From Gammaproteobacteria bacterium (lineage in GTDB: Bacteria; Pseudomonadota; Gammaproteobacteria; Steroidobacterales; PWYM01), in NCBI GenBank assembly GCA_020832005.1, contig JAFIFN010000004.1, positions 5,662 through 69,661 of the forward strand: DNA of 64,000 bases, in the 5' to 3' direction. This document shows positions 1-64,000 of the stretch, piece after piece. Both the position numbers and the translations under genes were made by a program. The notes below the pieces were generated by a model. The model did no database searches, was not told the DNA's origin, and worked only from the letters and a program-made list of their open reading frames with translations. The stretch's first letter is position 1; every line of letters starts with the position of its first letter.

Positions 1-76
1 TTTCCATCGCGATTTCCGTCGCGGTTGCCGTCTGCCCCCTTGGGGCGATTGCGTGCAGTGTTGCCGAGGTAGCCTC

Positions 77-403
77 TCACAGGTGCGAATCCAGGAAGTC
101 CTTGAGCTGGGACTTTGACAGCGCACCGACCTTCTGGGCCTCGACCGTACCGTTCTTGAACAGGATCAGTGTGGGGATGCCGCGGATGCCGTAACGTGGC
201 GGGGTTTGAGGGTTTTCGTCGATATTGAGCTTGGCGATCGTCACGCGATCCCCGAAGTCATCGGCCAGCTCGTCGAGCATGGGGGCGATCATCTTGCACG
301 GGCCGCACCATTCGGCCCAGAAATCCAGCAGTACTGGGCGATCGGCCTTGAGCACATCCTGCTCGAAGGACGCATCGCTGGTATGCACAATGCGGTCACT
401 CAC
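77..403 (-). CDS. trxA: thioredoxin
   Basis: 108-aa ORF with the WCGPC redox motif ([14 protein letters not shown]) and a [14 protein letters not shown] block. Typical length. Divergent from rhlB. Confidence 0.95.
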
Positions 404-701
404 TCTTAAGCTCCTTAGAGATAGTCAGCTTGATCTTGGTTTTTCGCAAGGGACTGGTGGCAGCCCGTCCCGGCAAGGAGGGGATCAAGACACCGGTCGC
501 ATATGGGGATGTGACGTAGCCTGACGAATCAGGCACAATGTTCGGGCTATTTCAAGCGCGTTCCGTCTATGGCCGTCAAGGTGCTCGGCATCTGCCAGTT
601 ACGGAGGGCGGCGACGGACGTCACCATAGGTTTTCCTTATTTTGACCCTGTCTCAGGCTAATTTGCAATAGCCTGGTGATTAACTGCTTTGCTGGAGTCC
701 C

Positions 702-2096
702 ATGACCGACCATCATCTGAGCACATTGGCCTATGCGGATCTGCCCCTGCACGAAGCCGTAGCGGCAGGTGTTCGCGAGGCCGGATTCACACACTGCACC
801 CCGATTCAGGCCCGTACCCTGCCGCTGGCGCTGGAAGGCCATGACATTGCCGGCCAGGCCCAGACCGGCACCGGCAAGACCGCAGCGTTTCTCGTCGCCG
901 CCTTCAATCGACTCATGAGCAAGCCGGCACCCGAGGATCAGCGCGGCCCGCGCCTGCTGGTCATGGCCCCGACCCGCGAGCTCGCCGTGCAGATTCATGC
1001 CGATGCAGCGCTGCTGGCCACCCACACCGGCTTGCGCCTGTGTATTGCCCATGGCGGCACGGACTATGACAAGCAGCGCGATGCGCTGACGGCCGGCGTA
1101 GACGTCCTGATCGGCACACCCGGACGCCTGATCGATTACTTCAAGCAAAACGTCTTCGACCTCAAGAGTGTCGAGGTGATGGTCCTCGACGAGGCCGATC
1201 GCATGTTCGATCTGGGCTTCATCAAGGATATCCGCTACGTGATGCGGCGCCTGCCGCCGCCCGACAAGCGCCTGTCGATGCTGTTTTCGGCCACGCTCTC
1301 GCAGCGCGTGCTGGAACTGGCCTACGAGCATATGAACGACCCCGATCTCATTCGTATCGAGCCGGAGAAAGTCACGGCCGATCGTGTGCGCCAGATCATC
1401 TACTACCCTTCCAACGAGGAAAAGCTGCCGTTACTGGTCAGCCTGCTGCGCAGACTGGGTACGACACGCTCGATGGTTTTCGTGAATACCCGGCGCGAGG
1501 CTGAATATCTTCGCGACCAGCTCAACGCAAACGAGATTCACGCCGAGGCGCTGTCCGGCGATGTGCCCCAGAACAAGCGCCTGCGGATGCTGCGCGAATT
1601 CCAGGCGGGCAAATTGCCGGTGCTGATCGGCACGGATGTCGCCTCTCGCGGCCTGCACGTGCCGGAGGTCAGCCACGTGTTCAATTACGACCTGCCACAA
1701 GACGCGGAGGACTATGTCCACCGTATCGGTCGCACGGCCCGGGCCGGTGCCGCAGGCGATGCCATCAGCTTCGGCTGCGAGCGCTACGTCATGTCCCTGC
1801 CGGATATCGAAGCCTACATCGGCAACCGCATCCCGGTGGGCGCGGTGGAGTCCGACATGCTCGCCGAGGTGCGTCGGGCACCCAGGCCACGTCGACGCCC
1901 CGGTGGCGCAGATGCGCGCGCCTCAGATCGCTCCCGCCCGCGGCGCAACCGCCCAGCCGCGGAACACTCGCCTGCCCCGCCGGCCAGTGCCAAGCCGGCG
2001 CCGGCGCCGGGCGCCACCAGCACCCAGGGTAATGAGACAACACCGAAAAAGCGCCGCCGCCGGCGCAAGCCCCCGGCACAGGGCCAGGACAGCTGA
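702..2096 (+). CDS. rhlB: ATP-dependent DEAD-box RNA helicase RhlB
   Basis: 464 aa with AQTGTGKT Walker [18 protein letters not shown] box, SAT and [10 protein letters not shown]. Colinear by eye with E. coli RhlB, including the Arg/Pro-rich tail. GGAG lies about 5 nt upstream of the ATG. Confidence 0.93.
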
Positions 2097-2127
2097 TCGA
2101 TCGCGTGCAGGGCCAAGCGCAGGTCGC

Positions 2128-2838
2128 TCAGCCTGCCCCTGGGCCTTCGTCTGGAAACAGATCGGCGATGCGCGCAACGCAGCTGAACTCGTTTATCTGG
2201 CGTGCCGGCAGGGTGGTGTCGGGCAGACCGATGGTGACCAGGCCCTGCAAACCATGATGCTTTGCCGAACGCAGCACAGGCAGGCTGTCGTCGAGCAGCA
2301 GTGTGCGCGCGGGATCGAAGCGCTCCCGGGTGGCGAGGCGCTGCCAGAACTCCGGCACCTCCTTGGCCATGGCGAAGTCGTGCGAGGAATGAATCGCATC
2401 AAGTTGTGCTGCCAGCCCGGTACGCTCGAGCTTGACTGCCAGCGTGTCGGGGTGAGCATTGGTCACCAGCACCAGGCGCAGGCCTCTTGCGCGGGCGCGC
2501 GCAAGAAATCCCGGCGCGCCCGGCAAATAGCGGATCTGTGTGGCTGTGGCGCGCTTGAGGGCACGCACATCCAGGGCAAGCTCTTGGCTCCAGTAATCCA
2601 GGCAGTACCACTCCAGTCGGCCCTCGAGCGCCGTGAACCGCCGCAGCAGCTCACGCTGCGCGGCTGCCGGCGCCAGCCCGTGACGGCGCGCGAAGGCCAG
2701 CGGCAGGCGTCGCCGCCAGAAGTAGTTATCGTAGGCAAGATCAAGAATCGTGCCGTCCATGTCGAGCAGCACGGTGTCCACCGCGGTCCAGTCGATGTCG
2801 GGTACGCCCTGCATGTGTCTCGTATACTGCCCCTTCAA
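2128..2838 (-). CDS. yrfG: HAD-family GMP/IMP nucleotidase (YrfG-like)
   Basis: 236 aa with HAD motif I DTVLLDMDGTILDL. The blocks YFW, WYCLDYWS and LVTNAHP..LAVKLERTGL match remembered E. coli YrfG. Confidence 0.8.
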   Translation of the reverse strand: MKGQYTRHMQGVPDIDWTAVDTVLLDMDGTILDLAYDNYFWRRRLPLAFARRHGLAPAAAQRELLRRFTALEGRLEWYCLDYWSQELALDVRALKRATATQIRYLPGAPGFLARARARGLRLVLVTNAHPDTLAVKLERTGLAAQLDAIHSSHDFAMAKEVPEFWQRLATRERFDPARTLLLDDSLPVLRSAKHHGLQGLVTIGLPDTTLPARQINEFSCVARIADLFPDEGPGAG

Positions 2839-2862
2839 ACTTGATGATCACGAGGCACTCGT

Positions 2863-3702
2863 ATGACCCCTACGCAAGACAGGTTCCCTATCGCCGAAGT
2901 GATCACACTGTGCCAGCAAGCCGGCGCTGCAATCATGGAAGTCTACCGCAGTGATTTCGCTGTCTCTCGCAAGGATGACGACTCGCCGCTGACCCAGGCC
3001 GACATGGCCGCCCACCGCATCCTCTGTGATGGCCTGCCGGGCCTGACAGACCCGCTGCCGGTCCTCTCGGAGGAAAACGCCGCTCAGATCGATACCGCGG
3101 AACGCATGGCCTGGCAGCGTTACTGGCTCGTTGATCCGCTGGATGGTACACGCGAGTTCATCAACCGTCGTGACGAGTTCACCGTGAACGTGGCCCTGGT
3201 GGAGAATCACGTGGCGACCCTGGGCGTCGTGTACGCGCCGGTGTCGGGCGTCACCTACTGGGGCGCCCCGGCCCATGGCGCACACCGCATCGACGCTGAC
3301 GGACACTCGACGCCCCTGCAGGCCGCCGCCCGGTCCGATGATCCGGTGCGGGTGCTGGGCAGTCGCAGTCATCCGGATGCCCACCTGGAGAGCTACCTGT
3401 CATCGCTTGGCGAGCATGTGCTCAAGGTGGCGGGCAGTTCGCTGAAGTTCTGCCGCATGGCCGAGGCGGCGGCCGACCTGTACCCGAGATTCGGACCGAC
3501 CTCGGAGTGGGACACGGCGGCCGGCCAGGCGGTGGCCGAGGCGGCCGGTGCGCTCACGGTCGATCTGCACGGGCAGCCCCTGCGCTACAACACGGGCACC
3601 TCTCTGCTGAACGGGTTTTTCCTGGTTTACGCCGATCGCGAGCGTCCGTGGCTCAGTCACGTGCCCGCCAGCCTGCTGGCCCCGGCTCAACAGTGCCGCT
3701 GA
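2863..3702 (+). CDS. cysQ: 3'(2'),5'-bisphosphate nucleotidase
   Basis: 279 aa with the inositol-monophosphatase family motifs LSEE, WLVDPLDGTREF and WDTAAGQAV. Confidence 0.9.
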   Translation: MTPTQDRFPIAEVITLCQQAGAAIMEVYRSDFAVSRKDDDSPLTQADMAAHRILCDGLPGLTDPLPVLSEENAAQIDTAERMAWQRYWLVDPLDGTREFINRRDEFTVNVALVENHVATLGVVYAPVSGVTYWGAPAHGAHRIDADGHSTPLQAAARSDDPVRVLGSRSHPDAHLESYLSSLGEHVLKVAGSSLKFCRMAEAAADLYPRFGPTSEWDTAAGQAVAEAAGALTVDLHGQPLRYNTGTSLLNGFFLVYADRERPWLSHVPASLLAPAQQCR

Positions 3703-4004
3703 GCCTGTCCAGCCTGTCGATAGCCGCAGCCGTGATCGGACTGGCAGCGTTCTGGTATGACAGCATGCGCGTGCGTGAGGCGGCCAATCGCATCGCACAA
3801 AGCACCTGCTCGCGGCAGGGCTTGCAGTTTCTTGACGGCACTGTATCCCTGTCGGGACTCAGACCTCGACTGGCCGCCGGCGGCCTGCGACTGGAGCGCA
3901 CTTACGTCTTCGATTACACGGTCGATGGAGTGTTGCGGGCCAGTGGCTTTATCATCATGCTCGGTCGTCGCATGCAGCACGTGGGCGTATCTGGCGAACA
4001 ATAA
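3693..4004 (+). CDS. DUF3301-like small membrane protein
   Basis: The C-terminal 104 codons of track ORF 3507-4004 look genuine. They have an N-terminal TM helix (LSIAAAVIGLAAFWYDSMRVREAA) followed by GLQFLDGTV...LRLERTYVFDY, which fits my recollection of DUF3301. GTG at 3693 overlaps the cysQ stop by 10 nt. The start is uncertain. Confidence 0.6.
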   Translation: MPLSLSSLSIAAAVIGLAAFWYDSMRVREAANRIAQSTCSRQGLQFLDGTVSLSGLRPRLAAGGLRLERTYVFDYTVDGVLRASGFIIMLGRRMQHVGVSGEQ

Positions 4005-4026
4005 AGGCCGGCAGACTGGAAGCGCG

Positions 4027-4242
4027 ATGAGCGACAAGATCGACACGGAAGGATTCAAACGCCTCAGGCGCTTGCGCGAACTGCGTGTCGAGCACAGTGA
4101 CCTGGACCGTGTCATCGATCACCTGGCCCATGCCCCGGAGGTGGATCAACTGATGATTCGTCGTCTGAAAAAACGCAAACTGCAGATCAAGGATGCCATC
4201 ACCCGGCTGGAGAGCCAGCTGATTCCCGACCTCAACGCCTGA
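4027..4242 (+). CDS. DUF465 (YdcH-like) small protein
   Basis: 71 aa starting at the internal ATG 4027 of track ORF 3757-4242. Carries the LDRVIDHL....D.L.IRRLKKRKLQIKDAI pattern typical of DUF465. Confidence 0.7.
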   Translation: MSDKIDTEGFKRLRRLRELRVEHSDLDRVIDHLAHAPEVDQLMIRRLKKRKLQIKDAITRLESQLIPDLNA

Positions 4243-4253
4243 GCGCAAGGACC

Positions 4254-4679
4254 ATGCGCATTCCCGTTAACAACTCGCTGTCACTCGACGAGCGCGACCT
4301 GCATTTTCAATACCATCGAGCCGGCGGCCCTGGCGGTCAGCATGTCAACAAGGTAGAGACCGCGGTGAAACTCAGGTTCACCGTCGATGGACATTCCTCG
4401 TTCCCCGCCAGCGTGCGTGAACGCCTGCGTGCGCTCGCCGGCCGCCGACTGACCGACGACGACGAGATCCTCATCGAGGCCTCCCGGCACCGCAGTCGGG
4501 AGCGCAACCGCGAGGATGCGCTGGCTCGGCTGGTCGACCTTCTGCGGCGGGCAGCAACACCACCGCGCCCCCGCGTCGCCACCCGGGTGCCGCGCGCGAC
4601 CCGGGAACGCCGGCTTTCTGAGAAAAAAGACCGCGCCCGTGTCAAGCGTCTGCGCGGTCGTCCGACGGGTGCGGACTGA
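4254..4679 (+). CDS. arfB: alternative ribosome-rescue factor ArfB (peptidyl-tRNA hydrolase)
   Basis: 141 aa with the GGQ motif in GGPGGQHVNKVETAV and a basic C-terminal tail. Colinear with E. coli ArfB/YaeJ. Confidence 0.9.
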   Translation: MRIPVNNSLSLDERDLHFQYHRAGGPGGQHVNKVETAVKLRFTVDGHSSFPASVRERLRALAGRRLTDDDEILIEASRHRSRERNREDALARLVDLLRRAATPPRPRVATRVPRATRERRLSEKKDRARVKRLRGRPTGAD

Positions 4680-7260
4680 CCTGCTCGGGCACCAGCGAGA
4701 GCACCTGCTGCAGCGACTGGCGGATCTGCGCGCCCAGCACCTGCCGGGCATCCTCGTCGACTTCGCGCAGGCGATCATCGAAGTGCAACCGCTGTTCACC
4801 ATCGATACTCAGAACGCCCTCGCGGCGCATCCCGTCGATGAACGCCGAGAAGACAGCACGATCGAAAAAATCGGGTGAGTGCAGTTCGAACACCAAGGAG
4901 AGTCGCTCGGCCACCTGCTGGGACAGATCCAGCAATTCGCTGCGACGCAGTTTCCCGGAGCCCCCCTGCAGCAGCAGTGCTACGACCAGATAGTAGCGCT
5001 GCAGGGTCGGCATCATTGATTGGCCCAGCACCATCAATTGGGCAGTCGAGTTCGAGCCGGCCCGCGCCCGACTCCAGATGCGCTTGCCACGCCCTGGCCT
5101 GAGCAGCCCCGCCGAGGCCATGGCCGCCAGCGTGTCATTGAGTGCCTGGCGAAGTTCGCGCCGGCTCCAGGGCAGGCGCAGCTCGCGCGACACGTAGGGG
5201 TAAGTCAACGCGATAAGACGACGGATCCGCCGCAGGCCCAGACTGCGATGATTCATGTAACAGCAGGCCACCATGCCGTGCAGGGCGAGCAGGTGCTGTA
5301 CATTGTTGCGAAAATAGGTGGCGAGCAATGCACGGCGCTCATCCATGTAAATCACATCGCCGAGGTCATGCTTGTGACGCTGGACCACCTTCAGGGTTTC
5401 AGCTGTGTGAATCACCTGCCGAGCGTCCATGTCCGGCAGCCGTGACTCCATCGCCCAGGGCTTGCGTTTCAGCAGCTGCAGGTACATGGAAATCTGTGCC
5501 GCCAGGTCGCGCTCGACCATCGCCTGCTTGGGCATGGCCAGCAGCACCAGTGCCACCAGGTTCACCGGATTGACCACCGCCGCTGAATTGATGCGAACGA
5601 GGATCTCGCGGCCCAGCTCATCGACCACCTCTCCCAGCCAGGCGGGTCTGGTATCGAGCTGGTGTTCCTCGCCACGCCAGTCCGGGCGGTGCGCATCGAG
5701 CACCGGTGACAGATGCAAAGGTTCACCGATCGACACCTGTACATGGCCGAAGTGCTCACGCAGCGTTCGCACCGAACGCAGCAGTCCGCCAATGGATTCT
5801 TTCTTCTTGCCCTGACCGCTGAGCTCGCCGATATAGGTCTGGCCCTCGACGAGCTTTTCGTAGCCGAAATACACCGGCACGAAGGCCAGCGGCCGTACCG
5901 GCTGGCACAGATAGCTGTGCACGGTCATCGAGAGCATGCCTGTACGGTGGGGCAGCAGGCGACCCGTGCGGCTGCGCGTACCCTCGATGAAGTATTCGAT
6001 CGGATGACCACGGCTGAGCATGGCCGCCAGGTAGCCGCGAAACACCGCTGTGTACAGCGCATTGCCCGAAAAGCTGCGACGGATGAAGAACGCACCCCCA
6101 CGCCGCAGCAGGGGCCCGAGCAGGGGCAGATTCAGGTTGATGCCTGCGGCGATGTAGGGAATGGCCAGGCCCTGCTTGTAGACCACATAGGACAGGATCA
6201 TGTAGTCGATGTGGCTGCGGTGGCAGGGCACGTAAACCAGCTCATGCTCGCGGGCCAGCTCACCGAGCTGTTCGATCTGGTGCAGGGCAATGCCATCGTA
6301 GAGGCGCGTCCACATCCAGGTCATGAGCTTCTCGAACATCAGGATGGCAGGATAGGAATAGTCGGCTGCGATCTCCATGCCATAGCGACGGGCCTGCTCG
6401 CGCACTCGCCCGGGTGACTGCCCGGTCGCAGCGGCCTCATCGGCGATGGCCTGACGCACCGGTGCGGTGGTCAGCAACTGAGCGATCAGGCTGCGCCGGT
6501 GTGACAGGTCGGGGCCGATGACGGCCGCACGCGCGCCACGAAAATGCCGCCGGAGCAATCTCGAGGCCCGTCGTACGGCCAGTTCCTGGCGGGTCTGGAT
6601 ATCCATCAGCGTGCGCAGGGCCACCGGTTCACCAAACTGCACCAGGACATTGCGCCCGTGCAGCAGCGCCGCCAGCGCCCCACGAGTGCGACCGGCAAGC
6701 GCCCACTGTTCGGCGAACAGCAGTTTCAGCCAGGAATGTTCGCGTGCAGGCGCACGTCCCCAGAAGACCGCCACCGGCACCAGCGTGATCTCGATACCGG
6801 GGTCGGCCAGTGCGGTTTCCACCAGACGCTGCAGACGCCGCGACGGACTGGGGTCCGGCCGGCGAATGAACACGCCGCGAAAGCGTCGGACGCCGAATAC
6901 GGCGCGCCTGCCAACGAGGCTGGAACCGGTCAGGCGCGGCAGTTCGTGACGACGGCAGGCAGCATCGAGCACGAGCGCGTCGAGCACAAGGTCGTTCTCG
7001 AGCACATAACAGACCCCGGATTCTGGAATGTGCAGCCGCTTGAGATCACCCGGGGCCACATCGAAGCGGACCCACAGGTTGACCAGGCCGCGGATGGTGG
7101 CCAGCCCGAGATCGGCAATCCAGTTGAACCAGCGCAAGGCATCCCCCTCCCTGCACACCGCTTCGGCGGTGTGCAATGCCGATGGTACCAACATGACGCG
7201 CCGAAACTGCGGCTTTGCCCGGACGCCTGCAGCAGGTATCGTGGCCGGATGATCGCGCAT
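4642..7260 (-). CDS. plsB: glycerol-3-phosphate 1-O-acyltransferase
   Basis: 872-aa ORF with the H(X4)D acyltransferase motif VPCHRSHIDYMILSYV plus FFIRRSF and YFIEGTRSRTGR. Colinear with E. coli PlsB. An alternative ATG at 7194 would remove the overlap with otsB. Confidence 0.92.
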   Translation of the reverse strand: MRDHPATIPAAGVRAKPQFRRVMLVPSALHTAEAVCREGDALRWFNWIADLGLATIRGLVNLWVRFDVAPGDLKRLHIPESGVCYVLENDLVLDALVLDAACRRHELPRLTGSSLVGRRAVFGVRRFRGVFIRRPDPSPSRRLQRLVETALADPGIEITLVPVAVFWGRAPAREHSWLKLLFAEQWALAGRTRGALAALLHGRNVLVQFGEPVALRTLMDIQTRQELAVRRASRLLRRHFRGARAAVIGPDLSHRRSLIAQLLTTAPVRQAIADEAAATGQSPGRVREQARRYGMEIAADYSYPAILMFEKLMTWMWTRLYDGIALHQIEQLGELAREHELVYVPCHRSHIDYMILSYVVYKQGLAIPYIAAGINLNLPLLGPLLRRGGAFFIRRSFSGNALYTAVFRGYLAAMLSRGHPIEYFIEGTRSRTGRLLPHRTGMLSMTVHSYLCQPVRPLAFVPVYFGYEKLVEGQTYIGELSGQGKKKESIGGLLRSVRTLREHFGHVQVSIGEPLHLSPVLDAHRPDWRGEEHQLDTRPAWLGEVVDELGREILVRINSAAVVNPVNLVALVLLAMPKQAMVERDLAAQISMYLQLLKRKPWAMESRLPDMDARQVIHTAETLKVVQRHKHDLGDVIYMDERRALLATYFRNNVQHLLALHGMVACCYMNHRSLGLRRIRRLIALTYPYVSRELRLPWSRRELRQALNDTLAAMASAGLLRPGRGKRIWSRARAGSNSTAQLMVLGQSMMPTLQRYYLVVALLLQGGSGKLRRSELLDLSQQVAERLSLVFELHSPDFFDRAVFSAFIDGMRREGVLSIDGEQRLHFDDRLREVDEDARQVLGAQIRQSLQQVLSLVPEQVSPHPSDDRADA

Positions 7261-7983
7261 AAGCTGCCTGCACCCGAGAAGAGTGCCCTGTTTCTGGATG
7301 TTGACGGCACGCTGCTGGACCTGGCGGACACCCCGGATGGCGTGGTGGTGAGCGAGGCGACACGCGGCTTGCTGCGCGCGCTGGAGGCGCGCCTCGATGG
7401 CGCTGTCGCGCTGATCAGCGGCCGCTCGCTGGACAGCCTGGATGCGCTTTTCGCCCCTTTACGCATGCCTGCAGCCGGCGTCCATGGCCTGCAGCGGCGT
7501 GACCACAACGGACAGCGCAGTCAGCGCGCGCTTCCGCAGCGCTGGCATGCTGCGCTGGCCCCGCAGCTGCAGCGCTACGTCGCCTCGCACCCGGGGCTGG
7601 AACTCGAGGACAAGGGGCACGCGCTGGCACTGCATTACCGGCGGGCGCCGGATATGCAGGCGTCGGCCGAAGCCCTGGCTGACGAGCTGATGACGTCAAT
7701 CACCGAGCCCACGCGCCTGTTGCGCGGCAAGAAGGTGCTTGAATTCATGCCAATTGGCAGCGACAAGGGCCAGGCAATCCGCGAGTTCATGTCAGAAGCG
7801 CCGTTTCAGGGACGTCTACCCGTATTCATCGGTGATGATGTCACCGACGAGGCCGGGTTCTTGGCCGTCAACGCGATGCAGGGTTGCTCGATACGCGTCG
7901 GCGATGGCGCAGCAACAGCTGCGCAGCATCGACTGGACAGCGTCGCCGACGTTCACACCCGGCTGCAGCGGTGGCTGGACTGA
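7249..7983 (+). CDS. otsB: trehalose-6-phosphate phosphatase
   Basis: 244 aa from the internal ATG 7249 of track ORF 6544-7983; the upstream part of that ORF is antisense to plsB. Carries LFLDVDGTLLDL, ALISGRS, AGVHG and GDDVTDE, which match OtsB. Confidence 0.85.
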   Translation: MIAHKLPAPEKSALFLDVDGTLLDLADTPDGVVVSEATRGLLRALEARLDGAVALISGRSLDSLDALFAPLRMPAAGVHGLQRRDHNGQRSQRALPQRWHAALAPQLQRYVASHPGLELEDKGHALALHYRRAPDMQASAEALADELMTSITEPTRLLRGKKVLEFMPIGSDKGQAIREFMSEAPFQGRLPVFIGDDVTDEAGFLAVNAMQGCSIRVGDGAATAAQHRLDSVADVHTRLQRWLD

Positions 7984-8010
7984 TATACGGGCCGTAGCAA
8001 GGAGGCCGCC

Positions 8011-9798
8011 ATGCCCAATCTTGATCTTGCCGTCATCGGCAACTGCCAGATCGCCGCCCTGCTCGATGCGCAGGCACGTATCGTCTGGGGCTGCCTGCCC
8101 CGCATGGACAGCGACCCATCCTTCTGCTCACTGCTGACCGACACGGATGATCCCAAGAGCGGCTTCTACGATGTGCAGCTTCGCGACCTGGTGCGCAGCG
8201 AGCAGCACTATGTCGACAACACCGCCATCGTCATCACCACCCTGCATGACAGCCATGGCGCCAGTGTGCGCATCACCGACTTCGCGCCGCGCTACTACCA
8301 GTACGGTCGCAGCTTCCGGCCAGTCATGCTGGTGCGGATCATCGAGCCACTGGCGGGCACGCCACGCATCCGGATTCGCCTGCGGCCAGGCAAAAACTGG
8401 GGTGCCGAGCGGCCGACCACGACCTTCGGCAGCAATCACGTGCGGTTTGTCGCCTCGGGTTTTACGTTGCGACTGACCACCGACACGCCGATCAGCGCCG
8501 TGCTCGAGGAAAGCGAGCTTACGCTCGACCATCCGATGCACCTGCTGCTGGGCCCCGACGAGACCCTCACCGAAAGCCCCGGCAGGAGTGCCCGGCAGAT
8601 GCTCGATGAGACGCAGCGCTATTGGGAACAATGGGTGCGTTCGCTGGCCATCCCGTTCGAGTGGCAGGACGCGGTCATTCGTGCGGCGATCACGCTGAAG
8701 CTGTGCGCCTATGAGGATACCGGTGCAGTGCTGGCGGCGTTGACGACATCGATCCCGGAAGCGGCCAACAGCGGGCGCAACTGGGACTACCGTTACTGCT
8801 GGCTGCGCGACAGCTATTTCGTCGTCCAGGCCCTCAACCGGCTGGGCGCCACCAAGACGATGCAGGCCTACCTGCGCTACATCATCAACGTCGCCTCGGG
8901 CATGGATGACGACCTGGGCCTGCAGCCACTGTACGGCATCAGCGGCCAGACTCGACTGACGGAACGCCACGTCGAGAGCCTGCCCGGCTACCGGGGCATG
9001 GGACCGGTCCGGGTCGGCAACCAGGCCTGGGAGCAGGTGCAGAACGACGTCTACGGCGCCGTCGTGCTGTCCTCGGCACAATTCTTCTTCGATCGCAGGC
9101 TGCCATCAACCGGGCGGGAGGCGACCTTCGAACTGCTTGAGCGCCTCGGTGAGCAGGCGGCCCGACGCTTTGATCAGCCCGATGCGGGCCTGTGGGAATA
9201 CCGCGGCCGCCAGCGCGTGCACACCTTCTCTGCGGTCATGTGCTGGGCCGCCTGCGACCGGCTGGCGCGGATCGCGCGCCAGCTCGGGCACGCGGACGTC
9301 GCAGGCAGCTGGCAGCAGCGCGCCGACCACCTGCACGCAGAGATCTGCGCCCAGGCCTGGGACCCGGCACAGAACAGCTTTACCGAGAGCTTCGGTCGCC
9401 CGGAGATGGATGCCAGCCTGCTGACCCTGCACGAACTGGGTTTCGTGCCCGCCAGCGATCCCCGATTCACCGGCACGCTCGCGGCGATCGAAAAGCAGCT
9501 GCGCCGCGGCAGCTTCCTGTTCCGCTACGGCGCCGCAGATGATTTCGGCATGCCCGAGAACGCCTTCAATATCTGCACGTTCTGGTACATCAACGCCCTG
9601 GCCGCCGTGGGTCGGCAGAACGAGGCGCGCGAGCTGTTCGAGAACATGCTGGCCCATCGTAACCCGCTGGGCCTGCTCTCCGAGGACATCGACCCGGCCA
9701 CCGGCGAGCTGTGGGGCAATTTTCCGCAGACCTACAGCATGGTCGGCATCATCAACGCGGCAATGCGACTGAGCAAGCCGTGGGAGGAAGCATTCTGA
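8011..9798 (+). CDS. glycoside hydrolase family 15 protein (glucoamylase/trehalase-like)
   Basis: 595 aa. The WDYRYCWLRDS and LSEDIDP..GELWGNFPQTYSMVG blocks are typical of bacterial GH15. AAGGAGG lies 5 nt upstream of the ATG. The position between otsB and otsA is an arrangement I recall from other proteobacteria. Confidence 0.85.
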   Translation: MPNLDLAVIGNCQIAALLDAQARIVWGCLPRMDSDPSFCSLLTDTDDPKSGFYDVQLRDLVRSEQHYVDNTAIVITTLHDSHGASVRITDFAPRYYQYGRSFRPVMLVRIIEPLAGTPRIRIRLRPGKNWGAERPTTTFGSNHVRFVASGFTLRLTTDTPISAVLEESELTLDHPMHLLLGPDETLTESPGRSARQMLDETQRYWEQWVRSLAIPFEWQDAVIRAAITLKLCAYEDTGAVLAALTTSIPEAANSGRNWDYRYCWLRDSYFVVQALNRLGATKTMQAYLRYIINVASGMDDDLGLQPLYGISGQTRLTERHVESLPGYRGMGPVRVGNQAWEQVQNDVYGAVVLSSAQFFFDRRLPSTGREATFELLERLGEQAARRFDQPDAGLWEYRGRQRVHTFSAVMCWAACDRLARIARQLGHADVAGSWQQRADHLHAEICAQAWDPAQNSFTESFGRPEMDASLLTLHELGFVPASDPRFTGTLAAIEKQLRRGSFLFRYGAADDFGMPENAFNICTFWYINALAAVGRQNEARELFENMLAHRNPLGLLSEDIDPATGELWGNFPQTYSMVGIINAAMRLSKPWEEAF

Positions 9799-11192
9799 TG
9801 TCGGGCAGACTGATTGCGGTGTCGAACCGGGTGGCGATCCCGCGCGACGGCCAGGCGTCGGGCGGCCTGGCCGTAGGGGTGCTGGCAGCGCTCAAGGAAC
9901 ATGGCGGCATATGGTTCGGCTGGGACGGCAAGACCACCGACAGCGAGCCCCACGATGCCCGCGTTGTGGACGACGGCAATATCAGCTACGCCACGATCAA
10001 TCTGAATCGTACGGAGTTCGATGCCTATTACAACGGCTTCAGCAACGAAACACTGTGGCCACTGTTTCACTTTCTGCTGGGATTTTTCAAGTACGACCGG
10101 CACAACTTCGAATCCTACCTGAGGGTCAACGCGCTGTTCGCCCGCAAGTTGAAGCCCCTGCTTGAACCCACGGATGTCATCTGGATTCATGACTATCACC
10201 TGATACCGCTGGCTGCTGAACTCCGACGTGCCGGGGTCACCCAGCCGATCGGATTTTTTCTGCATGTGCCGTTTCCGGGATATGACGTGCTGCGCGCGCT
10301 GCCGGTGCACGAACACCTGCTGCGCTGCCTGTGCGCCTACGATGTGGTGGGCTTCCACACCCAGCGTGATCTGCGGTCCTTCCAGGAGTGTATCGCGCAG
10401 CCCGGCATCGGCGGCCACATCCTGTCGGACGGCAGAATTCGTGCGGGTGGCCGCATGTTCCGTGCCGACGTGTTTCCGATCGGTATCGAGGTCGAGGACT
10501 GTGGCTCGCTGGCGCACGCGCATCGAGACAACCCGGAAGTCAAGCTCCTGCGCGACAGCCTCATGGGTCGCAGGATGATCATCGGCGTTGACCGACTCGA
10601 CTACAGCAAGGGACTTCCCGAGCGATTCCACGCCTACGAGCGCCTGCTCCAGCACTACCCGGACAACCGCAGGAACGTGGTGCTGCTGCAAATCGCGCCA
10701 CCGACGCGCACCGGCATCCGGACCTACAACGAGATTCGCGAGGAGCTCGAAGGCATTGCCGGGCGCATCAATGGCCGCTATGCCCAGATTGACTGGGTAC
10801 CCGTGCGCTATCTCAACCGTGGCTATGATCGTGGCATGCTGATGGCGATGTACCGCGAGGCACGGGTAGGCCTCGTTACCCCGGTGCGCGATGGCATGAA
10901 CCTCGTGGCCAAGGAATACGTTGCAGCACAGGACCCGGATGACCCGGGGGTGCTGGTGCTCTCGACGCTCGCAGGGGCTGCATTCGAGCTCGAACAGGCC
11001 GTGCTGGTGAACCCCTATGACACCGACGGCGTCGCAGCGGGTATCCAGACGGCGCTGGAGATGTCCCTGGCGGAGCGGCGCGAACGCCATTCGGCCATGA
11101 TTGCAACGCTGCAACGTAACGACATCAATGCATGGCGCAGCCGCTTTATCGAGGCACTTCGACACGGTCATGAAGGTGAGCAGCATGATTGA
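9798..11192 (+). CDS. otsA: alpha,alpha-trehalose-phosphate synthase (UDP-forming)
   Basis: 464 aa from ATG 9798, which shares one nt with the GH15 TGA (cTGATG). GGGAGGAAG lies upstream. Carries [30 protein letters not shown] and [10 protein letters not shown]. Confidence 0.9.
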
Positions 11193-12126
11193 CCTGATCG
11201 CGGACATCGGTGGCACGAACACGCGCTGTGCGCTGGTCGAGGACACGCGCATCACGGCCGCCCGCGAGCTTCGCAACGACCGGTTTTCAAGCCTGACTGA
11301 GGCGCTGCTGCATTACCTCGCCGAAGTGGGTCGCCCGGCCCGGCTGCGTCACGCCGCATTGTGCGTCGCAGCCCCGGTGCTCACCGACCAGGTCCGCATG
11401 GTCAATATCGACTGGACCTTTTCGCGTGTAACGCTGGCGCGCACGCTGGGCGTGAGTCGCCTGCACGTGGTCAACGACTTCACCGCACTGTCCTGGGCCC
11501 TGCTGCGCTACAGGCCTTCGGATCTCGTGTCGCTGGGCGGGGGCCTGGCTGAGCCGCGCACGACACGGATCGTACTGGGGCCGGGCACCGGGCTTGGCAC
11601 CGGGATGCTGGTGCCCTGCGAAAGCGGCTGGAGCACCGTGGCCGGTGAAGGCGGCCATGTGACACTGGCTGCGGCGAATGAGCGCGAGGCCAGCGTCATC
11701 GCTGCTGCGCGCCGCAGATACGGGCATGTATCGGCCGAGCGACTGGTCTCGGGGCCAGGGCTGGCAGTGCTGTATGCCACGCTTGCCGAAGTCGACGGTG
11801 TGGATGTTGCCGCGCGCGGTCCCGCTGAAATCACCACCCTGGCCCTGCAGGGCGAGCCCCATGCGCTGGCCACGCTGCAGATGTTCTTCGAGTTGCTCGG
11901 GACCTTTGCCGGCAACCTCGCGCTGTCGGCCGGCGCGCGCGGCGGCGTCTATCTGGCAGGTGGCATCCTGCCACGGGTGCTCGATCAGCTGGTCGCTTCG
12001 GGCTTTCGCGAGCGCTTCATGGACAAGGGCCGCTACCGGGACTATCTGCAGGGAATTCCGCTCTACGTGGTCACCCATGAGCAGCCGGCGTTCCCGGGCC
12101 TGGTGCAACTGCTGTCGAGTCACTGA
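11185..12126 (+). CDS. glk: glucokinase
   Basis: 313 aa from ATG 11185, preceded by GAAGGTGAG and overlapping the otsA stop by 8 nt. Carries the ADIGGTNTRCAL ATP-binding motif and GPGTGLG. An alternative ATG lies at 11170. Confidence 0.85.
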   Translation: MIDLIADIGGTNTRCALVEDTRITAARELRNDRFSSLTEALLHYLAEVGRPARLRHAALCVAAPVLTDQVRMVNIDWTFSRVTLARTLGVSRLHVVNDFTALSWALLRYRPSDLVSLGGGLAEPRTTRIVLGPGTGLGTGMLVPCESGWSTVAGEGGHVTLAAANEREASVIAAARRRYGHVSAERLVSGPGLAVLYATLAEVDGVDVAARGPAEITTLALQGEPHALATLQMFFELLGTFAGNLALSAGARGGVYLAGGILPRVLDQLVASGFRERFMDKGRYRDYLQGIPLYVVTHEQPAFPGLVQLLSSH

Positions 12127-12164
12127 GCGCAACAGCCCTCCGGCTGCTCGCAGGACACGATCGC

Positions 12165-12833
12165 TCAGCCTGTCTGTCCGCTCACCAGCAGGTGACGATC
12201 ACTGATTGTTCGCACCGTCAGTCCGGCCAATCCCGCCGTAGCGAGCTGCGCGGAGACCTCTGCCGGTGTAAAGGCCGCGAGCAGTGAGTTGTAGAAATCC
12301 GTCTTGAGCACCTGCGGTTCGCTCGCCGAGTAGCGCTCGACGGTCTCGCGCGCGACCTGTGGCGAGTCCGGCCGGAACAGGTCCATCACCAGCAGGCGTG
12401 TGCCCGGATGAGAGAAGCGTCTTACCGTGTCCCACAGCACTGCCGGATCATGCAGATGATGGAGCAGACTGTTGCTAATGATCAGGTCATAAGCCATGGC
12501 CGGCAGCATGCGCACCGGCAGCCGCTCGTGCAGCAGGCGGATGCGTCCTGCCAGCGCGGGCTCGCGATTCAGGCGTTCGCGCGCACAGGCGAGCATGGCC
12601 TCCGAACCGTCGAGTGCGTGGATATCCAGCGCCGGATGCCGGTTGGCCAGGCGGATGCAGATGTCCGCAGGCCCGCAACCAAGATCGAGCACGCGCCCGG
12701 CAAGTGCGACCCCGCCGTAAAGCGCTTCGAGTTGCTCGACGAAACTCGCGTTGGCTGCCTCGAAATCCGCCGCGGCATAGGCCTGCGCCTGTTCGTGGTC
12801 ATCCATGAGCTCGGGCTCGGGGATGCGTTGCAT
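12165..12833 (-). CDS. class I SAM-dependent methyltransferase
   Basis: 222 aa with SAM-binding motif I VLDLGCGPADI. The substrate is unknown. Confidence 0.75.
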   Translation of the reverse strand: MQRIPEPELMDDHEQAQAYAAADFEAANASFVEQLEALYGGVALAGRVLDLGCGPADICIRLANRHPALDIHALDGSEAMLACARERLNREPALAGRIRLLHERLPVRMLPAMAYDLIISNSLLHHLHDPAVLWDTVRRFSHPGTRLLVMDLFRPDSPQVARETVERYSASEPQVLKTDFYNSLLAAFTPAEVSAQLATAGLAGLTVRTISDRHLLVSGQTG

Positions 12834-12856
12834 CGATTGGGCTCCAGCCGCAGCGT

Positions 12857-13351
12857 TCAGGGGTCGATGGAATCGAGAAACTGCGCGAACAGCTCGACAA
12901 TCTCGTCGAGCCGCCCGGTCAGTCGGTGATCATCCGGCAGCACATGCAGGCTACATCGTGCCTGGCGCGCAAACCGCACAGCATTGTCCACCGGCACGAC
13001 ATCATCGTGCCATCCATGAACGATGACGGTGGGCACCGTCGGCGGCGGCGGGGTTGCTTGCTCGTAGCCGGGCATGTAGACGGCCGGTGCCAGCAGAAAC
13101 AGCGCCTTGGCCTGCGCCGCCTGGGTCAGGGCGACGTGCGCGCCCATGCTTGAGCCCACCAGCACCGGCGGTGAGGCCTGCAGCGCACACCACTGCGCCA
13201 GTCTCGCTTCGCGGGCACCGACCTCCATGCCGCGATAGTCCAGCGACTCCACCGGCCAGCCGAGTTCGCGAGCCCGCTGCGCAAGCCGGGTGATCTTCGT
13301 GCCCCAGGGGCCACTCTCCTTGCCATGGGAAAAGCAGATGGTCGTGCTCAC
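12857..13351 (-). CDS. alpha/beta-fold hydrolase (small esterase-like)
   Basis: Nucleophile elbow LVGSSMGAHV and a distal HGWHDDVVP. I prefer GTG 13351 over the track TTG at 13408, which would overlap the carbonic anhydrase by 26 nt. Confidence 0.6.
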   Translation of the reverse strand: MSTTICFSHGKESGPWGTKITRLAQRARELGWPVESLDYRGMEVGAREARLAQWCALQASPPVLVGSSMGAHVALTQAAQAKALFLLAPAVYMPGYEQATPPPPTVPTVIVHGWHDDVVPVDNAVRFARQARCSLHVLPDDHRLTGRLDEIVELFAQFLDSIDP

Positions 13352-13382
13352 AGGCAAGCCCTGGTGATCGGCGTGGCAGGAC

Positions 13383-14018
13383 TCATGCCGGGGCGATACG
13401 CTCGGCAACCACCAGTTCTTCCACCGAGCGCAGGTCCACGCCCAGGTCGCGGATCAGACCATCGTGGAGGCTGTAGATCCAGCCATGCACAGCCAGCGTC
13501 TGGCCGCGGTGCCAGGCGTTCTGCACGATAGTGGTCCCGGCCACGCTGCGGGCCTGGGCGATGACGTTGAGTTCGCACAGCCGATCCACGCGCGCATCGA
13601 GATCCGACAGCGCATTGAGCTGCGCGCGATGGGCATGGCTGAGCAGGCGGATCGGCCGCAACCAGTTGTCGATCAGACCAAGCTGACCCTCTTCAAGCGC
13701 GGCACGCACACCGCCGCAACCGTAGTGGCCGCAGACGATGATGTGGCGCACATTCAGCACCTCGACCGCATACTGGATCACCGACAGGCAGTTGAGGTCC
13801 GAAGGCACCACCAGGTTGGCAACATTACGGTGCACGAACAGCTCGCCCGGATCCATGCCAACGATATCGTTGGCGGGCACCCGGCTGTCGGCACAGCCGA
13901 TCCACAGGAACTCCGGTGCCTGCTGGCGCGACAGGCGTGGAAAGAAATCCGGGTCCTGGCTGGCGCGTGCCTGGGCCCAACGACGATTGTTCTCGAGCAG
14001 ATCCTGGATGACTGGCAC
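13383..14018 (-). CDS. can: beta-class carbonic anhydrase
   Basis: 211 aa with FLWIGCADSRVP, GELFVHRNVANLV and HYGCGGV. Colinear with E. coli Can. Confidence 0.9.
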   Translation of the reverse strand: MPVIQDLLENNRRWAQARASQDPDFFPRLSRQQAPEFLWIGCADSRVPANDIVGMDPGELFVHRNVANLVVPSDLNCLSVIQYAVEVLNVRHIIVCGHYGCGGVRAALEEGQLGLIDNWLRPIRLLSHAHRAQLNALSDLDARVDRLCELNVIAQARSVAGTTIVQNAWHRGQTLAVHGWIYSLHDGLIRDLGVDLRSVEELVVAERIAPA

Positions 14019-14028
14019 GGTTGCAGGC

Positions 14029-14700
14029 CTATTCCTGGCCCTTCGATGCGTCGGCTGACTCGGGCCAGCGCGCTTTCACCTGCTCTTCAAGCATGTCCAC
14101 GAGCATGCCCCGATAGTAATCACCGCCGATGAGGCCGCGCTCGTGGGCGAGAAACGCGAGCATTTCCTCACGCTGCATCGGCAGGTCGCAATCATGGAAA
14201 AGACCCTGGAGCACATAGCGGGGGTAGCCCACCAGCGCCGCAGATCGGCCGTACAGCGCCGCCCGATGGATAAGCTCACCCGCGCGGCAGACGTCCAGCG
14301 GCTGCTCGTTCAGCCCGTACAGGTGCAGAAATCCCACGACGAACAGCGACTGGGGGTAATCAGCCGCAACCGCCGCGGCCCGATACGGATAGGCCTTCTC
14401 GCCCTGACCGCTGTAGCCATAGACGCGCGCGAGCTGGTAGTTGAGGCGGGGGTTGTCCGGATCAGCCTCCACAGCCGCCTGGCAAGCAGCGATCGCTGCC
14501 GGGAGATCCACCCCGGACTGGGACACGCCGTCAGCGACCTTGAACGGATCGAGCGGATGGGCTGCGAGGCGATCACACTTCGTCGGTGTCTGTGAGTAGC
14601 CGCTGGGATCGAAGACCAAGGGCTCCCAGGCGCTCCTCGCCTCAGCGACACCAAACATCCCCAGGGTGAATATCGCCAACACTGCACTGATTCTCGCCAT
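14029..14700 (-). CDS. secreted Sel1/TPR-like repeat protein
   Basis: 223 aa from the internal ATG 14700, with GGAGAG upstream. Signal peptide MARISAVLAIFTLGMFGVAEA. Repeat-like segments (NYQLARVYGYSG, FVVGFLHLYGL) suggest Sel1-like repeats. The assignment is tentative. Confidence 0.5.
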   Translation of the reverse strand: MARISAVLAIFTLGMFGVAEARSAWEPLVFDPSGYSQTPTKCDRLAAHPLDPFKVADGVSQSGVDLPAAIAACQAAVEADPDNPRLNYQLARVYGYSGQGEKAYPYRAAAVAADYPQSLFVVGFLHLYGLNEQPLDVCRAGELIHRAALYGRSAALVGYPRYVLQGLFHDCDLPMQREEMLAFLAHERGLIGGDYYRGMLVDMLEEQVKARWPESADASKGQE

Positions 14701-14717
14701 GCTCACTCTCCGTGAAG

Positions 14718-16301
14718 TCACTTGCTTGCCATCTGTTGCCTCTGCGCGCTGAACCTCGAATTTCCTCGGTTCAGGCCCTGCAATGCCCGCTCCCCGACTA
14801 GACGACCCAAACTCAATGCAGGGGTCACCATCATACCGCCTGCAAAGCACTGGCCGGAAAGTACACCTTTTCCGAGCAACTCACCGGCGGCATAGAGCCC
14901 CCCGATGGGCTCACCACTTTGTCGCACCACCTGCAATTTGCTGTTAACCGCCAATCCAGCAAATGAAATGAGACTGCTGCCCTGGTGAAGAACCGCATAG
15001 AACGGCGGATCTGCAAGTGGCACCGGAAGGAAGTTGCGGCCGAGCCGGTCATCTCCCTGTCTCACCGCGGTATTGTAGTCGGCAATCGTGGCGGCCAGCA
15101 CCCCGGGTTCCATACCACAGTTGCTTGCGAGGTCGGAAACTGTAGCTCCGGTTCGGAATGATGGATGACCTGAATCAAAGGCTCGTGCAAGTTGCTGCGC
15201 ATCCCAGGCGCCCGACGCCGGAGGCGCGGAGTGAATCAGCGTTGGTGCGTTGCGCCGGACGTTCTCATCAAAAACCAGCCAATAGCGCTGCAGGGGCTGT
15301 GCCAATAATGCGCGCTCGCGCGCGTCGACGCTCGGCTCGTCTTCACGCAGGAATCGCTGCCCTTTGATGTTGACGATGATCTCCCACGGCGGACGCCGCT
15401 GGGGATGATGAACAGATCGCGCGAACTCGTTCGCCGGCCAATCAAGATGCGCGGGAATACTCCCGAAATCGCAGAGGAAATGCTCCCCACCACGCGCGAA
15501 TCCGCCGGCTGCGAGGCCAAGCTGCAGCCCGCCTCCCGTATTCTCCTTCACCCAAGGTGCTCGATACAGGGGCACCCCGGTCAACGCCTCGAACAGGCCG
15601 GGATCAGCCATATGCCCACCGCTTGCCAGCAATACCCGGCGGGCGTCAAACTGCTGCCGACCACCGCCGGACGATTCGCCGATCACGCCGCGGACTGTGC
15701 CATCCCGGCCCTGCACAAGCTCCACCGCGGCGGTGTACTCCAGCACAGTAACTTGGCCTGAAACCCGGGCCAACTCAGCGTCCAGGACTGCAAGAATTCC
15801 CGGCCCCCGCCCTGTTGGTCCGTAGACTCTCGGCAGCAGGTACGGCTCATGCCCGGTACCAGTCACCGGGTGTCCGTCCATCAAACTAAGCCCGCGCGCC
15901 AGTAGCCAGTCCACCGTGGCCGCCGCATGGATCACGGCAAGACCGGCAATATCCGGGTCCGCCGTACCGCGGCTCAGGCGCTGGATGTCGGCCAGATGCG
16001 CCTCCGGAGAGTCCTCAATGCCGAGGGAACGCTGGAGGCGCGTCCCTGCTGCGCTCATCTGCCCACCGGAAAACCAAAGCGTGCCGCCAAGCCGCCCGGA
16101 TTTCTCCAACACCAGCACTCTGGCGCCCTGCTGCGCGGCGAAAATCGCCGCCGGCAGGCCAGCCGTCCCACCACCAACAATAATCAGGTCCCATTCAAGC
16201 GCCGCCGCCCTGGCCAGGCTCCCTGGCAACGACGCGACACCCAGCGCCCCCACCAGGGCTTCCCTGCGCGTAATGCCGCGGGTCCCGATGCAGCCCGTCA
16301 T
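14718..16301 (-). CDS. FAD-dependent oxidoreductase (FrdA/KstD-like FAD_binding_2) with Tat-type signal
   Basis: 527 aa. The N-terminus TRREALVGALGVASLPGSLARAAA resembles a twin-arginine signal. Carries the dinucleotide fold IIVGGGTAGLPAAIFAAQQGARVLVLEK and a C-terminal GLYAAGE. Confidence 0.8.
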   Translation of the reverse strand: MTGCIGTRGITRREALVGALGVASLPGSLARAAALEWDLIIVGGGTAGLPAAIFAAQQGARVLVLEKSGRLGGTLWFSGGQMSAAGTRLQRSLGIEDSPEAHLADIQRLSRGTADPDIAGLAVIHAAATVDWLLARGLSLMDGHPVTGTGHEPYLLPRVYGPTGRGPGILAVLDAELARVSGQVTVLEYTAAVELVQGRDGTVRGVIGESSGGGRQQFDARRVLLASGGHMADPGLFEALTGVPLYRAPWVKENTGGGLQLGLAAGGFARGGEHFLCDFGSIPAHLDWPANEFARSVHHPQRRPPWEIIVNIKGQRFLREDEPSVDARERALLAQPLQRYWLVFDENVRRNAPTLIHSAPPASGAWDAQQLARAFDSGHPSFRTGATVSDLASNCGMEPGVLAATIADYNTAVRQGDDRLGRNFLPVPLADPPFYAVLHQGSSLISFAGLAVNSKLQVVRQSGEPIGGLYAAGELLGKGVLSGQCFAGGMMVTPALSLGRLVGERALQGLNRGNSRFSAQRQQMASK

Positions 16302-16371
16302 GCGTTCGTGCTATCGCGCAATTCGCGCGGGCCGAAGCACAGCACGGATGGCCAGTTCAACCGGCCGGAGT

Positions 16372-18711
16372 TCAGAAGCGCCACCCCAGCCTTACTCCGA
16401 ACTTCCGCGGGTTGGCTGGCGCGACGTTGGTGACGAAGTCATTAAGGGCGAACGTGCCGGTGGTGAAATCCGTAAAGCGGGCAGCAGCGCGGTAGTTCTT
16501 GTCATCGAAGAGGTTGCTGACGAACAACTCGGCACGCCAACGCTCGCCCTCGAGACCACCGCGCAGGTTGACCAGTGTGTAGTCGCTGGTCTTGGCGAGG
16601 TTGAACGCCTCATCCCACGCACTGCCTGTGTAGATCACGTCAGCCCTCAGGAAATAATCCATCTGCGCATTCAGTTGATCGATCCACCCGGCGCCGAAAC
16701 TCGCGGAATACTTCGGGAACCGTGGAGTCTCGTTGCCGGCGACGTCCGAGGTGCCGATCACGCGCTGGCAAAAACCACACTCGAAGTCCTTATATTCCGA
16801 GGCCGCCCAATTGAAGGCTCCACGTAAGCTCAATTGCTGATTGACCTGCAGATTAGCCTCCAGCTCCAGACCCCATAGATCGGTCTTGCCAGCAGTAACG
16901 ATCACCGGTGTGGTACGGAATCCGGCAGGGGTATTCGGATCGGTAATCACGGCAGTTGTGCGCGTCTGCTGATTGGTCCACTCCATGTAGTAGGCGGCAA
17001 TGCCGACGAATCCTCGACCATCGAGGAAGCGCTGTTTCAGGCCGAGTTCGTAGTTCTTGAGCTCCTCCTCATCGACAAACTCTACTGCACCAGTCTGCAC
17101 GCGAACCTCTTCGCGCTGAGCATCGGTGAGTGACAGGAGGCTGATATTGAAATTACCCGGCTTGTTGCCCTTGGCAAATGTGGCGTAGACGTTGGTTTCA
17201 TCGGTGGGCTGCCATTGCAAGATCACCCGGGGGAGAAAATTGGTGAAGGTCTTGCGCACATCAGTGCCTGCAATCTGACCCTGGTCCAGCTGGTCTCGCT
17301 GGTAGCGCGCCTCGACGCTGAAATTGACTGTTTCCGTCAAATCATAACTGCCCGATGCGAATAGCGAGTTGGTCGTTACTTCATCAGTCACGATCGCCTG
17401 GTCGAGAAAGAATCCGTTGACGAACACCGGATTCGGATAGAGATACCCGATCGACGCGCCGCTCGTCGTGTCAAACTCGAGCCCGAAGCGACTGACTCCG
17501 ACCAGCCAGCTGAAGCGCTCGCGATCTCCCGACAACCTCAGCTCGAGACTGGTGTCGGTGATATCTTGAAACGAGCCCTCCAGCCACACCTGCTCGGCGG
17601 TGTAGTCCAGGTCCATCAATCGGGACTGCTCGAGACGGTTATAGCTGGCTGCGCCAGCCAGCACCATTCCGGTATCGCCGATATCCCAGTCACCGGACAG
17701 GCTCAGCCGACGCATCTTGCGGCGCAACCCCATGCCACTCAGGGCGGGCCCTCTGGCCAGCGCCGCGCTATCCCGCGAATTATTCAGATAGATTTCGCGC
17801 GGCTCACCATCAAGCACGGTGTTTATGCCGATATCGCTGACGCGCGGCAACGTGCCGCAGATGTAGGTGCGACCACCCTCGAAGAACGGCCCGCAGTTAT
17901 GGAAACTGCTGTCGAGCGCGAACGTCGGCGGCAGGCCGTCGTCGTCTTCCGAGGCAAACCCACGCAGCGTAAACTCGAGGTTATCACTGGGGGTGGCCAC
18001 CAGCGTCAGCCCCAGTGAGCGGGTTTCTTCCGCACCCAGACGGCCCCCATCCGCCGCACTGCGCCAACGACCGTCACTGGTGTAATAGCGGCCCGTCAGT
18101 CGAGCGAGAAGCCAGTCATCGACGAGCGGCAGATCAATCGAAGCGCTGAGATCGTACTCACCATCTTCGGCAGCCGTAATGTTCAGCTGGCCTTCGAGCG
18201 ATTCAGCCGGCCGACGAGTCACGAAGTTCACCGCGCCCCCGAAAGTGGAGCGACCGAAATAGGCGCTCTGCGGACCTTTGATGACCTCGACTCTCGCTAC
18301 ATCCTCCATGCTGATACTCGACAGCCCTCCGGAGACGTAGACCCCGTCAATGAACACCGAAGCAAGCTGGCGTACCGGTGTGACATCGTTTATGTCCATA
18401 CCTCTGAAGCGCACGACAGACTCCGAACGACCACCGCGCTGGCTGGACATGCTCGAATAGAAAAGGCCAGGCGCGAAATCCGAGATATCCTCGAGCGTGC
18501 GAATGCCAATGCGTTCGATATCATCTTCGGAGAATGCCGTCACGGTGAGCGGAACTTCGAGCAGGCTCTCGTCGCGCTTGCGCGCAGTCACCGTAATCTC
18601 GTCAAGTACGGCGGAGGCACCCTGTGCGCTGGCAGTGCCTGTGGCAAGAGCCGCAGCAACCGCGACCGCGACGGAGCCAAGCATTGAGGTGTTGACGCTC
18701 TTGAAATTCAT
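16372..18711 (-). CDS. TonB-dependent receptor
   Basis: 779 aa from the internal ATG 18711. Signal peptide ending ASAQG, plug-domain motifs (ITVTARKR, VEVIKGPQSAYFG) and a terminal RLGWRF aromatic residue. Confidence 0.9.
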   Translation of the reverse strand: MNFKSVNTSMLGSVAVAVAAALATGTASAQGASAVLDEITVTARKRDESLLEVPLTVTAFSEDDIERIGIRTLEDISDFAPGLFYSSMSSQRGGRSESVVRFRGMDINDVTPVRQLASVFIDGVYVSGGLSSISMEDVARVEVIKGPQSAYFGRSTFGGAVNFVTRRPAESLEGQLNITAAEDGEYDLSASIDLPLVDDWLLARLTGRYYTSDGRWRSAADGGRLGAEETRSLGLTLVATPSDNLEFTLRGFASEDDDGLPPTFALDSSFHNCGPFFEGGRTYICGTLPRVSDIGINTVLDGEPREIYLNNSRDSAALARGPALSGMGLRRKMRRLSLSGDWDIGDTGMVLAGAASYNRLEQSRLMDLDYTAEQVWLEGSFQDITDTSLELRLSGDRERFSWLVGVSRFGLEFDTTSGASIGYLYPNPVFVNGFFLDQAIVTDEVTTNSLFASGSYDLTETVNFSVEARYQRDQLDQGQIAGTDVRKTFTNFLPRVILQWQPTDETNVYATFAKGNKPGNFNISLLSLTDAQREEVRVQTGAVEFVDEEELKNYELGLKQRFLDGRGFVGIAAYYMEWTNQQTRTTAVITDPNTPAGFRTTPVIVTAGKTDLWGLELEANLQVNQQLSLRGAFNWAASEYKDFECGFCQRVIGTSDVAGNETPRFPKYSASFGAGWIDQLNAQMDYFLRADVIYTGSAWDEAFNLAKTSDYTLVNLRGGLEGERWRAELFVSNLFDDKNYRAAARFTDFTTGTFALNDFVTNVAPANPRKFGVRLGWRF

Positions 18712-18747
18712 CAGGTGCCCCTTTTTTTGAGGAATATGCAGGTGCCC
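18712..18747 (-). repeat. 9-nt direct repeat GGGCACCTG x2 (27-nt period) abutting the receptor start codon
   Basis: caggtgccc occurs at 18712-18720 and again at 18739-18747 on the plus strand. The proximal copy ends directly at the ATG. Confidence 0.5.
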
Positions 18748-18862
18748 GAGCCGCGGAGTGCTGCAGGCAAGTATTCGAGTACTGGAAGAAATCACCCGGA
18801 GCCTGCTTGGCCATACCGGGCACAGTTATGCGCTTTTCTACAGAGGCGCCAGCGGGCTGAAA

Positions 18863-18880
18863 ACTACCAAATCAGGTAGT
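18863..18880. promoter_or_regulatory. 18-bp inverted repeat ACTACC-N6-GGTAGT in the luxR/receptor divergent intergenic region
   Basis: Perfect 6-bp arms read directly (actaccaaatcaggtagt). Candidate regulator box. Function not demonstrated. Confidence 0.35.
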
Positions 18881-18967
18881 CAGGCCCTCAGGTGACCGGA
18901 CAGGACCTGCTAGAATCGTGTTTCTTTTCATGCGTGGCCGCACCGTGGCCCCGGAATCTTAGTCGTG

Positions 18968-19723
18968 ATGACAGCAGACGTGCTGAGCAGGGAGTTGCGC
19001 GCGGCCAGCAGCGGCGGCCAGTGCCTTGAACTGCTGTCCGAGAGCCGCCGCGTCCTGGACTTCGGCATTGTCGGCTTTCGTGACCGTGTCGACTCGCCGG
19101 TAGCACCTCGGCTGGCCGATGCCGAGCACTGGGCCAGTCGCTTCGGCTGGCCTGCTGGATTCATGGCTGGATGGCTTGCCGGGAATCACGCCAGCCACTT
19201 TCCCCGGTCCAGCACCCCACGCCAAGCTGACACCCCCTCATACTGGTACCTGCCCGATCTCAACGACGCAAGAACGGTGGGAACGCTAGATGTGAGGAAG
19301 ATGGCTGCGGCACGCTACATGCGCGGGTTCGGAATCAGCGGTGGGGTAACTATTCCGGTCCGCCGACCATTCGGCCAGATCGGCTGCCTCACCTGGATCA
19401 TGTCCGAGGGTCGAACCGTGTCGCTGGACGGGCCACGGCTGTTGACGATGCAACACTTCTGCCGGGATTTCTTCGAGGCACTCGACCACTGCGGCGGTTG
19501 GCGCAGCACCGCCCCGCTCTCGCCACGTGCTCTTGAGTGTCTGCAGCTGGCCGCATGCGGACTCTCGGACAAGCAGATCGCCCACCGCATCGCACGCTCC
19601 GTGGATACGGTGCGCTTCCATATGAAGGCGGCCATTCGGCAGCTCGATGCGGTCAATCGGACCCACGCTGTGGCGCTGGCGGTGCGCGCCGGCCTCATTG
19701 GTGCACTTGGCGGCAGGCCCTGA
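18968..19723 (+). CDS. LuxR-family transcriptional regulator (N-terminal ligand-binding-like domain + GerE HTH)
   Basis: About 251 aa. The C-terminal LSPRALECLQLAACGLSDKQIAHRIARSVDTVRFHMKAAIRQL is a canonical LuxR/GerE HTH. The N-terminal roughly 170 aa has the size of an autoinducer-binding-type domain. No luxI-like gene occurs in the window. Confidence 0.8.
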   Translation: MTADVLSRELRAASSGGQCLELLSESRRVLDFGIVGFRDRVDSPVAPRLADAEHWASRFGWPAGFMAGWLAGNHASHFPRSSTPRQADTPSYWYLPDLNDARTVGTLDVRKMAAARYMRGFGISGGVTIPVRRPFGQIGCLTWIMSEGRTVSLDGPRLLTMQHFCRDFFEALDHCGGWRSTAPLSPRALECLQLAACGLSDKQIAHRIARSVDTVRFHMKAAIRQLDAVNRTHAVALAVRAGLIGALGGRP

Positions 19724-19754
19724 TCCGGGGCCGATTTCGCTGGTTCGAATCACT

Positions 19755-20516
19755 GTGATTGGATGGCTGGCAAGCTGGTGGCGCCGTCGGTCCAGGACCC
19801 CCATCGCCGATACGCTTTGGTCGAAAATCCTGCTGGCACTTCCGTGGCTGTCGCAACTGGAATCCAGGGAGCTGCTGGAGCTTCGGGTACTCGCTGAGCG
19901 ATTTCTCAGGCAAAAGCAGATCCTGGCTGCTGGCGGGCTGCAGATGAACCAGGGAATCCAGGCAACCATCGCCGTCCAGGCCTGTCTGCCCATCCTGTAT
20001 TTGGGCCTGGACTGGTATCGGGGCTGGTATACGGTGGTTGTCTACCCGGATGACTTCGTCGCGCCCTTCGAGTACACCGACGAGGACGGCGTGGTGCACA
20101 GCGGAGAACGCGAACTGTCCGGCGAGGCCTGGCCGGATGGGCCTGTCGTGCTGTCCTGGCACAGCAGCCAGGCGGACAGCGGCGTGCAGCGTGCCGGCAA
20201 CCTGGTCATCCACGAGTTTGCCCACAAGCTCGATCTGCTCAACGGCGATGCCAATGGCCTGCCACCGCTGCATGCAGGCATGTCGCGAAGTAACTGGGTC
20301 AGGGCTTTCAGCGAGGCCTACGACGACTTCTGCCGCCGCGTCGACCACGGCGAATGGACGGCATTTGATGAGTACGCTGCCGAGGATCCGGGCGAGTTCT
20401 TCGCCGTCATCAGCGAGTGGTTCTTCACCGATCCACATGCCGTGCGGGCACATTACCCGGAGGTCTACCAGCAGCTGTGCGCCTTTTATCGACCCCGACG
20501 CGAGGCCCACACGTGA
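19755..20516 (+). CDS. mtfA: MtfA-like zinc metallopeptidase (M90)
   Basis: 253 aa from GTG 19755. Carries the HEFAHKLD zinc motif and YAAEDPGEFFAV. Length and layout are as in E. coli MtfA. Confidence 0.75.
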   Translation: MIGWLASWWRRRSRTPIADTLWSKILLALPWLSQLESRELLELRVLAERFLRQKQILAAGGLQMNQGIQATIAVQACLPILYLGLDWYRGWYTVVVYPDDFVAPFEYTDEDGVVHSGERELSGEAWPDGPVVLSWHSSQADSGVQRAGNLVIHEFAHKLDLLNGDANGLPPLHAGMSRSNWVRAFSEAYDDFCRRVDHGEWTAFDEYAAEDPGEFFAVISEWFFTDPHAVRAHYPEVYQQLCAFYRPRREAHT

Positions 20517-23500
20517 GCCCGGGCGCCTGGGCTTTCTGGATCGATCGCGGCGGTACCTTTACCGACGTCGTGGCGCGACGTCCTGACGGGCAGCTGGTGA
20601 CGCTGAAGCTGCTATCGGAGGATCCGCAGCGTTATGGCGATGCCGCCGTCGCAGGCATTCTGCGCCTGCTCGACGCAGCCCCCGAGCTTCCACGCCGCAT
20701 CGACAGCGTGAAGATGGGCACGACCGTGGCAACCAACGCGCTGCTGGAGCGTCGCGGTGAACCGTGCGCGCTGGTGATCACGGCGGGCTTTGCCGATGCC
20801 CTGGCCATCGGCTACCAGCAGCGCCCGGACCTGTTCGCCCTCGAGATCCGCAAGCCCGCAGTGCTGTACACGCGCATCGTAGAGGCACACGAGCGCATCG
20901 ATGCTGACGGCTCGCTCGTACGGCCGCTCGACACGGCACGGCTGGAAGAAGCGCTGAGGGCCGTGCGCGCCGAGGGACTCTCGGCCGTGGCGATCGCCCT
21001 GTTGCATGCCGACCGCTACCCCGAACACGAACGCACGGCCGCCACCTTGGCACGCGCCGCCGGATTCACGCAGGTGTCGGTCTCCCACGAGGTCAGTCCG
21101 CTGATGAAGCTGGTCCCGCGGGGTGATACGACCACCGTGGACGCCTACCTCTCGCCGGTGCTTCGACGCTACGTCGACCAGGTGCTCGACGGTCTCCAGG
21201 GCCTGGTGCCGGCCGAGCGCCTGCTGTTCATGCAAAGCCATGGCGGGCTGGCTCAGGCAACCCACTTTCAGGGCAAGGACAGCATACTCTCGGGGCCGGC
21301 GGGCGGTGTCGTCGGCATGGCGGAGACCTCGGGCAGCGCGGGTCTTTCCCAGGTGATTGGCTTCGACATGGGCGGCACCTCGACCGATGTGTCGCTGTAT
21401 GCCGGCGAATTCGAGCGCACGCTGGACAGCGTTGTCGCAGGCGTACGTATCCGCGCACCCATGCTGCGCATCCATACCGTCGCCGCCGGTGGCGGCTCGA
21501 TCCTGCACTGGCGCCAGGGCCGCCTGCAGGTGGGGCCGGACTCCGCAGGCGCCCAGCCGGGACCCCTGTGCTACCGAAACGGCGGACCGCTCACGGTCAC
21601 CGACGTCAACGTATTCCTGGGGCGCTTGCAACCCGACTTCTTTCCACAGCTGTTCGGCCCCGAGGGCACGGATCCGCTGGATGTCGCAGCCGTACAAAGT
21701 GCTTTCGCCAAGCGCGCCGCGCAGATCGGCGCCGACACTGATCGGCCGATCACCGCCGAGGCAGTAGCCGAGGGGTATCTGGCGATCGCGGTGGAGAGCA
21801 TGGCCAGTGCGATCAAGCAGATCTCCACGCAGCGCGGCCATGACGTCAGCCGCTACGCGCTGTGCTGTTTCGGCGGCGCCGGCGGTCAGCATGCCTGTCG
21901 CGTGGCCGACGCACTGGGCATGCGTGAGGTGTACATCCACCCGCTGGCAGGCGTGCTCTCGGCCTACGGCATGGGCCTGGCAGATCTTCGCGTCACCCGC
22001 GAACGCACGGCGGAGTTCGCGCTGGCCGATGCACACGCGCCGGCCCTGGCAGCACTGCTGCAGGCGCTTGCCCGGGAATGTACCGAGGCGCTGCAGGCCG
22101 AGGCGCTTGAGACCACCGGCAGCGAACTCGTTCATCGACTGCTGATCAAGCTCGACGGCAGCGACAGCACCCTGACCATCGACTGCACGCTGCCGCTGGA
22201 CGTCGATCGCGTCACGCAGGCATTCCACGCCGAGCACGCGCGCCGCTACGGCTTCCAGGAACACGGCACCGCACTGATCGTCGATGCCGCGCAGGTCGAG
22301 GCAATCGGTCGCGTGCCGCGACATACCGAGGCGCGCTTGACGGCAGCGGACAGTGTCACCCCCCCTCCCGCGCTGGCCGAACGCCAGGTGTTCTGCGATG
22401 GTGTCTGGCGTCGTGTCGAGTTTCACGATCGCGACGCCTTGCGTCCGGGCATGCGGCTGGAAGGACCTGCCGTGATTGTCGAGGACAACGCCACGACCGT
22501 GGTCGAGCCAGGCTGGGTGGCAGGCCTCAATGCCTATGGTCCCCTGTTGCTCGAGCGCCGCGATGCCATGGTGCGGCAGCACCACGACCATGAGCGGCCC
22601 GACCCTGTGCTGCTGGAGATTTTCAACCGGCTGACCATGCATGTGGCCGAGCAGATGGGCGTGGTGCTGGAGAACACCGCCGTCTCGGTCAACATCAAGG
22701 AGCGCCTGGACTTCTCCTGCGCGCTGTTTGACGGCGATGGCGAACTCATCGCCAATGCGCCGCATATGCCGATTCACCTGGGCTCGATGGGCGAGAGCGT
22801 GCAGGCCGTGATGCGGGCTGCCCGCGACGTTGTCGCCAGCGACGTCTACCTGCTCAACGACCCCTACCACGGCGGAACGCATCTGCCCGACATCACGGTC
22901 GTCACACCGGTCTTTGCAAGCGCCGACGACCCCATGCCGTCGTTCTGGGTCGCCTCGCGCGCCCACCATGCCGACATCGGCGGCATCACGCCCGGCTCGA
23001 TGCCACCCGAGAGTCGCAACATCAACGAGGAAGGCGTGCTCTTCGACGTGTTCCGGCTGGTCGAGGACGGCGAACTGCGCACCGAAGCACTGCTCGAACG
23101 GCTGACCGAGGGTCCGTGGCCGGCGCGTAATCCGCGCCAGAACATCGCCGACCTGAAAGCCCAGATCGCGGCCAATGCGCGCGGCATCCGTGAACTTGAA
23201 CGCGTGATCGGCCACTACGGCCTGGAGACGGTCCGCGCCTACATGAAGCACATCCGCGCCAATGCCGAGGAAGCCGTACGCGAAGTCGTGGATCGGCTGC
23301 ACGACGGTGAGTTCGTCATCGACATGGATGGCGGCGAGCGCATCTGTGTCAGCGTGCGGATTGACCGGGCACGCCGCGAAGCCTGCATCGATTTCACCGG
23401 CACCTCCGCGCAGAGTTCACGCAACTTCAACGCACCTGCCGCGGTCGCCAAGGCGGCCGTGCTGTATGCCTTCCGTGCACTGGTGCGCACGGAGATTCCA

Positions 23501-24133
23501 CTCAATGCCGGCTGTCTTGCGCCACTGACGATCATCAACCCGCCCGGCTGCCTGCTCAACCCCGCGCCGCCGGCGGCCGTCGTGGCCGGCAATGTCGAGA
23601 CCTCGCAGTGCATCACCGACGCACTGCTCGGCGCACTCGGCGTACTGGCCGGTTCCCAGGGCACGATGAACAACCTGACCTTCGGCAACGCCACGCATCA
23701 GTACTACGAGACCCTGTGTGGTGGGGCTGGTGCGGGTGACGGCTTTCCCGGGGCTGATGCCGTGCACACGCACATGACCAACTCACGCCTGACCGATCCC
23801 GAGGTCCTCGAGCATCGCTATCCGGTGCGCATCGAGCACTTCGGCATCCGCCAGGACTCAGGCGGTCAGGGGCGCTACCGTGGCGGCCACGGCGTGATCC
23901 GCCGCCTGCGCTTTCTCGAGCCGATGTCTGCGTCCATTCTGTCGAACAACCGCTGCTGCAGGCCATTCGGACTCGCGGGCGGCGAACCCGGCAGTCCCGG
24001 CGTCAACCGCCTGCTGCGCGCAGATGGCCGCGAGGCGCTGCTGCCGGCCTGCGCAAGCATCGACATGGCTGCCGGAGACCAGCTTGAGATCACCACCCCC
24101 GGGGGCGGTGGCTACGGCTCAGCCGGCAAGTGA
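20513..24133 (+). CDS. 5-oxoprolinase / hydantoinase A-B fusion (HyuA+HyuB)
   Basis: About 1206 aa from GTG 20513, which overlaps the mtfA TGA (GTGA). The N-terminus [12 protein letters not shown] is hydantoinase_A-like. The C-terminal half carries [11 protein letters not shown] and GGGGYG, typical of hydantoinase_B/oxoprolinase. Confidence 0.9.
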
Positions 24134-25660
24134 CAGGCTTCGGGTCAGGGGCATCGACGAGATGCGCGTGCTGCCCAGGCGATGGGCGATATTGAAGATC
24201 AGGAACTCCGAGGGCCGGCTCAGCGCAATGCCCAGGACGATATTCAGCTGGGGGGCACCGTGGCGATCCTGAACCACCGTATCCGCATCGCACTTGACGA
24301 ACCAGGACTGTTCGGGCGTATGGCCGGCAAAGGCGCCCTGTTCATGCAGTTCCTGCAGAAACATCGAAGCCTGGCGACGCACGCGCGCCCACAGCACGGG
24401 ATCGTTCTGTTCGAACACCAGCCAGCGGGTTGCCCGACTGACACTGTCGAGCACGTGCAGGGCCAGCCGGCGCTGGGTCAGCGACTGCCACTCATGGGCA
24501 CTGGCCGAACTGCCCGCAAGCGTTGCGTCGCCGCGCAAAACGCAGGCGCCGCCGGCTGCGCGACTGAAGACGTTGATGCCCAGCCTTCGGAGCTTCTGGG
24601 CCATTTCGGGCGGGACGTCCTCGGCGGGCGCGAGACTGCCCCGCAGCAGTCCTGTCTGCGAATCCAGCGCACGCCATAGACCGGCCGTCGCATCCTTGCG
24701 CGCAAGCATGCCGGCGATTGCCCCACAGGCAGGCAGCAATCGCTCGGCCGTGTCACCGCGACGCTGCAGCCTGGGGTAATAAGTCATCGCGTTACCGCTG
24801 GCCAGACCCAGTTCCGCGGCTTCTTTCATCGCTATACGCGCACTGCTCCATGCCCTCGGCGGATCGAAAACCAGCATCACGCCGCGCTGGCGACAGAAGC
24901 GCTCGGCTGCGACCAGCGTGGTCAGGCCCAGGTCACGGTTCGGCGCCGGCGGCGGCAGACACAGCAGCGAGAGTTCATCACAGGCGTTCAATGCGAACAG
25001 GCCCGTGCAATCCGTGGCAGAGCCTACGAGATCGTAGTCGCAGAGATCATCGCCATCATGGCCATCGGCTCGCAGGTCGATGTAACTCACGGCCGCGCCC
25101 GCCGAGCTCGACACCGTGCGATCCGGCCGCTGCAGCGGACAGGGTCCTGCAAGGCGGACCAGCGACGAGCCCATCAGCGCATCACCGAGATAGTCCTCGC
25201 TGCCGGGTTGCACCGTCAGGCGTCGGTAAATCTCCTGGTCCACCACGCGCCGGGGCTCAGTGTCGCTGAGCCGCTGGACGACCAGGTTGAAGCGCAGCGG
25301 CTCGGGTTCCACGCGGTCGTGATCGACCGAGATGCGCAGGTGCTCATGCCGGCCGGGGTCACGTGCGCGCAGGATGATGCGACCCTCGCCCGCGGGCATG
25401 TGCAGCGTCGCGCAGGCGCCGCGGTTGATCACCCGCACGACGCGGGCGTGCTGACCGCCGTGCTCGAAAAACTGCGTGACCGCATGACTGAGCCATGACG
25501 AGGCCGTGGGCGTACCGAAGATGCGCTGGTACTCGGCAAGACTGCTGATGGCCACGGCCTCGTTGACGGGACCGCGCCGGGCGCGACCGACAAACCCGAC
25601 GACCGTCGGACGCGTCATGGCGATGGGCTGACCCGCTGCCGGATATTCGGCAACGGTCAT
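24119..25660 (-). CDS. phage-tail/contractile-injection sheath family protein (orphan, diverged)
   Basis: 514 aa from ATG 25660, with GGAG 7 nt upstream. The N-terminal block VVGFVGRARRGPVNEAVAISSLAEYQRIFG...FFEHGGQHARVVRV matches sheath family blocks. So does the C-terminal block GINVFSR..VLRGDATL..EWQSLTQRRL...WLVFEQNDPVLW...FLQELHEQGAFAG...SWFVKCD. Confidence 0.75.
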   Translation of the reverse strand: MTVAEYPAAGQPIAMTRPTVVGFVGRARRGPVNEAVAISSLAEYQRIFGTPTASSWLSHAVTQFFEHGGQHARVVRVINRGACATLHMPAGEGRIILRARDPGRHEHLRISVDHDRVEPEPLRFNLVVQRLSDTEPRRVVDQEIYRRLTVQPGSEDYLGDALMGSSLVRLAGPCPLQRPDRTVSSSAGAAVSYIDLRADGHDGDDLCDYDLVGSATDCTGLFALNACDELSLLCLPPPAPNRDLGLTTLVAAERFCRQRGVMLVFDPPRAWSSARIAMKEAAELGLASGNAMTYYPRLQRRGDTAERLLPACGAIAGMLARKDATAGLWRALDSQTGLLRGSLAPAEDVPPEMAQKLRRLGINVFSRAAGGACVLRGDATLAGSSASAHEWQSLTQRRLALHVLDSVSRATRWLVFEQNDPVLWARVRRQASMFLQELHEQGAFAGHTPEQSWFVKCDADTVVQDRHGAPQLNIVLGIALSRPSEFLIFNIAHRLGSTRISSMPLTRSLSLAG

Positions 25661-25753
25661 GCCTGCACTCCACGTCTCGAGCGATCCGGCGTCCATGAGA
25701 TCCTGCAGCGGAAATGACGCCATCATACCCAGCAGTTGTGCCTGATGCAGCAT

Positions 25754-25776
25754 CAGACACAAGATATTGTGATCTG
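25754..25776. promoter_or_regulatory. imperfect AT-centred palindrome upstream of the sheath gene
   Basis: The minus-strand reading is CAGA(T)CACAA-TATC-TTGTGTCTG, a 9-bp-arm palindrome with one bulged base. It is locally AT-rich against a GC-rich background and lies about 95-115 nt upstream of ATG 25660. Confidence 0.3.
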
Positions 25777-25823
25777 CGTCGCCGCTCAGACGCGTCAGCG
25801 GATCCGCGAACAACCCTGGCGGG

Positions 25824-26600
25824 TCAGTTCAGACCCTGGCCCATCAGCACCAGGCGCAGCCACACCAGCAACAGCACGCCGCAGACCACGCCACTGAGTT
25901 GCAGGCGCAGACGCACATACCAGCGCGCCAGCACGTGCTTGCCTGGCACCGCCCACTCATACAGCCACCACAGCGCGAAACCCAGCAGCAGGATCAGCGT
26001 GGCCAGCGCAGGGTCCTGCCACATCAGCAATGCCACCCAGCCCACCAGTGCAGGCACGACCGACAGTCCGGTCATCAGGCGCGCCTTGAAGGGCTTCACC
26101 GGTCCGGCCAGCGCCACACCCCAGTGCACGGCACCGACGAAGGACAGGATTACCGCGGCATAGCTGAGCAGAAACCGCAGCGTGTCCAGGCCGAAAAAAA
26201 CCTGCGGTCCCAGCAGCAGAACCAGCGCACCCCCAAGCACGAAGGGGATCAGGCCCGCGTAGCCCAGCGCGCGGGCAAGTCCGACGAGATGATCTGCGCT
26301 GCCCGATGACACCGGCGTGGTCAAACCGAGCTTCGCATACAGCTCAAGCGGGCCCCCGACGAAGTGTCCATCAAGAAAACACTGGGGCAGTCGCCGCGAG
26401 CCCGTCTGCCCGGCGAGTGCACGGAAACTCTCGCGGTTGTCTTCATCGCCCATCGGCAGGCGCAATTCATGGTGCTCGATGCCGGCCTGTTGCAGTCGCT
26501 GCAGCAGTTCCCGGCTATCCGTCAACGCCGAGCCGACCACGACGACCCGTGAGTCCCGGCTTGCGGTCTTGATGCGCGAAAATATGTTTTCTTCTGCCAT
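25824..26600 (-). CDS. glutaredoxin-like domain (no CxxC) fused to DUF3429 membrane domain
   Basis: 258 aa. Residues of about 15-95 follow the Grx fold pattern (VVVVGS....., RRLPQCFLDGHFVGGPLEL), but the CPYC position reads ALTD. The C-terminal roughly 150 aa is polytopic (4-5 TM helices), consistent with DUF3429. Confidence 0.7.
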   Translation of the reverse strand: MAEENIFSRIKTASRDSRVVVVGSALTDSRELLQRLQQAGIEHHELRLPMGDEDNRESFRALAGQTGSRRLPQCFLDGHFVGGPLELYAKLGLTTPVSSGSADHLVGLARALGYAGLIPFVLGGALVLLLGPQVFFGLDTLRFLLSYAAVILSFVGAVHWGVALAGPVKPFKARLMTGLSVVPALVGWVALLMWQDPALATLILLLGFALWWLYEWAVPGKHVLARWYVRLRLQLSGVVCGVLLLVWLRLVLMGQGLN

Positions 26601-26603
26601 GGT

Positions 26604-26750
26604 TCAGCCTTTTCCGCTCGACGCATCGCCGCTCGGTGCGCTGTCAGGCGTCTGGGAGCGCCGCGCCTGTTCCTCGCGTGCGGCTTGCTCCTCGGCCTGC
26701 TTGCGCTCGATCTCCTCGAGCATGACGCGCATCCATTCACTCATTTCCAT
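26604..26750 (-). CDS. 48-codon micro-ORF (charged helical peptide), not in ORF track
   Basis: Translated by hand as MEMSEWMRVMLEEIERKQAEEQAAREEQARRSQTPDSAPSGDASSGKG. Third positions are mostly G/C. It overlaps the upstream gene stop (26737) and ends 3 nt before the next ATG (26600), which looks like operon-style packing. Alternative in-frame ATGs lie at 26744 and 26732. Confidence 0.4.
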   Translation of the reverse strand: MEMSEWMRVMLEEIERKQAEEQAAREEQARRSQTPDSAPSGDASSGKG

Positions 26751-28821
26751 CTGCACCCTCCTGAGGTGCTACGAACCATGCATGCCATTGCTCACCGGCC
26801 ACCGTCAGCACGCGCGCCCGGTCCTCGTCCAGCAGAAAGCCTGCATCGATCAGCGCATCGGCCGCCTCGCCGACCTGGCGCAGGAAATCGCCCCGGTCAG
26901 CATACAGCTCGCTGATGGCCGGACGGAGATCCTGTTCAGCGCGCAGCGCAGGCGTTGCCGCAAGCGGCAGCGTGGTACCGGAGAAATCGGCGATCTCGCC
27001 AGGATTCGCCAGACCATGGCGAAGACTCCAGGGCAGGTGAGTCGCCAGCGGCACGCGAAGTTCGACATTGCGGACGCCGCAGCACTCGTTGCCCAGCGCA
27101 TCGAGCTGCGGCACACGACTGGCGAACGCCAGCCCAACATGCGGCGGCTCGTGGTCGATGATGCCGTGGTCTTGAAAGCGCGGCCCATAGTCCATGCGCC
27201 GCGCAACATGCGTCGCACGCGGGGCTACAAGCCCCGGGATCGCCGGCAGTCTGAGCTCGTCGACAGGCACGAGTCCGGCCGTATCGATGCGCGGCACCTG
27301 CGTGGCCGGCGGCGCCTCATCATCGCGCACCCAGAGCACAAGCCGATGGAGCAACGCACGCAGGTTAAGTCGCCAGTCGACAGCGTTGCCGCGCAGCATC
27401 ATGGGCTGATCATCGGCCAGAGACTCGACCGGGCTCAAGGACTCGAGTGGCTGGACCCAATGCTGTCCGCCGGCCATGTGGTAGAGACGTTCATCTATCG
27501 CCGGATCGACATCCTGCCCGCCCATCGGATCATGATGCAGCAGCGACGCGACGCGGCCGTAGTACTCGTAGCCCGCATTGACCTGCATCAGTCGCGCCCG
27601 CCCCGGGCCCTGCCCGTAGGCATCGAGCAGGCCTTCGCGACGCCCGGCCACCGGGTCCTCGACGGGCAGACTCGTGAACGGATACAGGTCGACCGGATGA
27701 TGGAAGGCCGAGTAGCGGTGACCGTCCAGAGAAGGCTGGGCGAAGCGGTGATTGAAGCTGCCGCGCCCGGCACCGGCCACGACCGCGAACATGCCATCGA
27801 ATACCGTGCGACCCTGGCCGTCGAGATTGAAGCCATCGTAGAGAAATTGTCGCAGCAGCCTGCCGCTCTGCGACACGCCCACGGCAATCGCGTGCTCGAC
27901 CTGCACCGCAGCCGACGGGTCGTGCCGCAGGTGGCTGACGAAATCCCGCAAGGCTGCAAGCCCGACCCCGGCCACAGGCGGATCCACTGCCTCCCACACC
28001 AGCTCGTAGATCCAGCCGGTCTCGAAGCCGCCATCCATCTCGATGGTATCGGGCTCAGCCGGGTCGGCCTCGCCGACAAACCGCCAGCGGGCGCGATCGA
28101 CCAGTTCCGCAGGCGCATCACGGCCGCTGCGACGCGTCAGCAGATGGCGCGCTGAATCCGGCTCATACACCCGATGGGCGCGCATGCCGCGATGGCCCAG
28201 CGGCAGACGCGCGCTGGGCCGGTCGACCACCCAGTCCATGCGCAGCCGGCCGCGAATCGGCGCTGCATCGGCCTGTGCCACGGGCGCGGTCAACGCCATG
28301 CGGCCCGGCTCGCGCGGCACGTCGAACTGCCAGCCCAGCCAGCCGAGCACCAGGCCCTGGCGCTGCAGAAAACCATCGCCGAATTCGGCTTCGAGCGTCT
28401 CGTGCGGTCCGCGTCCGGCGAGGTTGAAGCTGCCGATGACACCACGGCTGCCGCGATTGCTCACCTCCAGCAGCAGCACGGGTGACGGTGGCAGCACCTC
28501 TGGAATCTGCAGCACGAAGTCGGCATCGAAGTGCACCCGGCCGTCGTCGTCCACGGGAGCATAAGCCAGATCGACGATCGCGGCATTCGCAGGATCGGCG
28601 GGATCGAGCGCGAATCGCGCCACGCCCTGGACCTCGACCACGTTGCCCCAGGGCAGCTCGAGCCGGCGTTCCTGCGCCACATCGAGCGCAACAATCCCAG
28701 CCTGCGCCACACCGCCGGACAGCAGCAGGGACGCAAGCACGACGCCGACGAAGCGGCGCGCGGGCACCAAGGCAGCAGTCAGGTGAACGAGGGACATCCC
28801 CGGCATGATACCGGCTTGCAC
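26737..28821 (-). CDS. secreted alpha/beta-hydrolase-domain protein (Abhydrolase_10-like)
   Basis: About 690 aa. Signal peptide MSLVHLTAALVPARRFVGVVLASLLLSGGVAQA and a GxSxG-type elbow AVGVSQSGR. The overall layout recalls the large bacterial alpha/beta hydrolase domain family. The start is GTG 28821 or ATG 28806/28797. Confidence 0.65.
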   Translation of the reverse strand: MQAGIMPGMSLVHLTAALVPARRFVGVVLASLLLSGGVAQAGIVALDVAQERRLELPWGNVVEVQGVARFALDPADPANAAIVDLAYAPVDDDGRVHFDADFVLQIPEVLPPSPVLLLEVSNRGSRGVIGSFNLAGRGPHETLEAEFGDGFLQRQGLVLGWLGWQFDVPREPGRMALTAPVAQADAAPIRGRLRMDWVVDRPSARLPLGHRGMRAHRVYEPDSARHLLTRRSGRDAPAELVDRARWRFVGEADPAEPDTIEMDGGFETGWIYELVWEAVDPPVAGVGLAALRDFVSHLRHDPSAAVQVEHAIAVGVSQSGRLLRQFLYDGFNLDGQGRTVFDGMFAVVAGAGRGSFNHRFAQPSLDGHRYSAFHHPVDLYPFTSLPVEDPVAGRREGLLDAYGQGPGRARLMQVNAGYEYYGRVASLLHHDPMGGQDVDPAIDERLYHMAGGQHWVQPLESLSPVESLADDQPMMLRGNAVDWRLNLRALLHRLVLWVRDDEAPPATQVPRIDTAGLVPVDELRLPAIPGLVAPRATHVARRMDYGPRFQDHGIIDHEPPHVGLAFASRVPQLDALGNECCGVRNVELRVPLATHLPWSLRHGLANPGEIADFSGTTLPLAATPALRAEQDLRPAISELYADRGDFLRQVGEAADALIDAGFLLDEDRARVLTVAGEQWHAWFVAPQEGADGNE

Positions 28822-28829
28822 AAGGGTTG

Positions 28830-29963
28830 TTAGTCTTCGAAATCGCGACGCGCGGCACTGAGCTCGGGATCGTCGTGGGCCACGATGTTCTCGACCCGCC
28901 GCGCGGCAGCAAGGTATTGCTGCGCATCCGTGCTGTTACGCAGGCTGGGCAGTGCAATGCCACGACCCTCACGCATCAGCACCGCTGCGCGTTGAAAGTC
29001 CACGGTGCCCAGCGCCTGACCCGCGGCGGCGACCGCCTGCTCGATGGTCTCGACAAGCAGTTTTTCCGGATCGCGGTCGTCTTCTTCGAGAAACTCGTGC
29101 GCATCCACATACAGCTGGCTGCCATGCCAGGCCGCCAGCACGGGCTCATTGATCAGCCGCACCGGCGTGCCGCGCGCGATGCGCGGAAACAGCGCCTCGA
29201 TGTCTTCGGGGAACATGCGCACGCAGCCGGCACTCACACGCATGCCCACGCCCGGCGGCTTGTTGGTGCCGTGGATCAGGTAGCTGGGCAGTCCCAGCCG
29301 GAAGACGTGCCGACCGAGCGGGTTGTCGGGTCCTGGCGGCACGATGCTCGGCAAGGGATCACCCATCTCGGCATGCTCGCGGCGCACCGACGCGGGCGGA
29401 TACCAGGTCGGGTCGGTGGCCTTGTCGATGACCGTGCTCTGCCCCGTGGGCGTGGCCCGGCCGATGCGACCAATACCGATGGGGTGGGTATAGACCACCT
29501 GGCTGCCATCCTCGGCCGGCGGCTCGAAGTAGTACAGGCGCATCTGCGCGTTGTTGACGATGATGCCTTCACGCTCGACAGCCGGCAGGATGAAGCGCGT
29601 GGGTAGCACGATCTCCGCACCTTCACCGGGCAGCCAGGGATCGATGCCGGGGTTGGCGGCAACGAGTTCCTCGAAACCAAGGTTATAGGCCCGGGCGATA
29701 TCGACGAAGGTGTCTTCACTTCGGGTGCGCAGCATCTGCAGCTCGCCCACGATGCGCTGTTCGGGATCATCGAGTACGAATCGCGAGGTCACCAGCGGCG
29801 GCTGTTCCACATACACGATCGGCTTGGCCGTCTCCGTGAGCGGCTCGGCTGGTCGATCACCGGAGCGATCGCCAAGCCCGGCGCAGGCACCGAGCATCAG
29901 CGCTGCAGTGAGCAGGCTTGCGCGCCGGATCGGCAGGATATGCGACGAGGGGACAGTCAACAT
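28830..29963 (-). CDS. L,D-transpeptidase (YkuD) lipoprotein with LysM domain
   Basis: 377 aa with lipobox LMLGAC, a LysM-like DIARAYNLGFEELVAANPGI and the YkuD catalytic motif HGTNKPPGVGMRVSAGCVRM. Confidence 0.88.
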   Translation of the reverse strand: MLTVPSSHILPIRRASLLTAALMLGACAGLGDRSGDRPAEPLTETAKPIVYVEQPPLVTSRFVLDDPEQRIVGELQMLRTRSEDTFVDIARAYNLGFEELVAANPGIDPWLPGEGAEIVLPTRFILPAVEREGIIVNNAQMRLYYFEPPAEDGSQVVYTHPIGIGRIGRATPTGQSTVIDKATDPTWYPPASVRREHAEMGDPLPSIVPPGPDNPLGRHVFRLGLPSYLIHGTNKPPGVGMRVSAGCVRMFPEDIEALFPRIARGTPVRLINEPVLAAWHGSQLYVDAHEFLEEDDRDPEKLLVETIEQAVAAAGQALGTVDFQRAAVLMREGRGIALPSLRNSTDAQQYLAAARRVENIVAHDDPELSAARRDFED

Positions 29964-29990
29964 GGCGCGAAGTATAGCAGCATCAGGTGC

Positions 29991-30650
29991 TTACAATGCT
30001 ACGACGGCATCTGCACCGACTGCCCAGAGTCGCTCACCGGCTGCGGCACGCACATTGTAGCCGCCCGTGAGACTGCCGAAAGCCGGCAGCACCAGGCAGC
30101 CCGCACGCTGCCAGAAAACGGGCATGCGCAAGCGATCACCGCGCCTGCCCGCAAGTCTTGTGGCGGGATGCACATGCCCGGCCAGCACGAAGCAGTCAGA
30201 GCCGGCCGCCGGCTCGTGACGAAATTCAAGCCCTTGTTCGCGCAGACCTTCGTCGCACCACTCGACCAGCGCGGCGCTGCGGCTGCGCAGCGAAGGACGA
30301 TCGTGGTTGCCGGCGATCGCGAGCAGTCGCACATCGTCACGCGCTGCACGCCAGCGCGCGAGTGCGTCGAGCAGGCTGGCATCGAGTCCTGCCGGTCCGT
30401 GGAACAGGTCGCCAAGCACCAGCACGCGCGTGCATTCATACGCAGTCACAAGCTTGCCGAGTCGTGCCAGGTCATGCTCACTGGGCCCACGTGGCACGGC
30501 CACGCCGTGATCGGCGAACACGCCCTCCTTGCCCAGGTGCACGTCGGCGACGATGAGCATGCGCGCAGCCGGCCAGATCACCGCGCGCTCGGCATGCAGC
30601 AGCAGTCGCTCACCCCCCAGCTCGACCTCGCAGGCAGCGCGCTCAGGCAT
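29991..30650 (-). CDS. pdeM: ligase-associated DNA damage response endonuclease PdeM (metallophosphoesterase)
   Basis: 219 aa from ATG 30650, overlapping the helicase stop by 8 nt. Carries LIVADVHLGK, GDLFH and AGNHD. Confidence 0.8.
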   Translation of the reverse strand: MPERAACEVELGGERLLLHAERAVIWPAARMLIVADVHLGKEGVFADHGVAVPRGPSEHDLARLGKLVTAYECTRVLVLGDLFHGPAGLDASLLDALARWRAARDDVRLLAIAGNHDRPSLRSRSAALVEWCDEGLREQGLEFRHEPAAGSDCFVLAGHVHPATRLAGRRGDRLRMPVFWQRAGCLVLPAFGSLTGGYNVRAAAGERLWAVGADAVVAL

Positions 30651-33126
30651 GTGCCGCCTTCCGGGCCGTACCTGCATCACGCGCGATCGCATCGGCCTCG
30701 CGCTCCAGACGTTCGGCCATCCTGAGCACGCGCGTACGCCAGTCCTCCGAGGACATGACCTGGCTTTGCAGCCGCTCGGCCCATAGCGGAAAGGCCAGTG
30801 GCGTCAGTCGGGCCGGCTGCATGTGACAGAGCTTCGCGTCGCGCATCCGCGCAAGGGTGGTGGCCAGACGCTGATACTCGAGCTGGCTTTCGAGCACCTC
30901 GCGGCGCGCCTGTTCGAGCAGCAGGTTGTCGCCGTCGTAACGCACGAGTACATCGAACATCAGTCCGCTGGAGGCCTGAATCTGGCGCGTGGTCTTCTGC
31001 GCGCCCGGGTAGCCCTGGAACACCAGACCACTGATGCGCGCGATGTCGCGGAACTGCCGGCGCGCAATCTCGGAGGCATTGATGCATGCGAGCAGATCGG
31101 CCAGCAGCGTATCGGCGTCGAGCAGCCCCTCGAGGCGGTCGGGCAGTCTGATCGGCGTAGGGCTGAGCAGCTCAAACCCGTAGTCATTGACCGACAACGT
31201 GAAGGTTGCCGGTGCATTTTGCATCAGCCGCCAGGCCAAAAGCGTGGCGAGTCCTTCGTGCACCAATCGACCGGCGAACGGATAGATGAACAGGTGGTGA
31301 CCCTCACGCGTCTCGATGGATTCAAGCAGCAGCTCACCGGTTGCAGGCAGGCGTGACCATCGCACCTGCAGGTCCAGCATCGGGGCAAGCACGGCCAGCT
31401 CCGGTTCATGTGCACGGCCCGCTGCGACATCGCCGAGCAGCGCCAGCACGCTGTCGCCCAGCGCCGTGGACAGCGGCATGCGCCCACCCTGCCAGCGCGG
31501 CACGATGCGCGTGCGCCCGCGCGCGGCACGCACATAGGCGACCATGTCACGCACGCGTGCAAGCTCGACGATGCGCCCCGTGAACAGAAAGCGATCACCC
31601 GGCGACAGGCGCGAGATGAAGCTTTCCTCGATCGTGCCGAGCCGACCGCCGCGCAGCCATCGCACCTGCATCATGGGATCAGAGGCGATGGTGCCGATGC
31701 CCATGCGGTGGAAGCGCGCGATGCGCGTATCCTCGACGCGCGCCACACCATCGTCGCCCATGCGCACCTTGTGGAACTGCGGATAGGCTTTCAGCGCGGC
31801 GCCGCCGTGCATGACGAAATCCATGATCCACTGCCACTGCGTGCGCTCGAGAGAAGCGAAGGCATGCGTGCGCCGCACTTCATCGAACAGCACATCCGGC
31901 ACGAAACCATCACCGGTGGCCAGCGTGACGACATGCTGGATCAGTACATCGAGTGACAGGGTCAGCGGGCGCCGCGCCTCGATATTGCCGGCGGCCGCGG
32001 CGCGCCTGGCCGCGGCGATCTCGACCAGTTCGAAGGCATGCGTGGGCACACACAGCACCCGACTGACGCCGCCAGGACGATGGCCACTGCGCCCGGCGCG
32101 CTGCAGCAGCCGCGCAACGCCCTTGGGACTGCCGACCTGCAACACCTGCTCGACCGGATGGAAGTCCACCCCCAGATCCAGCGACGAGGTACATACGACG
32201 CAGCGCAGCTCACCGGCCTGCAGCCGTGCCTCGATGGACTCGCGCAGCGCGCGATCCAGCGAGCCGTGGTGCAAGGCGACGCAGTCGGCCCAGTCCGGCC
32301 GCGCGGCGACGATTGCCGCGTGCCACAGCTCGGCCTGCGAGCGCGTGTTGGTGAACATCAGCGTGGCCCGCGCGCCCTCGAGTGCCTCGATCACGGGCGC
32401 GAGTTGCGCATCGCCGAGATGGCCGGCCCAGGGAAAGCGTGCAGGATCGTCTGGCAGCAGCGCATCGATGACGACCGGTCGCGGCACCTGTCCCTCGATG
32501 AGCTCACCATCGACACCCGGACCCAGCAGCACATCGCGCGCCTGCTCGAGGTTGCCGAGCGTGGCTGACAGGCCCCAGCAACGAAGCCCCGCTGCCTGGG
32601 CACGCAGCCGCGCAAGACACAGTTCGAGTTGCACGCCGCGCTTGCCCCCGATCAGTTCATGCCACTCATCGACGATGACCGTGTGCACGCTGGCGAAGCG
32701 TTCGGCGGCGCCGCGCGTGGCGAGCATCACCGACAGGCTCTCGGGTGTCGTCACCAGCGCCATCGGCGGCGAACGCCACTGGCGCGCACGCACCGTCTGC
32801 GCGGTGTCACCGCTGCGAAGCTCGACGCGCCAGTCCAGGCCCAGCCCGCGCAGTGCCGCCTGCAGGTTGCGTTGTGTGTCGGCGGCCAGCGCGCGCAGCG
32901 GCGTAATCCACAGCACACGCAAGCCCGGTGGCAGACCATCGGGATGCGCGGCGGTGAGTGCCTGGACCGGACCCAGCCATGCGGCCAGGGTCTTGCCGCT
33001 GCCGGTGGGCGCGTGGATCAGGCCCGAGCGCCCGGCCAGCGAGGCCCGCCATGCCGTGCGCTGGAAAGGCAGGACTTCACGGCCTTCACTGGCGAACCAG
33101 CGCTCAATGGCGGCGGCGGTATTCAC
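30643..33126 (-). CDS. ligase-associated DNA damage response DEXH-box helicase (Lhr-like)
   Basis: 827 aa with PTGSGKT and VIVDEWHEL (DEWH), a helicase C-terminal domain and an Lhr-type C-terminal extension. Confidence 0.9.
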   Translation of the reverse strand: MNTAAAIERWFASEGREVLPFQRTAWRASLAGRSGLIHAPTGSGKTLAAWLGPVQALTAAHPDGLPPGLRVLWITPLRALAADTQRNLQAALRGLGLDWRVELRSGDTAQTVRARQWRSPPMALVTTPESLSVMLATRGAAERFASVHTVIVDEWHELIGGKRGVQLELCLARLRAQAAGLRCWGLSATLGNLEQARDVLLGPGVDGELIEGQVPRPVVIDALLPDDPARFPWAGHLGDAQLAPVIEALEGARATLMFTNTRSQAELWHAAIVAARPDWADCVALHHGSLDRALRESIEARLQAGELRCVVCTSSLDLGVDFHPVEQVLQVGSPKGVARLLQRAGRSGHRPGGVSRVLCVPTHAFELVEIAAARRAAAAGNIEARRPLTLSLDVLIQHVVTLATGDGFVPDVLFDEVRRTHAFASLERTQWQWIMDFVMHGGAALKAYPQFHKVRMGDDGVARVEDTRIARFHRMGIGTIASDPMMQVRWLRGGRLGTIEESFISRLSPGDRFLFTGRIVELARVRDMVAYVRAARGRTRIVPRWQGGRMPLSTALGDSVLALLGDVAAGRAHEPELAVLAPMLDLQVRWSRLPATGELLLESIETREGHHLFIYPFAGRLVHEGLATLLAWRLMQNAPATFTLSVNDYGFELLSPTPIRLPDRLEGLLDADTLLADLLACINASEIARRQFRDIARISGLVFQGYPGAQKTTRQIQASSGLMFDVLVRYDGDNLLLEQARREVLESQLEYQRLATTLARMRDAKLCHMQPARLTPLAFPLWAERLQSQVMSSEDWRTRVLRMAERLEREADAIARDAGTARKAAHA

Positions 33127-33203
33127 GGTGCGGACAGCCCTGTCCCTGTTCGAAATTCCCTGTGGTCAGTCTAACCTGATCAGTGCCGCGTCGACCGCGC
33201 TCA

Positions 33204-33887
33204 TCAGGCATTGCGCAGTTCGGTCAGCCGGGCGACGTGCGTGATGCGCTGACCGTCGTAGTAGTACTCGAAATGCCCGCCCTGTCGGACCGTCCGGCAC
33301 GCCTTCGGCTTGAAGGCGGCCAGGCACTGACCGCCCGGGTGGCGGACGCTGTCATAGAGCACGCCCCAGGCGCCGCGTTCGCGCTGATCGCGCCCCCAGA
33401 CCTGGCTGGCGCGGTAGTCGTCTGCGTCATATAGCTCGGGATGACTGGTCTGCAGCCCACGCAAGTCCAGCCAGTCGGCGTCGACCGCGCCAACGTAAGC
33501 ACGCATGTGCAGGCGCTGCGGACCCGTGTCCTGCAGCCGCAGGAAGCGCTCGCGGTGGTAGCGGGTTTCACTGATGGCGGTCGCCTGGTCGGCCGCGGCG
33601 TAGTAGACGCCGTATTCGCCGGCCGAGAAGCGCGAACCCGCGCGATTCGGATGCGTGAACGCCGCCATGATCACCGAGCTGCCGGGTCCGCTGATGCGAT
33701 CGTCGGCAGGCACCAGGGCCAGTTCGCCGACCTGGTCAAGCAGCCGCGGATTGGTCAGGGCTTCAACCGCGTGTACGGCCTCAAGATCAGCCGGATCGGC
33801 GACCTCCTCGAACAGGTCGATCGGCGGGAAGTGACTCGGAATGATTCGTATCGCCCGGGACCAGCGCTCGCGGCGCGTCGGAATCAT
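33204..33887 (-). CDS. RES-domain toxin (NAD+-targeting family)
   Basis: 227 aa from ATG 33887, which shares one nt with the antitoxin stop (TGATG). The R-E-S triad contexts are GSRFS, AISETRYH and LYDSVRHPGG. Confidence 0.85.
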   Translation of the reverse strand: MIPTRRERWSRAIRIIPSHFPPIDLFEEVADPADLEAVHAVEALTNPRLLDQVGELALVPADDRISGPGSSVIMAAFTHPNRAGSRFSAGEYGVYYAAADQATAISETRYHRERFLRLQDTGPQRLHMRAYVGAVDADWLDLRGLQTSHPELYDADDYRASQVWGRDQRERGAWGVLYDSVRHPGGQCLAAFKPKACRTVRQGGHFEYYYDGQRITHVARLTELRNA

Positions 33888-34300
33888 CAGCCGCGCCAGC
33901 CATCCAGCCATTCACGCACGGCGTACAGGTCGCCCACCCGACCTGCAGCCATGCGTTCGATGGGCGCGCGGCCGCCGAACATCGGCGCGCTGTTGGGCAG
34001 ATGCGGCCATCGCTGATAGGCCTGCTGGTCGGGCAGCAACAGTCGCAGCGCCTTCCAGATACCCAGGATGTAGGAGACCCGCTCCAGCGTATCGCGCCCC
34101 ACGCGCGCCGGTGCCTGGCGCTTCCAGTCGTACCAGGAACGCTCGGAGATCCCCAGCATGGCGCACTGCTGCTCACGCGACAGCTGCCACTGGTCGAGGA
34201 TGTTCAACGCCGTGGCGATCGCACCGCTGACATCGTCAGGAACGCTCAGCGGAGTTGCCGGGGCGCTCGAACGCCGGGCTTGTGGGCTGGCTGATGGCAT
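33887..34300 (-). CDS. Xre/MbcA/ParS-type antitoxin (DUF2384 toxin-binding domain)
   Basis: 137 aa from the internal ATG 34300. Carries the HTH-like MLGISERSWYDWKRQ and a C-terminal GRAPIERMAAGRVGDLYAVREWLD typical of DUF2384. Confidence 0.8.
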   Translation of the reverse strand: MPSASPQARRSSAPATPLSVPDDVSGAIATALNILDQWQLSREQQCAMLGISERSWYDWKRQAPARVGRDTLERVSYILGIWKALRLLLPDQQAYQRWPHLPNSAPMFGGRAPIERMAAGRVGDLYAVREWLDGWRG

Positions 34301-34367
34301 GGCTGCACCGTCCCTCGGGCGGTCGAACCTGACAGGGTGATTCGGAAGTTCGCCGTCCTCATCAGCC

Positions 34368-34396
34368 AGAATACTGCAGCACTGCAGTATTCTCAA
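34368..34396 (-). promoter_or_regulatory. sigma70-like promoter TTGAGA-17-TATTCT with embedded perfect palindrome AATACTGCAG-nn-CTGCAGTATT
   Basis: Read on the minus strand, -35 is at 34396-34391 and -10 at 34373-34368. The 22-bp inverted repeat (34370-34391) fills the spacer and overlaps both hexamers. It lies about 70 nt upstream of the antitoxin ATG. Confidence 0.5.
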
Positions 34397-34467
34397 GTTT
34401 TCCTGCAACTCCGCAGTGCCGCCCATACCAAGCGCACTGGCCTGCTCACCGGACTTTATCGCCGTTC

Positions 34468-34860
34468 TTACCTGGGACGATGGATTGCGCAGAGCTTGTG
34501 GCCGTCAGGATCACGCACATAGGCCAGATGCATCGACCCCAGGTTGTTGTGGCGTACACCCGGTGGGTCCTCGATAGATGTTCCGCCGTTCGCAACCGCG
34601 GTGTCGTGGAACTCTTTGACTTGCTCCGGCGAGCTGCACTTGAAGGCGATCGTGCCGCCATTCGCAAAGGTCGCCTGTTCGCCGTCGATCGGCTCTGTCA
34701 CGCAGAAGGTACTGCCGTCGTGACGATAAAACAGCCGGGTGTGGCCGGTCGCAGCCACATTGCGCACTGGCTCTCCCGCCCCCAGGGTTGCGAGCACAGC
34801 ATCATAGAAAAGTTTTGAGCGCTCGATGTCGTTCGAGCCGATCATTATGTGGTTGAACAT
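34468..34860 (-). CDS. VOC (glyoxalase/bleomycin-resistance/dioxygenase) family protein
   Basis: 130 aa from the internal ATG 34860, with AAGGAG upstream. MFNHIMIGSNDIERSKLFYDAVL and YVRDPDGHKL are typical VOC beta-alpha-beta-beta-beta module signatures. Confidence 0.8.
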   Translation of the reverse strand: MFNHIMIGSNDIERSKLFYDAVLATLGAGEPVRNVAATGHTRLFYRHDGSTFCVTEPIDGEQATFANGGTIAFKCSSPEQVKEFHDTAVANGGTSIEDPPGVRHNNLGSMHLAYVRDPDGHKLCAIHRPR

Positions 34861-34975
34861 GCTTTTTCTCCTTTGCTGCCAACGTGGTGACGGGCTGCCC
34901 TGTTGGCGATCATTGCTTCGCATGGGTCTCCATGCCTGGCCCCTGCTGCATGATGCCTGACGATCAGGCGTTCGA

Positions 34976-36277
34976 TCACCTGCCAAGCAGGGCCTTCAGC
35001 GCGGTTTCCAGCGCCGGATCTCCGCCCGCCTCGTCGCGGTCGGCCGCAGGCAGGTGCATGTCCATGCGGTATTCCGCACGCGGCGTCCCATCGACGTGGA
35101 ACAGTGCCTCAATACCGAGGTCCAGCCGCAGGCCCGAGACAGGCAGGTCGACGTTCCAGAGCGCGCCGAGGAGCTTACCCATGTCTGAGCCGACGGTGAG
35201 TGCGCCGGCCGCAGCGTCGAGGCCGATGACCAGCCCCTCCCCCATGCTTCCCGTCCACCGCCCTCCGAGAACGGCTACCGGGCCGGGGTAGTGCGGCGAG
35301 CGCGGCAGCGCGTACTCGACGAAGCGGCGAGGGACACTCGTGGCCCGCGCGACGGCGGGAATCTCGTGGACCTGGTACGCCTGGGGCTCCGTGACAAAGT
35401 GGCCGATGACGGCGCGGGCAACGTCGGTGTTACCCCCGCCGGGTGTGTTGCGCAGGTCGAGGATGATCGCCTCGGTGTCTGCCAGCGCGCGGATGGCCTC
35501 ATCGAACGCGGCGATCGTGGCGTTGTCGCCCAGCGAATTGTGAAACCGCACAATGCCGACAGTCCGGCTGTCCTCATGGACGCGTCGGATCGAGAGTGGG
35601 GGCAAACTGCCAAGCGAACGGCCGAAGCGCGACGTGGGCGGGAGACGGACGGTGTGTTGCTGCCCGCCGGCGTCGAAGACGAGCTCGCGGGGGCCTGGGT
35701 CGCCCCGGAAGCCGGCCAGGGCGACGGTCGCGCCGAAGGCGAGCTGGCGGGGCGAGGGATCGGCAACGACCTCCCCGAACGGCTCGCGCGCCACCTCGGC
35801 TACCGGCCGAGCGTTGACGGTCAGCAGGATCCAGCCGGGCCGGACGCCAGCGCTGTCGGCGTCCGAGTCGCCTCGAACATCAAGCACCACGAATCTGTCG
35901 TCATCGTAGCCGATGGCGAGGTCGGATGCGGACGGGACAATGGCGTAGTCCGTCGAGTCGAGCGGCCCGACAATGAGGTGAGGATCGGCGAACGCCCGGA
36001 GTGTCTGGTAGACGACGGCTCGGAACGTGGCGGGGTTGTCAGTTGCACTACCCAGCGTCCGTGCCCGTGCAAAGAGCGCCTCGACGTCGAAATCCGGCCG
36101 GTCGAGATAGGCATACTTCGCGCGAAACTCGTCCTCGAACTCCTCCCACGCCGCGAGTGCGTCAAACGAGTCCGACGAGTTTGTATTGTCGTCTCCGACA
36201 GCCGCCTCTGGCCCGACGCTGCGGCAGGCCGCGAGGATGGCGAAGCTCACACAGAGGATCAGAAGTCGGACGGCCAA
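34976..36277 (-). CDS. S41-family peptidase, probable lipoprotein
   Basis: Carries the S41 block IILDLRNTPGGGNTDVA. TTG 36277 gives a clean lipoprotein signal, MAVRLLILCVSFAILAAC. GTG 36397 is a longer alternative. The track start at 36700 overlaps the ligase gene and is rejected. Confidence 0.7.
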   Translation of the reverse strand: MAVRLLILCVSFAILAACRSVGPEAAVGDDNTNSSDSFDALAAWEEFEDEFRAKYAYLDRPDFDVEALFARARTLGSATDNPATFRAVVYQTLRAFADPHLIVGPLDSTDYAIVPSASDLAIGYDDDRFVVLDVRGDSDADSAGVRPGWILLTVNARPVAEVAREPFGEVVADPSPRQLAFGATVALAGFRGDPGPRELVFDAGGQQHTVRLPPTSRFGRSLGSLPPLSIRRVHEDSRTVGIVRFHNSLGDNATIAAFDEAIRALADTEAIILDLRNTPGGGNTDVARAVIGHFVTEPQAYQVHEIPAVARATSVPRRFVEYALPRSPHYPGPVAVLGGRWTGSMGEGLVIGLDAAAGALTVGSDMGKLLGALWNVDLPVSGLRLDLGIEALFHVDGTPRAEYRMDMHLPAADRDEAGGDPALETALKALLGR

Positions 36278-36389
36278 CGGGCATCGGGATGCAGCACAAC
36301 GCCTTGGATAGGCTGCGATCGGCACGGCCACCTCGGCAAGATTCTGCGGAAACTCCGCGGAGACGTTTATGGAATCATTCTCAATTTGA

Positions 36390-38024
36390 TCAATCACGCT
36401 CCTGCCCCTCCAGCAACGCCTGTACCTGCGCCAGCGAATCCGCATCCTTCGGCCCCAGGTCCTCGCGCCATCGCCGGATTCTTGGAAACCGCAGCGCCAC
36501 CCCGGAGCGGTGACGCGCCGAGTGCGCGATGCCCTCAAAGGCCAGCTCGAACACCTGCAGGGGCTCGACCTGTCGCACCGGCCCGAAGCGCTCGAGCGTG
36601 TGCTTGCGGATCCACCGATCCAGGCGCACGATTTCCGTATCCGCCAAGCCCGAGTAGGCCTTGGCGACAGGCACGAGGTCTTCGTCCTGCCAGACGGCAA
36701 AGGTGTAGTCAGTGTACAGACTGGCGCGGCGGCCGTGACCCGCCTGCGCGTAAATCATCACCGCATCCAGCGTCAACGGTTCGATCTTCCACTTCCACCA
36801 GTCGCCGCGCGCGCGCCCGACCTGGTAGGGCGAGTCGTGGCGCTTGAGCATCAGGCCTTCGACACCCAGCTCGCGCGATCGCGCCCGGGCTTCGGTCAAA
36901 GACGGCCAGTCGTCGGCATCCAGCAGCGGCGACAGGCCCAGCGCCGGTGGCGCGTCGTCGAGCAACCCTGCGAGGCGCTCGCGCCGTTCCTGCAGCGGTG
37001 CGGCGCGCAGGTCGGCACCTGCGAACTCCAGGAGATCGTAGGCCAGCAGCCGCACCGGCACCTCCTCGCGCAGGCGCTTGCCTGGCTTGAGTCGGCCGAT
37101 GCGCCGTTGCAACGCGGAAAAGGGCAAGGCCTGCCTGTCGCCCGGACGCCATGCCAGCAGTTCGCTGTCAAGCACGCAGCCCTCGGGCAGGGTCTGCAAT
37201 GCGGCCTGCACTTCCGGATAACGCTCGGTGACGAGTTCCTCGCCGCGCGTCCAGATGAAACACTCGCCGCCGCGGCGGATGCACTGGGCGCGGATGCCGT
37301 CCCACTTCCACTCGGCGAGCCAGTCGCCGCGCTGGCCCAGGGCGACCGAAGGATCGGCGTCGGCTTCCAGCGGTGAGGCCAGAAAAAACGGGTAGGGTCG
37401 CGAGGGTTCGGCGCGCGCGTCCGCAGCCGCGAGCAGGCCTTCGAACCAGGTGGCCGTGGGTTGCCATCGGCCCATCAGCCGATGCTGCATGGTCGCCTGC
37501 GGCACATCGGCGAGGCCCGACAGTGCGCGGGCGACGAGCGCGCGCGATACGCCGACGCGCAGGCCACCGGTTAACAGTTTGGTGACCAGGAAAGCCTGTG
37601 CGGGATCCAGTGCACGCCACCAGGCTGTAACAAGCTGTTGGCGCGACTCGGCATCAGCGTCGCGCAGCGACGGCAGGCGCAGTTCAAGCCAGTCGGCCAG
37701 CGAGACGCTATCGACCCCGGCGTCGCAGCCGTGTACGTGTTCGGGGGCCGCCGCCATCAGCAGCGCAATCGTCTCGGCAAGATCGCCAACCGCGGCATAG
37801 GAATCCTCGACCAGCCAGGCCGGGTAGCCGCAGGCACGCTGCAGCCAGTCGCGCAGCTCGGCTGCGCCGACGAGGCGACGCTGACGCCGCCCGGACAGCA
37901 CGTACACCGCCCAGGCGGCATCTCGCGGCGGCACGCTGGCGAAGTACGCGCGCATCGCCGCGACTCGGGCAGTCGTCGAATTTGTCGCATCCAGCGTCTC
38001 GTAGAGTCGGGCGAAAGCCTTCAC
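36390..38024 (-). CDS. ATP-dependent DNA ligase (ligase-associated damage response / cisplatin-response type)
   Basis: 544 aa with the adenylation motif AEWKWDGIRAQ (KxDG) and an N-terminal FARLYETLDATNSTTAR typical of this bacterial ligase family. Confidence 0.9.
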   Translation of the reverse strand: MKAFARLYETLDATNSTTARVAAMRAYFASVPPRDAAWAVYVLSGRRQRRLVGAAELRDWLQRACGYPAWLVEDSYAAVGDLAETIALLMAAAPEHVHGCDAGVDSVSLADWLELRLPSLRDADAESRQQLVTAWWRALDPAQAFLVTKLLTGGLRVGVSRALVARALSGLADVPQATMQHRLMGRWQPTATWFEGLLAAADARAEPSRPYPFFLASPLEADADPSVALGQRGDWLAEWKWDGIRAQCIRRGGECFIWTRGEELVTERYPEVQAALQTLPEGCVLDSELLAWRPGDRQALPFSALQRRIGRLKPGKRLREEVPVRLLAYDLLEFAGADLRAAPLQERRERLAGLLDDAPPALGLSPLLDADDWPSLTEARARSRELGVEGLMLKRHDSPYQVGRARGDWWKWKIEPLTLDAVMIYAQAGHGRRASLYTDYTFAVWQDEDLVPVAKAYSGLADTEIVRLDRWIRKHTLERFGPVRQVEPLQVFELAFEGIAHSARHRSGVALRFPRIRRWREDLGPKDADSLAQVQALLEGQERD

Positions 38025-39118
38025 GAAGGCTCATGCCTGTCAGTGGAGGCACCCCTCTCGCTGATCGAAGCGCCTGCAGCAGCCGCGTCCGTGCCCGGGT
38101 CAATGCTCGCCTCGGCAGCCCCATCCTCGCCAGCAAACAAGGTCTCGAGCGCACCGGCCTCCACGCCCTGTTCGCGCAGGTAGCGCACCAGTGTGTCGCT
38201 CTGGCCGTGGGTGGCGAGTACGCGCTCAGCCCCGGTCTCGCGGATCGTGCGCAGCAGGCCGGGCCAGTCGGCGTGATCCGAAAGCACGAAGCCGCGATCG
38301 AAGCCACGACGGCGGCGCTGGCCGCGAAGACGCATCCAGCCGGAGCAAAAGCCCGTAGAGGCGCCACGAAAGCGCCGCATCCACGGCGTGCCGGCCGCGC
38401 CCGGTGGCGCAATGACCAGCTCGCCTGCCCAGTCACGACGCGTACGCAGATCGACTTGCTCGGTGGGCAGCATCTCGATGCCGGCGCGGCGATAGAGCTT
38501 GGTCAAGGGCGTGACGGCACCATGCAGGAACACGCTGCGATCGGTCAGGCCCGCCAGTTCCGCCAGCACGCGCTGGGCCTTGCCAAGCGCATAGCAGAAC
38601 AGCACGGATGCGCGCCCCTCGGCGCGATTGAGGTCCCACCACTCGAGGATCTCGCGCGCCACGCGCTCGCCCGACGGCCACACGTAAATCGGCAGCGAGA
38701 ACGTCGCCTCGGTGACGAAAGTATTGCAGGGCACGACCTCGAAAGGCGCACAGGTGGGATCCGGATCGCGCTTGTAGTCGCCGGAGACCACCCAGACCTC
38801 GCCGCGGTGCTCGATGCGGATCTGCGCCGAGCCCAGCACATGGCCGGCCGGGTGGAACGACACCTCGACCTCGCCAATGCGCCGGCGCTCACCGTAGGCC
38901 AGCGCGTCGATTCTCGAATCGGCGCCCAGCCGGCGCTGCAGCAGGCTCACCCCTGGGCTTGCGGCCAGATAGCTGCGGCTGCCGTGGCGGGCATGGTCGG
39001 CGTGGGCATGGGTGATCAGCGCGCGCCCGACGGGGCGCCACGGGTCGATGTAGAAATCCCCGGCGGCACAGTACAGACCGTGGTCGGTGGGCCTGACCAG
39101 GGGCTGGCGAGCATCCAT
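38021..39118 (-). CDS. ligase-associated DNA damage response exonuclease (metallo-beta-lactamase/beta-CASP)
   Basis: 365 aa with the HxHxDH motif ITHAHADHARHG. There is a 4-nt ATGA overlap with the ligase start. Confidence 0.85.
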   Translation of the reverse strand: MDARQPLVRPTDHGLYCAAGDFYIDPWRPVGRALITHAHADHARHGSRSYLAASPGVSLLQRRLGADSRIDALAYGERRRIGEVEVSFHPAGHVLGSAQIRIEHRGEVWVVSGDYKRDPDPTCAPFEVVPCNTFVTEATFSLPIYVWPSGERVAREILEWWDLNRAEGRASVLFCYALGKAQRVLAELAGLTDRSVFLHGAVTPLTKLYRRAGIEMLPTEQVDLRTRRDWAGELVIAPPGAAGTPWMRRFRGASTGFCSGWMRLRGQRRRRGFDRGFVLSDHADWPGLLRTIRETGAERVLATHGQSDTLVRYLREQGVEAGALETLFAGEDGAAEASIDPGTDAAAAGASISERGASTDRHEPS

Positions 39119-39149
39119 GCCCGTCGCCTGCGCCGCCGCCGGCCGGCGG

Positions 39150-39938
39150 CTACGAGATGTCGCAGGTGGGGTTCAGGCCCTGGCTCTGAGCTTCACGATA
39201 CAGCTGCATGGCCTGCGGCAGGCGGTTGTTCAGCTGCCGGATCCGCTCGGTACCGGAGGGGTGGGTGGACAGGAAGCTCGGCGGGCCGCCGCGACCGCTG
39301 GCCTCGGCCATGTTCTGCCAAAGTTTCACCGAGGCGGCCGGGTTGAAGCCGGCACGTGCCATGTAATCCAGGCCGAGCAGATCAGCCTCGGTTTCCTGGG
39401 CGCGGTCGAAGGGCAGCAGCACGCCCACCTGGGCACCCAGGCCCAGCAACGCAGCCGTCTGCTGCGTGCCGCTGGCCGTGCCCAGCACATTGACGGCAAA
39501 GCCGGTGGCCTGGTGACGCGAGACGCGTTCGGCGCCGTGACGGGCGGTGACATGGGCGATCTCGTGGCCGATCACGGCGGCCAGCTGGTGCTGGTCCTCG
39601 GCAACCCTCGTCATACCCTCGAAGACGCCGATGAAGCCACCAGGCAGGGCAAAGGCGTTGATCGAGTCATCAGCAAACACCGTGACCTCCCAGGTCTGCG
39701 GCGCGTGCGGCTCCTGCAGGTGGACGATGATGGCCTCGGTGATGCAGTTGATGCGATTGACCATTGCGCGGTTACGCGACATCGGCATCTCTGCCTGCAT
39801 CTGCCGGTAGGACTGCTGCCCCATGCGGTTGATTTCGCTGTCGGAAATCAGGATCAGCTGGGAACGCCCGGTCGGTGACGACGCACAGGCCGTGATCAGG
39901 GCCGTGGCAGCGGCCAGTAGCAAAATCTTCATGGACAT
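39150..39938 (-). CDS. M48-family zinc metallopeptidase lipoprotein
   Basis: 262 aa from ATG 39938, with GGAG upstream. Carries lipobox LITACAS and the HExxH motif GHEIAHVTARH. Confidence 0.85.
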   Translation of the reverse strand: MSMKILLLAAATALITACASSPTGRSQLILISDSEINRMGQQSYRQMQAEMPMSRNRAMVNRINCITEAIIVHLQEPHAPQTWEVTVFADDSINAFALPGGFIGVFEGMTRVAEDQHQLAAVIGHEIAHVTARHGAERVSRHQATGFAVNVLGTASGTQQTAALLGLGAQVGVLLPFDRAQETEADLLGLDYMARAGFNPAASVKLWQNMAEASGRGGPPSFLSTHPSGTERIRQLNNRLPQAMQLYREAQSQGLNPTCDIS

Positions 39939-40111
39939 CGCAGCACTCCGCAGATCAGGCATCGCCTTCGATTATAGGGCAGCTTCGCAGGCCAGGGTAC
40001 GCCAGAGCGCTCTGCTACACTGCCTTCGGGCGCCCTGCCTGCTGGCCAAATCATTGAGACCTGCGAAACAAGGGATGGTTTCAGCGCGAGCCTCCCGGGG
40101 CGCATAGCACG

Positions 40112-41290
40112 ATGTTTTCTTCGGAGGCTCGGATATTGGAAGACCGGCGATCCTTTCTCACCCAGCTGATCGACGCCCTGCGCAAGAGCCTGGACGACAC
40201 CTTCAACGTCTTTGGCACCGATGAGGCGGCCCTTGAGCAGCTCGTCGCCACGGGCGTGACCCAACTGCTGGTCTCGCTGATCCTGATCACGATCTTCGTG
40301 ACCGCCTACCTGGTGGTGCGAAAGATACTCAGCGCGCTGATCTCGCGCTTCAAGTGGGGTGCTCAACTGCAGGGCCCGCTGGTGATCGGCCTGCGCTACA
40401 TGTTCTTCCTGCTGACCGCACTGGCCATCATGGCGCAGCTGGGGGTGCAACCCGAGCTGCTGACCGCCGCGGCACGCGCAGCCATCATTGCACTGCTGTT
40501 CTACCTTGCCTGGGCGCTGGTCACGCGCGTGCTGCTGACGCTGCTGGAGCGCTACGATCTCGACCGCTCCATCGAGCAGCTGCTGCGCAACGTCGTCTCC
40601 GTCGTGATCGTCGCGATCGGCATCGTGACCGTGCTTTCGCAGTTCGGGGTCGACATTCTGGCGGTGGTGGCAGGCCTGGGCATCGTCGGGCTGGCGGTAG
40701 GGTTTGCCGCACAGTCCACGTTGTCGAATTTCATTGCCGGCATCACGCTGCTGATCGAGCGGCCGTTCCGGATCGGTGACTGGGTGCGCATCAATGACCA
40801 GGAAGGCAAGGTCATGCGCATCGCGCTGCGCACAACCTGGCTGCGCACCCGCGATAACATCTTCACGATGATTCCCAATGACAGCGTGGCATCGGCCGAC
40901 ATCATCAACTACAGCACCGAGGGCCCGGTGCGCATCCGCATTCCCGTGGGTATTGCCTACAAGGAATCCATCAAGGCGGCACGCGCGGCCATCATGCCGG
41001 TGCTCGAAGCCCATGAACGGGTGCTGCATGAAGAGGGCATGCAGCCTCGCGTCGTGGCCACGGAACTGGGCGATTCCTCGGTGAACCTGGTGGCGATCTA
41101 CTGGGTCGCCCCGGAACTCTTCGACGTTCAGCCGGGCATCAGCGCACAATTGCTTGAGGGCATCAAGGAGGCGCTGGATGCCGCGGGGATCGAGATTCCG
41201 TTCCCGCACCTGCAGCTGTTCATCGATGACGCCAAGGGGCTGAAGCCGGTGCTGCAACCGCTCTACCCGGTCGAAAAGGCAGAACGCTAG
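40112..41290 (+). CDS. mechanosensitive ion channel family protein (MscS-like)
   Basis: 392 aa with multiple N-terminal TM helices and the MscS beta-domain motif RPFRIGDWVRINDQEGKVMRI..RTTWLRTRDN. Confidence 0.85.
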   Translation: MFSSEARILEDRRSFLTQLIDALRKSLDDTFNVFGTDEAALEQLVATGVTQLLVSLILITIFVTAYLVVRKILSALISRFKWGAQLQGPLVIGLRYMFFLLTALAIMAQLGVQPELLTAAARAAIIALLFYLAWALVTRVLLTLLERYDLDRSIEQLLRNVVSVVIVAIGIVTVLSQFGVDILAVVAGLGIVGLAVGFAAQSTLSNFIAGITLLIERPFRIGDWVRINDQEGKVMRIALRTTWLRTRDNIFTMIPNDSVASADIINYSTEGPVRIRIPVGIAYKESIKAARAAIMPVLEAHERVLHEEGMQPRVVATELGDSSVNLVAIYWVAPELFDVQPGISAQLLEGIKEALDAAGIEIPFPHLQLFIDDAKGLKPVLQPLYPVEKAER

Positions 41291-41503
41291 CGCCTCAGGT
41301 GGCGGATGCCTGTCACACCTGTATCTGCTGACCGAACATGTACTCGGTCAGATCGGAGCATCAGACCGGCGCCCGATGCTCTATGGTAGTATTTTTGCAG
41401 GAAAACCGGTCCGCATGAAGTCAGGACCATGGCCGCAAAGCCGGGTCCTGCCCAGTCCTCTGGAGCATGTATGGCCCAGATACTCTGGTGCTGAGCCACC
41501 GCT

Positions 41504-42847
41504 GTGATTAGAGTCAGGCGAGGCCTGGACCTGCCCGTGGCCGGCGAACCGAGGCAGGCGGTGGAACGGGGCCAGAGCGTGCGCTCGGTGGCCGTTCTGG
41601 GCCCCGATTGTCCGGACCTCAAACCCCGCATGCTGGTCGAAGAAGGCGATCAGGTTCGCCTTGGACAGCCACTGTTCGAAGACCGCCAGCTGGAAGGCGT
41701 GCGCTTCACCGCACCGGCCGGCGGGCGGGTGCGCGCGATCAACCGCGGACACCGGCGGGTGCTGCTCTCGGTGGTCATCGTTGTGTCGGGAGACGACGCC
41801 GAAACTTTCCCGTCGCACAATTCGTCGGGACTCTCCCGCCTGGATCGGGACCGGGTCCAGGAACAACTGCTCGCATCCGGTGAATGGACCGCCATTCGCA
41901 CCCGGCCGTTCGGCAAGGTGCCTGCAGCGGGCACGCAACCCGACGCGATCTTCGTGCCGACCATCGACACCAATCCGCTCGCAGCCGATCCCGATGTCGT
42001 CATAGGAGAACAGCTGCAGGCGTTTCGCGATGGCCTGACAGTGCTCAGCCGGCTCACGGATGGGCCAGTCTGGGTCTGCCGGGCTGCCGGCTCGGAACTG
42101 CCCTCGTTTGCCGGAGAGCCGATTCGCGAAGAGTTCTTCAGCGGCCCGCACCCGGCTGGCAATCCTGGTACCCACATCCACTTTCTCTACCCGGTAGACA
42201 GGGAACGGATCGCCTGGGTCGTGGGCTATCAGGACGTCATCGCCATCGGCCGCCTGTTCGTCAGCGGCCGTATACATACCGACCGCATCATTGCCCTGGC
42301 CGGGCCACAGGTGCGAAACCCACGACTGATCAGGACCCGGGTCGGGGCCTCGCTTGACGATCTTGTTGACGGGGAACTTGCAGCCGGCGAGAACCGGGTG
42401 ATCTCCGGTTCGGTGCTGCATGGACATCATGCGGATGGCCCGATGGCCTACCTGGGTCGCCTCGCCAACCAGGTCTCGGTGCTTCGGGAAGGTCTGGAGC
42501 GCGATCTCCTCGGGTATCTGTCACCCGGCATCAACCGGCACTCGGCGATGAACATCTACCTGTCCCGACTGATGCCGTGGAAACGATTTGCGTTCACGAC
42601 CACCACCAATGGCAGCGAACGGGCCATGGTCCCGCTCGGACAATACGAGGAGGTCATGCCGCTGGACATACTGGCCACGCCGCTGCTGCGCTCGCTGCTG
42701 GTCGGAGACGTCGAGGCCGCCGAAAGCCTCGGCGCGCTGGAGCTGGTGGAGGAGGACCTCGCCCTGTGCACCTACGTCTGTGCCGGGAAATACGAATATG
42801 GCCCGATCCTGCGCGACAACCTGAAGCGCATCGAGCAGGAGGGCTGA
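41504..42847 (+). CDS. nqrA: Na+-translocating NADH-quinone reductase subunit A
   Basis: 447 aa from a GTG start. The N-terminus [15 protein letters not shown] is typical of NqrA. First gene of the nqr operon. Confidence 0.93.
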
Positions 42848-42848
42848 C

Positions 42849-44090
42849 GTGGGCTTGCGCCGGTTCATCGACGAGAGGATCGCACCGCACTTCGAGAAAG
42901 GGGGACGTTTCGAACGCTATTACGTCTTCTACGAGATGTTCGACACGATGCTCTACAGTCCTGCGCGCACTGCGCGTGCCAGCCCCCATGTTCGCGACGG
43001 CATCGACCTGAAAAGGGTCATGATGACGGTATGGATGGCGGCCCTGCCGGCACTGCTGTTCGGCATGTACAACACCGGCTACCAGGCCAACCTCCAGATC
43101 ACCGACTTCGGCTACGACCCGATTCCTGGCTGGCGCACCGATGCTGTCATGACGCTGACCGGCTTCGACCATGCCAGTTTCGCAGCCAATCTGCTGCACG
43201 GTGCCGCGTTCTACGTACCCATTTTCATGGTCACCTACCTGGCAGGATTCATCTGGGAGGGACTGTTCGCCTGGATCCGCGGGCATGAGATCAACGAGGG
43301 CTTCTTCGTCACCGGAATTCTCTTTACGCTGATCGTGCCACCGACGATCCCGCTGTGGCAGGTGTTCCTGGGGGTCAGCTTTGGCGTCGTGATCGGCAAG
43401 GAGGTGTTCGGCGGCACCGGCAAGAACTTCCTGAATCCGGCGCTGGTGGGACGCGCCTTCCTGTTCTTCGCCTATCCTGCGGACATGTCGGGCGATCGGG
43501 TCTGGACTGCGGTCGACGGGTTCAGTGGCGCCACACCGCTGGCAATGGGCGCAGCCGGCGAGTTGAACTACGACGCAGGCCTGACCGGTGTGGCCGGGAC
43601 CTCGGCCGGTGTTGACCTAACGTGGATGCACACGGCGCTGGGCGGCATACAGGGTTCGATCGGTGAGACCTCGACGCTGGTCATCGCGCTGGGGGCGCTG
43701 GTGCTGCTGGCAACCAGGATCGCTTCCTGGCGGATCATGCTGAGCATGCTGCTGGGCATGATCTTCATGGCCCTGGTCTTCAACACGATCGGCAGCGATA
43801 CCAATCCGATGTTCGCAATGCCGTGGTACTGGCACCTCACGCTAGGGGGGTTCGCGTTCGGCCTGGTATTCATGGCCACAGATCCGGTGTCTGCGTCGAT
43901 GACCAACGCCGGGAAGTGGATTTTCGGGATTCTGATCGGCGTGATGGTCGTGCTGATCCGGGTGGTCAATCCGGCCTTTCCGGAAGGGGTGATGCTGGCG
44001 ATCCTCTTCGGTAACCTGTGTGCACCACTGATTGATTATTTTGTGGTGCAGGCCAACATCCGCAGGCGCATGCGCCGCAGGAGGGCATAG
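42849..44090 (+). CDS. nqrB: Na+-NQR subunit B
   Basis: 413 aa, polytopic. Flavinylation motif in DGFSGATPLA. Lies 1 nt after the nqrA stop. Confidence 0.93.
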   Translation: MGLRRFIDERIAPHFEKGGRFERYYVFYEMFDTMLYSPARTARASPHVRDGIDLKRVMMTVWMAALPALLFGMYNTGYQANLQITDFGYDPIPGWRTDAVMTLTGFDHASFAANLLHGAAFYVPIFMVTYLAGFIWEGLFAWIRGHEINEGFFVTGILFTLIVPPTIPLWQVFLGVSFGVVIGKEVFGGTGKNFLNPALVGRAFLFFAYPADMSGDRVWTAVDGFSGATPLAMGAAGELNYDAGLTGVAGTSAGVDLTWMHTALGGIQGSIGETSTLVIALGALVLLATRIASWRIMLSMLLGMIFMALVFNTIGSDTNPMFAMPWYWHLTLGGFAFGLVFMATDPVSASMTNAGKWIFGILIGVMVVLIRVVNPAFPEGVMLAILFGNLCAPLIDYFVVQANIRRRMRRRRA

Positions 44091-44092
44091 GC

Positions 44093-44878
44093 ATGGCCAG
44101 CCGGGATTCAATCGCCAACACGCTGCGCGTCTCCTTCATGGTGTGCCTCGTGTGCGCCATCGTGGTATCGACGGCGGCTGTGAGTCTTCGTGAGGCCCAG
44201 CAGCAAAACCGCCTCCAGTTCCGGCAGACCAATATCCTGCAGGTGGCGGGGATCTATGAGCCCGGCATGGACCTGAGCGCGGCGTTCGAGCGCGTCGAGC
44301 GACGCTTCGTCGAGTTCGAATCCGGCAACTACGTCGATATGCCCGACGACTATGACCCGGTGCGGGCTGCCCGCGATCCGGAAATGGGTCGGACACTGGA
44401 ACGCGACCCTGCAGGTATCCGTCGCCAGCCAAAAGTCGGTGAGGTTTTCCTGGTCCGCGACGAAGCCGATGAAGTCAGCCGGATCATCCTCCCGGTGCAT
44501 GGCTACGGACTGTGGTCGACGATGTACGGGTTCCTGGCCCTGGAGCCGGATGCCAACACCGTGGCCGGCATCAGCTTTTACGAACATGGCGAGACCCCGG
44601 GACTGGGCGGCGACATCGAGAAGCCGCGCTGGCAGCAGCTGTGGGAAGGCAAGCGCCTTTACGATGAGGATGGCGAGGTCGCGATCCGCGTCGTCAAGGG
44701 CGCGGTTCCGGAGGATGCGCCGAACCGGGAGCATCGGGTGGATGGACTGACCGGCGCAACAATCACCAGCGAAGGCGTAAGCCAGCTGGTGCGGTTCTGG
44801 GTGGGTGAGCGCGCTTTCGGGCCCTATCTCGACCGGGTACGTAAGGAAAATCAGCCTGACGGAAATTCTGATGGGTAG
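44093..44878 (+). CDS. nqrC: Na+-NQR subunit C
   Basis: 261 aa with a single N-terminal TM helix and the flavinylation motif DGLTGATITS. Confidence 0.92.
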   Translation: MASRDSIANTLRVSFMVCLVCAIVVSTAAVSLREAQQQNRLQFRQTNILQVAGIYEPGMDLSAAFERVERRFVEFESGNYVDMPDDYDPVRAARDPEMGRTLERDPAGIRRQPKVGEVFLVRDEADEVSRIILPVHGYGLWSTMYGFLALEPDANTVAGISFYEHGETPGLGGDIEKPRWQQLWEGKRLYDEDGEVAIRVVKGAVPEDAPNREHRVDGLTGATITSEGVSQLVRFWVGERAFGPYLDRVRKENQPDGNSDG

Positions 44879-44911
44879 CGTGTTGAAGCGCAGCGCGGAC
44901 AAGGAGTGATC

Positions 44912-45580
44912 ATGGCAACAGCCAAGCTGAAAGGCGTACTGTTCAACCCGATCTTCAACAACAACCCTATCGCGTTGCAGATCCTGGGCATCTGCTCGGC
45001 GCTGGCAATCACCACGACGCTCGAAAACACCGTGACGATGTGTCTGGCGGTGATTTTCGTGCTGACTTTTTCCAATTTCTTCGTCAGCCTGATCCGCAGC
45101 CATATACCGACCAACGTACGAATCATCGTACAGATGACCATCATTACCTCGCTGGTCATCGTGGTCGACCAGGTGCTGCAGGCCTACGCCTATGAGATCA
45201 GCCGACAGCTGTCGGTATTCGTCGGACTGATCATCACGAACTGCATCATCCTCGGCCGGGCCGAGGCCTATGCCATGAACAACTCGCCCGTGGCGTCAGC
45301 CGTCGATGGTTTCGGCAATGCCCTGGGGTATTCCATCGTGCTGCTGTTCGTCGGCGCCTCGCGCGAGCTGTTCGGCTCCGGAACCCTGGCAGGCATAGAG
45401 ATTCTGCGGCCGGTGGCCGAAGGGGGGTGGTACGAGCCCAATGGCATGATGCTGCTGCCGCCCAGCGCGTTTCTGCTGATCGGTGGCTTCATCTGGCTGC
45501 TGCGCGCGTGGAAACCCGAACAGATTGAAGAAACGCCCTTCAGGATTGCGCCCAACTCGCGTCCGGCCCGAGCCTACTGA
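44912..45580 (+). CDS. nqrD: Na+-NQR subunit D
   Basis: 222 aa from ATG 44912, with AAGGAG 5 nt upstream. Polytopic, RnfE-like. Confidence 0.92.
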
Positions 45581-45582
45581 GA

Positions 45583-46203
<621 letters not shown>

Positions 46204-46214
46204 GCGTATCGACC

Positions 46215-47441
46215 ATGCTGTTCGAAATCCTCTTCGGGGTGACAACGTTCACGGTGGTGGTGCTGGTGCTGGTCATGGTGATTCTCGCGGCGCGATCGCA
46301 GCTGGTCACCACCGGCGAAGTGCACATTGATATCAATGATGACGCCGACAAACGCATCACCACCAGTGGCGGCGGCAAGCTGCTTGGCACCCTGGCATCC
46401 GAGGGGATTTTCCTGTCATCGGCCTGCGGCGGCGGTGGCACCTGTGGCCAGTGCCGCTGCCAGGTGCTGGAAGGCGGCGGAGATATTCTGCCTACAGAAG
46501 CAGACCACTTCACCCGCACCGAGATCCGCGAGGGCTATCGCCTTTCCTGCCAGGTATCGGTCAAACAGGATCTCAAGATCAAGGTACCGCCGGAGAGTTT
46601 CGATGTCGAGAAGTGGGAGTGCGAAGTCACCTCGAACGAAAACGTCGCGACTTTCATCAAGGAACTCATAGTCAAGCTGCCCGAAGGGGAAAACGTCGCT
46701 TTCCGCGCTGGCGGTTTCATGCAGATGGAGGTGCCGCCGTTTCAGGTGCGGTTCAAGGATTTCGACGTACCGGACGAATTCCGCGAGGACTGGGAAAACC
46801 AGGGGCTGTTCGAACTGGAGGCCAGCAGCGACGAAGAAGTGATTCGTGCCTACTCAATGGCGAATTATCCCGAGGAGCGCGGCAAATTGATTTTCAATGT
46901 CCGCATCGCCACACCGCCACCAGACAGCGGCCTGCCGCCGGGCCTGGTGTCATCCTATGCTTTCGGACTCAAGCCCGGTGACAAGTGCAGGGTGTTCGGT
47001 CCGTTCGGGGACTTTTTCGCCAAGGATACCGACGCCGAGATGATTTTCATCGGCGGTGGCGCGGGTATGGCGCCGATGCGCTCACACATCTTCGATCAAC
47101 TGCTGCGCCTGAAGTCGAAACGCAAGATTACGTTCTGGTATGGCGCGCGTTCCTATCGGGAAGCGTTCTATATCGAGGACTTCGACAAGCTGGCCGAGGA
47201 CCACGATAACTTCAGCTGGCATCTTGCGCTCTCCGATCCGCTGCCGGAGGACGACTGGGAAGGCCTCACCGGGTTCATCCACAAGGTGCTGTATGACAAC
47301 TACCTGAAGGATCACCCGGCACCCGAAGACTGCGAGTACTACATCTGTGGTCCGCCGATGATGCTCTCGGCCTGCCGGGAGATGCTCTGGAATCTTGGTG
47401 TGGAACCGGAGAACATCCTGTTCGACGATTTCGGCGGCTGA
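46215..47441 (+). CDS. nqrF: Na+-NQR subunit F
   Basis: 408 aa with an N-terminal TM helix, 2Fe-2S ferredoxin cysteines [12 protein letters not shown], the [12 protein letters not shown] motif and an NADH-binding domain. Confidence 0.94.
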
Positions 47442-47448
47442 GCGCCCC

Positions 47449-48483
47449 ATGCGCCGGCATTGGCAATACTTCTGGCTGGCCGCGCTGGGATGGCTGTTGG
47501 TCAGCGGCTGCGATGGCCCGCCACAGGTGCATTCGCTGTCCGGCTACACCATGGGGACCGAGTGGTCGGTGCGGCTCGTCGCACGCCCGGGTGCAGGCGA
47601 ACTCGGCGGGGTGCGACAGGAAATCGACGCGGCCCTGGAGACGGTCAACGCGCAGATGAGCACCTATCGCGAGAGTTCCGATATCTCGCGGTTCAATCGC
47701 CTGTCGCCGGGCGAGAGGATCGAGCTGCCGGCGGAGTTTGGCAAGGTGCTCCTGGCTGCCCTGGAAATGGCTGATGCCACCGACGGTGCATACGATCCCA
47801 CCGTCGGGCCGCTGGTCAATCTCTGGGGCTTCGGCCCGGATGGCCGGCGTACGCGGGCGCCAGCCGAGGAAGAAATTGATGCCGCACGAAGTCGTGTGGG
47901 CTGGCAGCAGCTCGAGGTGATTACGCGCGAGGGCACCATCGAGCTGGTCCAGCCGGGCGGGGTGTATCTGGATCTGTCATCGATTGCCAAGGGATTTGCA
48001 GTTGACCTGATCGCCGAACGACTGGATGCGCTCGGTTTCGACGCCTATCTGATTGATATCGGCGGGGACATGCGGATGCGTGGACACAGACCGGATGGCC
48101 GGGGCTGGCGCATCGGCATCGAGCGTCCGGTGCCGGAGATGCGCGCCGTGCACAGCGTCATCGCGCCCGGGGACAGGGCTGTGGCCACATCCGGCAGTTA
48201 CCGCAACTTCTATATCGACGACGCGAAGGAGCGCTCGCATACGATCGATCCGCGCAGCGGCCACCCTGTGCCCCCGGAGCTGCTCTCCGTGACCGTGCTG
48301 GATGACAGCGCGATGGTCGCTGACGCGCTGGCCACTGCGATCATGGTGCTGGGTCCGCAGGACGGCTATGCATTTGCGCGGGCACGCGAACTGCCGGTAC
48401 TGTTGATGGTCCTAGAAGATGACATGATCAACGAGCGGATGACGCCTGCGTTCGCACCGTTCCTGGCCGAGGAGCCCCGCTGA
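47449..48483 (+). CDS. apbE: FAD:protein FMN transferase
   Basis: 344 aa from the internal ATG 47449. Carries lipobox LLVSGC and ApbE blocks (MGTEWSV, DPTVGPLVNLWGFG, SIAKGFAVD, ATSGSYRNF). Confidence 0.9.
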   Translation: MRRHWQYFWLAALGWLLVSGCDGPPQVHSLSGYTMGTEWSVRLVARPGAGELGGVRQEIDAALETVNAQMSTYRESSDISRFNRLSPGERIELPAEFGKVLLAALEMADATDGAYDPTVGPLVNLWGFGPDGRRTRAPAEEEIDAARSRVGWQQLEVITREGTIELVQPGGVYLDLSSIAKGFAVDLIAERLDALGFDAYLIDIGGDMRMRGHRPDGRGWRIGIERPVPEMRAVHSVIAPGDRAVATSGSYRNFYIDDAKERSHTIDPRSGHPVPPELLSVTVLDDSAMVADALATAIMVLGPQDGYAFARARELPVLLMVLEDDMINERMTPAFAPFLAEEPR

Positions 48484-48686
48484 TGCTGCCCACTGTGCTG
48501 GTCGCCATTGTGGTGTTCGGTGTGCTGTTCGCCGCGATGGCGATCGGCGTGATCGTGTCGAACAAGCCCGTAAAAGGGTCGTGTGGCGGTCTCGGGGCCA
48601 GCGGCCTCGACGCCGACTGCAAGATCTGCGGGGGTGATCCGGTGCGTTGCGACGAGCAGGCAAGCGACTCAGCCAGGCCGCGCTGA
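48483..48686 (+). CDS. nqrM: (Na+)-NQR maturation protein NqrM
   Basis: 67 aa with one TM helix followed by the Cys cluster GSCGGLG....DCKICGG. The ATG overlaps the apbE TGA. Confidence 0.85.
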   Translation: MLPTVLVAIVVFGVLFAAMAIGVIVSNKPVKGSCGGLGASGLDADCKICGGDPVRCDEQASDSARPR

Positions 48687-48692
48687 CAGCCC

Positions 48693-49097
48693 ATGCGATT
48701 CGCCGGCATGGAACTGATCGCCATCGTCTCGGCACTGGCGCTGCTTGAGTACCTGTACTTCGGCTACCAGGTGGGCAGAGCCCGCCTGCGCTACGGTGTC
48801 CCGGCACCGAAAACCACCGGGCACCCGGAATTCGAACGCTACTTCCGCGTGCAGCAGAACACGCTCGAGCAGCTCGTGGTGTTCCTGCCGGCGGTGTGGA
48901 TGGCCGGCTGGTATGCCGATGTGAATGCCGCGGCCATCCTGGGGCTGGGGTTCGTGCTGGGCCGGGCGATGTATTACGTTGCCTATGTGCGCGATCCGAA
49001 AAGTCGCGGCGCCGGTTTCGCGCTGAGTCTGGCGGCCAACGCGGTACTTGTCATCACCGCCCTGGTCGGGGCGCTGGCCTCACTGCTGCCGATCTGA
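48693..49097 (+). CDS. MAPEG-family membrane protein
   Basis: 134 aa. Four predicted TM helices with FERYFRVQQNTLEQLVVFLP, typical of bacterial MAPEG/GST-like proteins. An alternative ATG lies at 48708. Confidence 0.7.
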   Translation: MRFAGMELIAIVSALALLEYLYFGYQVGRARLRYGVPAPKTTGHPEFERYFRVQQNTLEQLVVFLPAVWMAGWYADVNAAAILGLGFVLGRAMYYVAYVRDPKSRGAGFALSLAANAVLVITALVGALASLLPI

Positions 49098-49140
49098 AGT
49101 GCCCGCAGCCAGTAGCTGAACTACCGCCTGCCCGACAGCC

Positions 49141-50163
49141 TCAGCGGGTCAGCCGGTCGCGCAACGCGCTGGCGGCCAGCGCATCCACGGCCTGCTGCCA
49201 CAGGGCGGCAGCCCGATGGGCCAGGCGCTCGGGCAGCTTTCGCTTGATGCGGTAGTGCACCAGCAGCAGCTCGTGTTCACGCGCCGCTTTCATCAGGTAG
49301 TCGTCGCTGGTGCCGATCTCGTCGATCAACTTGAGCTCCAGTGCGCGGGTGCCGTACCAGGCCTCGCCGGTGGCCACGGCTTCGACGTCGAGCAACTCGC
49401 GATGGCGCGAGACTTCGTCCTTGAACAGCCGGTGGACCTCTTCGATGTCCTCGCGCAGCTTTTCACGCCCTTCTTCGGTGTTCTCGCCGAACAGTGTCAG
49501 CGTACGCTTGTAGCGCCCGGCCGTGACCTGCTCGAAATCCACGCCGCGGCGTTCCAGCCAGCGATGAAAATTGGGCAGCTGTGCGATCACACCGATGGAG
49601 CCGAGGATCGCGAACGGGGCTGCGATGATGCGATCGGCCACGGAAGCCATCAGGTAGCCACCGCTGGCCGCCACCTTGTCCACGGCCACCGTCAGATCGA
49701 TTCCGGCGGCCTTGAGGCGCGCGAGCTGCGAGGCGGCAAGACCATGCTCGTGGACGGTGCCTCCGGCATTTTCCAGGCGCAGCAACACACGGTCCCCTTC
49801 GCCTGCCGCACCCAGCACGGCGGAGACCTCCTCGCGCAGGCTCGCGGTGGCCGTGGCCCGCAGGTCGCCACGAAAGTCGAGCACGAATATCCGCGGGCCC
49901 GTGGAACCCGCCTTGCGCCTGGCCTTCTCCTCGGCGCGGCGGGCCTTGTTCACCTTTTTCCATTCCTGCTTGCCCGAGGCCACGCGTCGGATCGCCATCG
50001 CCATATGTTCATAGCGATCGTTGAGTCGCTCGACGGTGAGTTCAGGCTCGGAGTGCTGACGGCGGGCCATGCCGATGATCAGGCCGGAGACGACGAGCAC
50101 GGCCGCTGTCAGCGTCAGGATCTTGGCCAGGAACAGGCCGTAGTCGGCAAGGATTTCGGTCAT
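49141..50163 (-). CDS. sohB: S49-family inner-membrane protease SohB
   Basis: 340 aa from the internal ATG 50163. Colinear with E. coli SohB (YGLFLAKI, VDKVAASGGYLMA, GRYKRTLTLFGENTEEGREK). Confidence 0.9.
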   Translation of the reverse strand: MTEILADYGLFLAKILTLTAAVLVVSGLIIGMARRQHSEPELTVERLNDRYEHMAMAIRRVASGKQEWKKVNKARRAEEKARRKAGSTGPRIFVLDFRGDLRATATASLREEVSAVLGAAGEGDRVLLRLENAGGTVHEHGLAASQLARLKAAGIDLTVAVDKVAASGGYLMASVADRIIAAPFAILGSIGVIAQLPNFHRWLERRGVDFEQVTAGRYKRTLTLFGENTEEGREKLREDIEEVHRLFKDEVSRHRELLDVEAVATGEAWYGTRALELKLIDEIGTSDDYLMKAAREHELLLVHYRIKRKLPERLAHRAAALWQQAVDALAASALRDRLTR

Positions 50164-50180
50164 GGGGTGTGCAGCCTGCC

Positions 50181-51188
50181 TCAGCGCGCGTCGGCGGCCG
50201 CGGCCAGGCCGACGTTGTTGTGCTCGAATACCCGGTCGGCGCGGTAGCTCGAACGCACCAGCGGGCCCGAGACAACCTCCATGAAACCACGCGCAAGGCC
50301 CCACTGCCGATACAGTGCGAACTGCTCCGGCGTGACAAAGCGTTCAACCGGCAGGTGGTTGGCGGTCGGGCGCAGGTACTGGCCGAAAGTGACGATATCC
50401 ACAGATGCCGCACGCAGGTCGTCCATCGTGGCGGCAATCTCCTCGTCGGTCTCGCCCAGGCCCACCATCAGGCTGGTCTTGGTCAGCACCTCCGGGCGAT
50501 GGCGCTTGGCATGGGCAAGTACGTCCAGGGTCTGGTCATAGCCGGCCCGGGGATCGCGCACCGGGTGGGTGAGTCGGCGCACGGTCTCGATGTTCTGGGC
50601 GAACACCTGCAGCCCGGAGTCGACCACGGTTTCCACGCAATCGTGGCGCCCGGCGAAGTCGGGGGTCAGGGCCTCGACGGCGGTCTCGGGATTGCGCGCC
50701 TTGATGGCACGCACGCAGCGTGCGTAGTGGGCGGCACCCCCGTCGGGCAGATCGTCGCGATCCACAGAAGTCAGCACCACGTATTTCAGTCGCATCAGCT
50801 CGACCGAGCGCGCCGCGTGCTCGGGCTCATCGGTATCGAGCCAGCCGCGGGGGTTACCGGTATCCACAGCGCAGAACTGGCAGGCGCGGGTGCACACCGC
50901 GCCCATCAGCATCAGCGTGGCCGTGCCGTTGTTCCAGCATTCACCGATGTTCGGGCACATGGATTCTTCGCAGACCGTGGCCAGGCGGTGTTCGCGCACG
51001 ATATCGGAGACCTCGCGAAACACCCGACCCGAGGGCATCGGTGCACGCAGCCACGAAGGTTTGCGACCCCGCACCACGGGTTCGCGGTCGGCACGCTGCT
51101 TGACACCGTTCTTGATGGCCGTGTGGCCCTGCTCGGTGCGAAACTTGCTGCCGCTGACGATGACCGGGATGCCGCGAAACTCCGCCAC
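50181..51188 (-). CDS. lipA: lipoyl synthase
   Basis: 335 aa with the auxiliary cluster [13 protein letters not shown] and the radical-SAM CTRACQFC. Confidence 0.94.
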
Positions 51189-51284
51189 GATGGAAATATC
51201 CTTGCGTGTCTGGTCGAAGCAATCATTGTCTCATGTACAGGGGCAGGCGCCCAAGCGCGCATCCGGATCACCGCCCGAGGGCAC

Positions 51285-51310
51285 AAAAAAATCCCGGCAC
51301 GAGGCCGGGA
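51285..51310 (-). terminator. rho-independent terminator
   Basis: Minus-strand reading is TCCCGGC-CTCGT-GCCGGGA followed by TTTTTTT. It lies 61 nt after the stop of the 66-codon ORF. Confidence 0.75.
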
Positions 51311-51371
51311 TCAAGTCAGGGGGATTGCACACTCAGGAGGATCAATAATTCGGTGTCGGGGTCAGCTCTTT

Positions 51372-51572
51372 TTAGTGCAGCCGGGACCAGTCGATCAGCT
51401 TCACCTGGCCCACCTCGCAAGCCAGGTTGCGCGCCAGCAGGCGTTCGATGTCGCGGGGATCCACCGCCGGCGTGACCGGCTGGTTCACTTCCACGACGCC
51501 GCTGTACTCGCGAACCCGACGCCGTCCGGCGGTGTCGGCTAGCAGGAACTGCGTGTAGTACTTTGCGCTCAC
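51372..51572 (-). CDS. small conserved-looking hypothetical protein (66 aa)
   Basis: GTG 51572 within track ORF 51372-51677, giving VSAKYYTQFLLADTAGRRRVREYSGVVEV.... It is followed by a strong terminator. I do not recognise the family. Confidence 0.45.
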   Translation of the reverse strand: MSAKYYTQFLLADTAGRRRVREYSGVVEVNQPVTPAVDPRDIERLLARNLACEVGQVKLIDWSRLH

Positions 51573-51692
51573 AGTCCAAGAGTATTCCCGCCCGGTTCCA
51601 TCCTGCCGTGAGCCATTACACAGTTTCGGCAGACCGACACGCGCCGCGCGCCTGCTATGCTTGAGACCCCTGTGCAACGATGTTTCTGAACC

Positions 51693-53144
51693 ATGCGTTA
51701 CCTGCCCCTTTGCCTGCTGCTGCTCTGCCCCCTCGCCGGTCCGGCGGCCCTGGCCGCCGACCAGGTTCGCGAGTCCCTGTTCGTCGGCGCCGAAACCGCG
51801 CGCACCAGTGCCCAGGCCGCACGCGCCGCGCTGCTCGCCCCTGAGAGCTTCGATGCAGGTGAGACTGCGCTTGCGCGCGCACGTGCCAGCTTCGAGCGCG
51901 GCCGCGCACTCGAGCGCATCCGTCGTGACCTGGACACCGCGGAGCAGGCCTTTGCACGCGCAGCCAGGCGGGCGGCCCCTGCCGAAACGTTCCTGGCAGG
52001 GGCGCTGGCAGCACGCGAGGCGGCACTGGCCAGCTCGGCCGACCGGCTCTATGCGTCAGCCTGGGAGGCTGCCGAGCGGCGGCTCAACGACGCCGCCGTG
52101 GCCCTGGAACAGGACAACCAGACGCGTGCCCGTACGCAGGCCGACGAGGCTGAGCAGGCCTATCGCGATGTCGAGTTGCAGGCCATCGAGGGGCGCCTGC
52201 TCAGCCGCGCTCGTGCCCAGATCGCCGAGGCACAGGCAGCGCGCGTGGATCGGCATGCCCCGCAGACGCTCGAACGCGCGCGGGGCCTGTTGCTGCGGGC
52301 CGAGACGATGCTGCGTGAAGACCGCTATGCGGCCGATGAGGCAGGCGATCTGGCAGAGCGCGCCGCGGCAACCGCCCGGCATGCGCGTTTCCTGGCCGAT
52401 AGCGTGCAGGCTACCCGCGCCCGCGGCGGCAGCGTCGAGCAGGCCCTGCTCGATGTCGAGGCGCCGCTGCGTGCCGCCGCGCGTGAGGCCGACATCGACG
52501 GCGCGCAGACTGCGCGGCCGAGCGAGCTTGGCGAAGCCCTGGTGGAACGGCTGCGTTCGCGCGAGCGCCAGCTGCAGGAGGCGCAGGCCGCCCTGGAGTT
52601 TGCCAACCAGCGCCTGCTCGCGATGGATGAGGAACTGCGCGAACTCGACGGACAACTGGGCGGCGTGGCGCGTGAGCGCTCGGCGCTGATGATGGAACTC
52701 GAGGCACAGGCCCAGGTACGCGGACAGTTCGCCCGCCTGGAAGGCCTGTTCACGCGAGACGAAGCCCAGGTGCTGCGGGAAGGCGAGCGCGTGATCATCC
52801 GCCTCACGGGACTGGTGTTCCCTACCAACTCCTCGACCATTCCACGTGAATCCCGCGCGCTGCTGGCCAAGCTCGCCGAGGCTGCCAATATTTTCCCGCA
52901 GGCGCGCTTCACGATCGAGGGACACACCGACTCGCGCGGCAGTGCTCAGCTCAATCTCGGACTTTCTCAGGATCGCGCCGATGCCGTGCTCCGGCACCTG
53001 GTCACCGAGGAGGGCATTGCCGATTTCCGATTGCGCGCGGTCGGCCTGGGCTCGAGCCGGCCGATCGCCAGCAACGACACTGACGACGGTCGCGCCCGGA
53101 ACCGTCGCATCGATGTGACGTTCTCGGCGGCTACGCCGCCCTGA
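51693..53144 (+). CDS. OmpA-domain protein with long N-terminal helical (DUF4398-like) region
   Basis: 483 aa with signal peptide MRYLPLCLLLLCPLAGPAALA. About 330 aa is Ala/Arg/Glu-rich helical repeat. The C-terminal OmpA_C motif is FTIEGHTDSRGS...NLGLSQDRADAV...RNRRIDV. Confidence 0.85.
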   Translation: MRYLPLCLLLLCPLAGPAALAADQVRESLFVGAETARTSAQAARAALLAPESFDAGETALARARASFERGRALERIRRDLDTAEQAFARAARRAAPAETFLAGALAAREAALASSADRLYASAWEAAERRLNDAAVALEQDNQTRARTQADEAEQAYRDVELQAIEGRLLSRARAQIAEAQAARVDRHAPQTLERARGLLLRAETMLREDRYAADEAGDLAERAAATARHARFLADSVQATRARGGSVEQALLDVEAPLRAAAREADIDGAQTARPSELGEALVERLRSRERQLQEAQAALEFANQRLLAMDEELRELDGQLGGVARERSALMMELEAQAQVRGQFARLEGLFTRDEAQVLREGERVIIRLTGLVFPTNSSTIPRESRALLAKLAEAANIFPQARFTIEGHTDSRGSAQLNLGLSQDRADAVLRHLVTEEGIADFRLRAVGLGSSRPIASNDTDDGRARNRRIDVTFSAATPP

Positions 53145-53856
53145 GCAGCCGACGCGCCAGCGCCAGCATGTCCTCGACATGCAGATCGGGGGGTGGATGC
53201 TGACCGGGCCACGGCTCGGCCCGACGATTCAGCCACGCGGTGTGCATGCCGGCCTGTGACGCCCCCACGACGTCGCACAGTGGATCATCGCCGATATGCA
53301 GGATCTCGGCGGCCGGGCGGGCGGTCACAGCCTCGACTGCCGCGAACATGCGCTGATCGGGCTTGGCTGCCCCCACGTCTCTCGCCGCTACGTAGTGATC
53401 GAAATAGCGGGCCAGTCCGACGCGCTCGAGATCGGCGGTGCCGTTGGTCAACGCCACCAGTGTGTAGCGGCGGTGCAGCGACTCCAGGGCCGGCAGCACA
53501 TCAGCGTGCAGCGAGACACGGTTGCGGGCGGCGCAGAACACCTCGAAGGCCTCACCGGCGCGGCTGGTGGCATAGCCGCAGTCCTCGAGCATGTGTTCGA
53601 GTGTGCGCGTGCGCAACCAGCTGAGGTCATGGGCAAGCTCCGGGTGCGCATCGACCAGCCGCTGGCGCAGCGCCAGGGCCGCGTGCGGCGAGTAGCGATC
53701 GACAACGCGCGGGCAATGACGTTTCAGCCAGGCGCGCAGCTCGCGCTCGGCTGCGATGATGACCGGCGTGATGTCCCAAAGGGTGTCGTCGAGATCCAGC
53801 GACAGAACGGTGGCGTTCGCGGGGTCGCGCTGTGGAGACGGGTTCGTGGCCATCAC
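53131..53856 (-). CDS. HAD-IA family hydrolase
   Basis: 241 aa with motif I LSLDLDDTLWD, motif II ALTNG and motif IV HIGDDPLCDVVGA. Confidence 0.8.
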   Translation of the reverse strand: MMATNPSPQRDPANATVLSLDLDDTLWDITPVIIAAERELRAWLKRHCPRVVDRYSPHAALALRQRLVDAHPELAHDLSWLRTRTLEHMLEDCGYATSRAGEAFEVFCAARNRVSLHADVLPALESLHRRYTLVALTNGTADLERVGLARYFDHYVAARDVGAAKPDQRMFAAVEAVTARPAAEILHIGDDPLCDVVGASQAGMHTAWLNRRAEPWPGQHPPPDLHVEDMLALARRLLRAA

Positions 53857-53912
53857 CCTAGTCTAGCCTAGCCGCGCGACACAGTGACTGGCGTCACGAC
53901 CGGATCCCGGAC

Positions 53913-55142
53913 TCAGGCGGCGTCGCTCTCCGCGCGCTTGCCGACGCGAAACGACCCGGTGGTGACGGCGGCATACGACTCGCGGAAAACCACACGGTTG
54001 CGTCCGTCTTCCTTGGCCTGGTAGAGCGCCTCGTCGGCCATCTGCACGACACCGGCCAGACTGCGCTGGTGATCGGGCGTGGCCAGCGCCACGCCGATGC
54101 TCACGGTGACGACATTGGCGACCGGCGAGCCCTCGTGGGGCACGCCAAGGGCTGCGACTTCGCGTCGCAGTCGCTCGGGCAGGGCTTCGGCATAGTCACG
54201 TGGCGGATCATAGAGCACCAGCACGAACTCCTCGCCCCCATAGCGCGCGCACAGGTCGAAGGGTCGCTGGGCAGCCGCGTTCAGCGTGGACGCCACGCGC
54301 TTGAGACAGTCATCGCCGGCCTGGTGACCGTACAGGTCGTTGTAGACCTTGAAATAGTCGATATCGATCAGGATGACCTGGACAGGGCAGCGGTCGCGAC
54401 GGGCCTGGCGCCAGATGCGCGTGACCTGGTCATCGAACAGGCGCCGGTTGTACAGACCGGTAAGGCCATCGCGCTGGGCCAGTTCGTAGAGCAGCTGGGA
54501 TTCCAGGTAGCTGGTACGCAGTGCGTGCTCAACGGTGTAGGCGCCGATGCCACCGGCCGCGCAGGCAGCACACAGCAGCGCGGCCTGGTAGAACAGCAAC
54601 GGACCCGGCAGGCCCAGCAAGCCGCCCATCACCACGTAGCCCACCGCCACCAGCGTGCTGACCAGCAGCGAGGTGTGGAACAGCAGGCCGACGAACAGAT
54701 AGACATACAGCACGAACAGCACGAGCGAGGCGAAAATATGCGTAGCGCCGGCGATACCCGCGGTGACCGCTCCGTAGCTGAGTACCCCACCGAACACCAG
54801 GGAAACGGCACCAATCAGCCACTGGTGATAGCGCCGCAGATCGGGATGCAGCATGACCAGCAGGCCGAACACCAGCACCGGCAGCATGATGCCGAGGCGC
54901 AGAGGGTTGATGCTCTCGGGCACGGCCTCGCCGCTGCCGACCATGTCCAGGCCAATGACCGAAAGCAACATGACCAGCGCGATGCAGGCGGCCACCCGCA
55001 CACGGCGGATATTGAAGTTGAGGTAGTACTCGCGAAAGTCCTTTTCCAGCGCCGCCACGAACCGAAGCGCCGGAAAGCCGGCCGCCAGCTGCTGGCCGAA
55101 CGCCGATCCATGCGCATCTCGCTTGAGGGACGGAAACAGCAT
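53913..55142 (-). CDS. membrane-anchored diguanylate cyclase (GGDEF)
   Basis: 409 aa with about 6 TM helices. Carries RDGLTGLYNRR, the active site RYGGEEFVLV and an I-site RPFD five residues upstream. Confidence 0.88.
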   Translation of the reverse strand: MLFPSLKRDAHGSAFGQQLAAGFPALRFVAALEKDFREYYLNFNIRRVRVAACIALVMLLSVIGLDMVGSGEAVPESINPLRLGIMLPVLVFGLLVMLHPDLRRYHQWLIGAVSLVFGGVLSYGAVTAGIAGATHIFASLVLFVLYVYLFVGLLFHTSLLVSTLVAVGYVVMGGLLGLPGPLLFYQAALLCAACAAGGIGAYTVEHALRTSYLESQLLYELAQRDGLTGLYNRRLFDDQVTRIWRQARRDRCPVQVILIDIDYFKVYNDLYGHQAGDDCLKRVASTLNAAAQRPFDLCARYGGEEFVLVLYDPPRDYAEALPERLRREVAALGVPHEGSPVANVVTVSIGVALATPDHQRSLAGVVQMADEALYQAKEDGRNRVVFRESYAAVTTGSFRVGKRAESDAA

Positions 55143-55299
55143 CGTGACCTATCTGCCCCATGGACCGGGCGACCGCGTACGGCGACAGGGCCGCCGCGCG
55201 GGCAGCCCACCTGTCAGGCAGAGTAGCCACCTGATGGCCTGTACAACTACTACACCGGTCACGTTTTATGACGCCTGGAGGCCAGGCAGGAGGCTCGGG

Positions 55300-55370
55300 C
55301 AGCCCGTCGGGTGGCGGAGCGCGACAGCCCGTCGAGCGGCGGCCGGGCCGGGCCAGCCCGTCAGGCCTGG
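55300..55370. repeat. three imperfect tandem copies of CAGCCCGTC(G/A)(G/A)G(C/T)GG...
   Basis: cagcccgtcgggtggcgg lies at 55300-55317, cagcccgtcgagcggcgg at 55325-55342 and cagcccgtcaggcctgg at 55354-55370. The last copy spans the RND gene stop codon (55361-55363). Confidence 0.5.
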
Positions 55371-58300
55371 CCGCTGGGCTCGACGACCTCCTGCTGCATC
55401 TGTCGGATACGCCGGGCCACGTGGTCAGGGGTCTTGGTGTTGCGGGCGATCAGCGAGTAGAAGGCCGGCACCACGAACAGGGTCAGCACCATCGACACCA
55501 GCACACCGGAGAAGATGACGATGCCCAGCGGCGAGCGACTTTCGGTGCCGGCACCGCTGCCGACAATCAGGGGAATGGCGCCAAAGGCCGTACACATGCT
55601 CGTCATGATGACCGGCCGCAGGCGCACGCCGGCCGCCTCGACGATGGCGTCGACGAATTCCATGCCGCGATCGCGCAGCTGGTTGGCGAACTCGACGATG
55701 AGCACGCCGTTCTTTGCCGCCAGGCCCACCAGCATCACCGCACCGATCTGCGAGAACACGTTGATCGTGCCGCCGGCCAGCCACAGCCCCAGCAGCCCGC
55801 CGGTCAATGCCAGCGGCACCGTGGTCATTATTACCAGCGGGTGGCGGAAACTTTCGAACTGCGCGGCGAGCACCAGGAAAACGATGACCAGGGCCAGTAC
55901 GAAAGTCGTGTACAGAGACTGACCGGACTCCTTGAACTCACGCGAGACACCGCTATAGGACAGCACGGCCGAGGGTGGCAACTCCTCAGCCACGACGCGC
56001 TCGATAAACGCCAGTGCATCACCAAGCGGATAACCATCGGCCAGGCCCGCATTGATAGAGATCGAGCGCAAGCGGTCAACGCGATTCAGCCTCGAGGCGC
56101 CTGCCATCTCCTCGATGGTCACGAGATTCGACAGGGGCACGAGTTCACCGCTGCCAGACGATCGGACATAGAGATTGAACAGGTCGGTGGGGGTTGCGCG
56201 ATCCTCTTCGCGGGCCTGGACGATCACGTTGTATTCCTGGCCACCCCGCGTGAACGTGGTCACCACGCGTGAACCCAGCGCGGTCTCCAGTGTCCTGCCC
56301 ACGCTTGACAGCGACACGCCGAGATCCGCGGCGCGGTTCCGGTCGATGGACACGCGGATCTGCGGCTTGGTCTCCTGGTAGTCCGACTGCGGTGCGATGA
56401 TCCCCGGGTTTTCCTCGATGCGCGCCAGCACCAGGTCCCGCCACTGCGATATCTCCTCGTAGCTGGGACCGCCGAGTACGAAACTCACTGGCCGCGAGGC
56501 ACCGCGCACGCCGAGACTTTGCGGCGTGAATACCCGCACCTGGACGCCCGGCAGGTCCGCAAGCTCCGCTGACAGCTCGTCGGCGATCTCGCGGGCGCTG
56601 CGATCGCGCTCGTTCCAGTGCTCGAGCAGCAACCATGCAAAGGAATTATTGACATCGGCACCGCCCCACCCGGCAGGCACACGCGCCAGCATCCGCCGCA
56701 CTTCACCGGTCTCGACATAGCGCAAGACGATGTCTTCCATGCGGCGGGTATAGGCATCGGTATACTCGAAGCTCGCGCCCTCAGGGGCTTCCAGCCTGAG
56801 GATCATCATGCCGCGATCTTCATCGGGCGCGTACTCGGAGGGCAGCGCCGCCAGCAACCCCGCCGCGATGATGGCGGTGCCCAGCGCACCGGCCGCCACG
56901 ACCCAGGGGGCATTCACAACGCGACGCAGGATACGCTTGTAGCCTTCCGCCATGCGGCGGAAGGCAGCATCGACGTGATGGGTAAACCCACTGCGCACGC
57001 GGCTGCGCGAGAACAGCTTCGAACACAGCATGGGCACCAGCGTCAGCGCCACGAGGCTGGAGAAAATCACCGCAGCAGCCAGCGCCAGGCCGAACTCGCC
57101 GAACAGCCGGCCGACGTTGCCTTCCATGAACGACAGCGGCACGAACACCGCCACAAGCACCAGCGTGGTGGCAATCACCGCAAAACCGATCTCGCGACTG
57201 CCGTCCAGTGCGGCAAGCAGTGCCGGCTGACCGCCCTCGATACGCCGGTAGATGTTCTCGAGCACGACGATGGTGTCGTCGACGACGAGCCCGATCGCAA
57301 GCACCAGCCCGAGCAGCGTCAGCACATTGATCGAGAACCCCAGCGCAAACAGCACGATGAAGGTGGCAATCAGGGACACCGGGATGACCAGCGCGGGAAT
57401 CAGCACGGCTCGCACATTCCCCAGGAACAGGTAGATGACGACCAGCACCAGCGTCAGGGCGAAAAATATCGCCTTGAAGACTTCCTTGCGGGATTCATTG
57501 ATGAAAATGGCACTGTCATTATTGACATCGATGATCATGCCTTCGGGCAGCGTCGGGCGCATCTGCTCCATGACTTCGCGCACGCGCGCGGAGATCTCGA
57601 CGGTATTGGCCTTGGACTGCTGGATGATGCCCATGCTGATGCCGGGCACACCGTTGCTGCGCGAGGTGCTGCGAAAATCCTCCGCATCCAGTGCCACGTC
57701 TGCGACTTCTCCGAGGCGCACGAGGAAACCGTCCTGGCCGCGCCCTACGACCAGCGCGCGGAAATCCTGCTCGGATTCCAGTCCTGTGCGGGTGCGCAGC
57801 GTGAACTCGCGCTCCAGCGACTCGATGCGACCGGCAGGCAGTTCGACATTTTCCTGGCGCAGCGCCTGCTCGACATCCTCGACTGTCAGCCCACGCGCGG
57901 CCAGTGCCCGGCGGTTCAGCCAGATTCGCATCGCATAGCGCCGGGCACCGCCAAGACGGATCTGGGCGACACCGTCGACCACGGAGAGGCGATCGACAAT
58001 GACGCGCTCGGCGTAGTCGGTCAGCTCCAGTACGTTCATCCGATCACTGGACAGGTTCAGCCACATGATCGGATCAGCTTCGCTGTCCTGCTTGGCGATC
58101 TGCGGCGCATCGACCTCGTCAGGCAACCGGCCCACGACACGGCTGACGCGATCGCGGATATCGTTGGCCGCCGCGTCGATATCGCGCGACATGTTGAATT
58201 CGATCGTGACGCTGGAGCGCTCGTCACGACTTGAGGAGTTGATGCTGCGCACGCCATCGATGCCCGCCACCGCATCCTCGATGATCTGGGTCACACGGGT

Positions 58301-58480
58301 CTCGATGATCGCCGCCGAGGCGCCCCGGTAGTTGGTCGTAATCGACACGATGGGCGAATCGATATCGGGGTACTCGCGCACGGCGAGGCGTTCAAAAGAC
58401 ATCACCCCGAGAATCACGAGCAGCAGACTCAGCACCATCGCAAATACGGGGCGCTTGATCGACAGCTCCGAGATGATCAC
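55361..58480 (-). CDS. RND efflux transporter permease (AcrB/HAE1-like)
   Basis: 1039 aa. The N-terminus IKRPVFAMVLSLLLVILG, 12-TM/two-large-loop architecture and length are typical of AcrB-like proteins. Confidence 0.92.
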   Translation of the reverse strand: MIISELSIKRPVFAMVLSLLLVILGVMSFERLAVREYPDIDSPIVSITTNYRGASAAIIETRVTQIIEDAVAGIDGVRSINSSSRDERSSVTIEFNMSRDIDAAANDIRDRVSRVVGRLPDEVDAPQIAKQDSEADPIMWLNLSSDRMNVLELTDYAERVIVDRLSVVDGVAQIRLGGARRYAMRIWLNRRALAARGLTVEDVEQALRQENVELPAGRIESLEREFTLRTRTGLESEQDFRALVVGRGQDGFLVRLGEVADVALDAEDFRSTSRSNGVPGISMGIIQQSKANTVEISARVREVMEQMRPTLPEGMIIDVNNDSAIFINESRKEVFKAIFFALTLVLVVIYLFLGNVRAVLIPALVIPVSLIATFIVLFALGFSINVLTLLGLVLAIGLVVDDTIVVLENIYRRIEGGQPALLAALDGSREIGFAVIATTLVLVAVFVPLSFMEGNVGRLFGEFGLALAAAVIFSSLVALTLVPMLCSKLFSRSRVRSGFTHHVDAAFRRMAEGYKRILRRVVNAPWVVAAGALGTAIIAAGLLAALPSEYAPDEDRGMMILRLEAPEGASFEYTDAYTRRMEDIVLRYVETGEVRRMLARVPAGWGGADVNNSFAWLLLEHWNERDRSAREIADELSAELADLPGVQVRVFTPQSLGVRGASRPVSFVLGGPSYEEISQWRDLVLARIEENPGIIAPQSDYQETKPQIRVSIDRNRAADLGVSLSSVGRTLETALGSRVVTTFTRGGQEYNVIVQAREEDRATPTDLFNLYVRSSGSGELVPLSNLVTIEEMAGASRLNRVDRLRSISINAGLADGYPLGDALAFIERVVAEELPPSAVLSYSGVSREFKESGQSLYTTFVLALVIVFLVLAAQFESFRHPLVIMTTVPLALTGGLLGLWLAGGTINVFSQIGAVMLVGLAAKNGVLIVEFANQLRDRGMEFVDAIVEAAGVRLRPVIMTSMCTAFGAIPLIVGSGAGTESRSPLGIVIFSGVLVSMVLTLFVVPAFYSLIARNTKTPDHVARRIRQMQQEVVEPSGQA

Positions 58481-59580
58481 GGCGCCATGGCCTCGTCACC
58501 CGGTACCGAGGCCGCAGCCAGGGCGCGTACGGGACTGCCGGGACGCACCTTCTGCGTGCCCTCCACGACGATCTGCTCACCCGCATCCAGGCCCTGTGTG
58601 ACCTCGACCACGCCAACACCACGACGACCCGTGATGACCTCGCGTCGCTCGGCGACGCCGTCACTGATCACGAACACGAACTGCCGGTTCTGCACCGGCA
58701 CGAGCGCAGCCTCCGGGATAACAGCGGCCTGGCGCTCCTGCTGGGCGAGCTGCACGCTCAGGAACATGCCCGGCCGCAGGCGGCCGTCGGGATTGGGGAC
58801 GGCTGCGCGCACCGTCACAGAGCGGGTGATCGGGTCGACGCGGCTGTCGATGCTCTCCACCACGCCGGTGAAGGGCTGCTCCGGGAACGCCACACTCTCC
58901 GCACTGATCGAAGCGCCCATCTCGATCCCGGACAGAAACGCCTCCGGCACTGAAAAATCCAGCTTGATGATGCGTGTGTCGTCCAGGGTGGTGATCGGGT
59001 CATTGGGCCCCACCAGGCTGCCGACGCTGATGCGCCGCAGGCCGACACGACCGGCAAACGGCGCGCGGATCTGGAAGTCAGCCAGCCGCGCCTCGGCGGC
59101 TGCCACCCGAGCGGTGTCGGCCTTCATGCGCGACTCGAGCTCCTGGAGCTGCGACTGCGACACGACACGCTGGTCGAACAGCGATCTGGCGCGCTCGAAC
59201 TGATTGCGGCTTTCCACCAGGTTGGCATTGGCCTCGGCAAGCGCTGCACGCTGCTCGTTGGCCTCGAGCTCCACCATCACGGTACCGGCCTCGACGAACT
59301 GGCCTTCGTTAAAGCGGATGCGCTCGACCCGCCCGGACACGCGCGAGGTGATCATCACCGATTCGCTGGCCCGGGCGGTGCCCAGCGCCTCGATCTCGCG
59401 AGCCATGGTCTGGACCCGTACCGACTCGGTGATTACGGTGACCGGGCCGCCGGCGCGCATGCCTTGGGGCGCGGCGATGTCCTGCGGCCGATTCAGCCAC
59501 AAGCTGAAGGCCACGGCGAGCCCGATGAGAGCCACACCAAGCAAGACACGCAGCACGACGCTGCCCCTGAGTGTTTTCAT
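58477..59580 (-). CDS. RND efflux periplasmic adaptor (MFP)
   Basis: 367 aa from the internal ATG 59580. N-terminal anchor, coiled-coil hairpin (ANLVESRNQFERARSLF...) and beta-barrel domains. Its stop overlaps the RND start by 4 nt. Confidence 0.88.
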   Translation of the reverse strand: MKTLRGSVVLRVLLGVALIGLAVAFSLWLNRPQDIAAPQGMRAGGPVTVITESVRVQTMAREIEALGTARASESVMITSRVSGRVERIRFNEGQFVEAGTVMVELEANEQRAALAEANANLVESRNQFERARSLFDQRVVSQSQLQELESRMKADTARVAAAEARLADFQIRAPFAGRVGLRRISVGSLVGPNDPITTLDDTRIIKLDFSVPEAFLSGIEMGASISAESVAFPEQPFTGVVESIDSRVDPITRSVTVRAAVPNPDGRLRPGMFLSVQLAQQERQAAVIPEAALVPVQNRQFVFVISDGVAERREVITGRRGVGVVEVTQGLDAGEQIVVEGTQKVRPGSPVRALAAASVPGDEAMAP

Positions 59581-59637
59581 CTCCGACCTACTCCCGACGG
59601 AATCTGGGTGCGCCAGCTTCTGCGTATTTGACAGTGC

Positions 59638-59643
59638 ATTATA
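59638..59643 (-). promoter_or_regulatory. perfect TATAAT hexamer about 58 nt upstream of the MFP start
   Basis: Plus-strand attata at 59638-59643. No convincing -35 was found. Confidence 0.25.
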
Positions 59644-59846
59644 GATGGGAAAGCAGCAGTACGGGCGCCGGGCGCCGCAGAACTCCCCGCGCCCATGGCC
59701 GCACGACACGGCCACCTCAACCGCATATCTTCCCTGAACACTGCTCTATACGCCGCGACGAAGATCCCAGATTCGCCGGGGTCGCGGCCGGGCAGGGCCC
59801 GGTATTCGACGTGACCCAATGACGATGCTTCCACTGGCCCAAGCCC

Positions 59847-61517
59847 TCAGCGGGGCCACAGACCCGGCAGCGGGCCATCGTCAGGCTCAGCCTGCTGACT
59901 CGGCAGACGCCGGAAATCATCTATCCGGGCCGCCAGCCCGGCACCGCTCCAGGGTGTCTGCACCGGCGAGTAGAAGACTGCCGACAGCGCCCGGACCGGC
60001 TCGGCCAGCTGCGCGGGCAGACGCTCGGCGACAGCACCGACGCTGCGCGGCGGATGCTCAGGCCACTCACAGCGAGCCCAGTCCAGCAATGCGTCACGTG
60101 CGCCAGCAGCGTCGTTGCGTCGGCAGGCAAGCTTCAATGCACGCAGAGCCGAGCGGATCGATCGCATCCGCTGGCTCGCCCCCGGCGCGCCGGTCAGCCG
60201 CCGCTGACCCGCGGCGACATGACGCCCGAAGTTACCGAGGCGCCACCACGCCAACAGGGTCAGCAGCCATGCCACGCCCAGGCCCAGCGTCGCCAGCTGC
60301 CAGGGCCGGGCGGCGCCGCTCAGCGCTGCCGAGCCTGAGCGCTCGAGGCCCTGTGCATCTGCGGCCACCAGGCCCGGAGGCGCGCTCTGGGCTTCGATGA
60401 CTTCCAGTCCCGGTAGCTCGGCGCGGGCCACTTCCCAGCGTTCGGTCTCGACATTGAACCAGGGGACGCTGATCGCCAGTGGCGGGTAGCGCCCCGGCTG
60501 CGTCGCGATCAGCGCGAGCTGCTGTACGCGTCGCGCGCGACTGCCACCCTCGCGCTGGGCGTCGTCACTGAGATCGGCGCGATCGCTGTAGATGCGCAGT
60601 CCTTCGGGCGCCGTCAACTCCAGCGTCGGCAACTGGCTTGCGCGCAAGCCGGAGGCGGTCAACGTCAGCGTGGCGGTCACCGGCTCGCCCGCACGCAGCT
60701 GATTGCCAAGCGCGGCAGCAAGATCCAGCGAAAGTGCCCGTGCCGGCAGCCACGGGCCTTCGGGAATGGCATCCGGTCGCGCAGGCATCGGCCGCACATC
60801 GAGTTCCAGCGGCTCGGAGCGGAACCGCGATACACGCGGCCGCCGTCCACCCTCACTGAGCTGCGCCTCCAGCGTCATGGCATCGATGACCAGCGCGCCA
60901 CTGCGCTGCGGCACAAGCGAATAGCGCTGCTCCCAGACCAGGAAATTGCGCCCGTCGCGCACGGCCTGGAACTGCCGCGCCTCGCCGAGCTTCTGAATCA
61001 TGACCTCGCCCCGGCTGGCCCGCGGCTCGGACAGACGGGTGCCACGGGCGCCGACGGCCAGGTACAGCCGCACCGTGTAGATCACCTCGGCCTGCACATA
61101 CGGCGTAAGCGAAGACACGCTGGCCTCGACGAATATGTCGCCGGCACGTTGCGAGCCTTCGGCTGGCGGCATCACGACCAGGGGGATCGGATCGGTCAGC
61201 GAGCTGCCAACGCCGATGGCAGGCACCTCGCGGACCCCGGCATTGCGCGGCATCAGGCCGACTTCCCACAAGGTCTCGCGCGCATAGTCACCGTCGATGA
61301 TGCGCACCCGGCTCTCCTGGCCGCGGTGCAGGGTCTCGAAGTGCTCATCGAGGACCGACCAGTCGGGCACCTCGACCGGCTCGCCGAGCAGGCGCACCGT
61401 CAGTGTCACAGACTCATTCGCCGGCACCCGGTCACGGTCCACCGAGGCGCTGAGCCGTGGCTCGGCACCGGCCGCCAGCGCCGGCAGCAGCAGACACAGC
61501 CAGAGCCACTTCACCAC
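59847..61517 (-). CDS. batD: BatD-family (oxygen tolerance) protein
   Basis: About 556 aa from GTG 61517 or 61514, overlapping the upstream TGA. Signal peptide KWLWLCLLLPALAAGA followed by SASVDRDRVPANESVTLTVRL, typical of BatD, and a late TM segment. Confidence 0.75.
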   Translation of the reverse strand: MVKWLWLCLLLPALAAGAEPRLSASVDRDRVPANESVTLTVRLLGEPVEVPDWSVLDEHFETLHRGQESRVRIIDGDYARETLWEVGLMPRNAGVREVPAIGVGSSLTDPIPLVVMPPAEGSQRAGDIFVEASVSSLTPYVQAEVIYTVRLYLAVGARGTRLSEPRASRGEVMIQKLGEARQFQAVRDGRNFLVWEQRYSLVPQRSGALVIDAMTLEAQLSEGGRRPRVSRFRSEPLELDVRPMPARPDAIPEGPWLPARALSLDLAAALGNQLRAGEPVTATLTLTASGLRASQLPTLELTAPEGLRIYSDRADLSDDAQREGGSRARRVQQLALIATQPGRYPPLAISVPWFNVETERWEVARAELPGLEVIEAQSAPPGLVAADAQGLERSGSAALSGAARPWQLATLGLGVAWLLTLLAWWRLGNFGRHVAAGQRRLTGAPGASQRMRSIRSALRALKLACRRNDAAGARDALLDWARCEWPEHPPRSVGAVAERLPAQLAEPVRALSAVFYSPVQTPWSGAGLAARIDDFRRLPSQQAEPDDGPLPGLWPR

Positions 61518-63319
61518 GGCTGCAACTCGTCGCCTGGCCAGGTCGGGTTGCCGTCCTGGTCGCGCTGCTGGCGGCGGTACTGGTACTCGAACTTGCGCTG
61601 CAACAACACGCCGGGTTCGTCGGGCACCTGCCGCAGCCACTGTTCCATCGCCTGGCGTACTTCCTCTTCATCAGGGAAATCAATCGTCTCGGAGCGCTGC
61701 GCCGCCAACGCTGCCTCGGCGCCGTCTGCCTCATCGGCACTATCGGCCGCCGCAGCACGGGCATCGCGCTGGCCGTCCCGGCCGTCTGCCTCGGGCTGCC
61801 CTTCACCGGCATCCTGCGCCTGCGACGGGTCGGCCTGGCCTGACTCGGGGGGACCGGCCTGGGAAGCATCCTCGCGCTGACCATCACCTTCGCCGGGCGA
61901 GGGCGTGCCCTGCGCCATCGGGTCGGCCTCGGCCTGCGAGCGCGCCAGAAGCTCGCTTATCACGGCGTGATTGTGCCGGGCGTCAGCGTGCTCGGGATCC
62001 TGCGCGAGAGCCTGCTCGAGGGCCACCAGCGCGCCCTGCAGATCCCCAGCCTGTGCCAGCGCGGTCCCGCGGTTGTACTGGGCCTGCACGTCGTCGAGAT
62101 CGGCAAGCGCCGCCGCACTTTCGGCATAACGCCCGGCGCGGTACAGGGCCGCCGCCCGCCAGTGCGGGTCCGCGAACAGTGCCGCCGCGCGCTGCGCATC
62201 GCCCTGCTCGAGGATCTGCAGCGCCTGCCGGTCGGCGTTCGTCAGTGCCGCGCGCCACTGACCCGCCTCTGCTTCGGCGGGCACGACCGGCATGACCAGC
62301 AGCAACAACGGTAGCAGCGGCACCACCGGCACCAGCGCGCCGCGGCGAAAGCCCAGCAGCCCAAGTGGCAGCAGGGCCAGCAGCAGCCACGGCCCGCGGT
62401 CCCGCCAGGCATCGGCCTGCGCATCGGCAGCACGTGCTTCGCCTGCGCTGCGTCGCAGCAAGGGGCTGAGCAGATGGTCCAGGTCCCGGTCGTCGGCCGA
62501 CAGCACGGCGAAGCGCCCTCGACCCTCTGCGGCGAGCTGTCGCAGCGGCCCTTCGCTCATGCCGGGCACCACGACCCGTCCGTCGCGATCGCGTAGCAGA
62601 CGCCCGTCGCCCACCGGCACCGGTGCGCCGGCGGGTGTGCCCACGGCCAGTACCGAGGTGCGGATGTCGCGCGCGGCCAGCTCGGCGGCGACCCGTCTGG
62701 CGCCCGGCCCCCCGGCCTCATCGGCGACCAGCAGCAGATCCCCACCCGGCAGCCCGGCCTGGTCCAGCAGCTCGGCACCCTTGCGCAGACCCACTGCGGG
62801 AAAGCTGCCCTGGCTGGGCATGATCGAGGTACTCAACTCCGGCAGCAGCAGTTCTATGTTGCGCGCATCCGTGGTCAGCGGCGTCACTACGAAGGCGTTG
62901 GCGCTGTATACGACCAGCCCGAACTGGTCAGCCGGTCGACGCTCCAGGATGTCGCGCACCTTGAGTACCGCGCGCGCCAGGCGGCTGGGCGCGATGTCCT
63001 GCGCATCCATCGAGCGTGACAGGTCAAGCACGATCACCAACGCCGAATCCGCCTGGTAGAGTGGTTGTGGCACGCGCTCCCATGCCGGTCCGGCCAACGC
63101 GACAATGGCCAGCAGGCCGGCAAGCCCCACGAGCCCTGCAAAGCGGCCGGTACCGCGGTGGTCATCACGACCGCTGAGCACATGGGCATGCAGCGACGGC
63201 GCGATCCAGCGCGCCCAGGCCCCGCCGCGCATCGGCGCGCGCCACAGACGCCAGGTCAGCCAGGCCAGCAGCGGCAGGGCCAGCAGCCAAAGTGGTCGCA
63301 GCAGCGTGAACTCAGGCAT
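61511..63319 (-). CDS. VWA-domain protein fused to TPR domain (BatB-BatC-like fusion)
   Basis: 602 aa. N-terminal TM helices, the VWA MIDAS motif VIVLDLSRSMDAQD, a second TM region, TPR-like repeats (YNRGTALAQAGDLQGALVALEQAL) and an acidic low-complexity tail. Confidence 0.8.
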   Translation of the reverse strand: MPEFTLLRPLWLLALPLLAWLTWRLWRAPMRGGAWARWIAPSLHAHVLSGRDDHRGTGRFAGLVGLAGLLAIVALAGPAWERVPQPLYQADSALVIVLDLSRSMDAQDIAPSRLARAVLKVRDILERRPADQFGLVVYSANAFVVTPLTTDARNIELLLPELSTSIMPSQGSFPAVGLRKGAELLDQAGLPGGDLLLVADEAGGPGARRVAAELAARDIRTSVLAVGTPAGAPVPVGDGRLLRDRDGRVVVPGMSEGPLRQLAAEGRGRFAVLSADDRDLDHLLSPLLRRSAGEARAADAQADAWRDRGPWLLLALLPLGLLGFRRGALVPVVPLLPLLLLVMPVVPAEAEAGQWRAALTNADRQALQILEQGDAQRAAALFADPHWRAAALYRAGRYAESAAALADLDDVQAQYNRGTALAQAGDLQGALVALEQALAQDPEHADARHNHAVISELLARSQAEADPMAQGTPSPGEGDGQREDASQAGPPESGQADPSQAQDAGEGQPEADGRDGQRDARAAAADSADEADGAEAALAAQRSETIDFPDEEEVRQAMEQWLRQVPDEPGVLLQRKFEYQYRRQQRDQDGNPTWPGDELQPW

Positions 63320-64000
63320 GCCGGCCCACCCACCGCGGCGCCGGCAGACCCGTGCGCGGCAGCATCAGCATGAGATAGAGCACAAGGCCTGCGCCCAGCG
63401 GCCAGGCGTAGAGTTCGCGCACCGGGCGATAACCCTCCTCATCACTGATAACCGGCTCGAGTTCATTGAGCCGCTCGTAGATAGCAGACATTTCCATCGC
63501 ATCACGTGCACGGAAATACTGCCCGCCTGTCTGCTCGGCAATCGCCGTCAGGGTTGGTTCGTCGAGGTCGGCACCGCGTCGCGGCAGCAGGCCGGCAGGC
63601 CCTTCCGCGGCACCCCCCGCGCCGCCTTCGCTGCCGATGCCGATGGTATAGATGCGCAATCCCCGGTGCGCGGCGATCGCGGCGGCCTGCAGAGGCTCCA
63701 GTGCCCCAGCGTTGTTGACGCCATCGGTCAGCAACACCAGCACCCGGTCACCGCTTGGCGGGCCGGAGTCGTCCGTCAGGCTGCGCACCGCCAGGCCGAT
63801 CGCATCACCAATGGCGGTTTCGCGCCCCGCCAGTCCGATGAAGGACTCATCGAGCAGACGCTGCACAGTCGCGCGATCAAAGGTCAGCGGCGCCTGAACG
63901 TAGGCATCACGGGCAAACAGGATCAGGCCGATGCGATCACCCGTACGTCCGGCGATGAACTCGTTGGCAATTTTCTTGGTGGCACTTAACCGGTCCGTCC
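63312..64000 (-). CDS. batA: VWA-domain protein BatA (5-prime end beyond window)
   Basis: The reading frame stays open to the window edge. By hand, 63998-63867 translates to TDRLSATKKIANEFIAGRTGDRIGLILFARDAYVQAPLTFDRATV, continuing into the track ORF (LLTDGVNNAG, IYTIGIGS). The stop overlaps the next start by 8 nt. Confidence 0.8.
   Translation of the reverse strand, partial: TDRLSATKKIANEFIAGRTGDRIGLILFARDAYVQAPLTFDRATVQRLLDESFIGLAGRETAIGDAIGLAVRSLTDDSGPPSGDRVLVLLTDGVNNAGALEPLQAAAIAAHRGLRIYTIGIGSEGGAGGAAEGPAGLLPRRGADLDEPTLTAIAEQTGGQYFRARDAMEMSAIYERLNELEPVISDEEGYRPVRELYAWPLGAGLVLYLMLMLPRTGLPAPRWVGRHA

Follow-up and report, generated by a model that had tools for sequence, protein, structure and literature searches.

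To our knowledge, the only recorded role of a contractile sheath is to drive an injection machine built from many proteins, be it a phage tail, a tailocin, an eCIS or a T6SS. A sheath-like gene standing alone in a 64,000-nucleotide stretch of gammaproteobacterial DNA (the window) raises the question of what such a protein does when no machine is encoded around it, and whether it is still part of one. We defined the gene as follows:

24119..25696, minus strand: stand-alone sheath-like gene, 525 aa plus stop (open reading frame, orthologue-based start, sheath homology)

The reading frame stays open upstream to a TTG at 25813 (24119..25813, minus strand, 564 aa) and contains both sequence blocks quoted in the original prediction. 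Alternative starts lie at 25753, used in the NCBI model (544 aa, MCC5867143.1), and at 25660, the start first chosen for this gene. The ATG at 25696 is the better start because close orthologues begin there in the orthologue alignment and an AGGA is found 4 nt 5' of it; the length of 514 aa given earlier needs correction in any case, as the ATG at 25660 gives 513 aa. The GC3 of the gene is 0.76, compared with 0.76-0.83 in its neighbours, and its GC content is also neighbour-like, in agreement with the earlier remark that its third codon positions are as G/C-rich as those of housekeeping genes nearby. A promoter and terminator scan found no promoter-like site around the gene. Two terminator-like sites near it lie inside coding sequence at chance level and were rejected.

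The product is genuinely homologous to CIS sheaths over its full length and in all three domains, far above chance, as had been proposed from its two conserved ends. Pfam Phage_sheath_1 (PF04984) matched at 31.8 bits against a cut-off of 31.4, Sheath_1C (PF17482) at 25.5 bits, just under its cut-off of 26.9, and Gp18_domIII_N at 18.5 bits. The PHROG family phrog_23, annotated as tail sheath, matched across residues 3-486 (E 6e-37), and a profile of the family found the sequences of the PDB entries 8bky (E 1e-64) and 9ezm (E 2e-63). The AlphaFold2 model is of high quality (pLDDT 88.9, pTM 0.88), and all of the top 50 Foldseek matches to it in the PDB are sheath proteins, with TM-scores of up to 0.79 on the target. 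By both profile matches and fold, the protein belongs to the contractile-tail sheath superfamily. No phage sheath is more than 25.5% identical to it; no NCBIfam family was matched, and neither Pfam nor NCBIfam gave a TssC/VipB match.

No partner genes were found around it. All sizeable ORFs of the window, scanned against Pfam or PHROGs, are housekeeping genes, and there are no tube, baseplate, spike, ATPase or integrase genes among them. In addition, the two true CIS clusters nearest to it supplied tube, baseplate, Pvc16 and AAA queries for tblastn, none of which gave a match in 1.55 Mb comprising the window and related loci; the control for this search was the tube, in which two unrelated true CIS clusters share 78% identity. 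CIS partner genes were absent within 10 kb on either side at nine Pfam-annotated homologous loci (38-71% identity), and no tube, baseplate, spike or ATPase gene was found nearby in any of about 90 loci. In the two true CIS controls, L088 and L091, the cluster is present and the sheath and tube genes are adjacent. Window scans found no Hcp, TssE-K or ClpV genes near the sheath-like gene, no tRNA genes in the 64 kb, no repeats flanking the gene and no Rfam matches across the whole window, and PADLOC gave no match for the sheath-like protein or for seven neighbours and unannotated ORFs. The original claim that no other tail or injection-system gene lies in these 64 kb thus stands after both the family scans and tblastn.

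The genes around the sheath-like gene are of ordinary chromosomal types:

26604..26750, minus strand: conserved small ORF, 48 aa (MEMSEWMRVMLEEIERKQAEE...), upstream of the sheath-like gene on the same strand
25824..26600, minus strand: DUF3429 membrane protein (PF11911, E 6e-28)
26737..28821, minus strand: Abhydrolase_10-domain protein (PF20091, E 1e-33)
28830..29963, minus strand: L,D-transpeptidase (YkuD; PF03734, E 3e-21), a conserved upstream neighbour
20417..24133, plus strand: fused hydantoinase A/B (5-oxoprolinase-family) gene (Pfam Hydant_A_N, Hydantoinase_A, Hydantoinase_B)

The small ORF matches no Pfam family; an HMM detected it at 46 of 91 loci, and at each of these it precedes the sheath-like gene and runs in the same direction. 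The DUF3429 gene begins 3 nt past the stop of the small ORF and ends 127 nt before the sheath-like start. This neighbour had been described as Grx-like/DUF3429, of which the DUF3429 assignment is solid and the glutaredoxin likeness of the N-terminus weak (E 0.011, below threshold). At many other loci a rhomboid protease takes the place of the DUF3429 protein. The Abhydrolase_10 gene, which separates YkuD from the small ORF, is an insertion specific to this lineage, present only in the closest relatives, L008 and L009. As read by eye, the L,D-transpeptidase carries a lipoprotein-type signal (LGAC) and a LysM-like segment. The hydantoinase/5-oxoprolinase-family gene is convergent with the sheath-like gene and overlaps its 3' end by 15 nt (20417-24133 against 24119), exactly as first reported. 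The overlap is not conserved, since an oxoprolinase-type gene is missing beside the sheath-like gene in L008 and L009, and for the same reason we rejected it as a regulatory feature. A RES/Xre toxin-antitoxin pair lies 8 kb from the sheath-like gene, outside the conserved neighbourhood.

Relatives of the sheath-like protein were found in at least 569 species-level genomes. The best 80 of these genome matches belong to Woeseiaceae, Steroidobacteraceae or unclassified gammaproteobacterial MAGs, and all are single orphan loci, each from a different genome. In marine sediments and soils, few bacteria are as abundant as Woeseiaceae and Steroidobacteraceae. The Woeseiaceae branch alone comprises 1467 protein clusters at E<=1e-30, and the top 120 matches of a Woeseiaceae orthologue carry MAG or metagenome names only, with no cultured carrier; all sequences of the family come from MAGs or metagenomes. 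Synteny was taken from tblastn with the window proteins and from Pfam-annotated contexts; ORF clustering of 87 flanks was set aside, as it contained several antisense artefacts in high-GC DNA. Orthologous loci in more than 80 species have an intact gene in a fixed housekeeping neighbourhood, and the frameshifted tail-gene remnants that the original prediction had considered are absent from them. Of 87 related loci, 68 have YkuD on the upstream side in the same direction; on the downstream side of the sheath-like gene, 45 have a convergent oxoprolinase-type gene, 57 have Abhydrolase_6 and 36 have PlsB.

Compared with the window, the sheath-like protein has a median identity of 40.5%, and the neighbouring genes in the same genomes have 46-55%. 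The dN/dS of the sheath-like gene is 0.08-0.10 against orthologues at 89% amino-acid identity, which equals or undercuts that of the flanking genes; a value of 1.9 for Peptidase_M90 against L001 is an alignment artefact and was ignored. Purifying selection on the gene is strong. Throughout Woeseiaceae, Steroidobacteraceae and related Gammaproteobacteria it has been passed on vertically, as a single gene of the chromosome that keeps to one housekeeping locus.

What is being conserved can be seen by dividing the protein into its parts:

25607..25696, minus strand: N-terminal arm and linker, residues 1-30, collinear with Streptomyces coelicolor Cis2
25112..25429, minus strand: surface domain 3, residues ~90-195, five beta-strands and a helix
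24179..24793, minus strand: C-terminal core, residues ~302-506, the Phage_sheath_1 and sheath_1C region of Pfam
24122..24178, minus strand: orphan-specific C-terminal extension, residues 507-525, in which canonical relatives, ending at about residue 509, have no counterpart

Both terminal arms, which in sheaths interlock neighbouring subunits, are present and collinear with Cis2, but their signature motifs are degenerate. Residues 7-30 of Cis2 align with the N-terminal arm, which has a pLDDT of only 41-47 in the AlphaFold2 model. The alignment pairs the PGVYxEE motif with AGMTVAE, and not with AEYPAAG as had been read by eye. Domain 3 carries orphan-specific motifs (E118, R121, VDxD, RFNLVVQR and DQEI) and, modelled alone, reaches a pLDDT of 83-95. 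When it was used alone in Foldseek, the sole significant match was the equivalent domain of 9ezm (E 7e-4). Domain 3 is therefore inherited and not acquired, and no function can be deduced from its fold, since only the equivalent sheath domain was matched. The homologous domain 3 of Cis2 sits on the outer surface of the sheath (PMC10066040).

The C-terminal extension forms a strand (509-515) and a helix (519-524) in the AlphaFold2 model; across the family it is 15-35 aa long, with the consensus HRxGGSRVRPVSxNR. In canonical sheaths, the C-terminal core forms the wall and faces the tube. In the orphans, its motifs RTDxxRGVWKAPAG, WGaRT, PVRR, VFEPN, AYFVKCD and GFAPLkPAEF are lost or degenerate. 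Five motifs (PGVYxEE, RGVWKAPAG, VFEPN, AYFVKCD and GFAPLkPAEF) are conserved to at least 80% across 68 canonical representatives, and the same five are lost or fall below 50% in 80 orphan representatives and the window protein. The earlier listing of YYPR as a substitution of YYPW does not belong with these changes, since yFPr is also the consensus of the nearest canonical clade. Conservation scores, of which only the relative pattern and not the absolute values can be compared because the orphan set is more divergent overall (mean pairwise identity 35%, versus 48% in the canonical set), are 0.32-0.40 in the orphan N-terminal arm against 0.62-0.64 in canonical relatives and 0.29-0.48 in the orphan C-terminal core against 0.53-0.82, whereas in domain 3 the orphans lie above canonical sheaths by +0.12 to +0.22. 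Judged by these alignments, constraint is inverted with respect to the nearest true injection-system sheaths: the arm and the tube-facing core are relaxed, and domain 3 holds invariant polar motifs.

This shift of constraint from the N-terminal arm and tube-facing core to domain 3 supports the idea, already raised in the original prediction, that the sheath fold has been exapted. In the regions covered, none of the outcomes that the original prediction had named as refuting was seen. The partner genes have apparently been lost, while the gene itself persists as an ordinary part of the chromosome and is conserved, so the fold has probably been re-used for a different cellular job. We give an even chance to the reading that the product is an exapted CIS-type sheath protein, tube-less and probably a self-assembling cytoplasmic scaffold. 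Such a protein would no longer wrap a tube and would inject nothing. Most likely it would self-assemble into a cytoplasmic scaffold, static and tube-less and of helical or ring form, by analogy with isolated sheath proteins, which self-assemble without a tube (PMC6357053, PMC8618960, PMC9230969) into polysheaths, and because both terminal arms are present here. The conserved, outward-facing domain 3 would then be the working surface that binds a partner. Judging by gene spacing, the gene is probably co-expressed with the same-strand genes upstream, which encode a helical protein of 48-57 aa, the rhomboid or DUF3429 membrane protein and the L,D-transpeptidase, and this probable co-expression would point to a role connected with the cell envelope; YkuD, the small ORF and the rhomboid gene may also be linked to it by plain synteny and not by function. 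A fuller version of this proposal, in which the domesticated sheath is a tube-less, non-firing polymer, ring or scaffold with a conserved domain 3, is expressed together with envelope proteins and a small helical partner, and is core in Woeseiaceae and Steroidobacteraceae, is more tentative.

The motifs that keep canonical sheaths together, the PGVYxEE handshake and those of the core, are degenerate, which could equally mean that polymerisation has been lost. The protein might then be exapted but non-polymeric, a soluble monomer or small oligomer in which domain 3 binds a ligand or partner protein and the old wall is a structural chassis. Consistent with this, the motifs of arm and core for subunit and tube contacts are the least conserved, the invariant polar residues concentrate in domain 3 (E118, R121, D125, Q141, R142, Q154 and E155), and the C-terminal extension could cap the protein in cis, its extra strand filling the acceptor site. 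However, the domain 3 fold resembles only the equivalent sheath domain and no enzyme or known ligand-binding domain, every member retains the N-terminal arm, whose rate of evolution among close orthologues does not exceed that of the remaining protein, and polymerisation has been seen in each isolated sheath protein studied to date (PMC6357053, PMC8618960). We regard a non-polymeric protein as unlikely, and as clearly less probable than a scaffold.

The remaining explanations fare worse. An intact, constrained gene with both arms is what would be expected of a displaced working part, a sheath that still assembles around a tube and baseplate whose genes would lie far away in the same genome, but this is improbable: sheath and tube genes are adjacent in both of the nearest true CIS loci, the orphans have lost the lineage's signature motifs from their tube-facing core although its tubes are highly conserved (78% identity), hundreds of species would have had to keep the genes apart, and the best 80 genome matches are all single orphan loci in different genomes. 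Slightly less probable again is a phage-defence element, in which a domesticated structural protein acts as a decoy or a sensor of incoming myovirus tail proteins. Its descent from a component of a phage or CIS, the binding of tail tubes by the sheath fold and the RES/Xre pair 8 kb away speak for this reading; against it, that pair is outside the conserved neighbourhood, no effector gene is linked, PADLOC recognised neither the protein nor its neighbours, and defence genes are patchy and mobile, whereas this gene has a fixed locus, vertical inheritance and a near-housekeeping rate of evolution. Finally, the sheath-like gene is the sole tail-related gene in the region, as might be expected of a decaying prophage-tail or eCIS remnant without present function. 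This explanation is effectively refuted by an intact gene at the same locus in more than 80 species, a dN/dS of 0.08-0.10, a host-like GC3, the lack of an integrase, tRNA, att-like repeats or phage genes, and the lack of tail-gene remnants in 1.55 Mb of flanks.

The retention of a sheath gene alone throughout an order-level radiation is new, and we found no published description of a lone sheath family in the literature. Surveys of contractile systems drop loci without core partners (PMC12210884), and for this reason such a family would never have been catalogued. The movement of selection from machine-facing surfaces to an outer domain makes this a clean natural case of a phage-derived machine part being re-used. 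If the domesticated scaffold is real, part of a phage tail would have given rise to a new kind of cytoskeletal or scaffold element in bacteria, and if tubes form naturally, they would offer a ready-made, evolution-tuned protein nanotube.

Among known systems, the T6SS proteins TssB/TssC (VipA/VipB) are cytoplasmic and form a distant member of the same contractile-sheath superfamily. Their pairing of large and small subunits loosely recalls the small ORF upstream, but only as an analogy: the small ORF encodes just one helix of 48 aa, for which no similarity to TssB was detected, the sheath-like protein has no TssC/VipB family match, and no Hcp, TssE/F/G/K or ClpV gene is nearby. The sheath of the Halogeometricum borinquense CIS (9ezm) is the top structural match to the whole protein (E 8e-30, TM 0.66-0.70, 25% identity); it is a contracted sheath from a CIS particle, whereas the window protein is without partners and has another pattern of conservation.

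The best sequence match among solved structures is Cis2, the sheath of the cytoplasmic CIS of Streptomyces coelicolor (PDB 8bky, 8bl4, 9gtp, 9gts; profile E 1e-64). The two proteins are collinear from the N-terminal arm through the C-terminal core, are similar in size (Cis2 has 534 aa), share the same three-domain plan and match in Foldseek at E 5e-21 to 5e-17 with 22-24% identity. Cis2 is likewise cytoplasmic, with domain 3 on the outer surface (PMC10066040). However, the Cis2 gene belongs to a complete CIS cluster that includes tube, baseplate and ATPase genes, as is also seen at a related plasmid locus, L091, whereas the window gene has none of these. PGVYxEE, RGVWKAPAG, VFEPN, AYFVKCD and GFAPLkPAEF are lost in the window protein; domain 3 is flexible in Cis2 but the most conserved part in the orphan family, which has also added a C-terminal extension of 15-35 aa.

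The nearest precedents for a sheath without a tube are the T4 gp18 polysheath, FV3 gp053 and RaK2 gp041. They belong to the same superfamily, as indicated by Foldseek matches to T4 gp18, and alone they form stable tubes without a tube or baseplate (PMC6357053, PMC8618960, PMC9230969). Those assemblies are by-products or laboratory products of tail-contraction proteins, whereas in the orphan family the tube-less state would be natural and selected.

The minus-strand open reading frame at 24119..25813 translates into a protein containing both sequence blocks quoted in the original prediction, and offers three candidate starts:

ATG 25660 (-), 513 aa, the start chosen in the original prediction
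ATG 25753 (-), 544 aa, the NCBI call (MCC5867143.1)
ATG 25696 (-), 525 aa, preceded by AGGA 4 nt upstream

The starts of the close orthologues P0005, P0006 and P0008 coincide with ATG 25696 and, because of these starts and the AGGA, we took 24119-25696 as the sheath-like gene. Its product scores 31.8 bits with Pfam Phage_sheath_1, narrowly above the cut-off of 31.4, 25.5 with Phage_sheath_1C, narrowly below the cut-off, and 18.5 with Gp18_domIII_N, and it matches phrog_23 (PHROG ‘tail sheath’) over almost its full length (E 6e-37). A profile of 70 family members, run against solved sheath sequences, matched the contractile injection system (CIS) sheaths of Streptomyces coelicolor (8bky; 1e-64) and H. 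borinquense (9ezm; 2e-63), with PVC, Afp, AlgoCIS, pyocin and T4 gp18 ranked lower. With a confident AlphaFold2 model (pLDDT 88.9, pTM 0.88) as Foldseek query, the top 50 PDB matches were all sheath proteins. The predicted homology to contractile-tail sheaths is thus borne out. MCC5867143.1 already carries the database label ‘phage tail sheath ... domain-containing protein’, so the homology itself was already known.

The absence of any other tail or injection-system gene, also part of the original prediction, holds in a Pfam or PHROGs scan of all sizeable ORFs of the 64 kb, which found no tube, baseplate, spike, tape measure, recycling ATPase or integrase. Neither a tRNA nor an Rfam family occurs in the window, and the gene is not flanked by att-like repeats. 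Pfam annotation around nine homologues that cover the family's diversity showed no tail genes, and tblastn of the partner proteins of two true CIS control clusters, L088 and L091, against the window and 89 loci of homologues (1.55 Mb) gave no match. The tube protein is 78% identical between the two clusters, and a tube of the same lineage would therefore have been detected.

The window encodes thioredoxin, DEAD helicase, HAD hydrolase, inositol monophosphatase, PlsB, a GH15 enzyme, OtsA, glucokinase, carbonic anhydrase, FAD oxidoreductase, a TonB receptor, a LuxR regulator, peptidase M90, an oxoprolinase-type protein, the sheath-like protein, DUF3429, Abhydrolase_10 and YkuD L,D-transpeptidase proteins, a Metallophos phosphoesterase, Lhr helicase, a RES/Xre toxin-antitoxin pair, S41 peptidase, ATP-dependent DNA ligase, peptidase M48, MscS, NqrA-F with ApbE, MAPEG, peptidase S49, lipoyl synthase, OmpA, a second HAD hydrolase, a GGDEF protein, AcrAB-type efflux and BatD/VWA proteins. 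The Lhr-like helicase, phosphoesterase and ligase belong to a DNA-repair-type cluster (29991-33126 and 36390-39118, both (-)), which also encodes a 365-aa protein without Pfam or PHROG match; locus L001 carries the same gene set. Between the Lhr helicase and the peptidase/ligase genes lies the type II toxin-antitoxin pair (33204-34426 (-); RES-domain toxin, Xre-like/MbcA-ParS antitoxin), outside the neighborhood conserved in other genomes. G+C is lower (0.60-0.63 vs 0.65-0.70) at 14000-20000, which holds the FAD oxidoreductase, TonB receptor and LuxR genes, and at 40000-48000, which holds the Nqr operon; neither stretch shows any mobile-element gene.

Database searches returned close orthologues at 59-91% identity and a wider family of 510-550 aa proteins (~40% identity) in Steroidobacteraceae, Woeseiaceae and unclassified gammaproteobacterial MAGs. 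When each species was represented by one genome, at least 569 genomes carried a relative, the best 80 genome matches all falling in these same groups, and the Woeseiaceae branch alone comprises 1467 protein clusters at E<=1e-30. Based on tblastn with the window’s proteins among 87 loci, the gene lies in a single conserved chromosomal block, with YkuD upstream on the same strand in 68 loci and, downstream, a convergent oxoprolinase-type gene (45), an Abhydrolase_6 gene (57) and PlsB (36). In 14 loci, including L017 (3287-3796 (-)), a convergent DUF4442 (thioesterase-like) gene directly downstream replaces the oxoprolinase-type gene. One orphan, with YkuD directly upstream as in Gammaproteobacteria, comes from a ‘Rhodospirillales bacterium’ MAG (L014, JAHEKG010000171.1); mis-binning or mislabelling of the contig is the probable explanation, and a transfer a possible one.

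The predicted 15-nt convergent 3' overlap with a 5-oxoprolinase is present, the partner being a fused hydantoinase A/B (5-oxoprolinase-family) gene. This overlap is recent and lineage-specific; in the closest relatives, L008 and L009 (89% amino-acid identity), that gene is missing at this position and peptidase M90 directly follows the sheath-like gene. GC content and GC3 (0.76) are like those of the neighbors, in agreement with the G/C-rich third codon positions noted originally. Compared with two orthologues that share 89% of its amino acids, the gene has a dN/dS of 0.08-0.10, equal to or below that of flanking genes. The sheath-like proteins of distant genomes share 40.5% identity with the one encoded in the window, and the neighboring housekeeping proteins of those genomes 46-55%; the protein therefore evolves slightly faster than the enzymes, yet in step with the genome. 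Such evolution at a fixed locus favors vertical descent from the ancestor of these lineages.

Searching 1.84 billion representatives with a profile gave 4630 sheath relatives at E<=1e-30, and a neighbor-joining tree of the best 150 comprised ~80 orphans (sheath-like proteins without tail partner genes nearby) and 68 others forming the canonical CIS clade; orphan status was checked by gene context for P0139 and P0160, and canonical membership for P0182. Canonical sheaths keep PGVYxEE in the N-terminal arm (residues 1-30; conservation 0.62-0.64), whereas just G..V.E is left in orphans (0.32-0.40). In the C-terminal core (residues 300-510), RTDxxRGVWKAPAG, WGaRT, PVRR, VFEPN, AYFVKCD and GFAPLkPAEF are kept in the canonical clade (0.53-0.82) and lost in orphans (0.29-0.48). 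At residues 91-165, 211-225 and 256-270 conservation is 0.35-0.48 in canonical sheaths and 0.47-0.63 in orphans and, with mean pairwise identity at 48% and 35% respectively, it is this reversed pattern that counts and not the absolute values. The orphan invariant motifs here are E118, R121, VDxD, RFNLVVQR, DQEI, DGxDG and DYDxIGS. Canonical chains stop at about residue 509, whereas orphans carry a conserved extension of 15-35 aa (HRxGGSRVRPVSxNR). Two substitutions proposed originally need correction: PGVYxEE aligns with AGMTVAE rather than AEYPAAG, and YYPR, read as altered YYPW, is also what the closest canonical clade has as its consensus.

Region 90-195 is predicted to form a five-stranded domain plus helix (pLDDT 83-95). 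The corresponding domain of the CIS sheath from H. borinquense is the one structure that it matches significantly; it is therefore inherited sheath domain 3 and no new acquisition. In Cis2, the S. coelicolor sheath and closest studied relative, domains 1 and 2 build the wall and domain 3 is flexible on the outer surface (PMC10066040). The comparison shows that selective constraint has shifted to this outer domain.

We also found that the sheath-like gene comes last in a row of genes sharing its strand:

28830-29963 (-), YkuD gene
26737-28821 (-), Abhydrolase_10 gene
26604-26750 (-), 48-aa ORF, overlapping the end of the preceding gene by 14 nt
25824-26600 (-), Grx-like/DUF3429 gene, starting 3 nt past the small ORF’s stop
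24119-25696 (-), sheath-like gene, after a 127-nt gap

The 48-aa ORF (MEMSEWMRVMLEEIERK..., MEMSEWMRVMLEEIERKQAEE...) is unannotated and has no Pfam family. Of 91 loci, 46 keep it at protein level, every time upstream and on the same strand, immediately before the sheath-like gene in 25 loci, followed by a rhomboid gene and then the sheath-like gene in 10, and by a DUF3429 gene in 3. Its product may be a partner protein. The operon-like linkage, which may reflect synteny only, hints at a tie to the cell envelope. The family of the membrane protein encoded just upstream varies by lineage; ~30 other loci have a rhomboid protease there (e.g. L002 9252-9932, L007 9235-9921), and the window clade has a DUF3429 protein whose N-terminus is weakly glutaredoxin-like and contains no CxxC. 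DUF3429 in the predicted Grx-like/DUF3429 neighbor is solid, and its glutaredoxin likeness is sub-threshold (E 0.011).

Our results show a sheath protein of the CIS type whose gene has lost its partners locally and is kept in the chromosome by selection. The exaptation originally suggested is favored by the shifted constraint, the fixed locus and the low dN/dS, and the protein is very probably an exapted orphan, neither part of a local CIS nor a relic. Decay is refuted by the same dN/dS and by evolution in step with the genome at a fixed locus, leaving a relic scarcely credible. A defense decoy or sensor is quite improbable, since PADLOC gives no match and the gene’s distribution differs from that of defense genes; a sheath gene displaced from a distant cluster that it still serves is only slightly less so.

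As an exapted protein, it would have given up tube binding and contraction for injection. Isolated sheath proteins spontaneously polymerize into polysheaths (PMC6357053, PMC8618960, PMC9230969) and both arms persist here, so the most economical model is a static, tube-less cytoplasmic assembly that would display domain 3 to a partner. Taken whole, with its suggested link to the cell envelope, we regard this model as evenly poised between right and wrong; a binding protein that does not polymerize is an unlikely but serious competitor.

Full-text literature searches found no published description of a partner-less sheath family, and CIS surveys drop loci without core genes (PMC12210884). The large, vertically inherited family, its constraints inverted relative to working sheaths, and the dedicated small protein upstream all appear to be undescribed. 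The nearest phage sheath is just 25.5% identical to the sheath-like protein. The window gene stands without partners in the 64 kb, whereas the nearest true CIS sheaths lie inside classic clusters, followed by a gp19-type tube, T4_baseplate, Pvc16_N and an AAA ATPase in L088, and by a tail protein, DUF4255 and an ATPase in L091 on a Streptomyces plasmid.
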